In this document: one piece after another, positions 1 through 64,000 of the stretch
Layout: every line of letters begins with the position of its first letter
Position numbering within the stretch: the first letter of the stretch is position 1
From: Xanthobacteraceae bacterium
GTDB lineage: Bacteria; Pseudomonadota; Alphaproteobacteria; Rhizobiales; Xanthobacteraceae
Assembly (NCBI GenBank): GCA_049698215.1
Contig: JBAVXH010000428.1
Span: 613-64,612, forward strand
Direction: 5' to 3'
Length of the DNA stretch: 64,000 nt
Program-made: the position numbers and the translations under genes
The notes under the pieces: model-generated
Told to the model about the DNA's origin: nothing
Databases searched by the model: none
The model's input: only the letters and a program-made list of their open reading frames with translations

Positions 1-1
1 C

Positions 2-346
2 CTTCCAAGCGTAGAACGTGACGAACGCGAGGAAGTAGATGAATGCCGCGAGTCCAACCATGTCGAGCAGCGCCCGGACGCGCGCAGAAAGGTGCGTGTA
101 GACGGAGTCAATGCGCACGTGCATGCGATGCACCAGCGCGACCGTGCAGCCCCATGAGCTTGAGACGGCGAGCGCGTAACCGGAGAGTTCGTTGGCGCCG
201 CCCAGCGTAACGACAAGGATCTCGCGCAGCGCGATGTCGAGCCCGATGAGAAACGCCGACACCGTGAGCAGCAGCCCGCAGATCCAACCGCTCACCCGCG
301 CAAGCGTGAACGAGTGCGCGACCAGCCGATCGAGGGCTGCTTCCAT
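2..346 (-). CDS. TRAP transporter small permease (DctQ-like), N-terminal part only; gene runs off the left edge
   Basis: Absent from the ORF track because there is no stop in the window. Manual minus-strand translation from ATG (344-346) gives MEAALDRLVAHSFTLARVSGWICGLLLTVSAFLIGLDIALREILVVTLGGANELSGYALAVSSSWGCTVALVHRMHVRIDSVYTHLSARVRALLDMVGLAAFIYFLAFVTFYAWK, open to position 2. Hydrophobic helices plus an H-V-R-I-D stretch resemble the DctQ family (recalled). Confidence 0.55.
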   Translation of the reverse strand, partial: MEAALDRLVAHSFTLARVSGWICGLLLTVSAFLIGLDIALREILVVTLGGANELSGYALAVSSSWGCTVALVHRMHVRIDSVYTHLSARVRALLDMVGLAAFIYFLAFVTFYAWK

Positions 347-352
347 CTCGGA

Positions 353-1033
353 TCAGGCGACTTTGGCGGGCTTGATTGCTTCGAGATCGCGCGGCCGCAT
401 CATGTTGCCGACGCCGATCAGCGTGTCGGGCTTGAGGAGCCCGAACGCGCCAGCAACGTGCCACCACGAATGATCGGCGTGCCGCACGATGTAGCACTCG
501 GTGGAGAGCCCGATGTGCTGGCCTTCGAGCGAATGCCCAAGTGCAATGTGCGCGATCTCCTCCGGCAGCCCGACCGACAGACACACATGGGCACCATAGA
601 CCGAGTGACGGAGACACGGATCGCCCGCCCGCGAAGGGTCTTCGGCCCAGCGACTGCGGTTCACCGGGTCAAACTCATAGGGCTTGCCGATGTCATGACA
701 CAGCGCGCCGGCAAGCACGATGTCACGGTCGACCTTGATCTCAGGGTGCGACTCCGCAAATTCCTCAACCATCTTCATGGCGAAATGCGCAACGCCGCGC
801 AGGTGCACGGACTGGTCGCCACGCTTGAGCACCATCACGTCCGGGTTGCCTTCGCCCGGCATGTCGCGGATCCGCTTGAACGAGGACCCGGCGAGCGAGA
901 AAGCCCAGCCCTCGACGACCTTGGCGCGCAGCTCGGCGTCCTTGATGTCGTTGATCTCGGGCAGATCCTCAACGATCGAGGCGCGCAGCGCGTCCGTCAC
1001 GGCTCGCCGTTGGATGGGCGGTGTTCCTCGCAT
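353..1033 (-). CDS. HD-domain metal-dependent phosphohydrolase
   Basis: Part of ORF 353..1216. HD motif in ALCHDIGKPYEF, with further His residues (HIALGHSLEG, VRHADH). Start placed at ATG 1031-1033 (MRGTPPIQ); the longer ORF N-terminus is Arg-rich and probably not coding. Confidence 0.7.
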   Translation of the reverse strand: MRGTPPIQRRAVTDALRASIVEDLPEINDIKDAELRAKVVEGWAFSLAGSSFKRIRDMPGEGNPDVMVLKRGDQSVHLRGVAHFAMKMVEEFAESHPEIKVDRDIVLAGALCHDIGKPYEFDPVNRSRWAEDPSRAGDPCLRHSVYGAHVCLSVGLPEEIAHIALGHSLEGQHIGLSTECYIVRHADHSWWHVAGAFGLLKPDTLIGVGNMMRPRDLEAIKPAKVA

Positions 1034-1116
1034 GCTGCTCCCCGATATTCGCGTGTTGACGCGGATCGTATCGGTTTGCCGAGGGCGGTCAATTCGACGG
1101 GCGCAAGACAGCGATG

Positions 1117-1800
1117 TCATGCCGGCATCACGTCCGCGATCACCGGCAGATGATCGGAGTACAGCCGCCCTGCACGATCGGTGAAGCACCGAACGAAGGC
1201 CCTTTGGGGCCGGCAATAGATTCGATCGAGACGCAGCAAGGGGCAGCGGGACGGAAAGGTCCGAAAACGCGTGCGCGCTGGAAAAACGCTCGACAGCACA
1301 CTGCGCACCGATCCGGGCCAGAACCAGTCGTTGAAGTCGCCCATAATGACCGTTGTAAACTGCGGGTCGTTCGCCAACGCCATCAGGGTCTGCGTTTGCG
1401 CGCGACGCTCGTGGATCGAAAGCCCAAGATGCGTTGCAACCACGCGCAGCGGCCCCGACGGGGTGTCAATGCACGTTGCAATGACGCGGCGCGGTTCGCG
1501 CTCGGGGAATGAGATATCGTGAATCTCCGTGGCGCTCAGCGGCCAGCGGCTGATCAGCATCTGTCCGTAGCCGCCGTCTTCTGTGACGATGGACTTTGCG
1601 CCAATGCCGTGCTCTCCGAGCTCGCGCTGCAGGAATTCGAACGGATCGACATCGCTCTGGCGCCGCGAATCGACTTCCTGCAGCGCGACGATATTCGGCT
1701 GCCAACGGTCGATCAACTCGACCACACCGGCAAGATCATAGCGCGGGTTGCGGCCGAGCGTGCCATGAATATTCCAGCTCAACAGGCGAACCGTGCTCAA
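1117..1800 (-). CDS. Endonuclease/exonuclease/phosphatase (EEP) family protein
   Basis: C-terminal 227 aa of ORF 1117..2775: LLSWNIHG...IVALQEVD...VATHLGL...GDFNDW...SDHLPV are EEP-fold motifs. Proposed TTG start at 1798-1800 overlaps the TGA stop (1797-1799) of the upstream PLD gene (TTGA). Confidence 0.7.
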   Translation of the reverse strand: MSTVRLLSWNIHGTLGRNPRYDLAGVVELIDRWQPNIVALQEVDSRRQSDVDPFEFLQRELGEHGIGAKSIVTEDGGYGQMLISRWPLSATEIHDISFPEREPRRVIATCIDTPSGPLRVVATHLGLSIHERRAQTQTLMALANDPQFTTVIMGDFNDWFWPGSVRSVLSSVFPARTRFRTFPSRCPLLRLDRIYCRPQRAFVRCFTDRAGRLYSDHLPVIADVMPA

Positions 1801-3902
1801 CCGCGCCGTCCGAATTTTGCGAACGCCAACTGCACGGTCGCGGCCAGCGAAATCCAGATGATGATCAGCATCGCGAGCAACGCGATGTCTCCCGCGGTTG
1901 GCCCCGTCGCGATGCGCGCGATTTGATGGCCGAGCGCGGACATCAACATCCAGCCGGGCGCCATCCCGAGGATCGTGCCGGCGATGAAAGGACCGAGCCG
2001 GATATCGCTGGCTCCCGCTACGATGTTGACCACCGTGAAGGGTGCGATCGGCACCAGGCGAATGGCCGCGATCGTCACTACGCCGCCGCTCACGATCCTT
2101 CGCTGCACGCGCTTGAGGCGCGGCCCGATGACGGCGCGTAGCGTGTCGCGGCCGAGCGCAAAGCCAAGCGCATAGGTGACGGTCGCGCTCGCGAGCGATC
2201 CCGCCGCCGCGTAGAGGAACCCCAGCACGGGTCCGAACGCTGCGGCCGTCGCGGCGATCAGCAGCAACACCGGGAACGCGACCAGTCCGCCGACGACATA
2301 AACGCCGATGACCAGAAGCGGCGCCCACGGCTGCTCGGCGAGCGCGTTCAGCATCGGGCCGATCTCGGCTGGGCTCGCGACGTGCGAGAGCGGTGGGAAT
2401 TGCCACGCAATGGCCAAGGCCAGCGCAAGCAGCGGAACGGCGGCGAGCTTCGCCCACATCATCCAGCGCGAAGGGCGCGGAAGGCGATCGCGAAAGAAGC
2501 TCTCGATGAGTTTGTCGCTCTCGATGGGCCGCTCGGGATCGGCGACCGCTTGAAGATGCTCGGCAAACTCGCCCTCGTCCGCCTCGCCGTCCTCGATCGG
2601 GACCAGACGATGTCCCCGGCCCGACAGCGTGTCGGCTGCCGCGATCAGGCTCTGCTCCGCCGCGCTCAGCGCCTGTTCGACCGAGACGCCGCAGTGGTCG
2701 GCGAGCAGCCGTGCGCGCACGTATCGGATTCGTGAATGCTCCGCGTCGGACTTCGCCTCCACCACCAGGTCGCATTCGGTGTCGGTGCCCATCGATCGGT
2801 TATTGAGATTGGCGGAGCCGACACGCAGGATTCGGTCGTCGACGATCATGACCTTGGAGTGCACCATGGTATGCGCGACACGCTGGCCCGATCGTATCTC
2901 AGGGCACATGAGGCGCACGCGCTCACTTACGCCAGGCTCACTGAGCGCGCGCAGGAACTGAATACGACCGTTGCGCATCGTGTGGTATTCGAACCAATTC
3001 TCCGGTGTGTGAGGAGCGACAAGCAGCGCTTGCAAATTTGAGTTCGCGCGTAGGCGCTGCGCGAGCGCCTTAGCCATGGCGGTGCACGTCAGAAACTGGT
3101 TCTCGATATAGATCTCGCGTTCGGCGGAAGCGATCATGTCGGCAAACAGCGCCTCGACCTCTCGCACCTCCTCCTGCCCGTTGCAGGCCGGCAGCGTGCG
3201 GGCGATCGAAACCTGAACATCATGAAAGTCAGGAGCGACGTTCGGCCAGGGACTTTCTGCGGGCCTAATTGGAATGTGTTCGCCGGTGGCTCGCTGCCAA
3301 CGTTCGTGGACAAGCTCCGCGAGAGCGCGCGCCGCGTCGCCGTCGACCACCATCTGCACATCATGGAACGGCGGGTACGGCTTGCCTGACGGATCGCGCC
3401 GATGCGGGTCATCGAGATGATGCAACGACGTATCCCAGCGCCGGACCGCGAGATCGAGGCCGCCCGAGAATGCGAGCGCGTCGTCGACCACGATGATCTT
3501 CTGGTGATGCGAGGCGCCGGCGGGTAGCACGTTGTCGAGCCGGAAGCGGATCTGGTCGGGCGTTTGCCAGCCGAGCTTCAGGGAGGGAAATGGATCTCGC
3601 TCCAGCGCATAGAGGATCGCAAAATCCCAGGCGAGCAGATAGACTGTTAGTTCGGGCCGCTTTTCGACCATGCAGATCAAGAATTCGCGCAGCGTGAGCG
3701 GCCAGCCGTCATCGGCCGCGCAGTTCTCGCCGGCGAGTTTGGTGCGGCTGTCGAGATCCCACCCGACAATGAAGACGCTGTGCCGCGCTTGGCAGAGCGC
3801 GTCGCGCAGCGCCGCGAAATACGCAGCCGCATCAATCAGAACGGCAGCGCGGGATGCTGGCTCCGTGCGCCAGCAGTTGTCGCCAAGTCGCAGAATGCCC
3901 AT
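1797..3902 (-). CDS. Phospholipase D-like (two HKD motifs) fused to a C-terminal VTT/DedA (SNARE-associated) membrane domain
   Basis: HKD motif 1 is HHQKIIVVDD; HKD motif 2 is HSKVMIVDDRILRVGSANLNNRS. The C-terminal ~200 aa are multi-pass hydrophobic (LLVIGVYVVGGLVAFPVLLLIAATAAAFG...RLVPIAPFTVVNIVAGAS), typical of DedA/VTT. Start taken at ATG 3900-3902 (MGILRLGDNCW); the ORF track starts 7 codons earlier. Confidence 0.8.
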   Translation of the reverse strand: MGILRLGDNCWRTEPASRAAVLIDAAAYFAALRDALCQARHSVFIVGWDLDSRTKLAGENCAADDGWPLTLREFLICMVEKRPELTVYLLAWDFAILYALERDPFPSLKLGWQTPDQIRFRLDNVLPAGASHHQKIIVVDDALAFSGGLDLAVRRWDTSLHHLDDPHRRDPSGKPYPPFHDVQMVVDGDAARALAELVHERWQRATGEHIPIRPAESPWPNVAPDFHDVQVSIARTLPACNGQEEVREVEALFADMIASAEREIYIENQFLTCTAMAKALAQRLRANSNLQALLVAPHTPENWFEYHTMRNGRIQFLRALSEPGVSERVRLMCPEIRSGQRVAHTMVHSKVMIVDDRILRVGSANLNNRSMGTDTECDLVVEAKSDAEHSRIRYVRARLLADHCGVSVEQALSAAEQSLIAAADTLSGRGHRLVPIEDGEADEGEFAEHLQAVADPERPIESDKLIESFFRDRLPRPSRWMMWAKLAAVPLLALALAIAWQFPPLSHVASPAEIGPMLNALAEQPWAPLLVIGVYVVGGLVAFPVLLLIAATAAAFGPVLGFLYAAAGSLASATVTYALGFALGRDTLRAVIGPRLKRVQRRIVSGGVVTIAAIRLVPIAPFTVVNIVAGASDIRLGPFIAGTILGMAPGWMLMSALGHQIARIATGPTAGDIALLAMLIIIWISLAATVQLAFAKFGRRG

Positions 3903-3972
3903 GGCCTTATAGGCACCGCACAACGGGAGAGTTCCAATCCGCGTGGCGATTTGACCATGCGGCGACGCACAA

Positions 3973-3995
3973 GGGCGGCCCGATCAGGGCCGCCC
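3973..3995 (-). terminator. GC-rich perfect hairpin (9-bp stem GGGCGGCCC / GGGCCGCCC, 5-nt loop) downstream of the lipase gene
   Basis: Read directly from the sequence. It sits in the 133-bp gap between the lipase stop (4056) and the PLD start (3902). No U-tract follows, so intrinsic-terminator function is uncertain. Confidence 0.3.
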
Positions 3996-4008
3996 CTCAA
4001 TAAGCGTG

Positions 4009-4026
4009 CGTTTTCACTCGAAAACG
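4009..4026 (-). terminator. Second small hairpin (CGTTTTC-ACTC-GAAAACG) in the same gap
   Basis: 7-bp inverted repeat seen directly, 30 nt downstream of the lipase stop on the minus strand. Confidence 0.25.
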
Positions 4027-4055
4027 GCTCGTTCGCCCGCGACGGTCCGCCCGCC

Positions 4056-5477
4056 CTAGGCCGTCGCGAGGTATCTGGCGTAGTTATAAGGCCAGTGTTG
4101 CCACCACGTGCGGGTTGTGTCGTCCGGGATCAGCACCGGATCTCTTGGGTCGCGCGCGGGGAATAGATCGCGCGGATAGTATTCGCCCTCATAGACGACC
4201 GGGTAGTGCGCCGCGAGGACATGGGGGACACCCATTCCGACATATTCCATCGAGACCGCCGGCCCTTCATGCGATAGCGCCGAGATCAGGCCTCCCAGCA
4301 CGCCGGCGATGACCGACAATGGAAACGGAAGCTCGGGTGGCTTGTGCTGACCCGATCCCTCGATCATTTCCACCAGCGGCGCAAGTGGCGACGAAAGATA
4401 GAGTCCGGTCGGCTCGGCGTCCGTACCAAGACCGCTGGCAATCGCGGGGTTGATCAAATCCGACATTGCCGTCTTTGTCGGCGGCAATTGCTGAGCGGTG
4501 TCCAGCGAGTTGTCCACGCGATAGGAGAATCCGTCGTTGCCCAGTGCCAACGCATAGTTCGAAGCCATGGGCGTGTTGCAGCTCTTCGGAGTGGCGAAGC
4601 TGTAACATTTCACATTGATCTTCTTCCCGGGCACACCCCCTGCCCTGACCCATGCGGAGAACAGCTGCGCAACGGCGGCACCAAGGCTGTGGCCGGTGAC
4701 ATAGAGGTCGATCTCATCGCCCGGCAAGGTCGACAGAATCGTGCGCAGGTTTAGCGGGATCTGCAGATCGACTGCCAGCGATTCGACGGCCGTCCGATAA
4801 CCGATGTGGATCATCGGAAGCTTTAGCGGAGGCTGAGCCGGCCGGTCGCCGGGCACGACGCCGCTGGGCAGTTCGGCCGCAGTACCAAATGGCAGAGTAT
4901 AATTCTCGTTGCTCACAAGATAGGGCGTGTTGATCGGGCCAGCCGGGACCATCAACGCCGCTTCGTCCTGCATGGCCGCGCCGGGATTGAGCGTTCCGGC
5001 AAATGCGACCGCATAGGCGTTTCTGGCCGCATTGTAGGAAACGATGGCGCCATTCACCGGCGCGCCATTGGCAAGCCTGGAGGTCACGAGTGACGGCGCC
5101 CACGGCCGCAACGAGTCGCTGCTCTGCACGCCAGGACCCCATCCCGCGGGCCAGATGCGATTGGCGGGATAAGGATATGTGCGGCCATCATCGTTGGTCA
5201 GCGGATTGTCCGGGTCCGCCGAGGGAGTCAATCCGATCGGGAATGGAGGAAAGACAACCGGGCCCAGATAGTTCGCCACCACGCACATGCCCAGTAATTC
5301 TTTCGCCTCGTCGGCGGAGAAGCCGAGGATCGAAGGCCGCGGACCAACCGGACTTTCTGAGTCGCGCGTTGCCACGCTGGCCACCTGAGTGCCGCCTGTT
5401 TCGGAAACACTTGCTACGGGAACGCCGGGTTCAGAGGGGCTCTTGCTGCTCTTCGGTGCTTTCATCTTTGCCTCCAT
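4056..5477 (-). CDS. Class 3 (fungal-type) lipase family protein with a low-complexity Ser/Pro-rich N-terminus
   Basis: Nucleophile elbow YVTGHSLGAAVAQL (GHSLG). The N-terminal ~60 aa are KSSKSPSEPGVPVASVSETGG... with no obvious signal peptide. Last gene of the long minus-strand operon. Confidence 0.7.
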   Translation of the reverse strand: MEAKMKAPKSSKSPSEPGVPVASVSETGGTQVASVATRDSESPVGPRPSILGFSADEAKELLGMCVVANYLGPVVFPPFPIGLTPSADPDNPLTNDDGRTYPYPANRIWPAGWGPGVQSSDSLRPWAPSLVTSRLANGAPVNGAIVSYNAARNAYAVAFAGTLNPGAAMQDEAALMVPAGPINTPYLVSNENYTLPFGTAAELPSGVVPGDRPAQPPLKLPMIHIGYRTAVESLAVDLQIPLNLRTILSTLPGDEIDLYVTGHSLGAAVAQLFSAWVRAGGVPGKKINVKCYSFATPKSCNTPMASNYALALGNDGFSYRVDNSLDTAQQLPPTKTAMSDLINPAIASGLGTDAEPTGLYLSSPLAPLVEMIEGSGQHKPPELPFPLSVIAGVLGGLISALSHEGPAVSMEYVGMGVPHVLAAHYPVVYEGEYYPRDLFPARDPRDPVLIPDDTTRTWWQHWPYNYARYLATA

Positions 5478-5526
5478 TGATCGGATTTCTGCGGGTGAAG
5501 GGCGCTAAGCGGTCGAATGTGAGAAA

Positions 5527-6330
5527 TCATGGCGACACATGCATCTCAATGATCTCGCGGGTCAGGCTGTCGTGCGCGTTCGTTGACAAAATGCGATTTG
5601 GGCTCTCGTCAAAGACCTCGACAACACGCGGCACCGACATCGCCTCCGCCAAGGCCAAGCCGAAGCCCTGATTCGCCACGAACAGTTTTGCTGCCGCGAT
5701 GACTTGGGCGAGATCGACGAAATCGGTCGCCTTGTAGAACTCGACGGGAAACCGCGATTCGCAGAACGCAAAATGCTCCAGTTCAAGCCCGACAAAGACC
5801 GTCTTTCGGGCGAACGGCGCCAACATGCGCCAATCGAGTTGTCCCGGGTACCGGTCGGTTTTGCACACGACAATATCGCCGATGTGCTTTGGGCTGATGC
5901 CCGAGAGCCAGGGTTCAAGGTTCGCTTTTCCTGGCAATGAGACGCAATCCCAATGGCACTGAGGCAGATCGACCTCAATCTTGGGAATGATGTTCTCCCT
6001 CATCTGCTCCACGGCGTTGCCGAAAAGCAGGCCCGCGAAGCGGTTGCCTTGGGCGCGCAAGAAATTGAAGACATGAATGCCGCCCGCCTTGTCGCGGAAC
6101 CGGTCCAGGTCGCAGGTTACCAGCCTGCCGTCGTAGAGGGCTGCGTCGTGGATGTAGCTCTGGGTGCGCAGCAGCTGCGTCATCATCTCGGCAGACGCTT
6201 CGCCAAGCGGCGGCTTCTGGAAATATTCGGTGCGATGATCGACGAAGTAGCTACCACCTCCGAGCGCCCGGACGGCAGGAAGGCTGTAGATGATATCGCC
6301 CAATTTGCCGCTGTGCCGGAACGAGCGCAT
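5527..6330 (-). CDS. Hypothetical protein, possibly glycosyltransferase family 9 (heptosyltransferase)-like fold
   Basis: The N-terminus MRSFRHSGKLGDIIYSLPAVRAL resembles the GT9 N-terminal G-D-x-I-x-x-x-P-x-x-R-x-L signature. The C-terminal LFVANQGFGLALAEAMSVPRVV resembles the GT9 donor-binding end. Start at ATG 6328-6330, directly after the upstream stop (6333-6335). Weak, memory-based call. Confidence 0.35.
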   Translation of the reverse strand: MRSFRHSGKLGDIIYSLPAVRALGGGSYFVDHRTEYFQKPPLGEASAEMMTQLLRTQSYIHDAALYDGRLVTCDLDRFRDKAGGIHVFNFLRAQGNRFAGLLFGNAVEQMRENIIPKIEVDLPQCHWDCVSLPGKANLEPWLSGISPKHIGDIVVCKTDRYPGQLDWRMLAPFARKTVFVGLELEHFAFCESRFPVEFYKATDFVDLAQVIAAAKLFVANQGFGLALAEAMSVPRVVEVFDESPNRILSTNAHDSLTREIIEMHVSP

Positions 6331-6332
6331 GG

Positions 6333-7967
6333 TCAGGCCGCCCGTCGCGACAGGGTGCGCAGGCTCTGCGCCAGCAACCGGGGCAGGAACCACTGGATGC
6401 TCCAGCGGACGGCAAGCAAATCAACGAAGTTCAAAGGTATGCAGAAGTCGCGGACGCGCTGGCTCTTCTCGCCAAAACCATTCTTGAGGGCGAATTCGAC
6501 GATAACGCTTTCGATGGTCAGGCCAGGCGCCAGCTCCTCGATCACATCGCCGAGCGTCAACAGCATTTTGCGGTAGATCAGGAAAGAGCTGCTGAATTTC
6601 ACGCCCGCACGCAACAGCCGCTGCAACAAATCCTCAAATGCGCCGGAGCCGGGGATCGATCCGGGTGACAGAGCGACAAAAAATTCCTCGACGACGCGCG
6701 CGATCAACGTTCGGTTTTCGGGGCTCGGAGGCACGCTCAAGACTTCCAGGATCTGCCGTATCCCCCCTTCGTCGCGCAGCGGAATTGCTAACGACAGGAG
6801 AATGAGGAGTCGGCGCTCATCTTTGCTCAGGGCTGCGGTGAGCGCCCAGTCGAGCACCACGATCTCGCCGTCGGGCGTGATCCGGAGATTTCCGGCATGG
6901 GGATCGGCGTGAAGGACGGACAGCTCGTCACACGAGAACAGCGGGTGCGCGGCCAAATTCTCCGCCAGCGCTCGCGCGATGGCGCGCCGCCGTTCGGGAT
7001 CGCCGGGGAACGCCGCAGTGACCTTGACGCTGCGTTCTTCCGTCATCGCGGTGATGGTCGGGGTCGAAAGCGAATAGATCGGCTGTGGAATGCGAAGAGG
7101 CTCGACGCCGCGATATCGCTCCAGCGCCGCCGCCATTGACTGCCGTTCCAGCTCGAAATTGGTTTCCGAGAGGAAAAGATCCTTCACGTCCTCGAGCACG
7201 CCGCGCAAGTTGAGCCGTCCCAAGGTGTAGCGGTGCTGGTTCTCATCGAAATACCGGGCGAGATCTGAAAGCACCTCCAGGTCCTCATGGAAGTATTCGG
7301 GAATGAACGGCTTGAGCACCTTGAAGACACCAACCGCCGGCTCGCCGACCGGCGGGTTGCGGCGGGTAAAACGCAACAGCGCACTGACACTGCCCTCGGC
7401 ATAGAGATTCGGCTCGATCTCGACCTGTTGCTCGATGAGCGCATCGTGTAGCTGGCTCTCGACTTCGCTGCGGATTTCCGGCGCGCTCACCTCGTGAATT
7501 CCGTCTTCCAGCTCCGCCAGCCGGCTACGCAATTCGGGCGCAAGATCCTTGTTGCGGGCGATCGTCTGTCCGATTTTTTGGAGACTCGGAATACGCCGGA
7601 CAAAGACCAGGACACGCTCTTCGGGCCTGGTGTCCGGCGGCAATCTCAATTGCTCGATCAGTTTGGGGATCAACCTCTCGGCCGAAAGCCGCGCTCCAAT
7701 GAAGGCAAAGCCGTCCCGTACGACCGGGCGCCAATTCTCGTAGGTATCCGGGACCAGTTCTTCGACCGGCAGCAGGGCGATGATCAGGTCTTGCACGATG
7801 TCCCGATGAGCCTGCCAGTTCACCTCCGCCAGAGCGCGCGTGGCCTCGTCCTCGGCCACAAGGTCGCCGGCAATCAGGCGCAACAGCGCCGGAGCCGATC
7901 CCTCCGGCAGGATTTCGGCGAATGCGGTCAATGCGGCTTGTTGGGTGCTCGTCAGGACAGCCTCCAC
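6333..7967 (-). CDS. ABC1/UbiB-family atypical kinase (soluble paralogue)
   Basis: LHADPHAGNLRITPDGEIVVLDWA (catalytic-loop-like HADPHxGN plus D-W/F), FKVLKP Lys region. Overlaps the upstream paralogue by 16 nt. Confidence 0.7.
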   Translation of the reverse strand: MEAVLTSTQQAALTAFAEILPEGSAPALLRLIAGDLVAEDEATRALAEVNWQAHRDIVQDLIIALLPVEELVPDTYENWRPVVRDGFAFIGARLSAERLIPKLIEQLRLPPDTRPEERVLVFVRRIPSLQKIGQTIARNKDLAPELRSRLAELEDGIHEVSAPEIRSEVESQLHDALIEQQVEIEPNLYAEGSVSALLRFTRRNPPVGEPAVGVFKVLKPFIPEYFHEDLEVLSDLARYFDENQHRYTLGRLNLRGVLEDVKDLFLSETNFELERQSMAAALERYRGVEPLRIPQPIYSLSTPTITAMTEERSVKVTAAFPGDPERRRAIARALAENLAAHPLFSCDELSVLHADPHAGNLRITPDGEIVVLDWALTAALSKDERRLLILLSLAIPLRDEGGIRQILEVLSVPPSPENRTLIARVVEEFFVALSPGSIPGSGAFEDLLQRLLRAGVKFSSSFLIYRKMLLTLGDVIEELAPGLTIESVIVEFALKNGFGEKSQRVRDFCIPLNFVDLLAVRWSIQWFLPRLLAQSLRTLSRRAA

Positions 7968-9766
7968 AATCCTGCGAGAACCAATCCACCGACCGAAAGT
8001 TGCACCAACAATTGGCCGAAGGGATCGCTCGGCCAGAATTGCGTGAGCACCACCGGCAGGCGGAGGCCGTTGGTGAAAAGAAGAGCGCCAGCCAGAGCCA
8101 CACCCGCGATCACCATCGCTGCGGTGAGCCGGTTGATGCTGCGGCGCAGCCGATGAACTTCCTCCGGGTGCACGGCCGGAGCCACGACCGCGGTGACACG
8201 CTCATTCTTTCCCGCCACCAGTTGGAGGATCCAGATCATGCCACTCGGAATGCGCCCCGCGGCGACATCCTGCGCGGAGGTGCGGATCATCGTGGTGAAT
8301 TTTTCCAGGATTTCCTTTTGCAATAGCTGCTGGGCGAACGGGGCTGTTTCCGCCCACGGGTCGAAGTCCGTATCCAAACGCGCAGTCAAACCGGACAGCA
8401 TACCCATGGCCCGCATCATGAAGAGCATCTCGGTTTGAAATTGAAACGGGGCAAGGCGCATCAAATCTTGATACTTATCGAAGAACGCACGCGCCGCCGG
8501 GTTGGTGAGATCGCTCGAGCGCACCTGGCCAAGGAACGATCCCCAGAACAGGTCGAGTTGCTCGCGGATCATCTCCTCAATCCGCACCAGATCGGCGCCT
8601 GGCTGGAGGACACCCACAAGGCTGTACGATTCGAGAATCCGGCGCGGGTCTCGAGTCCCGAGGCCGATGACAAGTTCCCGTAGCGCGCTATGGAAACGCG
8701 GTGGCATCTCGACCACCATTCCGAAATCGATGAAATAGATAGCGAAGGGCGTCGAGAGCCTCTGGGGCGCCGCATGGTCGAGGCGAGATGCGCTCGGGTA
8801 TTCGCTTTCCATCAGGGGAAGCGGACGAACGAAGATATTACCCGGATGGGGATCGGCGTGGATGCGATAGGTAACGAAGAATTGCCGGAGATAGATATTG
8901 TAAACCGTGCGGGCGACGGCCTTCGGATCGATTCCGGCCTGTTCAAGGCCCACGACGTCATCGATACGAATGTACGACACATCCTCCATGGTGAGCGTGC
9001 CGGACGAGCTCTCGCGGCGATGGATGCGCGGCACCCTGAAGGCCGGATCGCCGGCGAAATCCACAGCGAAGCGTTCGATATTCAGGGCTTCGAGCCGCAG
9101 ATCGAGCTCGCGCACGGTCACCTGCTCGAACTCGTTCACCAGCGCATTGACATCGACGCTGCGCGTCAAGGGCCTCACGCGCTTGAGCACTGACGCAAGC
9201 TTCCACAGCAGGACGAAGTCGGACGCAATGATTTCACGAATGTGCGGACGAAGAACCTTCACGACGACAGGTTCGCCGGAAAGATCGTACGCTTTGTGAA
9301 CCTGGGCAAGCGACGCCGAGCCGATCGGGTACTCCGAGAAGGAGGAAAACAAGTCGCTAATGGCGCATCTGAACTCGGCTTCGATCAGCGCAATGATCCG
9401 CTGCACCGGCTCGGGCGGCACGTGATCCCGCAGCGACTCCAATTCCTGGGTGATTTCGAGCGGCAGCACGTCGACCCGGGTGCTGAGAAACTGCCCGAGC
9501 TTGATCCAGAGGCCCTGCCACCCCAGCGCGAGCTTCTTGTATTCCCTGGCATTGCGTTGCCAGCGCGGCACCCATGGGGTGCGGAACACGCGCAACCACG
9601 TGTATTTGAGGAAAACGTCCCACCACAGGAAATGCGCGACCATCCTGGTGAAAAAGGCAACGATGCGCCGCCGCCGCCTGCGCAGTGCGAGAGCGCTGGG
9701 GCCGGTCAGCACAGTGCGGTCGCCCTCATCGGGCGGCACGCTCGTGACTATGACCCTCTCGCGCAT
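7952..9766 (-). CDS. ABC1/UbiB-family atypical kinase with C-terminal transmembrane helices
   Basis: KLGQFLSTRVDVLP, GSASLAQVHKA, VVVKVLRP, HADPHPGNIFV, IDFGMV. The C-terminus has two hydrophobic helices (AAMVIAGVALAGALLF...; LLVQLSVGGLVLAGLW). Confidence 0.75.
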   Translation of the reverse strand: MRERVIVTSVPPDEGDRTVLTGPSALALRRRRRRIVAFFTRMVAHFLWWDVFLKYTWLRVFRTPWVPRWQRNAREYKKLALGWQGLWIKLGQFLSTRVDVLPLEITQELESLRDHVPPEPVQRIIALIEAEFRCAISDLFSSFSEYPIGSASLAQVHKAYDLSGEPVVVKVLRPHIREIIASDFVLLWKLASVLKRVRPLTRSVDVNALVNEFEQVTVRELDLRLEALNIERFAVDFAGDPAFRVPRIHRRESSSGTLTMEDVSYIRIDDVVGLEQAGIDPKAVARTVYNIYLRQFFVTYRIHADPHPGNIFVRPLPLMESEYPSASRLDHAAPQRLSTPFAIYFIDFGMVVEMPPRFHSALRELVIGLGTRDPRRILESYSLVGVLQPGADLVRIEEMIREQLDLFWGSFLGQVRSSDLTNPAARAFFDKYQDLMRLAPFQFQTEMLFMMRAMGMLSGLTARLDTDFDPWAETAPFAQQLLQKEILEKFTTMIRTSAQDVAAGRIPSGMIWILQLVAGKNERVTAVVAPAVHPEEVHRLRRSINRLTAAMVIAGVALAGALLFTNGLRLPVVLTQFWPSDPFGQLLVQLSVGGLVLAGLWRLS

Positions 9767-9787
9767 GGAACTCCCAATCGTCCGCTG

Positions 9788-11107
9788 TCAGTGGCCGGCT
9801 CGCGTTGTCCCTTTCAGCATCCGCGTCCGCAGCACCCCGGACAGGAATTGTTCAAAGGCTAAACAGGAATCCTGCTGTGCAGTTCGCCGCGCGATCTTCT
9901 GAGCCGCGACGCGATATTTGTCTTCGCTGAGGAGCCGCAGCGCCAACCGCCGCAGCGAATCGTCCGTGACCTCCGACTCGCGCATGAGCTCGCAGGCTCC
10001 CGCCTGCTCCACAGCCATGCTGTACAGCATCTGATCCAGATTCGAGATGAGCCCGAGGTAAGGGACGCCTGCGGATACGGCTTGCTGGCCCGACATCGCG
10101 CCTCCGTTGCAGATGACGAATCTGGAACGCCGGGCCGCTTCCATCCCGGGAATGAATTCAGCGAGGAAGACATTGCTCGGCAGTTGCGAGGGATTGATCC
10201 GGGCTGCGGTCGCCGCAATCACCGTCACCGGCAGCTCGCCCAAAACGCGGAACACCGTTTGCAGGAGCGCGGGTTCGCCGGTGCTGCCCAGCGAGACGTA
10301 CACGATCGGCTTGTGGGCGGGCAGGCGATCCCACCACGCAGGCGGCGGCACTTGGGCAGACCAGAGTAACGGGCCGATGAAGGCGTGTTCGGGCGGCAAA
10401 GGCTCGTGCAGCCGGTATAGCCCCGAATCGTTGGGATAAACCGCATAATCGCCGCAGGTGAAATAGGCCCGGATATCCGGTGCGATTTCCGGCAGCCCGT
10501 GTTTCCGCAGCACGCTGTTTATCGGTTCGACTTGGATCGCGAAGGCAATCGGAAGGACGACCGGCCGGACTATATGAAAGATGAAGTCCGACAAGGGGGT
10601 GCCTATCAGGCGCGAGATCGGGGAATCGGCCAGTTCGAACTTTGTGTCGACACACGGGCTCCAATGGGCATCGACGATCGACACGAAAGGAACGCCCGTC
10701 AGCCGACTGCTGACGATCAATGAGAACCGCGAATCGCCGACAACGATGTCGGGCTTGAACTCGCGAATAGTCTCGAGGTCGATCTGCACATACTTTTCCA
10801 GGATCTCGCGTGGAAAGAGCGGCTCGTTGTTATGTATACGCCGGAGAAAGGTCGAACTCGGCTCCGACTTGATATCGATGCGCGGGACGTTCTCGTCCGG
10901 CTGAAGCAGATGATTGTAGCGCGGATCGCGTGCAAAGCAGACGCTGTAGCCACGGCTGGCGAGATAGGAAGCGAGCATGGCCGGTCGCGCCACGTGCGAG
11001 AGGGCCGCGGTTTCGCCGATGAACAAAACGCGCGGTTTTGCGGAATCGACCGGGCTCCGGCCCGGCCTGGCCGGCGCCCATTGCTGCGCGTGGTGATACT
11101 CGCTCAT
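9788..11107 (-). CDS. GT1-family (MGT/UDP-glycosyltransferase-like) glycosyltransferase
   Basis: N-terminal VLFIGETAALSHVARPAMLASYL. The C-terminal donor-site region is VICNGGAMSGQQAVSAGVPYLGLISNLDQ (the hGG..s..eA...GvP...p...DQ pattern of GT1 enzymes). Start set at ATG 11105-11107 (MSEYHH), which overlaps the patatin TGA (ATGA). Confidence 0.7.
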   Translation of the reverse strand: MSEYHHAQQWAPARPGRSPVDSAKPRVLFIGETAALSHVARPAMLASYLASRGYSVCFARDPRYNHLLQPDENVPRIDIKSEPSSTFLRRIHNNEPLFPREILEKYVQIDLETIREFKPDIVVGDSRFSLIVSSRLTGVPFVSIVDAHWSPCVDTKFELADSPISRLIGTPLSDFIFHIVRPVVLPIAFAIQVEPINSVLRKHGLPEIAPDIRAYFTCGDYAVYPNDSGLYRLHEPLPPEHAFIGPLLWSAQVPPPAWWDRLPAHKPIVYVSLGSTGEPALLQTVFRVLGELPVTVIAATAARINPSQLPSNVFLAEFIPGMEAARRSRFVICNGGAMSGQQAVSAGVPYLGLISNLDQMLYSMAVEQAGACELMRESEVTDDSLRRLALRLLSEDKYRVAAQKIARRTAQQDSCLAFEQFLSGVLRTRMLKGTTRAGH

Positions 11108-12354
11108 CAGGTCCCGCGCAGTTGAGCGCCGCGGCGCGCTTGCATTTGCAGCGGATCGACGGTTGCCGGCGCCGATATTGCGTCTGCCGCGGTCGCGCCC
11201 GGCCAGAACCAGCCGCTGTCGGCCAGCCACTTGGCACTCCTTTGAACTGCCTCGTGCGTGCGCGGATCGTCCGGGACGAGAAAGTCCTTGATCGGAACGT
11301 TGAGGCGGTTGAAATTCTCTCGCAGCAGAACGCGGCATTGGAAGGCCGCCGACTCGTTGCCGCCCTGCAGAAATGCATCCACAAGGACCAGCGGATTTGA
11401 AAGATCAAATAGCCACTTTTGATAACCCCAGGCGGCGGATCCATTTTCGAATTCAGGATCGAGATATTGCGCCGTTCCCACCAGATTCCGGCCCGTGCCG
11501 ACCGACAGCACCAGAATCTCGTCCAACACACTCCCGGGCGCAATGGCGCCCCCTCTCATATGGATGATCGTGCCGACAATGGCCGCCAGAGTGATCATTG
11601 ACGGGTTGTTCGCGACGAGGCCCCCATCGACGAAGCCGGATACGCCGGGCGTGCCATAAAAGGACTGGTAAATAGGCAGCTCCAGCGGCGCAGCGCTGGT
11701 GCGCATCGCCACATCCACAACGCTCTCATCCAGGTCGGGATTGGAAGCCGGACTTATGCCTCCGTGCGGCAAGCTCACCGTGTACGGCAAATTCGTATAG
11801 AGCTTGGGCGCCCAGCTGCGCAGGTCGCTGGATTGACTCGCGACCTGCTTATCCAACTGGAAGGTGACGACCACGACCGGGTACCGCGTCAGGTCTCCCA
11901 GCCGCATGTCACCAAAGCGCTGAAGCAGCAATGTTTTCATGGCGTCATTGAGGAACAGGGAACGAACCCCGAGTGCCGCCATGGACAGGCCGGCGGCAAT
12001 CCTGATCACGGTACCGAGGTCTGCCGAATTCCCTGTGTGCGCCGGCATTTGCGCCAGCGCCTCAGACGCGGCAGCCTGGCTTTGCTGTAACGAACGTTGC
12101 GCCTCCGCGGAGCTCAGTCCTTCGAGGATCGAGGCGTTGACCTGGCTCCAAAAGGCCTTGATCTCTCCCAACGCAACCGTTGGATCGCCCGATGCAGCAA
12201 GATACAGGGCGTTAATGCCTCCCGCCGAGGTGCCGGCAAAAACATTGGCCTTATCAAGAAAGTGCTTGTGTGCAACATTTTCCAGTTGGATCAGCAACTC
12301 TGCGGTATTCAGGCCGTTGCCGCCATCCATCGAAAGGATTCGATATTTGCCCAT
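11107..12354 (-). CDS. Patatin-like phospholipase
   Basis: ILSMDGGNG (oxyanion DGGG-like), GTSAGG (GxSxG nucleophile), VDGGLVANNP (catalytic Asp, DGG). A purine-rich SD-like stretch lies upstream; the gap to the NRPS stop is 18 bp. Confidence 0.8.
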   Translation of the reverse strand: MGKYRILSMDGGNGLNTAELLIQLENVAHKHFLDKANVFAGTSAGGINALYLAASGDPTVALGEIKAFWSQVNASILEGLSSAEAQRSLQQSQAAASEALAQMPAHTGNSADLGTVIRIAAGLSMAALGVRSLFLNDAMKTLLLQRFGDMRLGDLTRYPVVVVTFQLDKQVASQSSDLRSWAPKLYTNLPYTVSLPHGGISPASNPDLDESVVDVAMRTSAAPLELPIYQSFYGTPGVSGFVDGGLVANNPSMITLAAIVGTIIHMRGGAIAPGSVLDEILVLSVGTGRNLVGTAQYLDPEFENGSAAWGYQKWLFDLSNPLVLVDAFLQGGNESAAFQCRVLLRENFNRLNVPIKDFLVPDDPRTHEAVQRSAKWLADSGWFWPGATAADAISAPATVDPLQMQARRGAQLRGT

Positions 12355-12372
12355 GACGCTGTCTCTTCCTCT

Positions 12373-15300
12373 CTAGTCGACGACCACGAGTTTAAGCTTT
12401 GGCTCGAGCGTCGATTCAAACATTGGCGCGAATTGCGTCGCCTGCTGTGGATCCAAAATCAAAGTCATGTGCGTGCCAGGCGCGTCCCGCATGTCCACCC
12501 GAGCGCACCACTTCGCCATGCTGTTCAGCAAGGCGTCTTCCGATACGTCCGCCGGCGGCTGGGTTCGAAACAGCGTCACCGCGCCATCGAAGTACCTCGG
12601 CTGATAACTGCGCAGGCCTCTGACGTTGGCGAGAAAGACCCGCAGGGAGCGGCCGGCGCCCGCGACAAGTTCACCCAGGAACTGAGCGGACGCACGCCAG
12701 CCGCGCTGCCGCACATTGAGGAGCGAGGGTGGCAGCGCAATGCCAAGGAAGTTGGCCAGTTGCCGCACGGTTGCGTAGTTCAACGGCATGCGTTCGCTGA
12801 ACGGATAGGTGACGGCCCACCAAAGCCCACGAAGCAGCGAAATATTGCCCGGCAGCTTCCCATTTTCGGGCAGGGCACCATCGACCAAGCCAAGATAAGC
12901 GACTTGCTTGCCCGCCTCGCGCAGCTGGCATGCGATCTCGAACGCCAAAGGGGCTCCGAGCGACCAGCCCGCAATATGATAAGGCCCGGAAGATTGAACG
13001 GCGTAGATCGCCGTGAGATAGGCGCGCGCCTGGTCTGGAATCGAGGCGGCGACCTTGCCGCCCGAGAAACCGGGCGACAACAGCCCATAGACGGCGCGGT
13101 CTCCTTCGAAGGCGGACGCCCAAACCGCGTAGCACGCCGGACTGCCGCTCGCCGGAGGCGCGAGGAACAAGGGGGGCTGCATACCGCGACCGGATCTGAG
13201 CGGCACGATCTCATCGGGCAGCTTTTCTGTCCGCTGCTGCGCATCGTCCAGAAAGCTGGCCAGGGCCTCGATTGTGGGCCGCGCCACCATGCGCGAGAGC
13301 GGGAGGTCGATATCGAAGAGTTCGCGAACACGGAGCGCGAGTCGCGTCGCTGATAGCGAGTCGCCGCCGATTTGAAAGAAATCGTCCTGCACACCGACAG
13401 CAGAAAGGCGCAGGATTTGCTGCCAGAGCTCCACCAAGCGGCTTTCGGTGACGGTGCGCGGCTTGCAAAAAGCAGCGCGAGAGCCGCCTGCCCCTGCATC
13501 CTCCGCCAATCGCTTCCAATCGGTCTTGCCGCTCGTCGTTCTCGGCAGCTGCCCAATCGTGGCAAATGAAGACGGCAGCATGTAGCTGGGTAGCTTGGCG
13601 GCGAGGTAAGTGCGCAACGCTTCGGGCTTCGGTGCGGCACCGCCGGCAGGCACCAGGTAGGCTGCAAGACTGACCCGGCCGTCCGGGCTTTCCCTCGGCA
13701 CAACCGCGGCCTCCCGGATGTCCGGAAGTTCGAGCAAGGTGCGCTCGATTTCGCTGAGCTCCACGCGGCAACCGTGAACCTGAACTTGCCGATCGGCGCG
13801 GCCCAGGAATTCGATCTCGCCGTCTCGACGGATCCGGCAGAGATCGCCGGTCCGATAGACGCGCCGGCCATCCGGCAGAGTCGCAAAACCTCCCGCAGCC
13901 GATTCCGCGGAGCCCCAATAGCCGAGGCCAACAGCGCGCCCGCCGACAATCAACTCGCCCCAAACGCCCGGCGGGACCGGTTGCAGATTTCGGTCGACGA
14001 TCCGCAGCCAGACATTGTCGATGGGCCGGCCGATCGAGGGCGCGCCACCTTGCGCCGCCGACTCTACGAGACCGGACGTCGTGACGACGGTGGCCTCTGT
14101 GGGACCGTAATTGTTGACCAGGCGAAATGCGAGATCGCGCTTTGGATGCTTGCGGAGGCGATCGCCCCCGGTCAGAAGCCACCGCAGCTTAGTGCTCGCA
14201 GGCCAATCCAGCTCGATCAATTCCTCGGCCAGCAGTGTGGGAGCGAAGCTGATGGTGATATCGCGCTGCACGAGCCAGTCACGCGTGCGCGCGGCGTCGG
14301 CGATCAGTCCGCGTGGCGGAAAGTGGATGCTCGCCCCCGCTGAGATATTGGCCCAGATCTCCCAGACCGAGGCATCAAAAGACACGGAGGCCATCTGCGA
14401 GGCGCGATCGTTCGGAGAAACGCCAAACGCACGCTGATGCCAGACGGCAAGATTGGCCAGGTTGGATCGAGAAAGAGCAACGCCTTTCGGCTGCCCCGTC
14501 GAGCCCGAGGTATAAATAACGTACGCAGGATCATCGGGCTCCGTCGTACTCGGAGCCGAAAGTGAATCGGCCTTCGGCGCTTCATTCAGCACCTGCGAGA
14601 GCCTGATCGTCTCCCCGCTAGCTTGAATATCATTGACCTGATCGTCGCCGACGATCGTCAAAGCCGCTCGGCTGTCGCGAATCAGAAAGGCAACACGGTC
14701 TGCCGGCCAGGTTGGATCGATGGGCACAAATGCGGCGCCCGCCTTCATGATTCCAAACTGCGCCGCCACCAGCGCCGGTCCCGGCGGCATGAACAGCGCG
14801 ACCGTCTGGCGCCGCCCGACATTCCGGCGGCTGAGAAAATTCGCTACCTGCGTTGCAAGCGCACTCAATTCACCGAACGTGAATTGGGTTACACCATCGC
14901 TGAGCGCGAGAGCTTGCGGCGCCTCTTGCGCGAATCTCTCCGTTGCCACGCAGGCGCTAACCGACTGCCGGTCCGAAGTATCGAGCCCGCTCGCCTCCAC
15001 GAGTGCCAGCTCATCGTCGCCGAGCATCGGCAACAGCGTGATCGGCGAGTCCGGCGCCGCCGCGACGGATCGCATCAGCGTATTGAAGTGGCGAGCGATC
15101 TGTTGGGCGGTGGCGGCCTCGTATTTTTCCGCGTCGTAGTCGAGGATCCCTTTGATCTCGTCGCCTGAATCTTCCATCGCAAGGACAAGGTCGAACTTGG
15201 CCATGCCATTGGTGACTTCGGCGCCGCGCACCGTGAAGCCGGGCGTCTCGACAAAGAGGTCGACCTTCTTCTGAAAATCGAACAGGACGCGCGCCAGCGA

Positions 15301-16488
15301 TCGTGCGCCATCTCCCTTGAGCCCGAGAGATTGCACCACACGCTGAAACGGCACTTCCTGGTTCGCCTGAGCCCCCATGGCGACATCGCGAACGCGCGCC
15401 AGGACCGTGCGGAACGTCGGATCGCCGGAAAGATCGGTGCGCAGAATGATCGTATTGATGAAGACGCCAACGATGCCGTTGAGACTGCTCTGGGTGCGGT
15501 TCGTCGTCGGCAACCCCACCAGGATGTCGTCCTGGCCGGAGTAGCGCATCAGCACGATATTGAAGACCGCGAGAAGCGCCATGAAGAGTGTGGCGTTCGA
15601 CTCGCGCGCGAGGCGCTTGAGCCCGTCGATCGTATCCGCCGGACAACTGAATACTTCCCGTCCACCCGCGTGTGCGCGGTCATCGGAGATTTGGCGGTCG
15701 ACAGGCAGCTGCAGCGGACCATCTATCCCTTGGAGCCGTTCCTTCCAATACTCGAGCTGCCGCTCAAGAAGCGGCGCTGCGTCGGTGAAGTGTGTCTGCT
15801 CCCACAGCGCAAAATCAGCGTACTGGGCATCGACCGCACCAAGCTTGGGCTCGCGGCCTTCGAGAAGCGCCGCATAAGCTCCAAACAACTCCCTGAAGAA
15901 AATTCCGCCGGACCACCCATCGAAAATGATGTGGTGCATCGTGAAGAGCAGGCGGTATTGATCTTCGTCGAGCCTCCAGAGTGCAGCGCGGAAAAGCGGA
16001 CCTTTGTCCAACTGGAACGGCTCGCGGACCAGGACTTGCGCCTCGGCCTGATATTTCGCCACGCGCCGGCCCGCTGCCAGATCGCGCAGATCGCGTATGT
16101 CGAGTCGCGGTAGCGAACATGCGGCGACGCGCTGAAGCAAGCGGCCCTCTGCTGAGTGGAATGTGGTCGAGAAAATCTCGTGCCGCGCCATCACCAAATC
16201 AAAACTTTGCGCCAAGATCTCCGCGCGAACGCGGCCTTCCAGCTTCAGCGCGAACGTTTCGTTATAGAGCGGCTGATCGGGGCTCCATTGATGATTGAAC
16301 CACATCCGCTCCTGTGCAGCGGAAAGCGGAAACTCCCGGCGATTGTCGCGCGAGTGTGACGGGATCTTGTCGTTGGGAGAAATGGCGTCTGGCGATGCGT
16401 CCTGCAGCAGCCGGCGCGTCAGCAGCGCACGCTGCTGCGGTGAGAGCGCCGCAAGGCGCTTGGAGAGTGTGGCTGCTTCAGCCGGCAT
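12373..16488 (-). CDS. Non-ribosomal peptide synthetase, single terminal module C-A-T-TE (A-domain code reads Leu)
   Basis: C: HHIIFDGWS. A: YVIYTSGSTGQPKG, NNYGPTEATV, YRTGDL, GRADRQVQVHGCRVEL, LPRTTSGKTD. T: FFQIGGDSLSA. TE: GWSLGAP. N-terminal LSKRLAALSPQQRALLTRRLL docking-like helix. Confidence 0.95.
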   Translation of the reverse strand: MPAEAATLSKRLAALSPQQRALLTRRLLQDASPDAISPNDKIPSHSRDNRREFPLSAAQERMWFNHQWSPDQPLYNETFALKLEGRVRAEILAQSFDLVMARHEIFSTTFHSAEGRLLQRVAACSLPRLDIRDLRDLAAGRRVAKYQAEAQVLVREPFQLDKGPLFRAALWRLDEDQYRLLFTMHHIIFDGWSGGIFFRELFGAYAALLEGREPKLGAVDAQYADFALWEQTHFTDAAPLLERQLEYWKERLQGIDGPLQLPVDRQISDDRAHAGGREVFSCPADTIDGLKRLARESNATLFMALLAVFNIVLMRYSGQDDILVGLPTTNRTQSSLNGIVGVFINTIILRTDLSGDPTFRTVLARVRDVAMGAQANQEVPFQRVVQSLGLKGDGARSLARVLFDFQKKVDLFVETPGFTVRGAEVTNGMAKFDLVLAMEDSGDEIKGILDYDAEKYEAATAQQIARHFNTLMRSVAAAPDSPITLLPMLGDDELALVEASGLDTSDRQSVSACVATERFAQEAPQALALSDGVTQFTFGELSALATQVANFLSRRNVGRRQTVALFMPPGPALVAAQFGIMKAGAAFVPIDPTWPADRVAFLIRDSRAALTIVGDDQVNDIQASGETIRLSQVLNEAPKADSLSAPSTTEPDDPAYVIYTSGSTGQPKGVALSRSNLANLAVWHQRAFGVSPNDRASQMASVSFDASVWEIWANISAGASIHFPPRGLIADAARTRDWLVQRDITISFAPTLLAEELIELDWPASTKLRWLLTGGDRLRKHPKRDLAFRLVNNYGPTEATVVTTSGLVESAAQGGAPSIGRPIDNVWLRIVDRNLQPVPPGVWGELIVGGRAVGLGYWGSAESAAGGFATLPDGRRVYRTGDLCRIRRDGEIEFLGRADRQVQVHGCRVELSEIERTLLELPDIREAAVVPRESPDGRVSLAAYLVPAGGAAPKPEALRTYLAAKLPSYMLPSSFATIGQLPRTTSGKTDWKRLAEDAGAGGSRAAFCKPRTVTESRLVELWQQILRLSAVGVQDDFFQIGGDSLSATRLALRVRELFDIDLPLSRMVARPTIEALASFLDDAQQRTEKLPDEIVPLRSGRGMQPPLFLAPPASGSPACYAVWASAFEGDRAVYGLLSPGFSGGKVAASIPDQARAYLTAIYAVQSSGPYHIAGWSLGAPLAFEIACQLREAGKQVAYLGLVDGALPENGKLPGNISLLRGLWWAVTYPFSERMPLNYATVRQLANFLGIALPPSLLNVRQRGWRASAQFLGELVAGAGRSLRVFLANVRGLRSYQPRYFDGAVTLFRTQPPADVSEDALLNSMAKWCARVDMRDAPGTHMTLILDPQQATQFAPMFESTLEPKLKLVVVD
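12376..13191 (-). other. NRPS thioesterase domain (approximate bounds)
   Basis: GWSLG with Ser at aa 1176; a His lies near the C-terminus (APGTHMTL). Confidence 0.6.
13249..13461 (-). other. NRPS thiolation (PCP) domain (approximate bounds)
   Basis: GGDSL with Ser at aa 1044. Confidence 0.6.
13504..14931 (-). other. NRPS adenylation domain (approximate bounds)
   Basis: aa ~520-995; core motifs A3, A5, A7, A8 and A10 read directly. Confidence 0.6.
15019..16341 (-). other. NRPS condensation domain (approximate bounds)
   Basis: aa ~50-490; HHxxxDG at aa 185-191. Confidence 0.6.
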
Positions 16489-18310
16489 AGGCAGCGTCCG
16501 ATCGCATCGGCGCTCTTACGGCAGAGACCCGCACTTTATCGAGCGAGGCGACCGCCCACTCATCCACCGTCCGCAAGTCCTTCGGGTTGAACAGGCCCTC
16601 CTGCGCCCACGCGGCGGAATTCAAGGAGACGCTATAGGGATTCACCGGACCGCTCGGCGCACCCGGCAGATTGCGCGCGGCCTCCTGAAAAATCGCAACC
16701 GCAAGCGACTCGAGCAGCTTGAGGTTCTGCGAAAACCGTTCCGCGAGCGCATCGCCGGGAAGCGAATCTTTCAATTCGAAATGGAAGCGCCGCATGAGGT
16801 CGACGCCCAGCACGTCGATGAACCGCGACTCGACCTCCGGACAATCGAGCGCATCCCATTCGCGGAAGAGCGCCTGGATGCGGGCGTTGAGGTGATTGAC
16901 CCGTTGCAGATCCTGACCTGCGCGCGTCACCAGATCGAGATCGCATATGCGTCCGCCGATGAATTGAAGCGCAAGGAACCCCCAATAGATCAGGAAATCC
17001 CAGACGATCTTGATCGGCATCACGCGCGGATTTCCCATCAGCGCGTACTGATTTTCATACACGGTCAGGAAGGATTCAAACGTGTTGAGGTAGATGCGGT
17101 TATAGTCGGCCGCACGCGCGGTGATGTCCTCACCGTCCAGATCCCGCAGGATCAGATCGGCGAGATAGGTATTCCCCATTCCGATGAAGTCACTTCCCGG
17201 CGAATAGAACGGATCGGTGAATACGCCTGCCTCTCCGGTGAGCCCCCAGCGGTCCTTCGAGAACACGCGCGCGCAGCCGTACGCGTACCGCTTGACGGCA
17301 AGGAAATCCATCAGCTTGTCGCGGCGCTCCTCAACGACGCGCGCACACGCAGGCTCATATCGCCGCAACCAATCGAGTGCGCGCTCGAACGAGTTCATCC
17401 CCTTGAGCGGATGCAACTCCGCATCGGCGACGATTCCGACGCTGGTCACGTTGGGCGCGAGCGGAATGAACCAGACCCAGTAGCCGCGGCCCATGAAATG
17501 GTTGGTGCTGAAACGCCGCAGCCCCTTCTCGAGCCGGGAGTCCCATTCCGGTGTCGACCCGAACAGGTCGATATCGATGATGTCGCCGAGCCGGAACCAC
17601 ACGGAATTGCAGTTGTGACCGACCTCGCGAGCGAGGCCGAGTTGACGCTTGATCAGTCCGGCGCGGCCCGACGCATCCACGACCCAGCGCGAGGCGATCG
17701 TCACCGCTTCGCCGTCGCGCGTCAATGCCGTGTAATATTTCCTGTCGTCGCGCGTGACGCTTCGTGCCTTGGTGCGATCGCGGAAGTCGACGCCGAGCGT
17801 CCGGTTCTCTTCGGCCAGGAAGTTTTCCAGGCGGCCGCGGTCGAGCTGATACCCCGGAGTCGGCGGGTAGAATGATGCGCCCATTTCCACCCGGCGGGCG
17901 GTGTCCTGGTTGTCACCATGCGTGAAGAAGTAGCGCAATCCCGCCTTGAGGAGTTGCGCGGTGCGCAGGTGCGGTTCCAACCCCAACACCTGGGAGAAGT
18001 AGTGTCCGCCGATCTCGACGGACGATTCTCCGACCTTGTGGGCGGACTCGGGGAACGGATGCGGCCGTGATTCTGCGAGCAGAATGGAGACCGCGGGCCG
18101 CGCACGCTTGATCTGGCGGGCGAGCGTGTGTCCGGCCAGCCCTCCGCCCAGGATGACGAGATCGACCTCGGCGTCCGGAGCGACGTCCGACGTTCTGCGT
18201 TCGATTTCCGGTTCGCGGTTCTGCTCGCCGGTGCTCGCCTGCAATTTGCGCAGAAGCAGATCGCGCTGCTCCGCACTGAGCGCCGCAATTCGCTCTGAAA
18301 GGTCCGGCAT
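16478..18310 (-). CDS. Flavin-dependent halogenase (variant acting on carrier-tethered or phenolic substrates, CmlS/PltA/CndH-like)
   Basis: GxGxxG: VILGGGLAGHTL. WxWxIP: GYWVWFIPL (nt 17462-17479) followed by TSVGIV. FTDPFYSPGSDF second motif. HKVGESSVEIG Lys region. Start set at ATG 18308-18310 (MPDLSERIAALSAEQRDLLLRKL). The stop overlaps the NRPS start by 11 nt. Confidence 0.7.
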   Translation of the reverse strand: MPDLSERIAALSAEQRDLLLRKLQASTGEQNREPEIERRTSDVAPDAEVDLVILGGGLAGHTLARQIKRARPAVSILLAESRPHPFPESAHKVGESSVEIGGHYFSQVLGLEPHLRTAQLLKAGLRYFFTHGDNQDTARRVEMGASFYPPTPGYQLDRGRLENFLAEENRTLGVDFRDRTKARSVTRDDRKYYTALTRDGEAVTIASRWVVDASGRAGLIKRQLGLAREVGHNCNSVWFRLGDIIDIDLFGSTPEWDSRLEKGLRRFSTNHFMGRGYWVWFIPLAPNVTSVGIVADAELHPLKGMNSFERALDWLRRYEPACARVVEERRDKLMDFLAVKRYAYGCARVFSKDRWGLTGEAGVFTDPFYSPGSDFIGMGNTYLADLILRDLDGEDITARAADYNRIYLNTFESFLTVYENQYALMGNPRVMPIKIVWDFLIYWGFLALQFIGGRICDLDLVTRAGQDLQRVNHLNARIQALFREWDALDCPEVESRFIDVLGVDLMRRFHFELKDSLPGDALAERFSQNLKLLESLAVAIFQEAARNLPGAPSGPVNPYSVSLNSAAWAQEGLFNPKDLRTVDEWAVASLDKVRVSAVRAPMRSDAAYAG

Positions 18311-18314
18311 CGTC

Positions 18315-20141
18315 CTATGCTCCGCCGGCCATCGCCATGGCGTATTCCCGCTCGGGTTCGAGCCAGCATCGCCGCAGTTGTGTGCGGATTTCGGCACGCT
18401 CCGCGGCACGCGCCATATGTTCGGCGAGCGTGAAGCCGGAATCCGTCATTGGCTCTTTCGGCAGCACACCGAAAGCCTGGAGATGCATTTCGGCGGCGGT
18501 CGCCTCCAGCAGGCTGATGTTGTCCATCAGCTTGCGACGCAGCGCCGCGTCGTCGAAATTCCCTTCCATCTCGGAGTGAACCAGCGGGTAGACGAAATTG
18601 ACGCGCGTGAGATCGACGTGAGCGCGAGTATGAACTTGATGCTTGGTCGCTTCGTCCCAGCTGCGCAGGAAATCCTGCGTCTTGCGTTGCAGAACCTGGA
18701 TGTGGATCAGCTCCTGCCGGATCGACCGCAGAAATTCCTGATCGTCGATCTTGTTATGAAAGAAAATAAGACCGAGCGTCGCCCAATACCAGACGAGATC
18801 CCAGATGACCTTGGCGATCCAGACCTGAGCGTTGCCCAGAATGCCGTACTGATCCTGAAACACGCGGATCGCCGTGTCGTACAGGAAATCCAGATAGAAC
18901 CAGTTATAGAACTCGACCTTCTCCGTCAGGTCTCCGCCGGAGAGGTCATGGCGCACCATGTCGGTCACGAGGGTGTTGCCCATCGCGACGAAGTCGGATC
19001 CCGGCGAATAGAGCGGGTCGGTAAACAACCCCGCATCGCCGATCAACGCCCAACGGTCCTGCGAGTAGATCTGGCTCGTCGTGTGCGCGTATTTCTTCAG
19101 CGCCAGGAAATCCAGGATCCCGTCGCGGCGCTCGCGGACGAGGCGCCCGACCAGAGGCTCGTTCTTGTCGAGCCAGTCGATAAAACGGTCGCGGCTGTTG
19201 AACTCGTTGAGTGGATGGTAGCGCGGGTCCGCCACGATCCCAACGCTCGTCGAGCCCGACGCCAGGCGGATCAGCCACACCCAGTATCCGCGCCCCACAA
19301 GATGGTTGGTGGAATACTGCCGGAAACTGCTCAGCATGCGGCCACGGAATTCGGGATCGTCGCTCCAATCCTCCAGGTTGATGGGAACGGTGATCCTCAG
19401 CCATGCGGCATTCACATCGTGTTCCGACGGCCTGGCGAGGCCGAGCTTTCGGCGCAGGAAGCCCGGACGCCCCATGCCGTCGACGACCCATCGCGCCTTG
19501 ACGCGATGTTCCTGGCCACCGCGCCTCAGCTGAATTTCGTGCGGCGTGTCCCCTTGTTGAATATCGATGCCGATGACGCGGCAATCGTCGACGACGCCGG
19601 CGCCTTCCTTCGAGGCCTGCACGGCGAGCATGTTCTCGAAGCGGCCGCGATCGATCTGGTAGGTCGGAATCGGCAAGACATGGTTGGCAAAGGGTCCGAT
19701 CTCTACGCGCTTGGCCAGGTCGCTGTTATCGCCGTAGGGGAAGAAGAAGCGCAGCCCCATCTTGCGCAACTGACGCTGGTCCATGTGGGGGCGGAATCCG
19801 AGCACACTGTCGAAATAGTGTGCGCCGATCTCGACCGAGGATTCGCCGACCTTATGCGCGGCCTCCGGAACCGGAAACCGATTGGCCTCGACGACGAGGA
19901 TACGCGCCTGCGGAACGGCGCGGCGCAGCTGAATCGCCAGCGTCAGCCCCGCCAAGCCTCCACCCAGGATGGCGACATCATACTCATCCTGCAGCGTATG
20001 CTCGTCCGGCCGGGTTTCGCTCTCGTTGATTGTCGACGAGACATTGCGCTGCTCCGCGCTCTTGCTCACCAGCCGCGCGAGCAGCTCCCGCTTTCGGTCG
20101 TCGAGAGCATCAATGCGCTTGTTGATGTCGGTCATTCCCAC
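18315..20141 (-). CDS. Flavin-dependent halogenase paralogue (WxWxIP motif degenerate: WVWLIR)
   Basis: AILGGGLAGLTL, GYWVWLIRL (nt 19266-19283), FTDPLYSPGSDF, HKVGESSVEIG. GTG start 20139-20141 with AGGGA upstream (alternative ATG at 20133-20135). The 5' end overlaps the PKS 3' end by up to 32 nt. Confidence 0.65.
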   Translation of the reverse strand: MGMTDINKRIDALDDRKRELLARLVSKSAEQRNVSSTINESETRPDEHTLQDEYDVAILGGGLAGLTLAIQLRRAVPQARILVVEANRFPVPEAAHKVGESSVEIGAHYFDSVLGFRPHMDQRQLRKMGLRFFFPYGDNSDLAKRVEIGPFANHVLPIPTYQIDRGRFENMLAVQASKEGAGVVDDCRVIGIDIQQGDTPHEIQLRRGGQEHRVKARWVVDGMGRPGFLRRKLGLARPSEHDVNAAWLRITVPINLEDWSDDPEFRGRMLSSFRQYSTNHLVGRGYWVWLIRLASGSTSVGIVADPRYHPLNEFNSRDRFIDWLDKNEPLVGRLVRERRDGILDFLALKKYAHTTSQIYSQDRWALIGDAGLFTDPLYSPGSDFVAMGNTLVTDMVRHDLSGGDLTEKVEFYNWFYLDFLYDTAIRVFQDQYGILGNAQVWIAKVIWDLVWYWATLGLIFFHNKIDDQEFLRSIRQELIHIQVLQRKTQDFLRSWDEATKHQVHTRAHVDLTRVNFVYPLVHSEMEGNFDDAALRRKLMDNISLLEATAAEMHLQAFGVLPKEPMTDSGFTLAEHMARAAERAEIRTQLRRCWLEPEREYAMAMAGGA

Positions 20142-23100
20142 CCGTTCCCTGCAAGTGCGCCTCCAGCTCTTCCGGAGACATCTTCTCGACTTGAGCCAGC
20201 AGTTCCTCGACGTGTCCGTGATCGCCGAGCTTGAGCGCCAACTGCTCGGCCAGTTTGTCGACCGTCCCGGTGAAGAGATCGACCATCGGCACCGTGATGT
20301 TGATCGTCCGCTCGATCTCGGTTTTCAGCTCCACCACCATGATCGAGTCCATGCCCAGCGATGTGAGCGGCTCCCGCACATCGAGCCGTGCCGCTTCGAG
20401 GCCTAGAACACGCGCTGCCGCCTCGCGCAGATAGCTCTGCAGTCGCTGACGGCGCGGTTCAGGCTCGGCCAGCAGCAACTCAAGCAGGAGTTCGGACGCC
20501 GCCTTTTCTTCCTCGGCGGTCCGTTCTCGTGTGGCGCTTGCGGGCATCAATTCGGCAAAGAGCGGAGATGGCGGCATGCGCGCCCAGTCGGCGCTCACCA
20601 CGATCGCCTGAGCGGGTTGAGCGGCCTGGATGCGCTCCATCGCCTGCAACGCCTGTTCGGGCGTCATCGGGAACACGCCGGAGCGGCCGCTTTTGCTCTT
20701 CTCAGTCAGGCGGGCGAACATTCCGACATCGGCCCACGGACCCCAGTTGATGCTGGTAGCGGGCAGCCCTTGCGCGCGGCGCCACAGCGCGAGGTTGTCC
20801 ATGTAGGCGTTGCCGGCCGCGTAGTGTGCCTGCCCGAACTGTCCCAGCACCGAAGAGATCGACGAGAACAGCGTAAAGAAATCGAGCGCGAGGTCCTTGG
20901 TGGCTTCGTGCAAGGCGCGCGCCCCCGCCACCTTCGGTTTCAGCACACGCTGGAACGTCTCGTCATCGAGCCGCAGCAGAAGCTGGTCTTCCACGATGCC
21001 CGCAGCATGGATGACGCCGCGGATCGGCGGCAGGCCCTGGGCATGAAAGTCCTCGACGTAGGCTTCGACATCATCGGCGTCCGCAACATCGAACGTCGCG
21101 ACGTGTACCGACGCGCCGGCGCGCTCCAGATCCAGGATGGCATCCACCCTGCTCTTGGCCGGGTGATCCGCGGACAATGTCAGCCATTCGCGCCGCGGAG
21201 GAAGTGCGGCGCGGCCCGCGAGAATGAGACGGCGCGCACCGTGCGCGATCATCCATCGCGCGACGGTAACGCCCAGGCCGCCCAATCCGCCGGTGATGAG
21301 ATATGACGCGTCCGGCCGGAACACCGCCGGATCGACCGGCGGCGCCTGATCGGAAGCCCGCAACCGCGCCACGTAGCGCGCCTCGCCGCGTAGCGCGATC
21401 TGGCGGTCCGCACTGGGCGCCAGCAATTCTTCCGTCAACCGCTCGGCGTCACCTTCATCGACGGGTCCAAGATCAATGAGCCCGCCCCACAATTCCGGGT
21501 GCTCAAGGGCGACCACGCGGCCAAAGCCCCAGAGCTGCGACGCCCAGCTTGCGTCGACCGCTTCATTGCCTGCGGCCTGAAGCTGTCGTGTGACGATCCA
21601 GAGCTTCGGTGCATTTTCGAAGGTGGCGAGCCGCTTGACCCCATTCAACAGAAACGCGCAGGACGCATGCGCTTCGTCGGCCGAAGTATCAAGTCCGTGG
21701 AGATAGACGATCCCTGTTGTATCCGGGTTCGGCATCTCCGATCCCGCAAAGACCTCGGCTTGCAGGCCCCGCCGTTTCAGCACGGACGCGAGCGCACTGC
21801 AGAGATCGTCGCTGCCTCCGAAAATGGCCCATTTGCCGGTCTTGGCGTCGCTCGTCCCCTCCCGAGCGGCTTGCTCCCACCGCAGTTCATACATCCAATC
21901 GCGGACGGAGCCTCGCGCGACACCCTGAGTAGATTCAACATGCGCGAGGCGCAGCTCATCGATCTCCAGGCAAACCTGGCCGTCTTCGCTCACGATGCGA
22001 AGATCGAAGACCAACTCAGGGTCCTTGGGTGCCCCCGACTTCAGCTCTGCAATGCACAGAGCCCGGCCTCCGGGGTTAGCGGAAAAGCGGACGCGACCCA
22101 TTCCTTGAGGGAGGTATTGCTCCTCGTTGTAGATTTTGCCTTCGGATGGCTCCAGCGTGGCGGCGGCGGTCTGCAGCGCGGCATCGATCAGGATCGGATG
22201 CACGCAATAGTCCGGCGCCTCGGCAGCGGCAATTTCGTCGAGCGCGAGCTCCGACACCGCCCGGCCCCGGCTGCGCCAGATCTGCGAGATGGCGCGGAAG
22301 TGCTTGCCATAGTCGAGGCCCTGGGACGCCATCGCCTCGTAGTGCGCCGTGCCGGCGATGTGGTCAGTCAAGCCGAGGCGAAGTTCGTTGACGGCGAGCG
22401 ACGCGGCAGGAGCACGAACAGCAGCTGCGCGGCCGCTGGCCGTCGGCGTCCAATCCTCGGTGGAAGCCTGGCGGGCACTGAACTGAAAGCCGTAGCTTCC
22501 ATCGCCAGACGGCGAAAAGAGCGTCTGCAGCCGGCAGCCGGCTTCGGAAATCGGCAGCACTTCACGGAGATACAGCGTGGTGATCTCCGTCGCCGCCGCA
22601 TCCGGCCGCAGCTGACGCATCGCAGCCAGCGCGGCCGCGACATAACCTGCCGCCGGAAAGATCACCGAGCCGAGAACCTTGTGCCCCGACAGATAATAAG
22701 GAGAGTGCAGCGCGAGATGTTGCTCCCACACATGCTGTCCGCCCGGCAGCGCACATTCCAATGCCCGCCCGAGCAATGGACTGGCGCCTGCCGCGTCGGG
22801 TGCGACCTCATCGCCCGGAAGCTGATCGAGCCAATAGCGCTCGCGCAAAAACGGATAAGCCGGCAGGCTTGCGACGCTTCCGCGTGCGGGGAAGAGAGCG
22901 CGCCAATCGGGATTCTTGCCGCCCTTGTAAAGCTGCGCCACGGACGTGAGCAGTGCGCGGCCCGCCGCATCGCCCCGCTGCGCCGAACCAAGGACGAGCG
23001 CATCGCGACCCCTCTTGCCCAGCACCTCGCGGATCGGCCCGGCCAGCATCAGGTGCGGGCTGATTTCGAGAAATCCGTCGAAGCCCGCTTCAACCAGGCG

Positions 23101-25494
23101 GTCGAGCGCAGATGACAGCTGGAACGGCTCGCAAAGATTGCGTCCCCAATAGTCCGCACCGAGCCCTTCGCCGTTCACCCACGCGCCGGTGACCGTCGAC
23201 ATCAGGTCGACGCGGGCCTGGGTGTAGTCGAGCTGGCCTAGCGACGCCGCCAGTTCCTCACGCAGCGGCTCCATGTGAGGAGTGTGGAACGCGACGTCGA
23301 TATCCGACAGCGTCCGCACCAGCACGCCCTGCTGTTGGACGGCCGTCGACCACGCCGAGAGCGCCGACGGCTCTCCGGACACAACGCACGTCTCCGGGCC
23401 GCTGTGCCCGGCGAGGAAAATCTGGCCGTCCCAATCGGAGATCGACTCACGGGTCGGGTCAGGCGCGAGGCTGACGACGGCCGTCTTGCCTTGACCCGCA
23501 AGTCTCTTCATCAGCCGGCCGCGATGATGAACAACCGCCACCGCGCTCTCGAGGCTGAGGCCGCCAGCACAATAAGCAGCCGCCACCTCGCCCAGGCTCT
23601 GGCCAACGACGCCATCCGGCTCGATGCCGAATGAGCGCCATAGAGCGGCAAGCGCCACCTGCATCGAGAACACGGCCGCCTGAGAAACGTCGGTTTCGTT
23701 CAGCCGTTCTCCGGAACGGATCTCCTCGATGACCGACCGTCCGGAGCACTGCTCAAACAGACGATCGCAGGCCTGCAGGGTTTCGCGAAAGGCCGGGTAA
23801 TGATCGAATAGCGGGTCGCACATGCCCTTCCAGTGCGACCCCTGGCCCGAAAATACGAATGCCAGCTTGGAAATCGGCCGTGCGGCCGGCGCCTCGGCGC
23901 GTATGGCGTCGGCAAGTTCAGCCGCCGTGGATGCAACGGCGGCGGCGCGGTGCTGGTGGTGGCTTCTGCGTATCGCAGCCGTGAAGCAGATGTCGCGCGG
24001 GGCCGCGCCACCCGCAGCGGTCTTGAGCAGCCCGCTGTAGGATTCCTTCAAGCCCTGTAGCGCGTCGGGCGATTTCGCCGAAATCGGCAGAACGAAGACC
24101 TCCGGAACGGCCTGCACGGCGCGAGGCGGCGCGGAATCGGGTGCTTCTTCCAACACCAGGTGGGCGTTGGTCCCGCCGAAACTGAACCCACTGACGCCAC
24201 CCACGCGCCGCGAACCGTTGCGCTTCCAAGGTCGCGTCGCGACCGGGATCTCCATCGGGAAATCGACTTGCGGTACGCCCGATGTCCACGCTTCAAAATG
24301 GAAATTCGGCGGGATCGCATCGTAGTGCATCGCCAGCGCCATCTTGATGACGCCGGCAACGCCGGCTGCCGCTTCCATGTGGCCGAGATTGCTTTTCAGG
24401 GACCCGAGTACGAGATCCGTCGAACGCCCGTCACCGAGCGCCTGCGCGAGCGCACCGATCTCGATCGAGTCTCCCAGCGGCGTTCCCGTGCCATGCGTCT
24501 CGATGTACTGCGCCGCAGACGGCTCAATTCCGGCGTTCTTGTAGGCCTCGCGCAGAACTCGCTTCTGCGCCTCCCCGTTCGGCGCCATGATGCCGTTACT
24601 CGCGCCGTCGTGATTGATCGCGCCACCGCGGATAACCGCATAGATTCGATCGCCATCGTCCAACGCGTCGGCCATCCGCTTGAGGACGACGATGCCGGCG
24701 CCTTCGCTGCGCACGATGCCATCGGCCGCCGTATCGAAGCTATGGCAAGCCCCGGTGGGCGATAGCGCTCCCGCCGCCGAGAAGAAGACGTCTCCTTTGG
24801 GCAGCAGGTTGAGGCTGACGCCGCCGGCGAGCGCGAGCGATGTTTCTCCAGCGCGCAGGCTGCGGCACGCCAGTTCGATCGCCAGGAGTGAACCCGAGCA
24901 GGCCGTATCCAGCGTCAGGCTCGGACCATGCAGATCGAGAAAGTAGGAGATACGGTTGGCGATGATGCTGTTGGCGGTGCCCGGGCCCGTGGAGGCGCTG
25001 AAGCGGTTATAGTTCCGGCTCAGCATCAAGTCGTAATCGTTGCTGAGCGTGGCGACGTAGACGCCGGTGGCCGTGTTGGCGAGGCTGAGCGGCGGAATGC
25101 CCGCATCCTCCAGCGCATTCCAGGCGACTTCGAGCATCACCCGCTGGCGCGGATCGACGTGCGGCGCTTCGCGCGGCGAGATGCCGAAGAACGCCGGATC
25201 AAACCGGTCCAGCTCTTCGAGAAAGCCGCCCCAGCGCCCCGCGATCTTTCCAGGCGTACGTGCATCGGGATGAAAGAAGCGCGACGCGTCCCATCGTTCG
25301 GCCGGCACCTCACGCACACCGCTACGCTTCTCGCAGAGCAACTTCCAGAAGTCCTGCAAACCCGAAGCGCCCGGCAGGCGGCAATCCATGCCGACAATCG
25401 CGATGCTCGCATTCTCCCCGGCACGAAGGGATTCGATCTCGGCCCGCAGATCACGTAACGCGAAAAGTGCTCGTTCCAAAGGTGTGGATGTCAT
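20110..25494 (-). CDS. Type I polyketide synthase, one module KS-AT-DH-KR-ACP
   Basis: KS: IAIVGMDCRLPGA, DTACSGS (Cys199), HGTGT, NLGHMEAAAG. AT: GQSLGE (Ser633), VAFH. DH: HKVLGSVIFP, GLDYGKHF, DAALQ. KR: YLITGGLGGLG, HYAAGNAY. ACP: LGMDSI (Ser1717). Confidence 0.95.
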   Translation of the reverse strand: MTSTPLERALFALRDLRAEIESLRAGENASIAIVGMDCRLPGASGLQDFWKLLCEKRSGVREVPAERWDASRFFHPDARTPGKIAGRWGGFLEELDRFDPAFFGISPREAPHVDPRQRVMLEVAWNALEDAGIPPLSLANTATGVYVATLSNDYDLMLSRNYNRFSASTGPGTANSIIANRISYFLDLHGPSLTLDTACSGSLLAIELACRSLRAGETSLALAGGVSLNLLPKGDVFFSAAGALSPTGACHSFDTAADGIVRSEGAGIVVLKRMADALDDGDRIYAVIRGGAINHDGASNGIMAPNGEAQKRVLREAYKNAGIEPSAAQYIETHGTGTPLGDSIEIGALAQALGDGRSTDLVLGSLKSNLGHMEAAAGVAGVIKMALAMHYDAIPPNFHFEAWTSGVPQVDFPMEIPVATRPWKRNGSRRVGGVSGFSFGGTNAHLVLEEAPDSAPPRAVQAVPEVFVLPISAKSPDALQGLKESYSGLLKTAAGGAAPRDICFTAAIRRSHHQHRAAAVASTAAELADAIRAEAPAARPISKLAFVFSGQGSHWKGMCDPLFDHYPAFRETLQACDRLFEQCSGRSVIEEIRSGERLNETDVSQAAVFSMQVALAALWRSFGIEPDGVVGQSLGEVAAAYCAGGLSLESAVAVVHHRGRLMKRLAGQGKTAVVSLAPDPTRESISDWDGQIFLAGHSGPETCVVSGEPSALSAWSTAVQQQGVLVRTLSDIDVAFHTPHMEPLREELAASLGQLDYTQARVDLMSTVTGAWVNGEGLGADYWGRNLCEPFQLSSALDRLVEAGFDGFLEISPHLMLAGPIREVLGKRGRDALVLGSAQRGDAAGRALLTSVAQLYKGGKNPDWRALFPARGSVASLPAYPFLRERYWLDQLPGDEVAPDAAGASPLLGRALECALPGGQHVWEQHLALHSPYYLSGHKVLGSVIFPAAGYVAAALAAMRQLRPDAAATEITTLYLREVLPISEAGCRLQTLFSPSGDGSYGFQFSARQASTEDWTPTASGRAAAVRAPAASLAVNELRLGLTDHIAGTAHYEAMASQGLDYGKHFRAISQIWRSRGRAVSELALDEIAAAEAPDYCVHPILIDAALQTAAATLEPSEGKIYNEEQYLPQGMGRVRFSANPGGRALCIAELKSGAPKDPELVFDLRIVSEDGQVCLEIDELRLAHVESTQGVARGSVRDWMYELRWEQAAREGTSDAKTGKWAIFGGSDDLCSALASVLKRRGLQAEVFAGSEMPNPDTTGIVYLHGLDTSADEAHASCAFLLNGVKRLATFENAPKLWIVTRQLQAAGNEAVDASWASQLWGFGRVVALEHPELWGGLIDLGPVDEGDAERLTEELLAPSADRQIALRGEARYVARLRASDQAPPVDPAVFRPDASYLITGGLGGLGVTVARWMIAHGARRLILAGRAALPPRREWLTLSADHPAKSRVDAILDLERAGASVHVATFDVADADDVEAYVEDFHAQGLPPIRGVIHAAGIVEDQLLLRLDDETFQRVLKPKVAGARALHEATKDLALDFFTLFSSISSVLGQFGQAHYAAGNAYMDNLALWRRAQGLPATSINWGPWADVGMFARLTEKSKSGRSGVFPMTPEQALQAMERIQAAQPAQAIVVSADWARMPPSPLFAELMPASATRERTAEEEKAASELLLELLLAEPEPRRQRLQSYLREAAARVLGLEAARLDVREPLTSLGMDSIMVVELKTEIERTINITVPMVDLFTGTVDKLAEQLALKLGDHGHVEELLAQVEKMSPEELEAHLQGTGGNDRHQQAH
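20230..20442 (-). other. PKS ACP domain (approximate bounds)
   Basis: aa ~1685-1755; LGMDS. Followed by a 39-aa acidic helical tail (HVEELLAQVEKMSPEELEAHL). Confidence 0.55.
20725..21312 (-). other. PKS ketoreductase catalytic subdomain (approximate bounds)
   Basis: aa ~1395-1590; TGGLGGLG; catalytic Tyr1558. HAAGIVEDQ aligns with the LDD motif region, with the third Asp conserved (B-type-like). Confidence 0.55.
21940..22782 (-). other. PKS dehydratase domain (approximate bounds)
   Basis: aa ~905-1185; HxxxGxxxxP with His938; DxxxQ at aa 1104-1108. Confidence 0.55.
22885..23865 (-). other. PKS acyltransferase domain (approximate bounds)
   Basis: aa ~544-870; G-Q-S-L-G encoded at 23590-23604; xAFH motif (VAFH) suggests a malonyl-type extender. 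Confidence 0.55.
24145..25410 (-). other. PKS ketosynthase domain (approximate bounds)
   Basis: aa ~29-450; active-site Cys codon at 24898-24900. Confidence 0.6.
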
Positions 25495-25519
25495 TCTGAC
25501 GCTGTACCCTTAGCCTTCC

Positions 25520-27340
25520 TCACCGATTCACTCGGTTTAGTTCCGCGAGGACCAATGCCTCGGTTGCCTGATCCTTCGTCGCCAAGGTGCTGCTCGCCCC
25601 CTGGTCGTTTGGACCACTCGCAACGCAGCGCGCCATCGCGGTCGTGGTCGAATAGGTCCACGGAGCGGTTGGCTCCAAATCAATGCCGAGCCAAGCGTTC
25701 AGACTCTGGACGAGCAGCACAGCGCGCATCGAATCCAGACCGAGATCGGCCAACGCAATATCCGGGGAGTTCGTCGGCGGAGGCGTCTCCAGATTGTCGG
25801 CCAGCCAATCGAGAATCCAACGCTTCGCCGCCTCCTCGCTTACGTGCTTGCGCGTCCGGTTGAGCGTGCGATCCGCTGCTTGCTGACGCAGGACGCGCTT
25901 CAGGATCTTGCCCGTCGGACTCTTCGGTATCTCCTGCACGAAGCGAACGATGGCCGGCACCTTCACTTCCGCCATCCGCTGCCGGCAGTAGCGGCGAATC
26001 TCGTGTTCGGACGCCACGGCAGTTGGCCGCAGCACGATATCGGCGCGGACCTGCTCGCCAAGAAGCGGTTCGCGGATCCCGTAGACGGCAGCCTCGGCCA
26101 CCGCCGGATGAGAGTGAAGAACGTTCTCCACTTCGGCCGGATAGACGTTGACCCCGCCCAAGATGACCATATCCGAGAGGCGATCTTCGACATAGAAATA
26201 ACTATCGGCATCGCGCCTGCCGATATCGCCGGTGTGAAACCAGCCGCCGCGCATGACCAGTTCAGTTTCCTCGGGCCGGCCCCAATAGCCGAGCATCACA
26301 TTGTGCCCGCGCACGACGATCTCGCCCTTCTCCCCCTCGGCGCATTCCGCGCCGCTCGCGGGATCGAGGATTTTCATTTCCACGCCGTCGATGGGCACGC
26401 CGATGGAGCCCGGCCGGTGATCGGACAGGTGATTGTAGGAAGCGAAGGGAGAAGTTTCCGAAAGACCGTAGCCCTGGAAGATCGGCGCTCCGAACATCTC
26501 CTGCCAGGCGCTCTCGATTTCGAGCGGGAGCGGTGCCGCGGCGGAAAACCAGTACCTTACCCCCGCGACTTCCTTCAGCGGACGCCGGGCCAGCAGCACG
26601 ATGAAGTTGGCGGGCACGCCGAAAAACATCGTAACGCCGTGATCGGCGATGGAGCGCAGCACCTGTTCGAGATCGAACCGGCGGTGCAGCACGACCGCCG
26701 CGCCCGATTGCAGCATGGCGTTGAAAATCGCGTTCTGGCCGAAGCAGTGATAGAGCGGCAAAAACAGAATGCCGCGGTCGTCGGGACGAATGCCGAGATA
26801 ACGCTGCTTGGCTTCGATATTCCGGACGACGTTGGAGTGAGAGAGCACCGCGCCCTTTGGGCGGCCGGTGGTGCCGGATGTGTAAACGATCGCGGCGGGA
26901 TCATGCGGCTGCATAGCCCGCGCGCCCGAGAGCGGCTCTGCCGCCATCAAGGTCGCGGCGAACGCCTCATCGCAGACGTAGACATGCTCCACCGACGCTG
27001 CCGAGAGGTTCTCGCGCAACTCCGGCATGGTCACGACCGCGCGCGCCTCACAATTTTTCAGAACATAGTGGAGCTCGTCGTACTTCCATCCGGTGCTGAT
27101 GGAAACCGCAATCGCGCCAAGCTTGAGAATCCCCAAATAGGCGATCGCAAACTCAGGCACATTCGGCAGGTAGAGCGCGATGCGATCGCCCGCAGACAAG
27201 CCGTCCCGGGCGAAGAGGCCTGCCGCTTGCGACGATCGCTCGTTCAGCTCCTTGTAGGTCCAGGTTTGCCTCTCGAACACCAACGCGATGCGCTCCGGAT
27301 GAGCACCCGCGCCGCGTTCGATGTGTTCGGCAATGTTCAT
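25520..27340 (-). CDS. Acyl/aryl-acid adenylating enzyme (4CL/FadD-like ANL family) fused to a C-terminal carrier protein (loading didomain)
   Basis: IVYTSGTTGRPKGAVLSH, GYGLSETSP, WFHTGDIGRRD, GGVNVYPAEVE, PKSPTGKILK, then ACP-like ADLGLDSMRAVLLV. The ATG overlaps the lyase TGA (ATGA at 27337-27340). Confidence 0.85.
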   Translation of the reverse strand: MNIAEHIERGAGAHPERIALVFERQTWTYKELNERSSQAAGLFARDGLSAGDRIALYLPNVPEFAIAYLGILKLGAIAVSISTGWKYDELHYVLKNCEARAVVTMPELRENLSAASVEHVYVCDEAFAATLMAAEPLSGARAMQPHDPAAIVYTSGTTGRPKGAVLSHSNVVRNIEAKQRYLGIRPDDRGILFLPLYHCFGQNAIFNAMLQSGAAVVLHRRFDLEQVLRSIADHGVTMFFGVPANFIVLLARRPLKEVAGVRYWFSAAAPLPLEIESAWQEMFGAPIFQGYGLSETSPFASYNHLSDHRPGSIGVPIDGVEMKILDPASGAECAEGEKGEIVVRGHNVMLGYWGRPEETELVMRGGWFHTGDIGRRDADSYFYVEDRLSDMVILGGVNVYPAEVENVLHSHPAVAEAAVYGIREPLLGEQVRADIVLRPTAVASEHEIRRYCRQRMAEVKVPAIVRFVQEIPKSPTGKILKRVLRQQAADRTLNRTRKHVSEEAAKRWILDWLADNLETPPPTNSPDIALADLGLDSMRAVLLVQSLNAWLGIDLEPTAPWTYSTTTAMARCVASGPNDQGASSTLATKDQATEALVLAELNRVNR

Positions 27341-29037
27341 GCGTAGAACTCCCGCAGATCCGACAGCACGGGGCCGAACGACTGCGCGATTGGACCATCG
27401 CTCTCAAGATCCTCGACGATGGCGGAGATGTACTCGTCCAGCGACTGATCCCCGTCGTCCCAAACGTAGGGGCGCGCTCGCCCCGGTTTCACGCCGGTGA
27501 CCTGCTTAACCGCTTCATATGTCGTTCGTGTTGCATCGGAGAGCGTTTCGCGGGCGTCATAATGGTGGAATTGTGCAAACGTCCGCAGGTCGGCTGCCTG
27601 GACGCCGAAGATCAATCCCGCCGCCAGATAGAGGCGGAAGGTGTCGAGTGACTCGCGCGCGAGAACCGCCGAGCCCAGGCCCTGGCTGTTGACGTTCTGA
27701 TTGAACTGCTCGGCATGGGTCGGGAACCGGTCCGCGATCGAGTTTCCGAAGAATGACAGTCGCGGCGCCAAAGAATTCAGAGTGATCTGTAGCGCCTTAA
27801 GACCAGTGTTGACCGGCTGCTGCACGTTGCCGACCAGCGAGGGCGGGAGCCCATTGCTGAATTCCGGCGCGACCACGAGCGCAATCTGCGCGTCCAAATG
27901 CTTGGCCAGCATGCCGAGATGATAGCGCAGCTGGTCCATGCCGACGCCGATGTATTGCCCCAGAAAGTTGCCGCCGTGATAGGCAATGCCTGCTTCCGCA
28001 TCGATCAGCGGATTATCCGTCGCCGAGTTCCCCTCGACTTCGATCTGGGCCCCGATGGCGATCAGCCCGTCGACGATGGGCCCAAGAAATTGCGGCAAGC
28101 AGCGCAGCGAGTATCGGTCCTGAATAAGTTCACCGGGCGCACGGCCGCGATCGGTCCCGCTCCCGCGGACTAGTTTCGAGCCGTGCAGCAGTTGCAGCAT
28201 CTGTTGAGCGGCCCAGCGCTGGCCTGGATGTGGCTTGAGCCGATGCACGAACGGCGCAAAGGACTCGGTCGAGGCACGCAAGGCCTGTGCCAGGAGGGCG
28301 TGAAGGCACAACGTCCCGGCCAGGAATTTGTGTGTGTCAGAGATACAGTTGGCGGCGACGCCCGTCATCACCGAGGTACCGTTCATCATCGCCAGCGCTT
28401 CTTTCGCCTCCAGAGGAAGCGGCGAAAGGCCGAGGCGCTCGAGCGCGACCAGCGCGTCGATTTCCTCGCCATCGTCGTCGACGCGATAGCCCGGCGCGAG
28501 ACCACAGATCGCACCCGTGACGTAGGCGAGCGGCACTAGATCGCCGCTCGCGCCGATCGAGCCATGCGCCCGCACGCGCGGCGTAACGTTCTCGTTCAAA
28601 AAGAGGATCAGCCGTTCGATCAATTCCAGGCGAACGCCCGAGGCGCCCCAGAGCAGCGCATTGGCGCGCAACAGCATCGCGGCCCGGACGTCCTCGTTGC
28701 TGAGAAAATTCCCCGCGCCGGTCCGATGGGACAGCGGCAAATTGTTTTGCAGCGCGGCCGCCGAAGTGGATGGCACGGCGAGGTTGGCCATGCCGCCGAA
28801 CAGCGTCGTGATCCCGTAGATCGGCTGACCGCGGCGCACCGCGTCCTCAACGAAGGCGCGCGATGCAGCGATTCTGTTCAGAACGATGGGATCGTCGGTG
28901 AGCCTGACGCTGGACCGCTGGCGGGCGACGCGCAGCATGTCATCGAGCGACAAGCCCTGACCGCGCAGGACAACAGCCTCACGTTCGCCGCGAGACGGCC
29001 AGCGAGCAGCTTCTGCGTCCGAGGTGGCCACAGCCAT
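27337..29037 (-). CDS. MIO-dependent aromatic amino acid ammonia-lyase (or aminomutase), TAL/PAL/TAM clade
   Basis: MIO-forming triad in GSIGASGDLVPLAYV (Ala-Ser-Gly encoded at 28543-28551). Also YGITTLFGG, NGTS, PHPGQ, YSLRC, TDNPL, GGNFLGQ. Confidence 0.85.
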   Translation of the reverse strand: MAVATSDAEAARWPSRGEREAVVLRGQGLSLDDMLRVARQRSSVRLTDDPIVLNRIAASRAFVEDAVRRGQPIYGITTLFGGMANLAVPSTSAAALQNNLPLSHRTGAGNFLSNEDVRAAMLLRANALLWGASGVRLELIERLILFLNENVTPRVRAHGSIGASGDLVPLAYVTGAICGLAPGYRVDDDGEEIDALVALERLGLSPLPLEAKEALAMMNGTSVMTGVAANCISDTHKFLAGTLCLHALLAQALRASTESFAPFVHRLKPHPGQRWAAQQMLQLLHGSKLVRGSGTDRGRAPGELIQDRYSLRCLPQFLGPIVDGLIAIGAQIEVEGNSATDNPLIDAEAGIAYHGGNFLGQYIGVGMDQLRYHLGMLAKHLDAQIALVVAPEFSNGLPPSLVGNVQQPVNTGLKALQITLNSLAPRLSFFGNSIADRFPTHAEQFNQNVNSQGLGSAVLARESLDTFRLYLAAGLIFGVQAADLRTFAQFHHYDARETLSDATRTTYEAVKQVTGVKPGRARPYVWDDGDQSLDEYISAIVEDLESDGPIAQSFGPVLSDLREFYA

Positions 29038-29175
29038 TGGATTGCACGTGATGAGTAGAAAATGTCCGATTGCATCCTAGCATCAGTTGAATCCGGATTC
29101 CAAGCCTGCAGCTACGCAATGCTGATCAGACGAGCTGCGGCACGCCATCGCTTCGACATCGGAACTCGATTTTGC

Positions 29176-29694
29176 TCAAGCCGGTTGCCGGCCTGTCAGA
29201 AGGCGCTGAATGAATCGAACCGGCGGAGGGATAAGGAACTCGCGAATGATCTGCGCCAGATCGAAAAAAGCACGCACTTCTAGAATGCGACCATTGTGCA
29301 TGTAGATCAGATCGCACCCCTCAACGTCGATCACCACGCCAAGCGGCGGAATGCCATGAAAATAGCCATCTTGGGTGCCGGTCATCCGGAACCGAAGCGC
29401 CACTCGGTTCCCTTCCGATATTCGATCTAGCTCAACGAAGTGCTTGTTAGAGAAGGCCATCCTGGTCTCCTCCAGAAATGTCCGAAATCCGCTCTGATCG
29501 ACCCCGTGCAAGGTCGACGGTCCTCGGAATACGAAATCCGGCGCCAGGATTTCGTCCGCCCTGCTGAAGTCGCCTCGATTGAGTAGCTCATCGAAATAAC
29601 GATCCACCAATACGCGGTGTGGAATGCTCTGCTGCGTCGGCGGCGCCGGTTGGACCGCAGTTCCTGCGAGGAAATCGTTCGGGGGATTTTCCAT
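29176..29694 (-). CDS. SnoaL-like / ester cyclase (NTF2-fold) protein
   Basis: YFDELLNRGDFSRADEILAPDFVFRG...GVDQSGFRTFLEE...VALRFRMTGTQDGYFHGIPPLG...VEGCDLIYMHNGRILEVRAFFD matches the ester-cyclase/SnoaL pattern (recalled). Confidence 0.6.
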   Translation of the reverse strand: MENPPNDFLAGTAVQPAPPTQQSIPHRVLVDRYFDELLNRGDFSRADEILAPDFVFRGPSTLHGVDQSGFRTFLEETRMAFSNKHFVELDRISEGNRVALRFRMTGTQDGYFHGIPPLGVVIDVEGCDLIYMHNGRILEVRAFFDLAQIIREFLIPPPVRFIQRLLTGRQPA

Positions 29695-29856
29695 CGACGT
29701 CGCTCACGCGTTCGAATGACGCGTTCGCCGCGTCCTTGTGCCTCGACAAGCTAGCTCATCGTGGCCTACAGTAGAACAACGAAAGGTGGTGTCAGCGGAA
29801 ATTAGGGCTGCGACCTACGAGCCCGGACGTAGGAGCGCGAGCTAGCGCGGCGAGAA

Positions 29857-31113
29857 TTGCCGCAAGCTGTACCTGAAGTTGCGATGGCGGTTCCAGCGCT
29901 CAATCATCCTGCGATTAGTCCGCCGCCGGGGCACGCCATTGATTCCGGCAGCAAGTCGGCCGCGGAAAGCTGGCAAACAATCAAAGATCAAATCCGCATT
30001 GTCCGCGCCGAGAATGATCTGCTTTTCGATGAGCAGGACAGGGAACTCGTCGACCTGTTTTCCGGAAACGGAACTGTATGGCTCGGTCACAAGAACCGCA
30101 GGATTAATGCGCGCGTCGCGCATCAACTCGATCAAGTCTGGATCACTGGCGGGCTGGAAACCACAGTCCGCCGCGAGGCCGTCGCTGCGATCGAGCGCTT
30201 CATTCCGGCCTCGCACAAAGTCGCAGCGCTCTATTCGACCGGGATGGAGGCGTCCGAATTTGCCATCCGGATGGCGCGCGTCATCACCGGCAAGCCGGGC
30301 GTCGTCGGATTCGAGAAATCGATGCATGGCAAGTCGCTCGCGACCGCGTTCCTTGGCTGGGATAACCACGATGGCGTCATGCTTCCCCAGTTCCATCGGC
30401 TGCCCTATCTGCCGGCCCTCTCCGAGCCGGACATTCTGGAGCGGCTGGAAACGACACTGCGTCTTCATCCGATTTCGCTGGTGTTCATCGAGCCGCTTCA
30501 GGGCACCGGTGGCGGCTATTCTGCTTCGGATGATTTCTATCGGACCGTGTTCCGGTTGTGCGAGCAGCATGGCGCACTTCTCGCCTTCGACGAGATCCTC
30601 ACGGGGTTCTATCGCACCGGAACGCCGTTCTATTTTTCGAGGCTCGGCTTCACGCCGCATCTGCTGCTTCTCGGGAAGGGGATCGGCAACGGCTTCCCGG
30701 TCTCCAGCGTCGCGGTCGACCGCCGCTATAGCGTGTTGCCGCAAATGCTGCCGGGCAGCACTTATGCGGGAAACCCGCTCGCAGCGGCAGCCGTGGTGGC
30801 GACTCTCGGCGAGCTCGATCAGGCAAGTCCACTCGAGAAGGTTCGCGTCATCGAACGCACCATTACCGAAGCGATCCTGCCGCTCGCTCGACTTGGTTTG
30901 GCGGCCCGCGGCTGCGGAGCCATGTGGATCATCGAGCTGCCGCCCGAGTCAGACGCGCAGAGCATTGCACTGAAACTCTACACCCGCGGCATCTTTGCCA
31001 GTTACGCCGGACGGATTCTGCGCCTGCTTCCGGCACTCACGATCGCGCCCCAACGCTTGTCAGACGCGTGCGGCGTCGTACAGCAGGTGCTCGGAGAAGT
31101 CTATGCGGCCTGA
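29857..31113 (+). CDS. Class III pyridoxal-phosphate-dependent aminotransferase
   Basis: STGMEASEFAIRMAR, FIEPLQGTGGG, AFDEILTGFYRTG, LLGKGIGNGFP (Schiff-base Lys). The start could be 29857 or the ATG at 29884. Confidence 0.75.
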   Translation: MPQAVPEVAMAVPALNHPAISPPPGHAIDSGSKSAAESWQTIKDQIRIVRAENDLLFDEQDRELVDLFSGNGTVWLGHKNRRINARVAHQLDQVWITGGLETTVRREAVAAIERFIPASHKVAALYSTGMEASEFAIRMARVITGKPGVVGFEKSMHGKSLATAFLGWDNHDGVMLPQFHRLPYLPALSEPDILERLETTLRLHPISLVFIEPLQGTGGGYSASDDFYRTVFRLCEQHGALLAFDEILTGFYRTGTPFYFSRLGFTPHLLLLGKGIGNGFPVSSVAVDRRYSVLPQMLPGSTYAGNPLAAAAVVATLGELDQASPLEKVRVIERTITEAILPLARLGLAARGCGAMWIIELPPESDAQSIALKLYTRGIFASYAGRILRLLPALTIAPQRLSDACGVVQQVLGEVYAA

Positions 31114-32275
31114 GCCGGACGGCGCGCCCAAGCTGATGTTCGTGCTCAACGCGGCTTTCGGCGAATTGTTCAACGCCATGTACATGGTGACGGGCTGCGG
31201 CTTCCGCAGCTGCTTTGCGATGCGCGACCCGTTGTATTCACTCAACCGTGACACATTGCCGGGTGCAAGCTACCGCTTCGAGGGCCTCGCCGATCTGCTA
31301 GCACTCGTCGACCAGGAAGAGCCTGACGTCGTCTGCCTGTTCTCGGGCTATCTCTACGCCGGTGACAAGATCATTGGCTTCGATGAACTCGCCAATCTGC
31401 TGACCTATCTCGAAAAGCGCGGTATCAAGGCGGTCACAAGCGATCCATTTCTCGGGCTGGTGTCGCGGCTGCCTCCGCTCGACTTGAACAGTCCAGTCGG
31501 TCAAGTTCTCGGGCTTCCGATCCGTCTGATCGGAGAGTCGATCGTCGGCTCCATGTTCTCGTATTTCATGAGAGCGCGGCTCGTTTTGCAGGATTTGCCT
31601 CACGTTTATGTCGTGGATCCCGACGAGCATGGCGTCACCGCCCTGCCGTTCTACAATCCGAACATCCGCCGCAACGCGGAGCAGATGGACCTGCCGCGCG
31701 GGCCGGCGGCAAGCCTCTGCGCCGAGCCTTACTGGTTGTTCGTTCTCACCTCCGACTACAAAAACCAAATCAAACCAGATGGCGCGGACGCCGTTCACGC
31801 TCGCGTTGCGCGTAAGCTGCAAGAAACAATGAACGAAGGCCGTCGCGCCGTCTTGATGGCGCCAGCGGCGTGCGTCGCAGCCCTTGAGAACGAGGCCACG
31901 CTGAAAGAGTGCTTATTCATCCAGAACTGCGATTACGATCGGTTCATGGCGCTCCTGCTCGGAGCGGAGTATGCATTCTACTGGAACATCTTTTCCGCTT
32001 CGGTCATCGCCCGTGTGCTCAATCGTCTGCCGACTTTCTTCTTTGCCGCCGGCCATATTGCCGACGAGAACCAGATCATGTTCGACAAAGGCATGAGCCG
32101 CTACTATTGCAATGCCCGGCCAACGTACCTGCCTCGCGAAGATCGCCTGACGACAGCCTCGCTGTCCGGTTTGGCGCTCGCGCAGGAAGAACAACTGTTC
32201 AGGCCGTTTTTGGAGAACGTGCAGCATCTGCCGACGCCGGACGTGCTGGTGCGAAACCTTCTGGCCCAACGGTAA
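31103..32275 (+). CDS. Hypothetical protein (no motif recognised; possibly a two-Rossmann GT-B-like fold)
   Basis: In-frame part of ORF 30995..32275, starting at ATG 31103 (MRPEPDGAPKLMFVLN), which overlaps the aminotransferase 3' end by 11 nt. Coding-like composition; function unknown. Confidence 0.45.
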   Translation: MRPEPDGAPKLMFVLNAAFGELFNAMYMVTGCGFRSCFAMRDPLYSLNRDTLPGASYRFEGLADLLALVDQEEPDVVCLFSGYLYAGDKIIGFDELANLLTYLEKRGIKAVTSDPFLGLVSRLPPLDLNSPVGQVLGLPIRLIGESIVGSMFSYFMRARLVLQDLPHVYVVDPDEHGVTALPFYNPNIRRNAEQMDLPRGPAASLCAEPYWLFVLTSDYKNQIKPDGADAVHARVARKLQETMNEGRRAVLMAPAACVAALENEATLKECLFIQNCDYDRFMALLLGAEYAFYWNIFSASVIARVLNRLPTFFFAAGHIADENQIMFDKGMSRYYCNARPTYLPREDRLTTASLSGLALAQEEQLFRPFLENVQHLPTPDVLVRNLLAQR

Positions 32276-32281
32276 CGGTTC

Positions 32282-32941
32282 ATGAGCCCGCTGATCATCT
32301 TCGGCGCGAGCGGCTTCGCCGAAATGGCGCATTATTACTTCGAGCGCGACAGCCAATACACCGTGGCCGCTTTTACGGTCGACGCGGCCTTCTTGAAGGA
32401 AGCGACATTCCAAGGCCTGCCCGTGATCGCCTTCGAGGAGCTCGAGACCAGATTTCCTCCCGAAACAGTGACCTTGTTCATCGCAATGGGAATTCAGAAG
32501 GTGAACCGGCTGCGTGCACAAAAAGTAGCTGACAGCGAAGCACGAGGCTATCGGCTGGCCAGCTATCTGAGCTCGAAAGCGAAGGTCGCCGATGACCTTG
32601 CCCTCCATCCCAACAGTTTCGTCATGGAAGAAGCATACCTGCAGCCCCACGTCACGGTGGGGCGAAATTCGATCATCTGGCCGAGATCGACCATCGGGTT
32701 TCGAAGTCGCATTGGCGATCACTGCTGGATCGTGGGGGCGACCCTCGGTGAGTCCGTGACCGTAGGTGACTACACATTCGTCGGCCTTAGCGCGACGATC
32801 GCGCCATCGCGTACGATCGGCGCCAGCAACGTGATCGGGGCCGGAGCAGTCGTGCTAGAGGACACGCAAGACGACTCGATCTACAGGGCTCAGGCGAGCG
32901 AGCGAGCGCGGGTGCCTAGCCATCGCCTGCGCCGGATTTAG
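32282..32941 (+). CDS. NeuD/PglB-family sugar (or amine) acyltransferase, left-handed beta-helix
   Basis: N-terminal Rossmann-like LIIFGASGFAEMAHYY. C-terminal hexapeptide repeats IGDHCWIVGATLGESVTVGDYTFVGLSATIAPSRTIGASNVIGAGAVV. Confidence 0.7.
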   Translation: MSPLIIFGASGFAEMAHYYFERDSQYTVAAFTVDAAFLKEATFQGLPVIAFEELETRFPPETVTLFIAMGIQKVNRLRAQKVADSEARGYRLASYLSSKAKVADDLALHPNSFVMEEAYLQPHVTVGRNSIIWPRSTIGFRSRIGDHCWIVGATLGESVTVGDYTFVGLSATIAPSRTIGASNVIGAGAVVLEDTQDDSIYRAQASERARVPSHRLRRI

Positions 32942-32955
32942 AGCGGGCGATCTGC

Positions 32956-33678
32956 TCAATTCGGTATCAACAGCAGGCTGCCCAGCGCGCCGCATGCCAA
33001 GCCAAGCGCCGCGCCGGCCAACAGGTCGGTTGCATAGTGGTGTACGAGGAGAATCCGCACCCCTCCAATGAGACACCAGACGGCAAACAAGCCGGGCCCG
33101 AGCTGCGGGAATGCCAACGCGCACGGGAGGAAGACCGCAGCTGCGGTCATGGCGTGCCCGCTCGGGCACGAATATTTGTCGAGCGGGAGAGCCGAGACAG
33201 TCAGGGTCGCGTCGGTCTCGAAAGGTCGCTGTCGTCCCACATATCGTTTTACGAATGGGAAGACCGCGTGCGCGAGAAGCCCCGACAATGTCGCGGCCAG
33301 TATCGGTATGATCGCGCGGCGTCCGGCGGCGGCGACGAGCACAAGCGCCAACAGTGGATAGATCCAGCCGTCGCCCAGTCTGTTGACGAACAGCGCAAGT
33401 CTCAATACGGCCGGTCGCGATCCATGCCGCGCGACTCCACGGACAAGCCGCAATTCAAGCGGATCAATTCGCGCGAACACGCGCTGGAGATAGGCGGGCG
33501 ACCGCCTTCCGGCAGTTGCCTCCAAAGCCTCGGGGGGCGCGTCAATGTCTCGAACCTCAGGAGCCATCGCGTTTTGGTCCGTCGCCGGCGCGACGAATAC
33601 AGGCTCACCGTGAAGCGCCGGTGACATCTCCGAATGATGGTCAATATCAATAGTCGTTCTTGAATCTGCTACGATCAT
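32956..33678 (-). CDS. PAP2-family (type 2 phosphatidic acid phosphatase-like) membrane phosphatase
   Basis: KRYVGRQRP (KxxxxxxRP), CPSGH (PSGH), VRILLVHHYATD (SRxxxxxHxxxD-like). Start uncertain (alternative Met codons lie downstream). Confidence 0.75.
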   Translation of the reverse strand: MIVADSRTTIDIDHHSEMSPALHGEPVFVAPATDQNAMAPEVRDIDAPPEALEATAGRRSPAYLQRVFARIDPLELRLVRGVARHGSRPAVLRLALFVNRLGDGWIYPLLALVLVAAAGRRAIIPILAATLSGLLAHAVFPFVKRYVGRQRPFETDATLTVSALPLDKYSCPSGHAMTAAAVFLPCALAFPQLGPGLFAVWCLIGGVRILLVHHYATDLLAGAALGLACGALGSLLLIPN

Positions 33679-33708
33679 GCTTCCGGCTCAAGGTACCAGC
33701 GTTCCTCG

Positions 33709-34440
33709 ATGATGCAATCGCCGCACATTTTGGTATGGACCGTCGCCTTGCAGCAGGTTCCCGAACCAGCGTGGAGCCGACTCGGGACATTGCTCGACCA
33801 TGGGGAGCGTGTCCGCGCCGGGCGCTTTGCGTTTGAGCGACACCGGCGGGAATACAGCGCGGCTCACGCATTGAAGCGGCTGATGCTCACGGCTGTCGGC
33901 GGCATGGCGCCGCATTCATGGTGCTTTGAAACGGATGCATGGGGAAAGCCACGGGTCAGTCCCGAGGTGGGACCCCATTTTAACCTCTCCCACTGCGCGG
34001 GACTTGTGGCATGTGCCGTCAGCAATGAGTTGGAACTCGGTATCGACGTCGAGCCCCTTGATCGAGAGGCGCCCCTCGAAATTGCCAAAGTCCACTTCAC
34101 TCCGACGGAGCAAGCTTGGATCGCCGCACTGCCTTCACCGGAGCGCGGCGTGGCTTTCTGGAAGGTCTGGACGCTGAAGGAAGCCTTCATCAAAGCGACG
34201 GGCCGCGGGCTCAGGCAGCCACTGCACGACTTCAGCGTCGCCTTCGACCCGCTGCGTGTGATTTTTCACGACCAAACGCTTGGAGACAGCCGTGCATGGC
34301 ACTTCGAGCAGCGCCAGGTCGGCAGCGCACATATGCTGGCATTGGCCTGGCGCGACCCTGGTCGGCAGGCTTCGGTCGCGCTCCAGGAGATGCAGTTAGG
34401 TCCCTTGTTGGATCGCTTTCGCGCGTTCTCATCGCGCTAG
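33709..34440 (+). CDS. Sfp-type 4'-phosphopantetheinyl transferase
   Basis: FNLSHCAGLVACAVS, GIDVEPL, WTLKEAFIKATG. Confidence 0.85.
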   Translation: MMQSPHILVWTVALQQVPEPAWSRLGTLLDHGERVRAGRFAFERHRREYSAAHALKRLMLTAVGGMAPHSWCFETDAWGKPRVSPEVGPHFNLSHCAGLVACAVSNELELGIDVEPLDREAPLEIAKVHFTPTEQAWIAALPSPERGVAFWKVWTLKEAFIKATGRGLRQPLHDFSVAFDPLRVIFHDQTLGDSRAWHFEQRQVGSAHMLALAWRDPGRQASVALQEMQLGPLLDRFRAFSSR

Positions 34441-34522
34441 CCGCGAACAACCCGGCGCAATTGAAACGCTCTGCCGTTCCCGTTGCGTGTGGGCGACGTC
34501 GTCGTATGGCCCGCGACCACCC

Positions 34523-35155
34523 TCAGGCGTTCGACTTCCGCCACTCTTCGATACGGGCCAGCACCGTCGCGAGATCGGACACATCGACGTAACGGCGGCC
34601 GATGTCGCGCAGGTTGTCGCGATGCGGCTGCTCCTCGATGTCGCCGACGCAGTCTTCCGGAACGATCGTTCGATAACGATAGCTGAAGCTATCGACGGCG
34701 GTGGCGCGGATGCAGCCTGAGGTGTTGCAGCCCGTCACGATCACCGTGTCGACGCGCTCCTTGTTGAAGTACTCGGCGACGCCGGTGTTGAAGAAGATCG
34801 ATGGTCCCTTTTTGCACACGGTCAGGTCATAGAGGGGATCATGCACGCGCGGATCGATACCGGCGCTGGGATGATCGTGCAGGAACGTTTCGCGCACGGC
34901 GCTGATCTTCCAGTACGGCATCTCGCGTTGGTTCATGTAGGCGGTGTTGCAAGAGGCGATCGGCACGTTGCAGCGGCGCGCCACTTCCAGCAGCTTCACG
35001 GTGTTCTCGAACGCGCGCAGAACCAGCGGAGCGCCGCCAAGCGGGTACTGCGGGTCGGTAAACGCGACCATGAAATCCACGACGACGATCCCGGGTTTCT
35101 GGCCGAAGCCGACCGGCGTGTCGCCATAGGTTCGCCGTTGATAGTCGTCTGTCAT
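34523..35155 (-). CDS. Isochorismatase-family cysteine hydrolase
   Basis: GIVVVDFMVAFTD (Asp), KKGPSIFF (Lys), VIVTGCNTSGCIRATAVD (nucleophile Cys). Start set at ATG 35153-35155 (MTDDYQ). Confidence 0.75.
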   Translation of the reverse strand: MTDDYQRRTYGDTPVGFGQKPGIVVVDFMVAFTDPQYPLGGAPLVLRAFENTVKLLEVARRCNVPIASCNTAYMNQREMPYWKISAVRETFLHDHPSAGIDPRVHDPLYDLTVCKKGPSIFFNTGVAEYFNKERVDTVIVTGCNTSGCIRATAVDSFSYRYRTIVPEDCVGDIEEQPHRDNLRDIGRRYVDVSDLATVLARIEEWRKSNA

Positions 35156-35423
35156 CTCGCACCTTCGTTTTGGAACCCAACTCAGCACCGTCTTCGGCAG
35201 CGGTCACTGTCAACGTTTCGTCGTCCTGGCAGTGTAGCGCGGTTCTGCTGAACCGAGACGCCGTCGCAAAGTTGGAATGCGACGTCCCGCAAACTTGACG
35301 AGTACACGCTGACAGCGATACAAAATAGCAACTCAATCAGTGGCCAAAAACAACGAGAGTCCAGCTCCGCGGCATCCCGGGGGTCGCGAGAGAATCCGGA
35401 CTTGATAACATCCAGAGTAATGA

Positions 35424-36470
35424 ATGCTTGCCGAGCCTCCTGGGACGCGACATCAAGTCGATCGCCGCCAAGTGCTGTGCAGCGCCCTCGCCGCGGCGCT
35501 CCCCGCCATCCCGCTGCCCGCTTTGGCCGCCCCTGCCAAACCTTTGATTGTGGGTGGGCTGCCGGTCACCTGCAACCTGACGCTGCCCGTCGCCTGCGTC
35601 GCCAAGGCGGCCGCGAACACCGCCGACAAGAGCGGCGCTCCGCAGTTCGCTTTCGAATATAGCAAATACAACGGCTGGCCGGAGGTGAAGGAATCGCTGA
35701 TGACGGGCCGCATTCCGGCCGCCTACATGCTGGCGCCGCTCGTGATGGACCTGGCCGACAAGAGGATTCCGGTGAAGATCGTCTCGCTCGGCCACCGGTC
35801 CGGCGCCGTGATCATGGTGCGCACCGATTCGCCTTATCAACGTTTCAAGGATCTGACCGGCAAGCGCGTCGCGATCCCGAGCCGGTTCGCGGTCGACTAC
35901 CTGTTCCTGCGCAAGATGCTGGCGCAGGAGAACATGACCCCGAAGGAGTTGGAACTCATCGAGATGGCGCCGCCCGACATGCCGGCCGCGCTCTACGCCA
36001 AGGCGGTCGACGCCTACTGCACCGGCGAGCCGTTCGGGGCCTCGGCACAGCGCGCCGGCTATGCGCGGGTGCTGCGGATGACGCGCGACGAGTGGCGCAA
36101 CTACATCTGCTGCGTGCTCACCGTGCGGGAGGAACTGATCAACGAGAACCGGCCGCTGGTCCAGGATCTGGTCAATTACGTGCTCGGCGCGGGAGTCTGG
36201 CTCGATGAACAGCAGGAGAACCGCGAAAAGGCGGTCAAGATCGCTGCCGGACGCCGGTATTTCAACCAGGACCCGAATATCATCCGCTTTGTGATGGAAA
36301 ACCCGACGGACCGCGTGACCTACGGCGACCTGCGGATGATCCGCGAGGAGTTCGATGAGCTGATGGAGTTGTCGATCGAGGCCGGCACGCTGACCCGGCC
36401 CGTCCCCTTCGAGAAATACGTCGACGATAGCTTCGCCAAGGCGGCGCGGGCCGCCCCGATCGGTCTTTGA
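35424..36470 (+). CDS. ABC transporter periplasmic substrate-binding protein (NitT/TauT, NMT1-like) with Tat-type signal
   Basis: N-terminal DRRQVLCSALAAALPAIPLPALA (twin-Arg). Adjacent to the matching permease and ATPase. Confidence 0.65.
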   Translation: MLAEPPGTRHQVDRRQVLCSALAAALPAIPLPALAAPAKPLIVGGLPVTCNLTLPVACVAKAAANTADKSGAPQFAFEYSKYNGWPEVKESLMTGRIPAAYMLAPLVMDLADKRIPVKIVSLGHRSGAVIMVRTDSPYQRFKDLTGKRVAIPSRFAVDYLFLRKMLAQENMTPKELELIEMAPPDMPAALYAKAVDAYCTGEPFGASAQRAGYARVLRMTRDEWRNYICCVLTVREELINENRPLVQDLVNYVLGAGVWLDEQQENREKAVKIAAGRRYFNQDPNIIRFVMENPTDRVTYGDLRMIREEFDELMELSIEAGTLTRPVPFEKYVDDSFAKAARAAPIGL

Positions 36471-37072
36471 TGATGCGTTCGAACCTCATCCGCCTGAACC
36501 GCGCCGCAGTCCTGGTGCTGTCGCTGCTGCTGGCAAGCGTTGCCGCCGTCGCGATCGCGGGGCCGGCGTTAAAGGCCGGCGTATTCGATCCGCCGCGTTT
36601 GGCGCCCGAGTTCGCGCTAAGCGGCTCTGACGGCGCGGAGGTGACGCTTGCGCGCTACCGCGGCAAAGTCGTGCTGATGGCGTTCGGTTTCACCAACTGC
36701 GCGGCGGTCTGCCCGGTCACGCTGGCGACGCTCGCCGACGCGCGCAGCGGCCTTGGCGAAGCCGCGGGTGCCATACAGGTGATCTTCGTGACCGTCGATC
36801 CCGAGCGCGACGATGCAGCCCGCATGAAGGACTATCTCGAAACGTTCGACCCGAGCTTCGTCGGCGTCACCGGCGAGCCGGACGCGTTGGCGGCTGTGCG
36901 CCAGAGCTATGGGGTCACGGCGGTCAAGCATGGCACCGGCAACGACTACGTGATGGACCATTCGTCGTCCATCTACCTGATCGATCGAGCCGGCAAGCTG
37001 CGCGCGCTGATGCCTTACGGGCACGCTGCGGAAGACTTCGTGCACGACATCAAGCTGCTGTTGGTGCAGTGA
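36467..37072 (+). CDS. SCO1/SenC-family copper chaperone (thioredoxin fold)
   Basis: FGFTNCAAVCP (CxxxC) and downstream MDHSSSIYLID (conserved His). N-terminal membrane anchor or signal. The start overlaps the SBP stop (ATGA). Confidence 0.8.
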   Translation: MMMRSNLIRLNRAAVLVLSLLLASVAAVAIAGPALKAGVFDPPRLAPEFALSGSDGAEVTLARYRGKVVLMAFGFTNCAAVCPVTLATLADARSGLGEAAGAIQVIFVTVDPERDDAARMKDYLETFDPSFVGVTGEPDALAAVRQSYGVTAVKHGTGNDYVMDHSSSIYLIDRAGKLRALMPYGHAAEDFVHDIKLLLVQ

Positions 37073-37569
37073 TGGTCAGCTCCCGCGCGACGCCCTCGAC
37101 AGAGACTTTCGGGACGCGCGACCAGCCGCGATTGCGACGCTGGCTTGTCGCGATCGCGCTGTTGCTTGTGCTTGCACCGCTCGGATGGGCGGCGTTTGCG
37201 CCGATCCAACTGGCTTCGCGCGACGAGCTCTTTGAGATTCCGCACGGCACCTGGGCCCGCCGCATGGCCGGCGAAAAGGTCGAGATCCTGCCGGACACGA
37301 TCCGGCTGACACTCGGCCTCAACGACGTGCTACTGCTCAGGAACGCGGATGACGTGCCGCAGATGTTCGGCCCGACACTGATCATGCCAGGCCAGAGCTT
37401 CCGCCTGCCGTTCGCGACCGCGTCGACCTACAACTTTGCCTGCACCGCGCATGCCAGCGGGCAACTCAACGTGATCGTCGAGCCGACTCCGGCGCGCGGC
37501 TGGGAGACGCTGCGCTGGCGCTGGCACAGGCTGATGAGCGACATGACGCGGCGTCGCGCAACCGGTTAA
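37069..37569 (+). CDS. Membrane-anchored hypothetical protein, cupredoxin-like C-terminus
   Basis: One N-terminal TM (WLVAIALLLVLAPLGWAAF). The C-terminal YNFACTAHASGQLNVIVEP resembles the plastocyanin/amicyanin Y-x-F-x-C-x2-H-x3-[MQ]-x-G-x-V motif. The upstream His ligand position looks substituted (VPQMF). Confidence 0.4.
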   Translation: MMVSSRATPSTETFGTRDQPRLRRWLVAIALLLVLAPLGWAAFAPIQLASRDELFEIPHGTWARRMAGEKVEILPDTIRLTLGLNDVLLLRNADDVPQMFGPTLIMPGQSFRLPFATASTYNFACTAHASGQLNVIVEPTPARGWETLRWRWHRLMSDMTRRRATG

Positions 37570-37593
37570 GCGCACCAACGAGGAGGGAAACCA

Positions 37594-38364
37594 GTGCGCG
37601 GAGTGAGCGCCACGCTGTTAAAGGTTGTGCCACCAATCGTCGTGATCCTGCTTCTGATCGCGATCTGGTGGATCGTCGTCGTGCGCAACGACAGCGCGAT
37701 CTTTCCCACGCCGTTGCAAGTCATCACAGGCGCGTTTGAACTTGCAGAGGACGGGACCCTGGCGGAGCACATCGGCGCGTCGCTGTTCCGCGTTGGCGCT
37801 GGTTTCGGACTGGCGTTTCTGGTGGCGATTCCGCTCGGCCTCTGGATGGGCTGGGTCAGCGGCGCCTATTACACGCTCAACCCTTTCTTCCAGATGCTGC
37901 GGCCGATTTCTCCGATCGCGTGGATCCCGATCGCGATCCTGTGGTTCGGCGTCGGAGACTTCTCACCGATCTTCCTGATCTTCATTTCGTCGGTGTTTCC
38001 GATGATGGTGCAGACCACTGCGGGAGTGCACACCATCGACCGGCGTTACCTCCGCGCGGCCGCGAACTTCGGCGTGTCGCGCTGGACGCTGTTCCGGCGC
38101 GTCGTGATCCCCGCCGTATTGCCGGAGATCATCATCGGAATGCGCATCGGCCTCGGCGTCGCGTGGCTGGTGGTCGTCGCCGCCGAGATGATCGCGCTGC
38201 GCTCCGGCCTCGGCTATCTGATCATGGACTCGCGCAACGCCGGCAACCGCTACGACCTGGTGATCGCCAGCATGATCATCATTGGCGTGATCGGCCTGAT
38301 GCTCGACGGCACCACGCGCCTGCTCGAACGACTGAAGACCGTGAGATGGCGCTATGTCCGATAA
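37594..38364 (+). CDS. ABC transporter permease (NitT/TauT family)
   Basis: Six hydrophobic helices; EAA-like loop RYLRAAANFGVSRWTLFRRVVIPAVLP. GTG start. Confidence 0.8.
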   Translation: MRGVSATLLKVVPPIVVILLLIAIWWIVVVRNDSAIFPTPLQVITGAFELAEDGTLAEHIGASLFRVGAGFGLAFLVAIPLGLWMGWVSGAYYTLNPFFQMLRPISPIAWIPIAILWFGVGDFSPIFLIFISSVFPMMVQTTAGVHTIDRRYLRAAANFGVSRWTLFRRVVIPAVLPEIIIGMRIGLGVAWLVVVAAEMIALRSGLGYLIMDSRNAGNRYDLVIASMIIIGVIGLMLDGTTRLLERLKTVRWRYVR

Positions 38365-39097
38365 GAAGATCGTCGTCGACGGCGTCACCAAAAGTTTTGC
38401 GTCGAATGGACGCGCGCTGCCGGTCATCGATGGTGTGAGCTTCAACGTCGAAGACGGCGAGTTCGTCGCGATCGTCGGACCTTCCGGCTGTGGGAAGTCG
38501 ACACTGATGAACATCATCGCCGGCTTCGAGGCGCAAGATCAGGGCTCGATCAAGGTCGACGGCACCGAACGCGCCGGTCCAAGCCCGAAGGGTATCGTGA
38601 TCTCTCAGCACGGCTCGGTGTTTCCGTGGCTGACCGTGCAACAGAATTTGATGTTCGGGCTGAACGGCGCCGGTCACGCCCATAATGCCGCTCTCGCTGA
38701 CCACTATACCGACATGGTCGGGCTCAAGGGGTTTGAGGCGGCCTACCCGTACGAGTTGTCAGGCGGCATGCTCAAGCGCGTCGAGATCGCGCGTGCCCTC
38801 GTCGTGAAGCCCCAGATTCTCTACATGGACGAGCCGTTCTCGGCTCTCGACGCGCTGATGAACCTGCGCATGCGGACCGTGCTGCGGCACATTCTCGATG
38901 AGGAACGCCATACGGTCCTTCTCATCACGCACGACGTCGAGGAAGCTATTTCCATGGCGGATCGCATCATGGTGCTGTCGCCGCGGCCAGCGACGATTCA
39001 AAGCACGTTCCAGGTGACCCTGCCGCGTCCGCGCAAGATCTCAAGTCCGGAAGCGCAAAATTTGCGCGAAGCCCTCCTCAAGGAGCTTGGACTCTAG
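38354..39097 (+). CDS. ABC transporter ATP-binding protein (NitT/TauT family)
   Basis: Walker A GPSGCGKST, signature LSGGMLKRVEIARAL, Walker B LYMDEPFSALD. Confidence 0.9.
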   Translation: MSDKKIVVDGVTKSFASNGRALPVIDGVSFNVEDGEFVAIVGPSGCGKSTLMNIIAGFEAQDQGSIKVDGTERAGPSPKGIVISQHGSVFPWLTVQQNLMFGLNGAGHAHNAALADHYTDMVGLKGFEAAYPYELSGGMLKRVEIARALVVKPQILYMDEPFSALDALMNLRMRTVLRHILDEERHTVLLITHDVEEAISMADRIMVLSPRPATIQSTFQVTLPRPRKISSPEAQNLREALLKELGL

Positions 39098-39141
39098 GCG
39101 CGAAGGTTCGCTGCACTACGATAACCAGTTCGCACGATGCG

Positions 39142-39945
39142 CTACTCGATGCGTGCCGCGTCGCCGTCGAATCCCATCGGCGTATACATGCCGCCATGGA
39201 ACTGCCGCGAGATCGGGTCCTCGGTGTCCGGCGTGCGCATGATGTCCGCCGCATAGTCCTCGGACTTGTCCTGCGGCCGGTAGCCGAGGAAGTCTAGATC
39301 GGCATTGCGGTAGCGCGTGCGCGCGTTGTCGGAGACGCCGTACACCGTGATGAAGTGGTAGTCCGGCGCGTCGATGCAGCACTGGACCAGATGCACGGTG
39401 TCGCGCGGGCTGAGCCAGACATAAAGCAGGCGCCGGTCCGTCGGCTTGTCGCGAAACGCGCCGATGCGCAGGCACGCGACCGACAAGCCGTGCTTGTCGG
39501 CGAACAGGCGGCCGACCGCCTCGCCGAACACTTTGCTGACGCCGTAGATGCCATCCGGCCGCGGGACGACGTTCTGGTCGATGACGCGGGCGCGCCGGTA
39601 GAAGCCGACCGCATGATGCGAGCTCGCATAGACGACACGACGCGCGCCTTGTCGCCGCGCCGCCTCGAACACATTCCAGGTTCCGACGATGTTGTTGGGC
39701 AGGATCTTGTCCCAGGTGTCCTCGCCCGGAATCGCGCCGAGGTGAACGACGCAGTCGACGCCCCGCATGGCTTCCTCCACCGATGCGAGATCGGTTAGAT
39801 CGGCGGGCGCGATTTCTTCGCCGTCACGCGCCGGACCGAGCGGCGCGACATCGGAGAGGCGCAAGCTCGGATAGCGGCCACGCAGGCCTTCGCGCAACGT
39901 GCGCCCGATATGTCCGGCCGCGCCGGTGATGAGAATGCGATTCAT
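39142..39945 (-). CDS. NAD-dependent epimerase/dehydratase-family oxidoreductase (uronate dehydrogenase-like size and N-terminus)
   Basis: MNRILITGAAGHIGRTLREGL; YGVSKVFGE (YxxxK); 267 aa. Confidence 0.65.
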   Translation of the reverse strand: MNRILITGAAGHIGRTLREGLRGRYPSLRLSDVAPLGPARDGEEIAPADLTDLASVEEAMRGVDCVVHLGAIPGEDTWDKILPNNIVGTWNVFEAARRQGARRVVYASSHHAVGFYRRARVIDQNVVPRPDGIYGVSKVFGEAVGRLFADKHGLSVACLRIGAFRDKPTDRRLLYVWLSPRDTVHLVQCCIDAPDYHFITVYGVSDNARTRYRNADLDFLGYRPQDKSEDYAADIMRTPDTEDPISRQFHGGMYTPMGFDGDAARIE

Positions 39946-39957
39946 GCGACCTCTTTT

Positions 39958-40893
39958 TCAGTACCCGAGCTTGATGTCGACCTCTTGCAGCAGCCCGCCC
40001 CCGGCCTCGAGACTGCGGACGTTCGCGACGATTTCGGTGACGAGCTGCGCGACGGTCGGGCGCCGCGCCACGTGCGGCATCACCGTGATCTTCGGATGCG
40101 ACCAAAGCGGGCTCTCCGGCGGCAGCGGTTCCGGATACAGCGCATCCAGCGCCGCGTAGGATAATTGCCCGGAATCGAGCGCCACGATCAGGTCCTTGTC
40201 CACCACATGCCTGCCACGCCCTACGTTCACCAGCATCGCGCCTTTCGGCATCATGGCCAATGTGCGGGCGCAGAAGATGCCCTCCGTCTCCGCCGTCAGC
40301 GGCAACAGGCAGACCGCGATATCGGTCTGGTTGAGAAACGGCTCGAGCTGATCGGGTCCATGGAAGATCGGGACCTCCTCGGCCTGCCGCGGCGAGCGCA
40401 CCCAAGCTGAGATGGGAAAGCCGAGGGACTTCAGGACCAGTGCCGGAGACTTCGCCATCATGCCGAAGCCGAGAAAGCCGACGCGTCTGTGCTCGGGCCG
40501 CGCGATCGGGATCCTGAGCCATTCGTGACGCGCCTGAGCCGCCTGATAGGCCGGCATCTCGCGATGCAGGCGCAGAACGTGCATGACGACGTATTCCGTC
40601 ATCATCGGATCGCCGCCGGGCGGCTCGACTTTTCCAAGTGGGACCTTCGGGAGCTTCGGATGGGGAACAATGTCCTCCACGCCGGCGGCGCGGCTGAACA
40701 TCGCTTTCAAATTCGGGAACGCAGGCAGCGCGTCGAAATCCGGATGCATGAAGGCAAGGTATTCGATGTCCTTCACGTCCCCTACGTTAGGCCAGAAGCG
40801 AAGCTCCAGATCGGGAAGCTGTTGGCAAAACGTTTCCGACCACGTCGTTGCAGCGCCGATAATGTGGTCCAGCCCGACGATCAGTAGCGCCAT
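39958..40893 (-). CDS. D-isomer-specific 2-hydroxyacid dehydrogenase (glyoxylate/hydroxypyruvate reductase A-like)
   Basis: VGFLGFGMMAKSPA (NAD fold), LVNVGRGRHVV, TVMPHVA (catalytic His). Confidence 0.75.
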   Translation of the reverse strand: MALLIVGLDHIIGAATTWSETFCQQLPDLELRFWPNVGDVKDIEYLAFMHPDFDALPAFPNLKAMFSRAAGVEDIVPHPKLPKVPLGKVEPPGGDPMMTEYVVMHVLRLHREMPAYQAAQARHEWLRIPIARPEHRRVGFLGFGMMAKSPALVLKSLGFPISAWVRSPRQAEEVPIFHGPDQLEPFLNQTDIAVCLLPLTAETEGIFCARTLAMMPKGAMLVNVGRGRHVVDKDLIVALDSGQLSYAALDALYPEPLPPESPLWSHPKITVMPHVARRPTVAQLVTEIVANVRSLEAGGGLLQEVDIKLGY

Positions 40894-40949
40894 GCGACCT
40901 CCAATGCGGCGCCAACCGGCGCGTCACGCTTTCCAAGATGACAGGATAG

Positions 40950-40994
40950 GCATGATCCCGAAAAGTGGACACCGGTTTTCGGACAAGATCATGC
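40950..40994. repeat. 45-bp intergenic palindromic (REP-like) element, copy 1
   Basis: GCATGATCCCGAAAA...TTTTCGGACAAGATCATGC: outer arms GCATGATC/GATCATGC, inner arms CCGAAAA/TTTTCGG. 40/45 identical to 54768-54812. Confidence 0.8.
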
Positions 40995-41031
40995 CTGAAC
41001 AAGAGGACGACTTGATCAACCCAACGTCTGC

Positions 41032-41832
41032 TCACCGCCCAACCAGATTGGTCAGCGCACCGCCCGTTGCGGTGCGCCCGCCGTCGACGACGAACTGTCC
41101 GCCGGTGGTGTTGGAGGAAAGGTCGGAGCAGAGGAAGAGCACGAGGTTCGCGACCTCATCCGGCGTGGTGTAGCGCCCGCTCGGGATCGCTGTCCGGTAG
41201 CGCTCACCGACCGAGGCCGGATTGCCGGGCGCGAGTTGCTCCTCGAGGTCGTGGATCATGCGCGTATCGACCGGCCCCGGGCAAACGCAATTCACCCGAA
41301 TGCCCTGACGCGCGACTTCGCCCGCCGCCACTTTGGTGAGCCCGATCACGGCGTGCTTCGAGGCCACATAGGCCGGCATGCCCGGCGTGCCGACCAGACC
41401 GGCCACCGAAGCGGTGTTGACCACCGCGCCGCTCCCCTGGCGGATCATCTCCGGCAACACATGACGCAGGCCGAGGAAGACTCCCTTCACATTCACATTG
41501 ATCACCTGGTCGAACACCGCCTCGTCGTACTCGGCGATCGTTGCGACCTTGCCTTCGATACCGGCGTTGTTGAAGAAGCAGTCGATCCGGCCGAATTTTT
41601 CGATCGCCGCCTTCACATAAGCCTTCACATCTTCCGACTTGGTGACATCGGCCGTCGCAGGCGCGGCTTCCCCGCCGTTCTGGCGAATGATGCCGACGGT
41701 CGCTTGCGAGCCCACGGCGTCGTGGTCCACCACCACGACCTTCGCACCATGGCGTGCGAACGCCACCGATGTCGCGCGGCCGATGCCGTTGCCGCCGCCG
41801 GTGACCAGCGCAACCTTGCCGGAGAAATCCAT
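41032..41832 (-). CDS. Short-chain dehydrogenase/reductase (SDR)
   Basis: KVALVTGGGNGIGRAT, NNAG, YVASKHAV. Confidence 0.9.
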   Translation of the reverse strand: MDFSGKVALVTGGGNGIGRATSVAFARHGAKVVVVDHDAVGSQATVGIIRQNGGEAAPATADVTKSEDVKAYVKAAIEKFGRIDCFFNNAGIEGKVATIAEYDEAVFDQVINVNVKGVFLGLRHVLPEMIRQGSGAVVNTASVAGLVGTPGMPAYVASKHAVIGLTKVAAGEVARQGIRVNCVCPGPVDTRMIHDLEEQLAPGNPASVGERYRTAIPSGRYTTPDEVANLVLFLCSDLSSNTTGGQFVVDGGRTATGGALTNLVGR

Positions 41833-41942
41833 GTGACGCCCCTACTCGATGATCGCGAAGTCTAACATCGGCACGCGAAGCTGGTGCTCACTTCTATATC
41901 CGCTCTCGGCGTCTGCCGATGCGCGAAACGCATAGCCACTCC

Positions 41943-43037
41943 CTACGTGATGCGGATCGACGCCGGGTCGAGCGGGCGAAGGCGAGCGGGGTCGAAGGAT
42001 GTCAGGTCGGTCGTTTCCGCGCCGCCTTCCGCAATGAGTTCGGCCATTGCCTCGCCTGTGGCGGGCGCGTTGAGGATGCCCCAGACGCTATGCCCGGTCG
42101 CAACATAGGCGCCCTCGCTGCCCGGCACCTTTCCGATGAGGGGAAGTCCGTCTTGTGTCACCGGACGAAAGCAGGCTTGCCGCGCGATGATCCGTTCCGG
42201 CCGGAACGCGGGTGATAGGCGCTCGCAGAATGCCTGCAATCTCTCGATCGCCCGAGGGTCGGGCTTCACGTCGGCCGGGTTCACCGGCAGCGGGATCTGG
42301 GCCGAAAAAGCGGCCACGTGCGTGCTGCCGTCGGCGCGCGGGAAGACTTCGATCCCCTGTTCCTCCTCGTAGTCGAGAAAGAGCGCCTCGGCGGGAACGT
42401 CACGGCCGGTATCGTAGACAAGACTCGGGCTTTGCATCCCGAAACCCGCGGGCAGCCGCAGCCATTGCGCGGCGCGCAGGGACCAGGGCCCCATCGCCAC
42501 GACGACGGCGTCTGCCCGAATCGTCTCGCCGTCGACCTCGACCCCTCCGATCGCGTCGCCGCGGCGGATGAAGCCTGTGACCTCGCCGATACGCAGCTTC
42601 GCGCCTTGCTGCTCGGCCGCGCGCATCATCCCAACGGTGAATGCGCGCGGATTGACCATCGCGGTTGTTTCGGTGGTGCTCAGTTGTCCGCCGACGATCA
42701 CGCCGTCGGAGAGCCATCCGAGTTGCGAGGCAGCATGCCGGCGCTCGTCGTCCTCCGGGACAACAAGGCCGCTGTACGCGGACACGCGCTGATAGCTCCA
42801 GCTGCCGATCTCCGCGTACAAACTTGCATGAAGCGCAAAGCTACGGCGCGCGAGCGCATCGAGCGGACTGCCCGCGCACCAGTCGCGTGCCAGAAAGCCT
42901 CCGGCCTTACCGGACGCGGAAGACGCCACCTCGGCACGTTCCACAACGGTCACGTCGATCCCGCGGCGCGCGAGGAAGTAAGCGGTGCATGCCCCGATGA
43001 CGCCGCCACCGCAGATCACGACATGCATCGGCATCAA
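41943..43037 (-). CDS. FAD-dependent oxidoreductase (DAO / glycine-D-amino-acid oxidase family)
   Basis: VVICGGGVIGACTAYFLARRG dinucleotide fold; ~364 aa. The start overlaps the upstream hydrolase stop. Confidence 0.75.
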   Translation of the reverse strand: MMPMHVVICGGGVIGACTAYFLARRGIDVTVVERAEVASSASGKAGGFLARDWCAGSPLDALARRSFALHASLYAEIGSWSYQRVSAYSGLVVPEDDERRHAASQLGWLSDGVIVGGQLSTTETTAMVNPRAFTVGMMRAAEQQGAKLRIGEVTGFIRRGDAIGGVEVDGETIRADAVVVAMGPWSLRAAQWLRLPAGFGMQSPSLVYDTGRDVPAEALFLDYEEEQGIEVFPRADGSTHVAAFSAQIPLPVNPADVKPDPRAIERLQAFCERLSPAFRPERIIARQACFRPVTQDGLPLIGKVPGSEGAYVATGHSVWGILNAPATGEAMAELIAEGGAETTDLTSFDPARLRPLDPASIRIT

Positions 43038-43906
43038 CGACCTTCGTCGCTCAGGCCGAGAAATGCCCGGATGTGCCCGAGAACCTCGTCAGGCTTGTCG
43101 TGATGAAGCCAGTGTCCTGCGCCGGAGATCGTCTCGCTGCGCGCTTGCCGGAAATAGCTCACCAATCCGGCCGTCTCGGAGCTTTTCAGGAAACTCTCCT
43201 CGGCATGCAGCAGCAGCGTCGGGCAGGTGTTGCGCGACCAGAGCGAAACATGATCGTCCGGCAGCAGCCGGTGGGGCGCCATCGAGCGCTGGTATGGGTC
43301 GAATTTCCAGCTGTACGTATCGTCCGTATTTCGTCGCACGCCGAACGTCGCGAGATGCAGGGCCAGGTCCAGCGGCAGGCGCTGGTTGTGCGCGCGCATC
43401 TGCTCCGCCGCCTCGTCGATGGTGCGATAGCGGCGTGGCGCGCGATCTTCCAGCCTGTCGAGTTGGCCGACCCACTTCGCAATTCGTTCGTGTGCCGGCA
43501 GTCTCTTCGCATTCGGCAAGACCGTTACGCCGTCGAGAACCACCAGCGCCGAAACCTGGTCCGGGAACGTGCCCGCGTAGATGAGCCCGACCATCCCGCC
43601 CATCGAGTGCCCGACGATCGCCACCTGGCGCGCCGCTATGTGCCGCACGAGGCGCGACAGATCGTAGACATACTCAGTCAGGGCGTAGCTGCCGCCCTTC
43701 GTCCAGTCGGAATCGCCGTGTCCGCGAAGGTCGGGGGCGAGGACATGAAAATGGGGCCGCAACGATCGGGCGATCCGGTCCCAGCTGCGGCAATGATCGC
43801 GGCCGCCATGAACCAGCAGCAGGGGCGGGGCTTCCTCGTTGCCCCAGTCCGCGTAGTGCAGCCGCAGGTCTTGCGACTTGAAGAAGCGGCTTTCCGGACC
43901 GGACAT
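43034..43906 (-). CDS. Alpha/beta-fold hydrolase
   Basis: LLLVHGGRDH, VGHSMGG nucleophile elbow, C-terminal GAGHWLHHD. Confidence 0.8.
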   Translation of the reverse strand: MSGPESRFFKSQDLRLHYADWGNEEAPPLLLVHGGRDHCRSWDRIARSLRPHFHVLAPDLRGHGDSDWTKGGSYALTEYVYDLSRLVRHIAARQVAIVGHSMGGMVGLIYAGTFPDQVSALVVLDGVTVLPNAKRLPAHERIAKWVGQLDRLEDRAPRRYRTIDEAAEQMRAHNQRLPLDLALHLATFGVRRNTDDTYSWKFDPYQRSMAPHRLLPDDHVSLWSRNTCPTLLLHAEESFLKSSETAGLVSYFRQARSETISGAGHWLHHDKPDEVLGHIRAFLGLSDEGR

Positions 43907-44063
43907 GGCCCCCTCACCTCATGAATGGCCGGTCCGGCCCGCAACGAAGCGTCACGCTGGCGTAGCGTCCTGACGAGGGGCAAGCAAGCGATGGCGCCGT
44001 CGGCATTCAGGTCGCGTTGACAGGCGCGCCGGCGCCTTTTAGCCTTTTCCGAACTACAAAAAT

Positions 44064-44084
44064 GTTTTCCGCAATACGGAAAAC
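44064..44084. promoter_or_regulatory. Perfect 8-5-8 palindrome GTTTTCCG-CAATA-CGGAAAAC in a divergent promoter region (candidate operator, possibly for the adjacent IclR regulator)
   Basis: Read directly. Lies 40 bp upstream of the SBP start codon (44124), in an AT-richer stretch. A half-site-like TTTTCCGAAC sits just upstream (44046-44055). Confidence 0.5.
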
Positions 44085-44123
44085 TCTAAAGCCCGGGTAA
44101 TCCGGCTCATCAGGGAGGACGAG

Positions 44124-45326
44124 ATGAACTGGTCAAGACGTGGCATTGCATTGCTTGGCGCAACCGCCGCCATCTTCATGGTGGCCGAGGCGCAGGCGCA
44201 GAAACCCATCCGCATCGGCTATCCGGTGATCCTGTCGGGGCCGGGTGCGCTGATCGGCGAGCCTTCGATGAAGGGCGCCCAGATGTTCGTCGAGGAGATC
44301 AACGCCAAGGGCGGCGTGCTCGGCCGCAAGATCGAGCTCGTCGTCCGCGACACCAAGGGCAACGCCGACGAGGCGGTGCGCGTCGCGCGCGACCTGATCC
44401 TGCGCGAGAACGTCGATTTCCTGTTTGGCACGCTCACGTCGGCCGAAGGGCCGGCGGTCTCGCCGATCGCGAAAGAGAACAAGATCGTCTTCGTGGTGCC
44501 GGTCGTGAAGACCGACCAGCTCGTCGCAAAGGAAAACCTGCACCCCTACATATTCCGCACCGCCAGCAACACCACGATCGAGGGCCGCACCGGCGCCGAG
44601 ATCATGGCGAAGTGGCCGAACATCAAGCGCGTCGGAACGATGAGCCCCGACTACGCGTTCGGCCAGGACGTGACGCGCGCGTTCGTGACGCATCTGAAGA
44701 AACTCCGGCCCGACATCGAGATCGTCGATCAGCAATGGCCGAAGCTCGGCGAGACCGACTACACGCCGTTCATCAACGCGCAGATGTCGAAGAAGCCGGA
44801 CGCGGTGTTCTCGAGCCTCTGGGGCGGGCACTTCGTGACCTTCGCCAAGCAGGCAAAGCCGCTGAAGTACTTCGAGTCGTTCGGCAACAACTTCCTCGGC
44901 GCGGGCGAAGCAGGCGCGATCGAGACCGCGAGGGCTGCGGGCGACGACTATCCGCTCGGGATCACGGCGAATGCGTATGACGCGTTCAACTGGACCGACG
45001 GTCCGCAAGCGCATAAGGATTACACCGCGCGGCTCAAGGCCTTCATCAAGGAAGACCCGCCGTCTTCGTGGCCGATCACCGGCTACATGGGGATGCAGAT
45101 CCTGACCGCCGCAATCGCCAAGGCCGGCTCGACCGACAGCGACAAGGTCTCGGCGGCGATGATGGACATCAAGGTCGATACCCCGATCGGCACGCAGACG
45201 ATCCGCTCAAAGGATCAACAGGCAAATCGCGCACAGTTCTGGGGAAAGATGACCAAGGATGAAAAACTCGGCTTTGCCGTGATGACCCCGCCGACCTATA
45301 TCGATCCGCTGCCCTTCATGGACTGA
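44124..45326 (+). CDS. Branched-chain amino acid-type (LivJ/K-like, family 4) ABC substrate-binding protein
   Basis: Signal peptide ALLGATAAIFMVAEAQA; KPIRIGYPVILSGPGALIG. Same operon context as the Liv-type permeases. Confidence 0.8.
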   Translation: MNWSRRGIALLGATAAIFMVAEAQAQKPIRIGYPVILSGPGALIGEPSMKGAQMFVEEINAKGGVLGRKIELVVRDTKGNADEAVRVARDLILRENVDFLFGTLTSAEGPAVSPIAKENKIVFVVPVVKTDQLVAKENLHPYIFRTASNTTIEGRTGAEIMAKWPNIKRVGTMSPDYAFGQDVTRAFVTHLKKLRPDIEIVDQQWPKLGETDYTPFINAQMSKKPDAVFSSLWGGHFVTFAKQAKPLKYFESFGNNFLGAGEAGAIETARAAGDDYPLGITANAYDAFNWTDGPQAHKDYTARLKAFIKEDPPSSWPITGYMGMQILTAAIAKAGSTDSDKVSAAMMDIKVDTPIGTQTIRSKDQQANRAQFWGKMTKDEKLGFAVMTPPTYIDPLPFMD

Positions 45327-45335
45327 CGGACGCGA

Positions 45336-46133
45336 ATGCCCGGTGGAAGGCCAAGAGAGAAGACGCAGGCTGATTCAGTCAAGAGCGTCGTCAAGGTGCT
45401 CGACATCCTCGAGCACCTTGGCTCCTCGCAAAGCGCGATCGGCCTCTCCGATCTGTCGCGCGCGACGGGGCTGAGTGTCTCGACCGCTTTCCGCCTGCTG
45501 CAAACCCTGATGGTGCGCGGCTACGTCGAGCAGGAGAAGGCGAACCGCACTTACTTCCTGGGGCCCCGCATCTTTCAGATGGGCAGCGCCTATCTGCGGG
45601 GAAGCGATCTTGCCACCATCGCGCGTCCGCACCTCGAAGCGCTGCGCGATGAGGTCGGCGAGACGGCGTATCTGGTGACCTTCAGCCAGGGGGAGATCGT
45701 GCAGCTCGCCAAGGCAGATGGAAAACAGGCAGTGAGCGCGGCGATCCGCCCGATGGTGCGCGAACCCGCCTACTGCACGGCGACCGGGAAGGTTTTGCTA
45801 TCTGCGCTCGGTCCGGATGAGTTCGACGGCTATCTGCAGACCGTGGAGATGCAATCCTTCACGCCACGGACGCTGACCAGCAAGACCGAGCTGCGGCGCG
45901 AGATCCGCGCCGTGCGCGAGAAAGGCTTCGCGCTGGATCTGGAGGAATTCGTGCCGAACCTGTGCTGCGTCGCGATTCCTCTGCCGGACCACAACGGCGG
46001 CGCACCACTCGCCGCGATCAGCATCGCGATGCCGAAGATGCGCTTCAAGAAGGGCAATGTCGCAGGTTGGTGCGGCCGGATGCGCGAGAAGGCCACGCTC
46101 ATCACGGAGCAGCTCGGTCTGGTCGAGAATTGA
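45336..46133 (+). CDS. IclR-family transcriptional regulator
   Basis: N-terminal wHTH (VKVLDILEHLGSSQSAIGLSDLSRATGLSVSTAFRLLQTL) and C-terminal effector domain (ALDLEEFVPNLCCVAIPL). Confidence 0.85.
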   Translation: MPGGRPREKTQADSVKSVVKVLDILEHLGSSQSAIGLSDLSRATGLSVSTAFRLLQTLMVRGYVEQEKANRTYFLGPRIFQMGSAYLRGSDLATIARPHLEALRDEVGETAYLVTFSQGEIVQLAKADGKQAVSAAIRPMVREPAYCTATGKVLLSALGPDEFDGYLQTVEMQSFTPRTLTSKTELRREIRAVREKGFALDLEEFVPNLCCVAIPLPDHNGGAPLAAISIAMPKMRFKKGNVAGWCGRMREKATLITEQLGLVEN

Positions 46134-46160
46134 ACATGTTCTCGCGTGTACAGGCTCTAT

Positions 46161-46234
46161 CCGCTCATCCCCGCGAAAGCAGGGAGCCAGTTCTTTGCAA
46201 AGCACTGGATGCCCGATTGCACGGGCATGAGCGG
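46161..46234. repeat. 74-bp intergenic inverted-repeat element (second REP-like type)
   Basis: CCGCTCATCCCCG...CGGGCATGAGCGG termini, read directly between iclR and the first permease gene. Only one copy in the window. Confidence 0.5.
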
Positions 46235-46242
46235 AGCATGCT

Positions 46243-47127
46243 GTGAGTCTCTCGTTCCTGCTCGCCCAGAGCGTCAGCGGCCTCACCGCCGCGATGTTCC
46301 TGTTCATCGTGGCGTCCGGCCTGTCGCTGATCTTCGGCGTGCTGCGCGTGCTCAACTTCGCGCACGGCTCGTTCTACATGCTTGGCGCCTACGCGGCCTG
46401 GCAGGTCGCCCAATGGATCGGCACGTTCACGGGCAGCTTCTGGCTCGCGGTCCTCGGCGCGGCGTGTGCGGTGGCCTTGCTTGGCGGCGTCATCGAGCGG
46501 TTGCTGCTGCGCCATCTCTACGGCCGCGACGACCTATACCAGTTGTTGTTCACCTATGCGCTGGTGTTGATCCTCGGCGATGTGGCGCGCGTATTCTGGG
46601 GCACACAGCAGCTCTCAGTGCCGCGCCCATCGGGCTTGAGCGGCGGCTTCGAGGTGTTCGGCACCGTCATTCCGCACTACAACCTGTTCATCATCGTGCT
46701 CGGCCCTGCGCTCGCGATCGCGTGCTGGCTTCTGCTCAGCCGCACCGGAACGGGGCGCATGATCCGCGCAGCGGCTTTCGACCGCGACATGCTGGCCGCG
46801 CTCGGCGCCGATGTCGGCAAGCTCTACACGCTGATGTTCATGGCGGGCTCCTTCCTCGCCGGCCTCGGCGGGGCACTGGTCACGCCGGTGCGCAGCATCG
46901 TCCCCGGCATGGACGTCGACATCATCGTCGAGGCGTTCATTGTCGTCGTGATCGGCGGCCTCGGCTCCTTCTGGGGCACGTTTCTCGGCGCGCTCATCTT
47001 GGGGCAGGTGCTCGCCTTCGGCATCCTGATCCTGCCCGGCTTCTCGATCTTCGCGGTGTTCGCCTTGATGGCGCTGGTGCTGGTGGTGCGGCCCTCCGGT
47101 CTGCTCGGCCGCCCGGTGAAGGGCTAG
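46243..47127 (+). CDS. livH: Branched-chain amino acid ABC transporter permease (LivH-type)
   Basis: LLAQSVSGLTAAMFLFIVASGLSLIFGVLRVLNFAHGSFYMLGAY is the typical LivH N-terminus. GTG start. Confidence 0.85.
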   Translation: MSLSFLLAQSVSGLTAAMFLFIVASGLSLIFGVLRVLNFAHGSFYMLGAYAAWQVAQWIGTFTGSFWLAVLGAACAVALLGGVIERLLLRHLYGRDDLYQLLFTYALVLILGDVARVFWGTQQLSVPRPSGLSGGFEVFGTVIPHYNLFIIVLGPALAIACWLLLSRTGTGRMIRAAAFDRDMLAALGADVGKLYTLMFMAGSFLAGLGGALVTPVRSIVPGMDVDIIVEAFIVVVIGGLGSFWGTFLGALILGQVLAFGILILPGFSIFAVFALMALVLVVRPSGLLGRPVKG

Positions 47128-47131
47128 GGCG

Positions 47132-48106
47132 ATGCAACCGCTCCGCCGCCGCATACCCTGGGCCGCGCTGGTGTTTCTCGTGGCGGCGTGCGTGCCCTGG
47201 CTCGGATCGCGCTTCTACACGTTCCTCGCGACCGATATCGCGATCCTCGCGCTGTTCGCGGTCAGCCTGAACCTGCTGCTCGGCTATACCGGTCTCGTCT
47301 CGTTCGGCCACGCCGCCTATTTCGGAATCGGCGCCTACACCTGCGCGATCCTGATGAAGACGTACGGCGTGCCGTTCGCGCTCGCGCTCATCGCGGGCAC
47401 CGCGAACGCCGCCGCCTGGGCGCTGCTGTTCGGCGCGTTCTGCGTGCGCTCGACCAAGATCTATTTCTCGATGCTGACGCTCGCCTTCGCGCAGATCGTC
47501 TGGGCGGTGTGCTTCAAATGGAATTCCGTCACCGGCGGCGAGCAAGGCTTCAACAACGTCCCCTATCCGAACATGGACTGGATGGACGCGCTGCCGCTGC
47601 TCGGTGGCCTGCGCTCTGGCGACAAGTTCTATCTCGTCGTGCTGGTGCTCACCGGCATCGCGTTCATGCTGATCAAGCGGGTCGTCGGCTCGCCGTTCGG
47701 CCGCGTGCTGACCGCGATCCGCGAGAATCCAGAGCGCGCCGAGTTCGTCGGGATCAATGTGCGGCGCTATCAGCTTGCAGCGTTCGTGATGGCGGGGGCC
47801 TTCGCGGGATTTGCCGGCGCGCTGTTCGGCATCTTCAACCGCGGCGTCTTTCCGGACTTCGCCTACTGGGCGAAGTCGGCCGAAGTCCTCATCATGGTGA
47901 TCCTCGGCGGCATGGGGCACTTCTGGGGCCCCGCGGTCGGCGCCGCCGTGCTGACCGTCCTGAATCAGGAGATCAATGCCTATACGGTGTACTGGCCGTT
48001 CATCCTCGGCACGATCCTGATCGTGCTCCTGTTCGCGTTCCCGGGCGGCATCGTCGGGACGCTGAGCGCCGGCATCGCGCGCGCACGGAGGGGCCGCGAT
48101 GCTTGA
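47132..48106 (+). CDS. livM: Branched-chain amino acid ABC transporter permease (LivM-type)
   Basis: LSLNLLLGYTGLVSFGHAAYFGIGAY motif; multiple TM helices. Confidence 0.85.
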   Translation: MQPLRRRIPWAALVFLVAACVPWLGSRFYTFLATDIAILALFAVSLNLLLGYTGLVSFGHAAYFGIGAYTCAILMKTYGVPFALALIAGTANAAAWALLFGAFCVRSTKIYFSMLTLAFAQIVWAVCFKWNSVTGGEQGFNNVPYPNMDWMDALPLLGGLRSGDKFYLVVLVLTGIAFMLIKRVVGSPFGRVLTAIRENPERAEFVGINVRRYQLAAFVMAGAFAGFAGALFGIFNRGVFPDFAYWAKSAEVLIMVILGGMGHFWGPAVGAAVLTVLNQEINAYTVYWPFILGTILIVLLFAFPGGIVGTLSAGIARARRGRDA

Positions 48107-48836
48107 GGTCTACAAGCTCCGCAAGTCCTTCAGCGGATTCACGGCGGTCGACGGCGTGAGTCTCGCGGTGCCGGCGCGCGGCATCACGGCGGTGATCGGC
48201 CCGAATGGCGCCGGCAAGTCGACACTCTTCAACCTGCTCACCGGCCATCTGCGCGCGGACGAGGGCAGCGTCGCATTCGAGGGCCGCGACATCACGACGG
48301 CCGCGCCGCACGCGATCTGCCGCATGGGCGTCGGCCGCTCGTTCCAGCATACGAACATCTTCCGCAAGCTCACCGTGTTCGAGAATGTGCGGGCTGCGCT
48401 GATCGCGCATGGCGGGCAGGCGCGCAACTTCTGGGGCCGCGCCGAAGGGCTCTACCGCGACGAGACAATGGCGCTGCTTGCCTCGCTCGGCCTCGCCGAA
48501 CAGGCGAACGCGGTCAGCGGCGAGCTGTCCCACGGCGTGCAGAAGCAGCTCGAGCTCGGCATCGCGCTCGCCAGCGACCCGAAGCTTCTGTTGCTCGACG
48601 AGCCGACCGCCGGAATGTCGGCGAGCGAGACGCGCGAGGCGATCCGGCTCCTCGAACGCGTCGTCGCGGAGCGCAAACTCACCCTTCTGTTCACCGAGCA
48701 CGACATGGGTGTCGTGTTTTCGATCGCGCAGAAGATCGCGGTGCTGCATCAGGGCAGGCTCATCGCCGAAGGCACGCCCACGGAAGTCCGCGCGAGCGCC
48801 GAGGTGCGGCGCGTCTATCTCGGGGGGCGACAGTGA
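48099..48836 (+). CDS. livG: ABC transporter ATP-binding protein (LivG-type)
   Basis: GPNGAGKST, LSHGVQKQLELGIAL, LLLDEPTAGM. Confidence 0.9.
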   Translation: MLEVYKLRKSFSGFTAVDGVSLAVPARGITAVIGPNGAGKSTLFNLLTGHLRADEGSVAFEGRDITTAAPHAICRMGVGRSFQHTNIFRKLTVFENVRAALIAHGGQARNFWGRAEGLYRDETMALLASLGLAEQANAVSGELSHGVQKQLELGIALASDPKLLLLDEPTAGMSASETREAIRLLERVVAERKLTLLFTEHDMGVVFSIAQKIAVLHQGRLIAEGTPTEVRASAEVRRVYLGGRQ

Positions 48837-49546
48837 GCCTGCTCGACGTCCACGACATCCACGCCGCCTACGGCTCGTCGCGCGTGCTGTTCGGCATCTC
48901 GCTTGACGTCGCGCGCGGTGAGTGCGTCTGCCTGCTCGGCCGCAACGGCGTCGGCAAGACGACCACCATGCGCGCCATCATGGGACTGACTCCGCCCTCC
49001 TCCGGCAGGATCGTCTTCGACGGGACGGACATCACCGGGGCGGCGCCGCATCGAATCGCGCGGCTCGGCATAGGCTTCGTGCCGGAAGACCGCCGCATCT
49101 TCGCCGAGCTGACGGTCTGGGAGAACCTCGACGTGTCGGCGCGCGCCGCCGGCCGTCCCGGCCGCTGGACCATCGAGGCAGTGTACGGCCTTTTCCCCAA
49201 GCTCAGGGAGCTGGCCAACCGGCAGGGCGGATTCCTCTCAGGCGGCGAGCAGCAGATGCTCACCATCGGCCGCACGCTGATGGGAAATCCCGACCTGCTG
49301 CTGCTCGACGAGCCGTCCGAGGGCCTTGCGCCGCTCGTGGTGGAAAACCTGCTCGAGCAAGTGAGCCGCCTCAAGCGTGAGGGGCTCACCATCCTGCTCG
49401 CCGAACAGGGCGTCGACTTCTCGCTCGCGCTCGCCGATCGCGTCTACGTGCTGGAGAAAGGCGCGGTGCGCTTCGCGGGCGCCGCCGCCGAGCTGCGCGA
49501 CAACCCACGCCTGCGCGATGAACTGCTCGCACTGTCTGCCGCATAA
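48833..49546 (+). CDS. livF: ABC transporter ATP-binding protein (LivF-type)
   Basis: GRNGVGKTT, LSGGEQQMLTIGRTL, LLLDEPSEGL. Confidence 0.9.
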   Translation: MSLLDVHDIHAAYGSSRVLFGISLDVARGECVCLLGRNGVGKTTTMRAIMGLTPPSSGRIVFDGTDITGAAPHRIARLGIGFVPEDRRIFAELTVWENLDVSARAAGRPGRWTIEAVYGLFPKLRELANRQGGFLSGGEQQMLTIGRTLMGNPDLLLLDEPSEGLAPLVVENLLEQVSRLKREGLTILLAEQGVDFSLALADRVYVLEKGAVRFAGAAAELRDNPRLRDELLALSAA

Positions 49547-49560
49547 CAAGGGAGGAAGCC

Positions 49561-49767
49561 ATGCCGTTCGTGAATATCCAGATCCTCAAGGGCCATCCGC
49601 AGAAGCGCAAGGACGAGATCGCGCGCCGCGTGGTCGCGACCGTGAGCGAGCTCGCGCAATTGCCGCCCGAGGCGGTGTGGGTCGTGTTCGACGAGTTGCC
49701 GGCGACGGACTGGTACGTCGGCAACACGCGCGTCGACATCCTGAAGAAGCAGGCGGCAAAGAAATGA
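49561..49767 (+). CDS. 4-oxalocrotonate tautomerase-family enzyme
   Basis: 68 aa; MPFVNIQILKG (catalytic Pro1 after Met removal). Confidence 0.8.
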   Translation: MPFVNIQILKGHPQKRKDEIARRVVATVSELAQLPPEAVWVVFDELPATDWYVGNTRVDILKKQAAKK

Positions 49768-50678
49768 ACGACACCGCCGCCAATCAAGCCAACGTCGAGA
49801 TCCGCGATCGGGCGTTCCGCGCGGTCGTCGGGGAATCCGTCGCGATCGAGCGGATCGCGACCGGCTTCCTGTTCACCGAAGGTCCGCTCTGGCACGCGCG
49901 GGAGAAATATCTCCTGTTCAGCGACATGCCGGGCGACCACATGCGGAAATGGACGGCGCGCGGCGGGACTGCGACGTTCCGCAAGCCCTGCGCGCAGTCG
50001 AACGGCCTCACCTGGGATCGGCAGGGCCGCCTCCTTGTCTGCGAGCACGCGACCAGCAAGGTCACGCGCACCGAGGCCGACGGGAGCAGCACCGTGATTG
50101 CGAGCCATCACGATGGCAAGGAGCTGAACAGCCCCAACGACATCGTGGTGAAGTCGGACGGCGGCATCTATTTCTCGGATCCGACCTACGGCCGCAACGA
50201 GTACTACGGCAATCCGCGTCCGCTGCCGCGCGACTTTCGGGGCGTCTACCGGGCCGAGCCGGAGGGCGGCAAGCTCACGCTGCTGGCGGACGATTTCGGC
50301 CAGCCGAACGGGCTCTGCTTTTCGCGCGACGAGCGGCTGCTCTTCGTCAACGACACCGACCGCCAGCACATTCGCGTCTTCGATGTGCAGCCCGATGGGA
50401 CGCTCGCGAACAGCCGGGTGTGGGCCGAGACGAAGGGCGAAGGTGCGGGCGCGCCGGACGGCATGAAGATCGACAGCGCCGGCAACGTGTACTGCTGCGG
50501 CCCCGGGGGTATCCACGTGTTCTCGCCCGACGCAATCTGCCTCGGTGTGATCCGCATGCCGGAGTACACGGCGAACTTCTGCTTCGGCGACGACGACCTG
50601 CGCAGCCTTTATGTAACCGCCTCGACGTCGCTCTATCGGCTTCGGGTCGAGACTCCGGGTACGTCCCAAGGGCGATAA
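49764..50678 (+). CDS. SMP-30/gluconolactonase/LRE-family hydrolase
   Basis: In-frame part of ORF 49377..50678, from ATG 49764 (ATGA overlap with the tautomerase stop). TEGPLW, SNGLTWD, PNDIVV, PNGLCFS, PDGMKID blade motifs. Confidence 0.8.
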   Translation: MNDTAANQANVEIRDRAFRAVVGESVAIERIATGFLFTEGPLWHAREKYLLFSDMPGDHMRKWTARGGTATFRKPCAQSNGLTWDRQGRLLVCEHATSKVTRTEADGSSTVIASHHDGKELNSPNDIVVKSDGGIYFSDPTYGRNEYYGNPRPLPRDFRGVYRAEPEGGKLTLLADDFGQPNGLCFSRDERLLFVNDTDRQHIRVFDVQPDGTLANSRVWAETKGEGAGAPDGMKIDSAGNVYCCGPGGIHVFSPDAICLGVIRMPEYTANFCFGDDDLRSLYVTASTSLYRLRVETPGTSQGR

Positions 50679-50770
50679 AACGCTCGCCAAGCGTTGCGAA
50701 GCTGAACCTGCGCCGCTACTTGGAGCGTGCTACCTTCTCGTCGCAACAGAGACGACGAAGGGGAACCGGC

Positions 50771-51103
50771 ATGCCTGGCTACTATGACACCCAGCACCTC
50801 GCGGATTTCGGTAAGATCGCTGAGGTGAAACCGGAACTCGGCAACAAGTTCTTCGACTACTACGGCAGTGTGTTCGCCGACGGGGCGCTCTCGGCTCGGG
50901 AGAAAAGCCTGATCGCGCTTGCCGTCGCTCACGCGGTGCAATGTCCGTACTGCATCGACGCCTATACGCAAGACTGCCAGCAAAAGGGAGCCGACATCGA
51001 GCAAATGACCGAGGCGCTGCATGTCGCCGTCGCGATCAGAGGCGGAGCCTCCCTGGTGCATGGTATGCAGATGCGCGGTCACGTCCAGAAGCTGGGGATG
51101 TAA
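50771..51103 (+). CDS. Carboxymuconolactone decarboxylase/AhpD-like protein (the type found next to ArsS-like radical SAM genes)
   Basis: LIALAVAHAVQCPYCIDAY (CxxC of the AhpD/CMD fold); 110 aa; 2-bp gap to the radical SAM gene. Confidence 0.7.
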   Translation: MPGYYDTQHLADFGKIAEVKPELGNKFFDYYGSVFADGALSAREKSLIALAVAHAVQCPYCIDAYTQDCQQKGADIEQMTEALHVAVAIRGGASLVHGMQMRGHVQKLGM

Positions 51104-51105
51104 AA

Positions 51106-52215
51106 ATGAGCCCGGCGGCCGAAGCGCTCGAGGGGGTGGTCGAGGATCTTGCCCGCGACCTGAAGACCCCACGCGCCGGCGCGACGTTACGCAGGCGCAG
51201 TGCTCCGCTTGCCGAAACGGCGGAGCAACTTAAGCTTCTTGCGGCAGTACCGCTCGAGCGGCAGAGCAAGCGGATCGAGTTTGCGACGTCGGCGGACAAC
51301 CTGTCTCCCGCCGCGCTCGAAATCTTTCAGGTCAATGTCGGAAAGCTCTGCAACATGACCTGCCGCCACTGTCATGTGGATGCCGGCCCCGACCGAACCG
51401 ACGCGGTCATGCCGGATGCGATCATGGACGCGGTGATCGCGGCGATCGGCCGAACGCGGGCCCACACGGTTGACATCACCGGCGGAGCGCCCGAGCTGCA
51501 TCCGCGCTTTCGCGATCTCGTCGAAGCCTCTGTTGCGGCCGGCAAGCATGTCATGGATCGATGCAACCTCACGATCCTGCTGCTTCCGCGCAACAAGGGG
51601 CTGGTGGATTGGTTTGCCGAGCGCAGGGTCGAGGTCGTTGCCTCGCTGCCGCACTATCGCCGTCCGAATACCGATGCGCAGCGCGGCCAAGGCGTCTTCG
51701 ATCGATCGATTGAAGCCATGCGGCTTCTCAACGCCGCAGGCTATGGACGCGGCGATCCTGCGCGGCGATTGACTCTCGTCTCGAATCCGGCAGGCGCCTT
51801 TCTGGGCGCCTCGCAATCGACCGCCGAGCGGGAGTGGCGGCAGTCCCTGGAACGCGAGCATGGAGTCACATTCGACCGTCTCTTCGTCCTCAACAACATG
51901 CCGATCTCGCGATTTCTTGAGTGGCTGCAGCAGAGCGGGAATTTGGAGGCCTACATGCAGCGGCTGGTGCAGGCCTTCAATCCGGCGGCCGTGGCGGGCC
52001 TGATGTGCCGCAACACGCTTTCGGTTGGCTGGGATGGACGGCTCTACGATTGCGATTTCAACCAGATGCTCGACCTGGAGATCGCGCTGCCCGACGGGCC
52101 GCACATTTCGACGTTCAGCGAGGACAGCTGGGGCAAGCGCTCCATCGTCACGGCTCGTCATTGCTTTGGGTGCACCGCAGGCGCGGGAAGTTCGTGCGGC
52201 GGACAAACCGCCTGA
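51106..52215 (+). CDS. arsS: Radical SAM / Cys-rich C-terminus protein, ArsS-like (arsenosugar biosynthesis family)
   Basis: CNMTCRHC (CxxxCxxC) and the family-typical C-terminal HCFGCTAGAGSSCGG. Family assignment is from memory of the rSAM/Cys-rich (TIGR04167-type) description. The start is uncertain: it gives an N-terminal ~60 aa extension. Confidence 0.7.
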   Translation: MSPAAEALEGVVEDLARDLKTPRAGATLRRRSAPLAETAEQLKLLAAVPLERQSKRIEFATSADNLSPAALEIFQVNVGKLCNMTCRHCHVDAGPDRTDAVMPDAIMDAVIAAIGRTRAHTVDITGGAPELHPRFRDLVEASVAAGKHVMDRCNLTILLLPRNKGLVDWFAERRVEVVASLPHYRRPNTDAQRGQGVFDRSIEAMRLLNAAGYGRGDPARRLTLVSNPAGAFLGASQSTAEREWRQSLEREHGVTFDRLFVLNNMPISRFLEWLQQSGNLEAYMQRLVQAFNPAAVAGLMCRNTLSVGWDGRLYDCDFNQMLDLEIALPDGPHISTFSEDSWGKRSIVTARHCFGCTAGAGSSCGGQTA

Positions 52216-52568
52216 CGCTCCAGGCTTTTGATCCGAGTCCCGCCGCTCGCTTGGTGTAGGACAACTCGGCATCAAGCCGTCCGCCAGTTGTAACGCCGGT
52301 TCAGGCGATTGAGATGCGGAATGGAGCCCGAGAACGCCTGCATCGCCCGACTGCGCCTTCCGACCGACCCGATGGTCCTGGCGGTCATGCCTTGGTTGCG
52401 AAGACCTCATAGCGCACGGAACAAATTGGTTTGACCGGCAACACCGGCGCAGTGACAATCCACAATTGAGACCAGACCTGCGGCCAGGCCGGGGCGACCC
52501 TTTTCGACCGAGAGCCGGCATCAGCATGCGCTACGACAAGGACGCCTGGTCGGTCAAGGAGAGAAAGC

Positions 52569-54713
52569 ATGGACACGAGGACATTGTATCTCGGCGTCGC
52601 GGCGATCGCCGTCGCTTTGATCGCGTCACCGTCCTCGCTGTGCGCCCAGCAAGCCGCGAGTGCGCAGGTCAGCGTCGGGCCCGACAACATCGGCGGCATA
52701 GTGTCCGGTCCGAACGGCCCGGAGGCGGGCGTGTGGGTGATCGCCGAGACCACCGATCTCCCGACGCGTTACACCAAGAGCGTCGTCACCGACGATCAGG
52801 GCCGCTACGTCATCCCCGACCTGCCGAATGCGAACTATCAGGTCTGGGTGCGCGGCTATGGCCTGATCGACTCGCCGCGGATGCGCGCAAAGCCCGGCCA
52901 GACACTCAACCACACCGCCATCAAGGCGCCCGACGAGCGCTCCGCCGCCCATTACTATCCGGCGATCTACTGGTACACGATGATGAAGATCCCGCCGGCT
53001 GCGGATTTCGGCGGGCACACCGATATTCCGAAGAACATCACGCGCGAGGTCTGGCTGCAGCGGATGAACAATGTCGACTGCGTCGGCTGCCATCAGCTTG
53101 GGCAGGAATCGACGCGCACCGTTCCGGCGCAGTTCGGCAAGTTCGACTCGGGCGCGGACGCCTGGGTACGCCGCATCGCCTCGGGTCAGTCAGGCGAGAT
53201 GATGACGAACCGGCTCGCCGGTCAGCTCGGCGGCGTGCCGTACAAGTATTTGGGTGACTGGACCGATCGTGTCGCAAAAGGCGATCTGCCCAAGCACAAG
53301 CCCCAGCGCCCGTCCGGTATCGAGCGCAACATCGTGGTGACGACGTGGGACTGGTCGACGCCGGACAAGTATCTGCACGACCTGATCTCGTCAGACCGGC
53401 GCAAGCCAACGGTCAATGCCAACGGCCTGCTCTACGGCGCGCCGGAGTATTCGACCGACTTGATGCCGATCCTTGATCCGAAGACGCACAAGGTGTCGTA
53501 CTTCAAGATGCCGGTGGCCGATCCCGGCATGCCGGTCTCGCTCGGACCGGGCCACGCCGGCGCGATCAAGCCGACGATGGCGTCCGCCTATTGGGGCGAG
53601 GAAGTCCTCTGGGATACCAAGGCGAACCAGCACAACGCGATGTTCGACGACAAGGGCCGCGTCTGGCTTGCCGCGACGGTGCGCGGCATGGACAATCCGG
53701 CCTGGTGCAAGAAGGGCTCGGAGCATCCGTCCGCGAAGGTGTTCCCGATCGAGCGCTCGCCGCGTCAGGCGAGCGTGCTCGATCCGAAGACGATGAAATA
53801 CGAGTTCGTCGACACCTGCTTCGGCACGCATCATCCGCAGTTCGGCTACGACGCCGACAACACGCTCTGGCTCTCGGGTTCGGGTCCCGTGGCGGGTTGG
53901 GTCAACACCAAGGTGTGGGACGAGACCAAGGACCCGCAGAAGGCCGTCGGCTGGTTCCCGTTCGTGCTCGACGTGAACGGCAACGGCAAGCTCGACGAAT
54001 TCAGCGAGCCGGGCAAAGCGGAAGAAGGCAAGGATATGCGCTTCAATCCGGGCTCCGGTCCCTACGCGGTGATGCCGCATCCGACCGACGGCTCGGTCTG
54101 GTACACGTCCGGCACGTTCGCCGGACGGGCGGGCTTCCTGCGCTTCGATCCCAAAACCAAGCTCTCCGAGTTCTTTGCGCTTCCGAGGGAAGCGGTCGGC
54201 GTGCGCGGCGGCGACATCGGCGCCGACGGCCGGCTGTGGGGCTCGGGCTCTGCGGGCCATCTGATCGAGTTCGACCGCCGCAAGTGCAAGGGCCCGCTCA
54301 ATGGGCCGAACGCGACCGGCGATCACTGCCCGGAAGGCTTCACGCTGCACAAGTATCCGGGACCGGGCTTCGACGACGTGCCGAATTCGAGCGCGGAGGC
54401 GAGCTACTATACGTGGGTCGATCACCACAACGCGGTCGGCCTTGGGCCGGACGTTCCGATCTCGACCGCGAACCTTCAAGATGGCTTCGTCGGCTTCAAA
54501 GACGGACAGATGATCCTGATGCGCGTGCCGTATCCGATGGGCTACTACGCCAAGGGTCTCGACGCGCGTATCGACGACCCGAATGCCGGCTGGAAGGGCC
54601 GTGGCCTGTGGAGCGCCAGCGGCGACCGCACGCCGTGGCTGAACGAGCTCGGCAAGGGCGCGCGCCCGATGGCGGTGCACATCCAGGTGCGGCCGGACCC
54701 GCTGGCGAAGTAG
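52569..54713 (+). CDS. Secreted ~714-aa protein of unknown function: N-terminal carboxypeptidase-regulatory-like beta-sandwich, single CxxCH haem-c motif, large C-terminal (propeller-like) region
   Basis: Signal peptide LGVAAIAVALIASPSSLCAQQ. GIVSGPNGPEAGVWVIAETTD...DDQGRYVIPDLP...YQVWVRGYG. CVGCHQLG. GGAGAG Shine-Dalgarno 8 nt upstream. Confidence 0.75.
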   Translation: MDTRTLYLGVAAIAVALIASPSSLCAQQAASAQVSVGPDNIGGIVSGPNGPEAGVWVIAETTDLPTRYTKSVVTDDQGRYVIPDLPNANYQVWVRGYGLIDSPRMRAKPGQTLNHTAIKAPDERSAAHYYPAIYWYTMMKIPPAADFGGHTDIPKNITREVWLQRMNNVDCVGCHQLGQESTRTVPAQFGKFDSGADAWVRRIASGQSGEMMTNRLAGQLGGVPYKYLGDWTDRVAKGDLPKHKPQRPSGIERNIVVTTWDWSTPDKYLHDLISSDRRKPTVNANGLLYGAPEYSTDLMPILDPKTHKVSYFKMPVADPGMPVSLGPGHAGAIKPTMASAYWGEEVLWDTKANQHNAMFDDKGRVWLAATVRGMDNPAWCKKGSEHPSAKVFPIERSPRQASVLDPKTMKYEFVDTCFGTHHPQFGYDADNTLWLSGSGPVAGWVNTKVWDETKDPQKAVGWFPFVLDVNGNGKLDEFSEPGKAEEGKDMRFNPGSGPYAVMPHPTDGSVWYTSGTFAGRAGFLRFDPKTKLSEFFALPREAVGVRGGDIGADGRLWGSGSAGHLIEFDRRKCKGPLNGPNATGDHCPEGFTLHKYPGPGFDDVPNSSAEASYYTWVDHHNAVGLGPDVPISTANLQDGFVGFKDGQMILMRVPYPMGYYAKGLDARIDDPNAGWKGRGLWSASGDRTPWLNELGKGARPMAVHIQVRPDPLAK

Positions 54714-54767
54714 GAGACAATCGAGACACCGGGGCCGCGATGTGGCCCCGGCGCACATCCTGAGAGA

Positions 54768-54812
54768 GCATGATCCCGAAAAGTGTGAAGCGGTCTTCGG
54801 ACAAGATCATGC
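54768..54812. repeat. 45-bp intergenic palindromic (REP-like) element, copy 2
   Basis: GCATGATCCCGAAAAGTGTGAAGCGGTCTTCGGACAAGATCATGC; 40/45 identical to 40950-40994. Lies between the two paralogous haem-motif genes. Confidence 0.8.
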
Positions 54813-54867
54813 GCAAGGAAGACAGAGACGATCCGCAGGATCACCTCTGCGACGGCAGGAGGGCGAC

Positions 54868-56976
54868 ATGACATTCCGACAGTTTCTTTTTGCGAGCGTG
54901 ACCGCGGCCGGTATCGCGGCATTGTCTGTGAACGCGAACGCGCAACAGGTCTCCGTCAACGTCGACAACATCGGCGGCGTGGTGACGGGTCCGGACGGCC
55001 CGGAGGCGGGCGTCTGGGTGATCGCCGAGACCACCGACCTGCCGACGCGGCTGATCAAGAGCGTCGTGACCGACGACCAGGGCCGCTATCTCATCCCCGA
55101 GCTGCCCAAGGCGACCTACGAGGTTTTCGCGCGCGGATATGGCTTGAAGGATTCGACGCGGCAGAAGAGCGAGCCCGGCAAGGTGGTCAACATCACGACG
55201 ACGGCGGCGACGCCGAAGGAGGCGGCCGAGCACTACCCGGCGATCTACTGGTACGCGATGCTGAGGGCACCGGCGAAGCATGAATTTCCGCTCGGCAATG
55301 CCAAGACGCAGGCCGAGTGGATGAACGTCGTGAAGACCAACGGCTGCTACGGCTGCCATGCGCTCGGTAACAAGGCGACGCGCACGATTCCTTCGGTGTT
55401 CGCCGACATGAAGTCCGAGGATGCCTGGTCGCGCCGCATTATGTCGGGTCAGGCCATGACCAACATGGCGACCGCGATCGGCCGCGTCGATGCGCAGCGC
55501 GCCCTCAAGCACTTCGCCGATTGGACCGACCGCATTGCGGATGGCGAGCTGCCGGCCGCGAAGCCGCCGCGCCCGCAAGGCCAGGAGCGCAATGTCGTCG
55601 TCACGCAGTGGGATTTCTCCGATCCCAAGCATTATCTGCACGACATCACGGCGACCGACAAGCGCAAGCCGACGCTCAATCCCAACGGGTTGATCTATGG
55701 CGCCGTCGAGAACTCCACCGATCTCGTCCCGATCCTCGATCCGGTGAAGCACACGGCGACGACGCTCAGGATGCCGGTGCGCGATCCGAACACGCCCTCG
55801 CACAAGGACGATCCGCTCTCGCCCTCGCCCTACTGGGGCGAGGAGATTCTCTGGGACAGCCGCACCGCGACGCACAATCCGATGTACGACCAGAGCGGCC
55901 GGGTATGGTGGACCTCGCGCGTCGGCGTGGCGCAGAACCCGGACTTCTGCCGCAAGGGCTCGGATCATCCGTCGGCGAAAGTCTTCCCGATGGAGAGTTC
56001 GACGCGGCATCTGTCGATGCTCGATCCGAAGAGCGGCAAGATCACGCTGATCCGCACCTGTTACCAGACGCACCATCTCGTCTTCGCCGAGGACGCCAAC
56101 AATACGCTCTGGATGAGCGCGGGCGGTCCCGGCAGCGGTGCGCTTGGCTGGCTCGACACCAAGAAATTCGACGAGACCGGCGATGAGCAGAAATCGCAAG
56201 GCTGGACCCCGATCGTTCTGGACACCAACGGCAACGGCAAGCGCGACGAGTACGTCGAGCCGAACCAGCCGCTCGATCCCGCCAAGGACAAGCGCATCGT
56301 CGGCGCGCTCTACGGCATCGGCGTCAACCCGCAGGACGGCACGATCTGGGGCTCGATCCTGACCTTCCCGGGGTACATCGTGCGCGTCGATCCCGGGCCG
56401 AATCCGTCCGAGACGGCGCTTGCCGAGATCTACGAGCCGCCCGCGCCCGGCTACGGCCCGCGCGGCTTCGACATCGACCGCAACGGCGTCGCCTGGGTAC
56501 CGCTCTCGAGCGGACACATGGCGTCTTTTGACCGGAAGAAGTGCAAGGGCCCGCTGAATGGTCCAGCCGCCACGACCGGCCGCCACTGCCCGGAGGGCTG
56601 GACGCTCTACGATTTCCCCGGTCCCAAGCATGCCGACGCGCCGGACATCGGCAGCGCGGAGGCGAGCTATTACACCTGGGTCGACCAGTTCGACACGTTC
56701 GGGCTCGGGCAGAACGTGGCGTGGGCGACCGGCAACGCCAACGAGTCGCTGATGGCGCTGGTCGACGGCAAATGGCTCAATTTCGTCGTGCCGTATCCGA
56801 ACGGCTTCTATGCCAAATGGATGGATGGCCGGATCGACGATCCAAATGGCGGCTGGAAGGGACGCGGCGTCTGGGCCACCTACGGCACACGCACGCCGTT
56901 CCACACGGAAACCGGAAAGGGCACGCGGCCGAAGGTGGTGAAATTCCAGCTCCGGCCCGATCCGCTTGCGCGGTGA
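54868..56976 (+). CDS. Paralogue of 52569..54713 (secreted, single CxxCH motif, unknown function)
   Basis: Start at ATG 54868 (MTFRQFLFASVTAAGIAALSVNANAQQ) with AGGAGGG upstream. CYGCHALG. Long collinear identity to the upstream gene (e.g. GPEAGVWVIAETTDLPTR, SVVTDDQGRY, HYPAIYWY, RKCKGPLNGP, EASYYTWVD). Confidence 0.75.
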   Translation: MTFRQFLFASVTAAGIAALSVNANAQQVSVNVDNIGGVVTGPDGPEAGVWVIAETTDLPTRLIKSVVTDDQGRYLIPELPKATYEVFARGYGLKDSTRQKSEPGKVVNITTTAATPKEAAEHYPAIYWYAMLRAPAKHEFPLGNAKTQAEWMNVVKTNGCYGCHALGNKATRTIPSVFADMKSEDAWSRRIMSGQAMTNMATAIGRVDAQRALKHFADWTDRIADGELPAAKPPRPQGQERNVVVTQWDFSDPKHYLHDITATDKRKPTLNPNGLIYGAVENSTDLVPILDPVKHTATTLRMPVRDPNTPSHKDDPLSPSPYWGEEILWDSRTATHNPMYDQSGRVWWTSRVGVAQNPDFCRKGSDHPSAKVFPMESSTRHLSMLDPKSGKITLIRTCYQTHHLVFAEDANNTLWMSAGGPGSGALGWLDTKKFDETGDEQKSQGWTPIVLDTNGNGKRDEYVEPNQPLDPAKDKRIVGALYGIGVNPQDGTIWGSILTFPGYIVRVDPGPNPSETALAEIYEPPAPGYGPRGFDIDRNGVAWVPLSSGHMASFDRKKCKGPLNGPAATTGRHCPEGWTLYDFPGPKHADAPDIGSAEASYYTWVDQFDTFGLGQNVAWATGNANESLMALVDGKWLNFVVPYPNGFYAKWMDGRIDDPNGGWKGRGVWATYGTRTPFHTETGKGTRPKVVKFQLRPDPLAR

Positions 56977-57091
56977 CGTGTCACGGTGACAGCGACGCCG
57001 CGTCGGCGGATCGTTGTCACCGGAACGAGAGAAGAGACAGACGGCGGTTAGCCAGAAGCCAGCCCGCCATGGATCCGATTGGGGGCAGCCC

Positions 57092-57610
57092 ATGGGAATA
57101 ATCCCTGAGTTCTTGCTCGACTACATCACGGTCAACACCTACTGGACCATCCTGTTCACCGCCCACGCGCTGCTGGCGGTGGCGTTGCTCGGCGCGCTGT
57201 CCCACCAGGCGCTTTCGGTCGCGATGCCGGTGCGTGCGGCCGCGGGTCCGGCCGGCTTCGTGACGCGGTTTCGCGCCGTGCACAGCGCGAGCTATGCGGC
57301 CGCTGTCTGCCTGCTCTGGGTCGTGACCTTTTTCTTTGGGGCGTGGATCTACACCAAATACCGCATGCATGTCCGCATCCCGATCGAGGCGGACGGCTTC
57401 TGGAAGACGCAAGGTGTTTTCGAGTTGAAGGAACACCTCGCAACCATCGCCCTCGGCCTGCTGCCGATCTACTGGTTCTTCTGGAAGAACGCGCGCGATC
57501 CTCAATACGACAGCGCGCGCAAGTGGCTGACAGTGACCTTGGCGGGGTTTTGCTGGTTCAATTTTCTCGTCGGCCATATCGTCAACAACGTCCGGGGGTT
57601 CGGCTCATGA
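57092..57610 (+). CDS. Small integral membrane protein (about 4 TM, several conserved-looking His), unknown function
   Basis: MGIIPEFLLDYITVNTYWTILFTAHALLAVALLGALSHQ...; in-frame part of ORF 57014..57610. Confidence 0.55.
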   Translation: MGIIPEFLLDYITVNTYWTILFTAHALLAVALLGALSHQALSVAMPVRAAAGPAGFVTRFRAVHSASYAAAVCLLWVVTFFFGAWIYTKYRMHVRIPIEADGFWKTQGVFELKEHLATIALGLLPIYWFFWKNARDPQYDSARKWLTVTLAGFCWFNFLVGHIVNNVRGFGS

Positions 57611-57996
57611 GCACCACCGCGCAAGTCGCGCCCGCCGCGCGCTCCGCATCGCTCGCGTCGTCGGTGGCGTTCCGGAATTTTGCGATCGTCTTCGCCATCG
57701 CGACGCCGATCCTCTACGTGATCTGCGAAATGCGAAACTGGCCGCTGTTCACCTATCATCCCGGCACGAACCGGATCGATCTCGGCTGGGCGCCGGCCGT
57801 GAGGGACCAGGGCCCGGCAATGCACTGGTACGGCTGGACAGCGAACACCTTGCTGGTGGCGGGCGTTCTCGGCCTTGCCGCCGTGAAGCTGCCCGAAAGC
57901 ATCGTCAAGAAGATCCCGTTGTGGCTGATCTGGATTCTGCCGCTCGCCGCGATCCCGATCCTGGTTTATGGCTTGCGGTTCTACTGGCGCTGGTAA
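57607..57996 (+). CDS. Small integral membrane protein (about 3 TM), unknown function
   Basis: The ATG overlaps the upstream TGA (ATGA at 57607-57610). FRNFAIVFAIATPILYVI..., LLVAGVLGLAAV, LWLIWILPLAAIPILVYG. Confidence 0.55.
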   Translation: MSTTAQVAPAARSASLASSVAFRNFAIVFAIATPILYVICEMRNWPLFTYHPGTNRIDLGWAPAVRDQGPAMHWYGWTANTLLVAGVLGLAAVKLPESIVKKIPLWLIWILPLAAIPILVYGLRFYWRW

Positions 57997-58008
57997 GGAG
58001 ACGGCCTC

Positions 58009-58398
58009 ATGCGAAGGACAGCGTTTTGCTCCGCCTTTTGCGCAGTGGCAACGCTCGCAACGGTCGCAACGGCGCCCGCCCGCGCCGGCGGCGATGAAGA
58101 AACGGGAATGATGGACCCCGAGAATGGGCCATCCTACTTCGGCTTCGTGCGTGACAAGCGCGGCCTGGGTGTTCCGGAGGCCAGCGTCATGTTGAAGCCG
58201 AAGGACGGCGAGGCCATCGTGGTCAAGTCGAATGTGCTCGGGCTTTATCGCACGCACCTCAGCAAGGAGGTGAAACCGGACGATGTCACGGTGTCCTGCG
58301 AGAAGAGCGGATACCGGCAAGTGAACACCGCGCGCAGGAAGTCACAGTCTGCCGATGCGCCGAGCGTTGAGACGAGTTGCACGCTCGAACGGCTCTAG
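58009..58398 (+). CDS. Small secreted protein with a carboxypeptidase-regulatory-like segment
   Basis: Signal peptide AFCAVATLATVATAPARA. GFVRDKRGLGVPEASVMLKPKDGEAIVVKSNVLGLYR resembles a CarboxypepD_reg fold. Confidence 0.5.
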   Translation: MRRTAFCSAFCAVATLATVATAPARAGGDEETGMMDPENGPSYFGFVRDKRGLGVPEASVMLKPKDGEAIVVKSNVLGLYRTHLSKEVKPDDVTVSCEKSGYRQVNTARRKSQSADAPSVETSCTLERL

Positions 58399-58401
58399 GC
58401 G

Positions 58402-60072
58402 ATGCGCTGGGTCGCGTGCTGGCTCTGGCTCCTTATTCCGAGTCTGGTCCAAGCACAGCCGGACATTGTCCTCTTCAACGGAAAAATAGCTCGCTTCGAC
58501 GCCGCTCAGGCTGAGGCGCTCGCGATCCGCGACGGCCATATCACGGCGCTCGGATCGTCGGCCGAAATCCAGGCGCTGGCCGGGCCCGCCACACAGGTCA
58601 TCGATCTTGAAGGCCGCACCGTCATTCCCGGGCTGATCGACTCGCATATTCATGCGATCCGCGCCGGACTCACCTACACCACCGAAGTCCATTGGATCGG
58701 CGCCCGCTCGCTCGATGAAGCGCTGGACCGGCTTCGCGCAGCGGCTGCCAGGGCCCCGAAGGGGAGTTGGCTCATCGTCGCCGGTGGCTGGATCGAAGGG
58801 CAATTTGCCGAGAAGCGGCGGCCGACCCAGGCGGAGATCGCGGCCGCGGCGCCCGAGCATCGCGTCTATGTGCAGATGATGTATAGCGCGGCCTTGCTGA
58901 CGCGCGGCGGACTCGAGGCGCTGGGCATCCTGAAGGATGCCGAGCTTGGCTCACGCCTCACCGTGGACCTGGACTCCTCCGGCAATCCGACCGGGTGGGT
59001 GAGCGGCGACGCGCGGACCATCAGCGACCTTTATGACAAGCTTCCCCATCCGACACTGGAGCAACAAGTCAAAGGCACCCGTGCTTTCTTCCGCGAGCTG
59101 AACAGCCTCGGCATCACGGGGGTGCTCGATCCGGGTGGCTATAACCTTCCCATCAATGCCTACCGCGCGGTGTTCAGGTTATGGCGCGAGCAGGGACTCA
59201 CATTGCGCGTCGTTTATAGTCTCTGCGCGCCGCGCCGGAATCACGAACTGGAGGACTTCCAGGCGTTGACCGCGATGTTGCCGATGGGCTTCGGCGACGG
59301 CTGGCTCAAGTTCAACGGTATCGGCGAGAACGTCACCTGGAGCATGTACAACAATGACACGCCCGCCGAGCCGCAGAAGGAACAGCTCTACCGCACGCTT
59401 AGCTGGGCGGCGCAGCGCGGCATCACCGCGACCTTCCATTGGAACAACAACCGTTCAGTCCATCACCTGCTCGACGTCCTGGAGCGCGTGAACCGGGAAA
59501 TTCCGATCGCGCCGCTGCGGTGGTCGATCGCGCACCTCAACGATGCCTCGCTGGACAATCTCGTGCGCATCAAGGCGCTCGGCGCCGGCTGGCTGATGCA
59601 GAATGCGCTCTACTTCCGCGGCGAGGCTTTCTTCGGCCAGCGCGGCGCCGAGGCGATCCGGCTCGCGCCGCCGATCGGGGCGGCGCTCAGGATGGAAATC
59701 CCCATCGGGGGGGGGACTGACGCGCACCGGGTGATGTCGTTCAACCCCTTCGTGTCGCTGCAATGGATGCTCGATGGCAGGACAGTCATGGGCTTGCCGA
59801 CGCGCACGGCTGACGAAATGCCGACGCGCATCGAGGCGCTACGCCTCTATACGGAAGGCAGCGCATGGTTTTCCTTTGACGACACGCGCCGGGGCTCGCT
59901 TGCGGTGGGCAAGCTTGCGGATCTTGCCGTTCTCACCGAGGACTATCTCACCATCCCTGTGGACCGGATCGGCAGGATTCGTTCGGTGCTGACCATGGTC
60001 GGCGGCCGCATCGTTCATGCAGCGGAGCGCTACGCCGCGTTCGAATCGGAACGGAGAGTCCGCGACCGATGA
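58402..60072 (+). CDS. Amidohydrolase-family (amidohydrolase 3 / metal-dependent TIM-barrel) hydrolase, secreted or periplasmic
   Basis: Signal-like WLWLLIPSLVQAQ. VIPGLIDSHIHAIRAG (HxH metal site). C-terminal GSLAVGKLADLAVL, typical of the family. Confidence 0.8.
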   Translation: MRWVACWLWLLIPSLVQAQPDIVLFNGKIARFDAAQAEALAIRDGHITALGSSAEIQALAGPATQVIDLEGRTVIPGLIDSHIHAIRAGLTYTTEVHWIGARSLDEALDRLRAAAARAPKGSWLIVAGGWIEGQFAEKRRPTQAEIAAAAPEHRVYVQMMYSAALLTRGGLEALGILKDAELGSRLTVDLDSSGNPTGWVSGDARTISDLYDKLPHPTLEQQVKGTRAFFRELNSLGITGVLDPGGYNLPINAYRAVFRLWREQGLTLRVVYSLCAPRRNHELEDFQALTAMLPMGFGDGWLKFNGIGENVTWSMYNNDTPAEPQKEQLYRTLSWAAQRGITATFHWNNNRSVHHLLDVLERVNREIPIAPLRWSIAHLNDASLDNLVRIKALGAGWLMQNALYFRGEAFFGQRGAEAIRLAPPIGAALRMEIPIGGGTDAHRVMSFNPFVSLQWMLDGRTVMGLPTRTADEMPTRIEALRLYTEGSAWFSFDDTRRGSLAVGKLADLAVLTEDYLTIPVDRIGRIRSVLTMVGGRIVHAAERYAAFESERRVRDR

Positions 60073-60234
60073 GGCGCGCCTTTTCATGGCGGCAAAGAGC
60101 CGAAGTGGCGCCGAAAAGCGCATTTGTGGCGCAGGGAACGCCGCCGATGGCGCTAGACGCAGGCGGCGTCTCCCGGCCGGAACTGCCGAAAGGTTTAATC
60201 CACCACCCCGAGGGATAGGATCGGCATGCCCTGG

Positions 60235-60266
60235 CAGCTTGTAGAGTCCTGACAGCTTGTAGAGTC
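60235..60266. repeat. Tandem direct repeat CAGCTTGTAGAGTC x2 (18-bp period) in the promoter region of the DUF3302/HlyD pair
   Basis: Copies at 60235-60248 and 60253-60266, read directly. Confidence 0.6.
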
Positions 60267-60358
60267 TTGTGCACGTTCGGGGGGAGCGTGCCACATCAAG
60301 CGATGACGAAGGCCGCCAGGCGCGCGCCGTCGGCTGTCGCTGTCGGGGGTTAACGAGC

Positions 60359-60877
60359 ATGGCGAGCGCAGGCGATTCCATTCACCCGGTCGCGATCGAG
60401 CATCTGCCGATGTTCATCACGCCGCCGGGCGAGACCGACGTGCTCCTGGTGACGTGCGCGGTCATCCTGGCGGTTTCCGTGCTCGGTTTCGGCGTCTTCT
60501 TCTTCCGTCTGCACTCGCTGCCCGAACACATCGCGCACAAGTCCGACAAGATGCAGGCCGAGCTCGTGGCGGTGCTCTGCCTCATCTCCCTGTTCACGCA
60601 CATGCACATTTTCTGGATCATCGGCCTCGTGCTGGCGATGATCGAACTGCCGGATTTCGGCGGACCGCTCAGCCGCATCGCGGGATCGACCGAGAAGCTC
60701 GCCGGTTTCAAACCCGGGGAAGGCGATGTCGAGGTGCCGCGCGGCGGCGGAGCTCATGGGCACGCCGCCGCGGAGGAACCGCCGCCGGCCGATGCGGGTG
60801 CGAAGCAAGCCGAGGCGATCCCGCTTCCGGCGAGAGAGGCTGCGCAGGCAAAGCACAGGGGGCGCGCCCATGCTTGA
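60359..60877 (+). CDS. DUF3302-like small inner-membrane protein (YiaW/YibI-like) with a disordered C-terminal tail
   Basis: VLLVTCAVILAVSVLGFGVFFFRLHSLPEHIAHK...VLCLISLFTHMHIFWIIGLVLAM resembles E. coli YiaW/YibI (recalled). Alternative start at 60410 (MFITPPG). Confidence 0.5.
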   Translation: MASAGDSIHPVAIEHLPMFITPPGETDVLLVTCAVILAVSVLGFGVFFFRLHSLPEHIAHKSDKMQAELVAVLCLISLFTHMHIFWIIGLVLAMIELPDFGGPLSRIAGSTEKLAGFKPGEGDVEVPRGGGAHGHAAAEEPPPADAGAKQAEAIPLPAREAAQAKHRGRAHA

Positions 60878-62102
60878 GATGATGCTTTGCTCTCTCTTCA
60901 CCATCGTGCCCGACTATCTCTACCGCCGCTACGCGCAGGGAAAGCGCTTCGGCCAGGAGATCAACCTCTACACCGTGTGGTTCGAGCTGCGCTGGGGCAT
61001 CACGGGCTGCATCATCCTCACGGTGCTCCTGATCACCACGGTCTTCTACAATCATCCGGCCACCACCAACGTCACGTTGTATTTCCGCACGGTGCCGATT
61101 ATTTCCGAAGCCGTGGGGCGCGTCGCCGAGATTTTCGTTCCTCCGAGCGGCCCCATCAAAGCAGGGGATCCGATCTTCCGGCTCGACAACACGAAGCAGG
61201 TGGCCGCGGTCGAGACCGCCAAGAGCAAGATCGCCGAGGTCGAAGCATCGCTCGCGGTGGCGAAGGCCGATGTGATGAAGGCGGAAGGACAGGTCCAGGA
61301 GGCCCAGGGCAATGTCCAGCAGGCCCAGGACGAACTCGACACCAAGCTCGAGCTGCAACGCCGCAATGCCGGCGTCGTCGCGCAGCGCGACATCGAGAAA
61401 TTGCAGGTCCGGGTGAGCGCGGCTGAAGGCTCGCTTGCCGCCGCGAACGCCGCAAAGCAGGCAGCCGAGATCAAGGTGTCGCAAGTGCTCCCGGCCGAGA
61501 AGGCGAGCGCCGAAGCCGAGCTTGGGCAGGCGCAAGTCGAGCTGGACAAGACGGTCGTCCGCGCCGGCGTCGACGGGCGCGTCGAGCAGTTCTTCCTGCG
61601 CGTCGGCGACATCGTCAATCCGGTGCTGCGCCCGGCCGGCGTGCTCATTCCGGCGGGCGCGGGCCAGCGCGGCCTGCAGGCCGGCTTCAACCAGATCGAA
61701 GCGCAGATCATGAAGGCCGGGATGATCGCGGAGGTCACCTGTGTGAGCAAGCCGTTCACCGTCATCCCGATGGTCGTTACCGATGTGCAGGACTACATCG
61801 CGGCCGGCCAGTTCCGCGGCGGCGAGCAACTGATCGATCCGAACCAGGTGGCGCGGCCCGGCACGCTGCTGGCGTTTCTCGAACCGCTCTACAAAGGCGG
61901 GCTCGACGGCGTGACGCCGGGCTCAAGCTGCATCGCCAACGCCTACTCGAACAACCATGACGCCATCCACGACCCCGCCACCGGCACCATGAAGGGCATC
62001 GCGCTGCACGCCGTGGATGCGCTGGCGCTGGTGCATGCGCTGATCTTAAGGCTGCAGGCGCTGGTGCTGCCGTTCAAGACGCTCGTCTTCGCCGGGCATT
62101 GA
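60870..62102 (+). CDS. HlyD-family membrane fusion / secretion protein (YiaV/YibH-like)
   Basis: N-terminal TM, then a long coiled coil (AKSKIAEVEASLAVAKADVMKAEGQVQEAQGNVQQAQDELD...) and VVRAGVDGRVEQF beta-barrel motifs. Overlaps the upstream gene by 8 nt. Confidence 0.75.
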   Translation: MLEMMLCSLFTIVPDYLYRRYAQGKRFGQEINLYTVWFELRWGITGCIILTVLLITTVFYNHPATTNVTLYFRTVPIISEAVGRVAEIFVPPSGPIKAGDPIFRLDNTKQVAAVETAKSKIAEVEASLAVAKADVMKAEGQVQEAQGNVQQAQDELDTKLELQRRNAGVVAQRDIEKLQVRVSAAEGSLAAANAAKQAAEIKVSQVLPAEKASAEAELGQAQVELDKTVVRAGVDGRVEQFFLRVGDIVNPVLRPAGVLIPAGAGQRGLQAGFNQIEAQIMKAGMIAEVTCVSKPFTVIPMVVTDVQDYIAAGQFRGGEQLIDPNQVARPGTLLAFLEPLYKGGLDGVTPGSSCIANAYSNNHDAIHDPATGTMKGIALHAVDALALVHALILRLQALVLPFKTLVFAGH

Positions 62103-62243
62103 TCGCCCCGTGTTCACGTCACGCCCACCCGCCTTCTAGCTATAGTCTAGAGGGGCCTGCCGAGACGACCGCAAGCATCGCGACCCCAACGGCCGTGAAG
62201 GCAGAGAGGGCGGCGCGGGGTGTGCTTGGCACCGGTGCAGAGT

Positions 62244-62966
62244 TCACTTCACCATTTCCAATGCCGCGTACGCGATACGCTGGGCGAGATGCGCCCGCGT
62301 CGCGGATGCGGGTGCGCCGCGCAGTTGCGTGAAGGTCAGGCCCTTCCCGCCAAGCTCCGCCAACAGCAGGTCGAGGGAGCCGGCATCGTCCACGTCGTAC
62401 CAGCCGGGAACGTTCACGACCGGCAGGCCAAGTTTACCGGCTCGCGCCACGGTATCGCCGTAGACCGTCGCGGTGCTCCAAGGAATGCCGACGAAAAGCT
62501 CTTCCTGCATCGCCGGGAGGCCGATGAGCGTATAGCCGCCGTCCAGCGCGGGACTCAGTACGACGCTCGTCCGCGTCCGTACCGCCTGTACCGCGTCGCG
62601 CAGGATCGAGGCCGGCAATGTCGGGCTGTCGGCGTTCACCAGGATCACGCCGGCATGCAGCGCGAGCAGTTCACGCATCGCGGTTGCCAGCCGGGCGCCG
62701 AAGTCGCCGTCGCACTGCGGATGCAGACAGAATCCCGCCGGCAGAAGCTGGCTCAAGGCATCCCCGGTTCCGCGCGGCGTGTAGACCGCGTAACCCGTCG
62801 CGCTTCCGTCTTGTGCCACTTCGCCGATTGTCTGCGTGAGGTCGCGAATGAAGCAGGCAGAGAGCGCGGCGCATTCTTCAAGCCGCAGCGGGGGTGAGAG
62901 CCGCGTCTTGGACAGACCAGCGGCCGGCGTCTTGCAGAAGATTCCGACGGCGATCGTGCTTCGCAT
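62244..62966 (-). CDS. DUF2064-family (CofC/glycosyltransferase-like nucleotidyltransferase fold) protein
   Basis: IAVGIFCKTPAAGLSKTRLSPPL is the typical DUF2064 N-terminus (AKxPxxGxxKTRL). Start set at ATG 62964-62966. Confidence 0.6.
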   Translation of the reverse strand: MRSTIAVGIFCKTPAAGLSKTRLSPPLRLEECAALSACFIRDLTQTIGEVAQDGSATGYAVYTPRGTGDALSQLLPAGFCLHPQCDGDFGARLATAMRELLALHAGVILVNADSPTLPASILRDAVQAVRTRTSVVLSPALDGGYTLIGLPAMQEELFVGIPWSTATVYGDTVARAGKLGLPVVNVPGWYDVDDAGSLDLLLAELGGKGLTFTQLRGAPASATRAHLAQRIAYAALEMVK

Positions 62967-63094
62967 TCCGTTCTCCCGACCACGGTCGAACACGTTTGCG
63001 CGGGCGCTGTCACCAACGTGCTTCATGCAAATTCGGCGTGGGGGCGCGAACGTTACTAACCCTCACGCGTTCGTGATGCCGAACACTGTAGGCG

Positions 63095-64000
63095 TCACGC
63101 AAACAGAAGGTCATTTTGCGTGAGTTGATGCTGTGCATCGAGCAGCCAACTCGTCATCGCGCCGGTCGCATCGTTGTGCCACATGATGTCGCTCACGCCG
63201 TTGTGGTCCAAATCACCGATGGCAGCGACGCTCGATCCCACCGGATGCGCACCAAGATCGACGCTCGCCGCCCAGTGACCATCCTCAAGCTCCCAAATCT
63301 CGGCGGTGTTGTCATTGGTCCAGAGAATGTCGCTGGTGCCATCACCGTTGAAGTCCCCGATCGCGGGCCGCCATCCCGGCGGGTGCCCACCGATATCGAC
63401 GCTCGCGGACCATCGGCCACCCTTGAGCATCCAGAAGTCGATATTGTTCGTCTCCGGATTAAACCACGCGATGTCGGTTGCGCCATCGCCATTGAAATCG
63501 CCGGCGCCGATCGGCTGCCATCCGGCCGGATGCGAGCCGAGATCGATGCTTGCCGACCACCCACCGTCCTTGAGCATCCAGATATCGACGTTACCCGATG
63601 CGGCGTTGTACCAGGCGATGTCGCTGGCGCCATCGCCGTTGAAGTCGCTGGTCGCGACGGGCCGCCATGCCATCGGATGTGAGCCGACCTCGATGCTGGC
63701 GGCCCAGCGGCCGTCGGCGAGCTGCCACATGTCGATGGCGCCGGTTGCCGGATTGTACCAGGCGGCATCGCTGGCACCGTCGCCGGTGAAATCGGCGATG
63801 CCGACGGGCACCCAACCAGCGGGGTGATAACCCGTATCGACGCTGCCGGCCCAGCGGCTGTCGGCGAGCTTCCACAGGTCGAGGTTTCCGCTCGCGGCGT
63901 TGAACCAGGCGAGGTCGCCGGTGCCGTCGGCGTTGAAGTCACCGGAACCCACCGGCAGCCAGCCGGCCGGATGCGACCCCACCGAGACGGTCCCGGCAAG
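63095..64000 (-). CDS. FG-GAP/VCBS-repeat protein, C-terminal part; gene continues beyond the right edge
   Basis: At least six ~49-aa repeats HP.GW.P.G.GDFNGDG.SDI.W.N...G....W.L.DG.W.AS.D.G. The frame stays open upstream of the annotated GTG to position 64000 (LAGTVSVGSHPAGW continues the repeat). Confidence 0.75.
   Translation of the reverse strand, partial: LAGTVSVGSHPAGWLPVGSGDFNADGTGDLAWFNAASGNLDLWKLADSRWAGSVDTGYHPAGWVPVGIADFTGDGASDAAWYNPATGAIDMWQLADGRWAASIEVGSHPMAWRPVATSDFNGDGASDIAWYNAASGNVDIWMLKDGGWSASIDLGSHPAGWQPIGAGDFNGDGATDIAWFNPETNNIDFWMLKGGRWSASVDIGGHPPGWRPAIGDFNGDGTSDILWTNDNTAEIWELEDGHWAASVDLGAHPVGSSVAAIGDLDHNGVSDIMWHNDATGAMTSWLLDAQHQLTQNDLLFA

Follow-up and report, generated by a model that had tools for sequence, protein, structure and literature searches.

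Tandem paralogues, very probably exported monohaem c-type cytochromes fused to a beta-propeller, and their gene neighbours in a Xanthobacteraceae bacterium

Introduction

Among described proteins, NirS (cytochrome cd1), the type II quinohaemoprotein alcohol dehydrogenases and the sGDH-type PQQ dehydrogenases with a cytochrome domain follow the same logic as the two large proteins reported here: a Sec-exported, periplasmic, monohaem class I cytochrome c is combined with a propeller, which has eight blades in NirS and PQQ-ADH and six in sGDH. A further analogue, the fungal extracellular pyranose dehydrogenase, lies outside the cytoplasm and joins an AA8 cytochrome, an AA12 PQQ propeller and a CBM1 module.

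Two smaller systems bear on the individual domains. Streptogramin B lyase (Vgb) is a cytoplasmic, 299-aa, single-domain enzyme without haem; it is a seven-bladed beta-propeller and a non-redox lyase that carries a His/Glu metal site. In Nitrosomonas europaea cytochrome c-552 and Pseudomonas c-551, CxxCH stands near the domain start, a Met follows about 37 residues on, and the flanking helices end in a conserved Trp.

Gene organization of the locus

The window, that is, the whole stretch of DNA analysed, comprises 64,000 nucleotides of a Xanthobacteraceae bacterium. Six open reading frames, A to F, all lie on its plus strand at the coordinates first given, with the following features.

52210-52225, +, terminator-like hairpin ending the preceding ArsS gene (scan)
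52431..52459, +, promoter-like TTGACC-17-GACAAT about 110 nt upstream of A, a weak promoter candidate (consensus scan; 1 found against 1.1 expected by chance)
52569..54713, +, gene A, 714-aa exported protein with beta-sandwich, very probable monohaem cytochrome c and seven-bladed propeller (NCBI MGB9370068.1)
52569..52667, +, predicted Sec-type signal peptide of A, read from the sequence, with cleavage approximately after LCA or ASA
52689..52916, +, N-terminal CarboxypepD_reg-like beta-sandwich of A, residues 41-116 (sub-threshold Pfam PF13620 match and model)
52926..53303, +, helical class-I-like cytochrome c domain of A, residues ~120-245 (model helices and weak profile matches)
53079..53093, +, haem-attachment motif CVGCH of A, C171, C174 and H175 (conservation)
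53202..53204, +, M212 of A, probable sixth haem ligand (conservation)
53316..54710, +, seven-bladed Vgb-like beta-propeller of A with long insertions, residues ~250-714 (model, Foldseek and profile)
54729..54751, +, GC-rich hairpin directly after the A stop (perfect 8-nt inverted repeat; 10-bp stem in RNA fold; z = -3.2)
54768-54812, +, second inverted repeat after A
54868..56976, +, gene B, 702 aa from the ATG at 54868, A paralogue of the same architecture (NCBI MGB9370069.1)
55345-55359, +, CYGCH of B, residues 160-164
55465-55467, +, M200 of B, counterpart of A M212
56984..57021, +, hairpin with a 12-bp stem just after the B stop, in the B-C spacer (RNA fold)
57092..57610, +, gene C, 172-aa four-helix membrane protein of no known family
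57607..57996, +, gene D, 129-aa three-TM protein, its start overlapping the C stop (ATGA)
58009..58398, +, gene E, 129-aa exported small beta-sandwich protein with a weak CarboxypepD_reg match
58402..60072, +, gene F, 556-aa exported Amidohydro_3 (YtcJ/AepA-like) metal-dependent hydrolase

NCBI holds an exact match to the gene A product. The C/D overlap occupies 57607-57610, and spacings of 12 nt and 3 nt separate D from E and E from F; the ATGA coupling, the small CarboxypepD_reg-like protein and the signal-peptide amidohydrolase are all present as first described. The RBS-ATG context of B is conserved in its orthologues. A REP-like palindrome had been proposed between A and B. The hairpin itself is real, but the repeat at 54729-54751 occurs as a single copy in the window, so that its assignment as a REP element is not established. 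Related loci that were folded also have a hairpin at this point after the A stop, in their A-B and A-C spacers, although the stem sequences differ, and we therefore regard it as a conserved intercistronic structure. Together with the hairpin after B, it probably keeps A and B at a higher level than C to F.

Paralogy of A and B

A and B show 49% identity along their entire length (BLASTP, E = 0), share the same domains and carry one CxxCH each, in agreement with their preliminary description as adjacent paralogues; B keeps all of the family-invariant residues. Both have Sec-type N-termini, and a signal peptide with a positive n-region, a hydrophobic core and an AxA-Q motif was present in every orthologue examined. 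Each mature protein contains six Cys, two of them in the haem motif and the other four in two conserved pairs (C380/C417 and C573/C587 in A). The near-identical DNA stretch reported earlier is also real (93% identity across 91 nt). The GPEAGVWVIAETTDLP that it encodes does not vary within the family, and the near-identity of the DNA follows from protein-level constraint and high GC3, so that gene conversion need not be invoked.

Domain architecture

The AF2 model of A (pLDDT 86.5, pTM 0.88; residues 1-31 below pLDDT 50) comprises a beta-sandwich at 41-116, helices at 123-236 and about 29 strands between 255 and 707. The sandwich is modelled as seven strands with pLDDT 95-98, and residues ~41-114 score 27.4 bits in A and 30.9 bits in B against CarboxypepD_reg (PF13620), both just under the Pfam cut-off of 32.3 bits.

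Exactly one CxxCH is found per protein (CVGCH at 171-175 of A, CYGCH at 160-164 of B), and the Met of what had been noted as a Met-rich stretch is invariant (M212 in A, M200 in B). C171, C174, H175 and M212 are unchanged among 17 full-length members sharing 34-53% identity, and this C-C-H-M set is kept in 196 of the 216 family sequences that span the region (91%); across 152 diverse sequences, conservation is 90-93% for the CxxCH residues and 93% for M212. The surroundings of the motif are helical in the A model. The placement of CxxCH, the distance to Met and the helices ending in Trp resemble c-552 and c-551, and the profile aligns these elements in order, although the A/B domain is longer (~125 aa) and embedded in a 714-aa protein. 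Matches to known cytochromes all fell below significance, both for the haem-domain profile against the PDB, where Nitrosomonas c-552 was best at E = 0.37 with a sensible alignment (CxxCH..M..ADW), and for Cytochrome_CBB3, matched weakly by 6 of the 17 members. Taken together, the motif conservation, the helical model and the c-552 alignment sustain the original haem-c and propeller reading, and we conclude that A and B are very probably exported proteins that each join a monohaem c-type cytochrome to a propeller; the haem would be attached covalently.

Solved relatives of A match the propeller alone. Foldseek retrieved Vgb (2z2o/2qc5, E = 3e-11, TM(target) 0.79-0.82, ~10% identity), followed by lactonase or strictosidine-synthase-type propellers, as well as many WD40-type scaffolds; sGDH matched poorly (TM 0.4). 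The Vgb blade repeat PxP..GPxG..D..G.vW is recognisable in the family by profile (E = 7.5e-7 against 2qc5), but hhalign against Vgb gave a probability of 29% with two blades aligned only. The match to a known lyase family thus exists at the fold level and for the propeller only; it places the propeller fold and assigns no function. Unlike Vgb, A and B carry a signal peptide, a beta-sandwich and a cytochrome c domain, and their propeller is extended to ~465 residues by long insertions and has two disulfide-type Cys pairs. The catalytic His/Glu residues of Vgb could not be mapped onto A/B. Conserved propeller features include the two Cys pairs, a DxNxNGxxD loop, an invariant C-terminal QxRPxPLA strand, and residues H270, D271, D276, R364, H422, D569, E589, D618, R667, D669, K676, E693, Q706 and R708.

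Neither the haem part nor the propeller part of A/B is covered by a Pfam or NCBIfam model, and PQQ, haem d1 and copper family models in these databases, including Cytochrom_D1, PQQ and GSDH, gave no match; nor was a redox cofactor or metal site identifiable in the propeller from the sequence. Pfam, NCBIfam, sequence and Foldseek searches found no characterised enzyme with the A/B architecture, supporting the original view that the large proteins belong to no characterised enzyme family. They differ from NirS, PQQ-ADH and the sGDH-type enzymes in having seven blades and a cytochrome placed between beta-sandwich and propeller, and from NirS and the PQQ enzymes in that no propeller cofactor was identified. 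Pyranose dehydrogenase resembles A/B in its three-module logic of sandwich or binding module, cytochrome and propeller dehydrogenase, but its cytochrome is of the b type, its PQQ domain has six blades and its host is eukaryotic; this likeness is an analogy with no sequence relationship shown.

Family distribution and the C-D-E module

The A/B family is very large, occurs in soil bacteria and is so far uncharacterised, with more than 8,000 homologues of A at 90% clustering and 5,909 clusters at 50% identity. JGI labels some of its members "streptogramin lyase". Most are stand-alone genes in unrelated contexts with no C, D, E or F neighbours, the Bradyrhizobium, Pseudolabrys and Methylomirabilota homologues among them. 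The six-gene order does not characterise the family: C-D-E-F is kept after A or A-B in only 16 of 80 genome loci. Substrate diversification is suggested by tandem expansion, seen as A-B and, in locus L118, as A-B-A'.

The linkage of A/B to small membrane proteins is nevertheless real. Forty C-containing metagenome loci had enough upstream DNA, and an A-family gene adjoins C in 29 of them, in three different arrangements; A/B lies directly upstream of C in 26 and divergently in 3, and the other 11 loci have no adjacent A. Wherever a locus extends far enough downstream to show it, D comes after C; E comes after D in nearly all loci, and F is confined to the more closely related C-D-E loci. Protein C has 1,528 homologues, none with a Pfam domain, and four invariant His (H25, H38, H115 and H162); its AF2 model has four helices (pLDDT 78). 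It gave no family match, no significant fold match and no detectable similarity to known cytochrome b, which leaves the haem b suggested for it unsupported. D has a conserved periplasmic loop (PLFTYHP and GPAMxWYGW) and no Pfam match, and E combines a weak CarboxypepD_reg match (Pfam E = 3e-4) with the conserved motifs YFGFVRDxRG and CxxSGY. F belongs to Amidohydro_3 (PF07969, E = 1e-82) and has a signal peptide; its PDB relatives are only the uncharacterised hydrolases 3igh and 3icj.

Proposed function

We tentatively favor a role for A/B as a periplasmic substrate:cytochrome c oxidoreductase with a catalytic Vgb-type propeller, a haem c and an optional C/D/E partner. Of the redox system first proposed, the exported haem-c propeller and the membrane-gene linkage are supported, and a conserved six-gene order and haem b in C are not. 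Redox catalysis by A/B and the direction in which it runs are what we infer from this architecture and context, as are the parts played by C, D, E and F. The proteins would be Sec-exported periplasmic enzymes made of a CarboxypepD_reg-like sandwich, a class I cytochrome c with one covalent His/Met haem, and a catalytic propeller, most probably acting as dehydrogenases. By the logic of NirS, the quinohaemoproteins and the sGDH-type enzymes, the propeller would hold the catalytic site: a small extracytoplasmic substrate would bind there, among the conserved His, Asp, Glu, Arg and Lys residues, and electrons would pass to the fused haem c. His/Met c-type haems are usually of high potential and suited to taking electrons from a dehydrogenase. 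From haem c the electrons would reach general soluble periplasmic carriers, which would explain why the family genes mostly stand alone. An alternative destination in this lineage may be a dedicated module of C (four TM, three invariant His placed in the periplasm by hand prediction), D (three TM) and E (a small periplasmic beta-sandwich). In the sub-lineage that carries it, the periplasmic amidohydrolase F would act on the same compound or its product. Several findings weigh against this reading: the propeller shows no recognisable cofactor or metal site, its nearest fold relative is not a redox enzyme, some full-length members lack the haem motif, family genes and C-D-E loci occur without each other, C does not resemble known cytochrome b, and the cytochrome c matches are below significance.

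The propeller could also be a non-redox catalyst (a lyase, lactonase or hydrolase, compare Vgb, Drp35 and SMP-30-type proteins) acting on a periplasmic ester, lactone or depsipeptide-like compound, with a structural, regulatory or redox/gas-sensing haem c and with F hydrolysing the product. The ranking of streptogramin B lyase first in the fold and profile matches and of lactonase or strictosidine-synthase-type propellers next, the co-located hydrolase F, and H270, H422 and several acidic residues, which recall the Vgb metal site, all point this way. In addition, at least two full-length members (P0124 and P0132) lack CxxCH and keep the propeller, which may thus work without haem. We consider this reading rather doubtful: the Vgb similarity is confined to blade repeats, and CxxCH and Met are conserved as strongly as the propeller core, which would be unusual for a purely structural appendage. 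Furthermore, His/Met haems are poor ligand sensors, and linkage to a His-rich membrane module suits electron transfer better.

A non-enzymatic role in extracytoplasmic electron transfer or docking, in which propeller and sandwich attach to a partner (protein, polymer or mineral surface) and the haem relays electrons between the partner and C/D, appears unlikely. Propellers, such as the WD40-type scaffolds retrieved, and CarboxypepD_reg domains are common binding platforms, no cofactor-binding family was detected in A/B by Pfam or NCBIfam, and the C-D-E adjacency fits. However, the many charged residues and the C-terminal strand that are invariant resemble an active site more than an interaction surface, most members stand alone with no conserved partner, and one haem makes a short relay.

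Participation of the A-F cluster in organoarsenical (arsenosugar) metabolism, to which nearby arsenic genes point, is highly improbable. Immediately upstream stand ArsS (TIGR04167, 407 bits) and a TIGR04169 peroxidase-like gene, and a TIGR04282 glycosyltransferase is found 2 kb past the end of F. This ArsS pair also adjoins A-B, differently ordered, in locus L026, and a Microvirga ossetica plasmid homologue sits 5 kb from an arsRCC-aqpS-arsH operon. Against this, ArsS or ars genes lie near A or C in none of the ~160 other loci examined, including the closest relative (L001, 93% identity), and ArsS is set apart from A by 353 nt and a terminator-like hairpin. Since islands and plasmids commonly carry ars genes, the three cases may be chance.

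The A/B family and its partner genes are a worthwhile target for experiment.

Organization of the gene cluster

Positions 52569-60072 contain six ORFs, all in the same direction. The first two, A and B, are tandem paralogues, and four more genes (C to F) follow them. The genes and the associated signals are as follows.

52569-54713, + strand: A, 714 aa, beta-sandwich, one-CxxCH domain and propeller
54868-56976, + strand: B, 702 aa, same architecture as A
57092-57610, + strand: C, 172 aa, 4-TM membrane protein
57607-57996, + strand: D, 129 aa, 3-TM membrane protein, its start overlapping the C stop (ATGA)
58009-58398, + strand: E, 129 aa, small CarboxypepD_reg-like protein
58402-60072, + strand: F, 556 aa, amidohydrolase
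About 110 nt upstream of A: promoter-like site (consensus scan only)
End of the ArsS gene preceding A: terminator-like hairpin (consensus scan only)
54729-54751: palindrome/hairpin after the A stop, GC-rich, no T-tract
56984-57021: hairpin after the B stop, GC-rich, no T-tract

A and B share 49% identity and are paralogous along their full length; the gene content and duplicated architecture given in the preliminary description were borne out overall. NCBI holds identical proteins from a Xanthobacteraceae MAG (A, MGB9370068.1; B, MGB9370069.1), both annotated as "carboxypeptidase regulatory-like domain-containing protein". The near-identical DNA reported within the two genes was also recovered, at 93% over 91 nt. 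This stretch codes for GPEAGVWVIAETTDLP, the most invariant peptide across the whole family of A/B homologues, so gene conversion is unnecessary as an explanation; we attribute the similarity to protein-level selection in a genome of high GC3.

The palindrome at 54729-54751 had been called REP-like. It is present as one copy in the 64-kb window, even with two mismatches allowed, and its stem sequence differs between loci, so the REP reading was rejected. A GC-rich hairpin with other stem sequences occupies the corresponding place in those A-B and A-C spacers of related loci that were folded, and its position is kept in the closest relative, L001, and in loci L003, L005, L006, L007, L010, L011, L012, L017, L022, L025 and L027. 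Conservation of the place while the stem differs suggests a selected RNA structure. The hairpins after A and B look like conserved intercistronic structures, either mRNA stabilisers or attenuators, and this suggests that they set the ratio of A/B to C-F. Upstream of A, no FNR/FixK box and no common motif was found in 24 loci.

The haem domain

Sec-type signal peptides are present in all orthologues examined. The single CxxCH motif lies at residues 171-175 of A (CVGCH) and 160-164 of B (CYGCH). C171, C174, H175 and M212 (A numbering, used throughout) are invariant in A2, an alignment of 17 full-length members. The CxxCH motif is 90-93% conserved among 152 diverse family sequences, and the distal Met (M212 in A, M200 in B), the putative haem ligand, shows no variation in A2 and 93% conservation across the family. 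All four residues are kept in 196 of the 216 family sequences spanning the region. Each mature protein has six Cys, comprising the two haem Cys and the conserved pairs C380/C417 and C573/C587.

An AlphaFold2 model of A, built from 17 diverse full-length members with 34-53% identity, was confident (pLDDT 86.5, pTM 0.88) and showed three parts: a confident seven-stranded beta-sandwich (residues 41-116), an all-helical domain (residues ~120-245) and a propeller. The helices of the second part, modeled with no haem included, span residues 123-127, 132-136, 159-170, 180-183, 195-204, 209-219 and 223-236 (pLDDT 75-89). The best PDB matches for the profile of this domain were Nitrosomonas cytochrome c-552, but at E = 0.37; the alignment keeps the order of CxxCH, Met region and C-terminal "ADW" helix. 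Cytochrome_CBB3 matched six of the 17 members weakly (best E = 0.0097, below the cut-off). Together with the Sec-type signal peptides, these features make it very likely that A and B carry a His/Met monohaem cytochrome c domain in the periplasm.

CxxCH is missing from the full-length members P0124 and P0132. In its place they have AN-MHLTQ and SQ-IIRYQ, with the propeller and C-terminal motif intact, and by sequence they look like natural haem-less variants.

The propeller and comparison with known enzymes

Searches of Pfam, NCBIfam and PDB sequences with A and B gave no match past the N-terminal domain, in agreement with the preliminary description, which had placed these proteins in no characterised enzyme family. 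CarboxypepD_reg (PF13620) scored 27.4 bits at the N-terminus of A, 30.9 at that of B and 21.5 in E, all under the 32.3 cut-off; precomputed Pfam gives this domain for most homologues. About 600 of the 714 residues of A lie outside any curated family.

Residues 255-707 of the A model form ~29 strands arranged as a seven-bladed propeller. The invariant C-terminal strand (QxRPxPLA) adjoins the first propeller strand, which carries the invariant E252-R253 (strand order read by hand). The five best Foldseek matches in the PDB were virginiamycin/streptogramin B lyase (Vgb), with E = 3e-11, TM on target of 0.79-0.82 and ~10% identity. These matches were confined to the propeller, and Foldseek found no whole-protein match to A in the PDB. 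The family profile also matched streptogramin B lyase 2qc5 (E = 7.5e-7), one blade pair in the A family matching each Vgb blade. Pfam Vgb_lyase did not match A or B. We conclude from the Foldseek, profile and hhalign results that the propeller is Vgb-like in fold and blade motif and is not a Vgb orthologue.

The hhalign comparison used a Vgb sequence identical to 2z2n at 297 of 299 residues, and it aligned two blades only (72 columns, probability 29%). This alignment gave no residue-level correspondence through which the Vgb catalytic residues could be mapped onto the family. The catalytic His/Glu metal site of Staphylococcus aureus Vgb comprises H228, E268, H270 and E284. The family propeller conserves, in A numbering, H270, H422, E589 and E693, along with many other His, Asp, Glu, Arg and Lys residues.

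Vgb and A have the seven-bladed fold in common, as judged by Foldseek and the model. Vgb is a cytoplasmic, single-domain protein of ~300 aa, whereas A, at 714 aa, adds a signal peptide and two further domains to a propeller of ~465 aa. Quinohaemoprotein and PQQ dehydrogenases have six or eight blades, in contrast to seven in the A model; the PQQ, PQQ_2 and GSDH models had no Pfam or NCBIfam match to A or B at E <= 0.1, and sGDH reached a TM of only ~0.4 by Foldseek. The propeller of cytochrome cd1 nitrite reductase is eight-bladed and binds haem d1, again unlike the seven-bladed A model. Cytochrom_D1 had no Pfam match to A or B, and NirS was absent among the 50 Foldseek matches listed.

Partner proteins

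C has 1,528 homologues, none with a Pfam domain, and no Pfam match of its own even at E <= 10. Four His residues (H25, H38, H115, H162) are invariant, and H25, H115 and H162 were placed in the periplasmic half by hand using the positive-inside rule. C is modeled as a four-helix bundle (pLDDT 78) and has no significant fold neighbors (best Foldseek E = 0.52); cytochrome b561 and STEAP were listed solely among the non-significant matches. On these results a haem b in C is conjectural. In D, a periplasmic loop is conserved (PLFTYHP...GPAMxWYGW). E is exported and is a small beta-sandwich; it shows no significant pairwise similarity to the N-terminal domain of A, and a relationship to that domain was not upheld. 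F is a full-length Amidohydro_3 protein with a signal peptide (PF07969, 279.6 bits against a 29.7 cut-off, profile 1-472/472). Its N-terminal HxH metal motif reads DSHIH, no equivalog-level NCBIfam model matched, and its solved relatives are uncharacterised hydrolases only.

Family distribution and annotation

The A/B family comprises >8,000 clusters at 90% identity. At 50% identity there are 5,909 clusters with E <= 1e-3, 1,223 of them with E <= 1e-30. Hosts include the Xanthobacteraceae Bradyrhizobium, Pseudolabrys and Rhodoplanes, as well as Burkholderiales, Methylomirabilota/Rokubacteria and Acidobacteriota, and the sources are soils and rhizospheres. One homologue sits on a Microvirga ossetica megaplasmid. 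Monocistronic orthologues in culturable strains include those of Bradyrhizobium sp. McL0615 (WP_426525702.1) and Microvirga ossetica (WP_099514940.1). A literature search found no relevant report on an architecture joining a beta-sandwich, cytochrome c and a Vgb-type propeller. The family is very widespread and uncharacterised: its component folds are known, and its architecture is without a characterised counterpart.

In public records the family goes under the name "carboxypeptidase regulatory-like domain-containing protein" or the misleading one "streptogramin lyase", the latter being the JGI annotation of homologues P0020 and P0023, whose similarity is at the level of fold and blade repeat only. 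Because the likeness to Vgb goes no further, resistome surveys could miscount family genes as vgb, that is, as antibiotic-resistance genes.

Gene neighborhood

In 16 of the best 80 genome loci, C-D-E-F lies behind A or A-B, so the six-gene order is not generally conserved. At the remaining genome loci, including all Bradyrhizobium, Pseudolabrys and Methylomirabilota, A stands alone in unrelated surroundings (ribosomal proteins, GGDEF, Kup, ABC transporters). Clustering of neighbors across the 80 loci gave lineage-specific housekeeping contexts and no shared operon partners, and the loci of the distant members P0135 and P0177 have no conserved operon partners.

The reverse view came from 80 metagenome loci retrieved through C. 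Wherever the DNA extends far enough downstream, D lies behind C, and in nearly all of these loci E lies behind D. Forty loci extend 700 nt or more upstream of C; an A/B gene is directly upstream on the same strand in 26 of them, A is divergent from C in three, and no A adjoins C in 11. The proposed linkage of A/B to small membrane proteins therefore holds, an A-family gene adjoining C in 29 of 40 loci. A recurs with C, D and E in three arrangements. The duplication that gave B is lineage-specific, and F, present among these loci only in the subset closer to the window, is accessory. The reading first offered for the cluster, a redox system with a membrane partner and an amidohydrolase, is thus supported in part only: the tie to the membrane proteins stands and the fixed gene order does not.

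A third A-type copy is present in L118. A is divergent from C in L149, L151 and L164, and C-D-E occurs without adjacent A or F in L130, L132, L133 and L161. In the subtype without A, D and E are separated by an extra small ORF of ~86-119 aa with a hydrophobic N-terminus. C-D-E may function independently, and as an uncharacterised membrane/periplasmic unit it merits its own study.

Flanking genes

The cluster is flanked by genes of arsenosugar biosynthesis. Directly upstream of A (50771-52215, + strand) are a TIGR04169 peroxidase-like gene and an ArsS radical SAM gene (TIGR04167, 407 bits), and a TIGR04282 glycosyltransferase gene lies downstream (62244-63026, - strand). Among the examined loci, the ArsS/TIGR04169 pair occurs near A or C only in the window and in L026, a Burkholderiales MAG, where it is beside A-B in another order (10066-11502). 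An arsR-arsC-arsC-aqpS-arsH set (16399-19152) lies 5 kb from the Microvirga plasmid homologue (L166), and ars genes were found near no other locus. Directly downstream of this homologue is a 62-aa ORF (11384-11572 of L166, plasmid NZ_CP016619.1) annotated "PQQ-dependent sugar dehydrogenase" and absent from the other loci.

The window further contains, on the + strand, branched-chain amino-acid-type ABC transporter genes for one permease and two ATPases (47132-49546) and an SMP-30/gluconolactonase-like propeller gene with a weak ScyD/ScyE match (49761-50678), both from translations read by hand. At 60407-62102 (+ strand), a DUF3302 small membrane protein gene precedes an overlapping HlyD/EmrA-type periplasmic adaptor gene, a pair not kept beside the cluster in other loci. 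At 63095-63982 (- strand) is a 295-aa protein of ~45-residue FG-GAP/VCBS-like repeats (GDFNGDG...W...) with a weak match to a "beta propeller lectin" model.

Proposed function

Export, a conserved His/Met haem c, a propeller with many conserved charged residues, tandem paralogues and frequent His-rich membrane neighbors together are best explained by a periplasmic oxidoreductase. We tentatively propose that A and B are substrate:cytochrome c oxidoreductases of the periplasm. They would normally pass electrons to general carriers, with C/D/E acting as a dedicated partner in some lineages. On this reading A and B would belong to a known kind, the haem c-propeller enzymes, and a surprising mechanism is not forced by the evidence.

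The Vgb-like fold also suits a non-redox enzyme, a lyase or hydrolase whose haem would be an accessory, a somewhat unlikely reading set beside a CxxCH conserved in at least 90% of diverse members. That A and B are non-catalytic electron-transfer or docking proteins is unlikely. A role in organoarsenical metabolism is highly improbable, since the arsenic genes that flank the cluster and recur at two more loci are absent from ~160 others.

The oxidoreductase proposal has a bolder form, which we regard as speculative and improbable as a whole. A and B would be the first members of a new class of haem-c-dependent enzymes in the periplasm. Their Vgb-type propeller, perhaps with a cofactor or metal site that has escaped recognition, would oxidise a soil-derived small molecule. 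C and D (4 TM and 3 TM), with their conserved periplasm-facing His, would be a new membrane entry point for electrons into the respiratory chain, E an adaptor and F a hydrolase of the pathway.

The A/B family is worth experimental follow-up. If its members are oxidoreductases, the short list of haem-propeller enzymes would gain a combination of beta-sandwich, cytochrome c and seven-bladed Vgb-type propeller, and the family would point to a substrate that abundant soil bacteria oxidise outside the cytoplasm.
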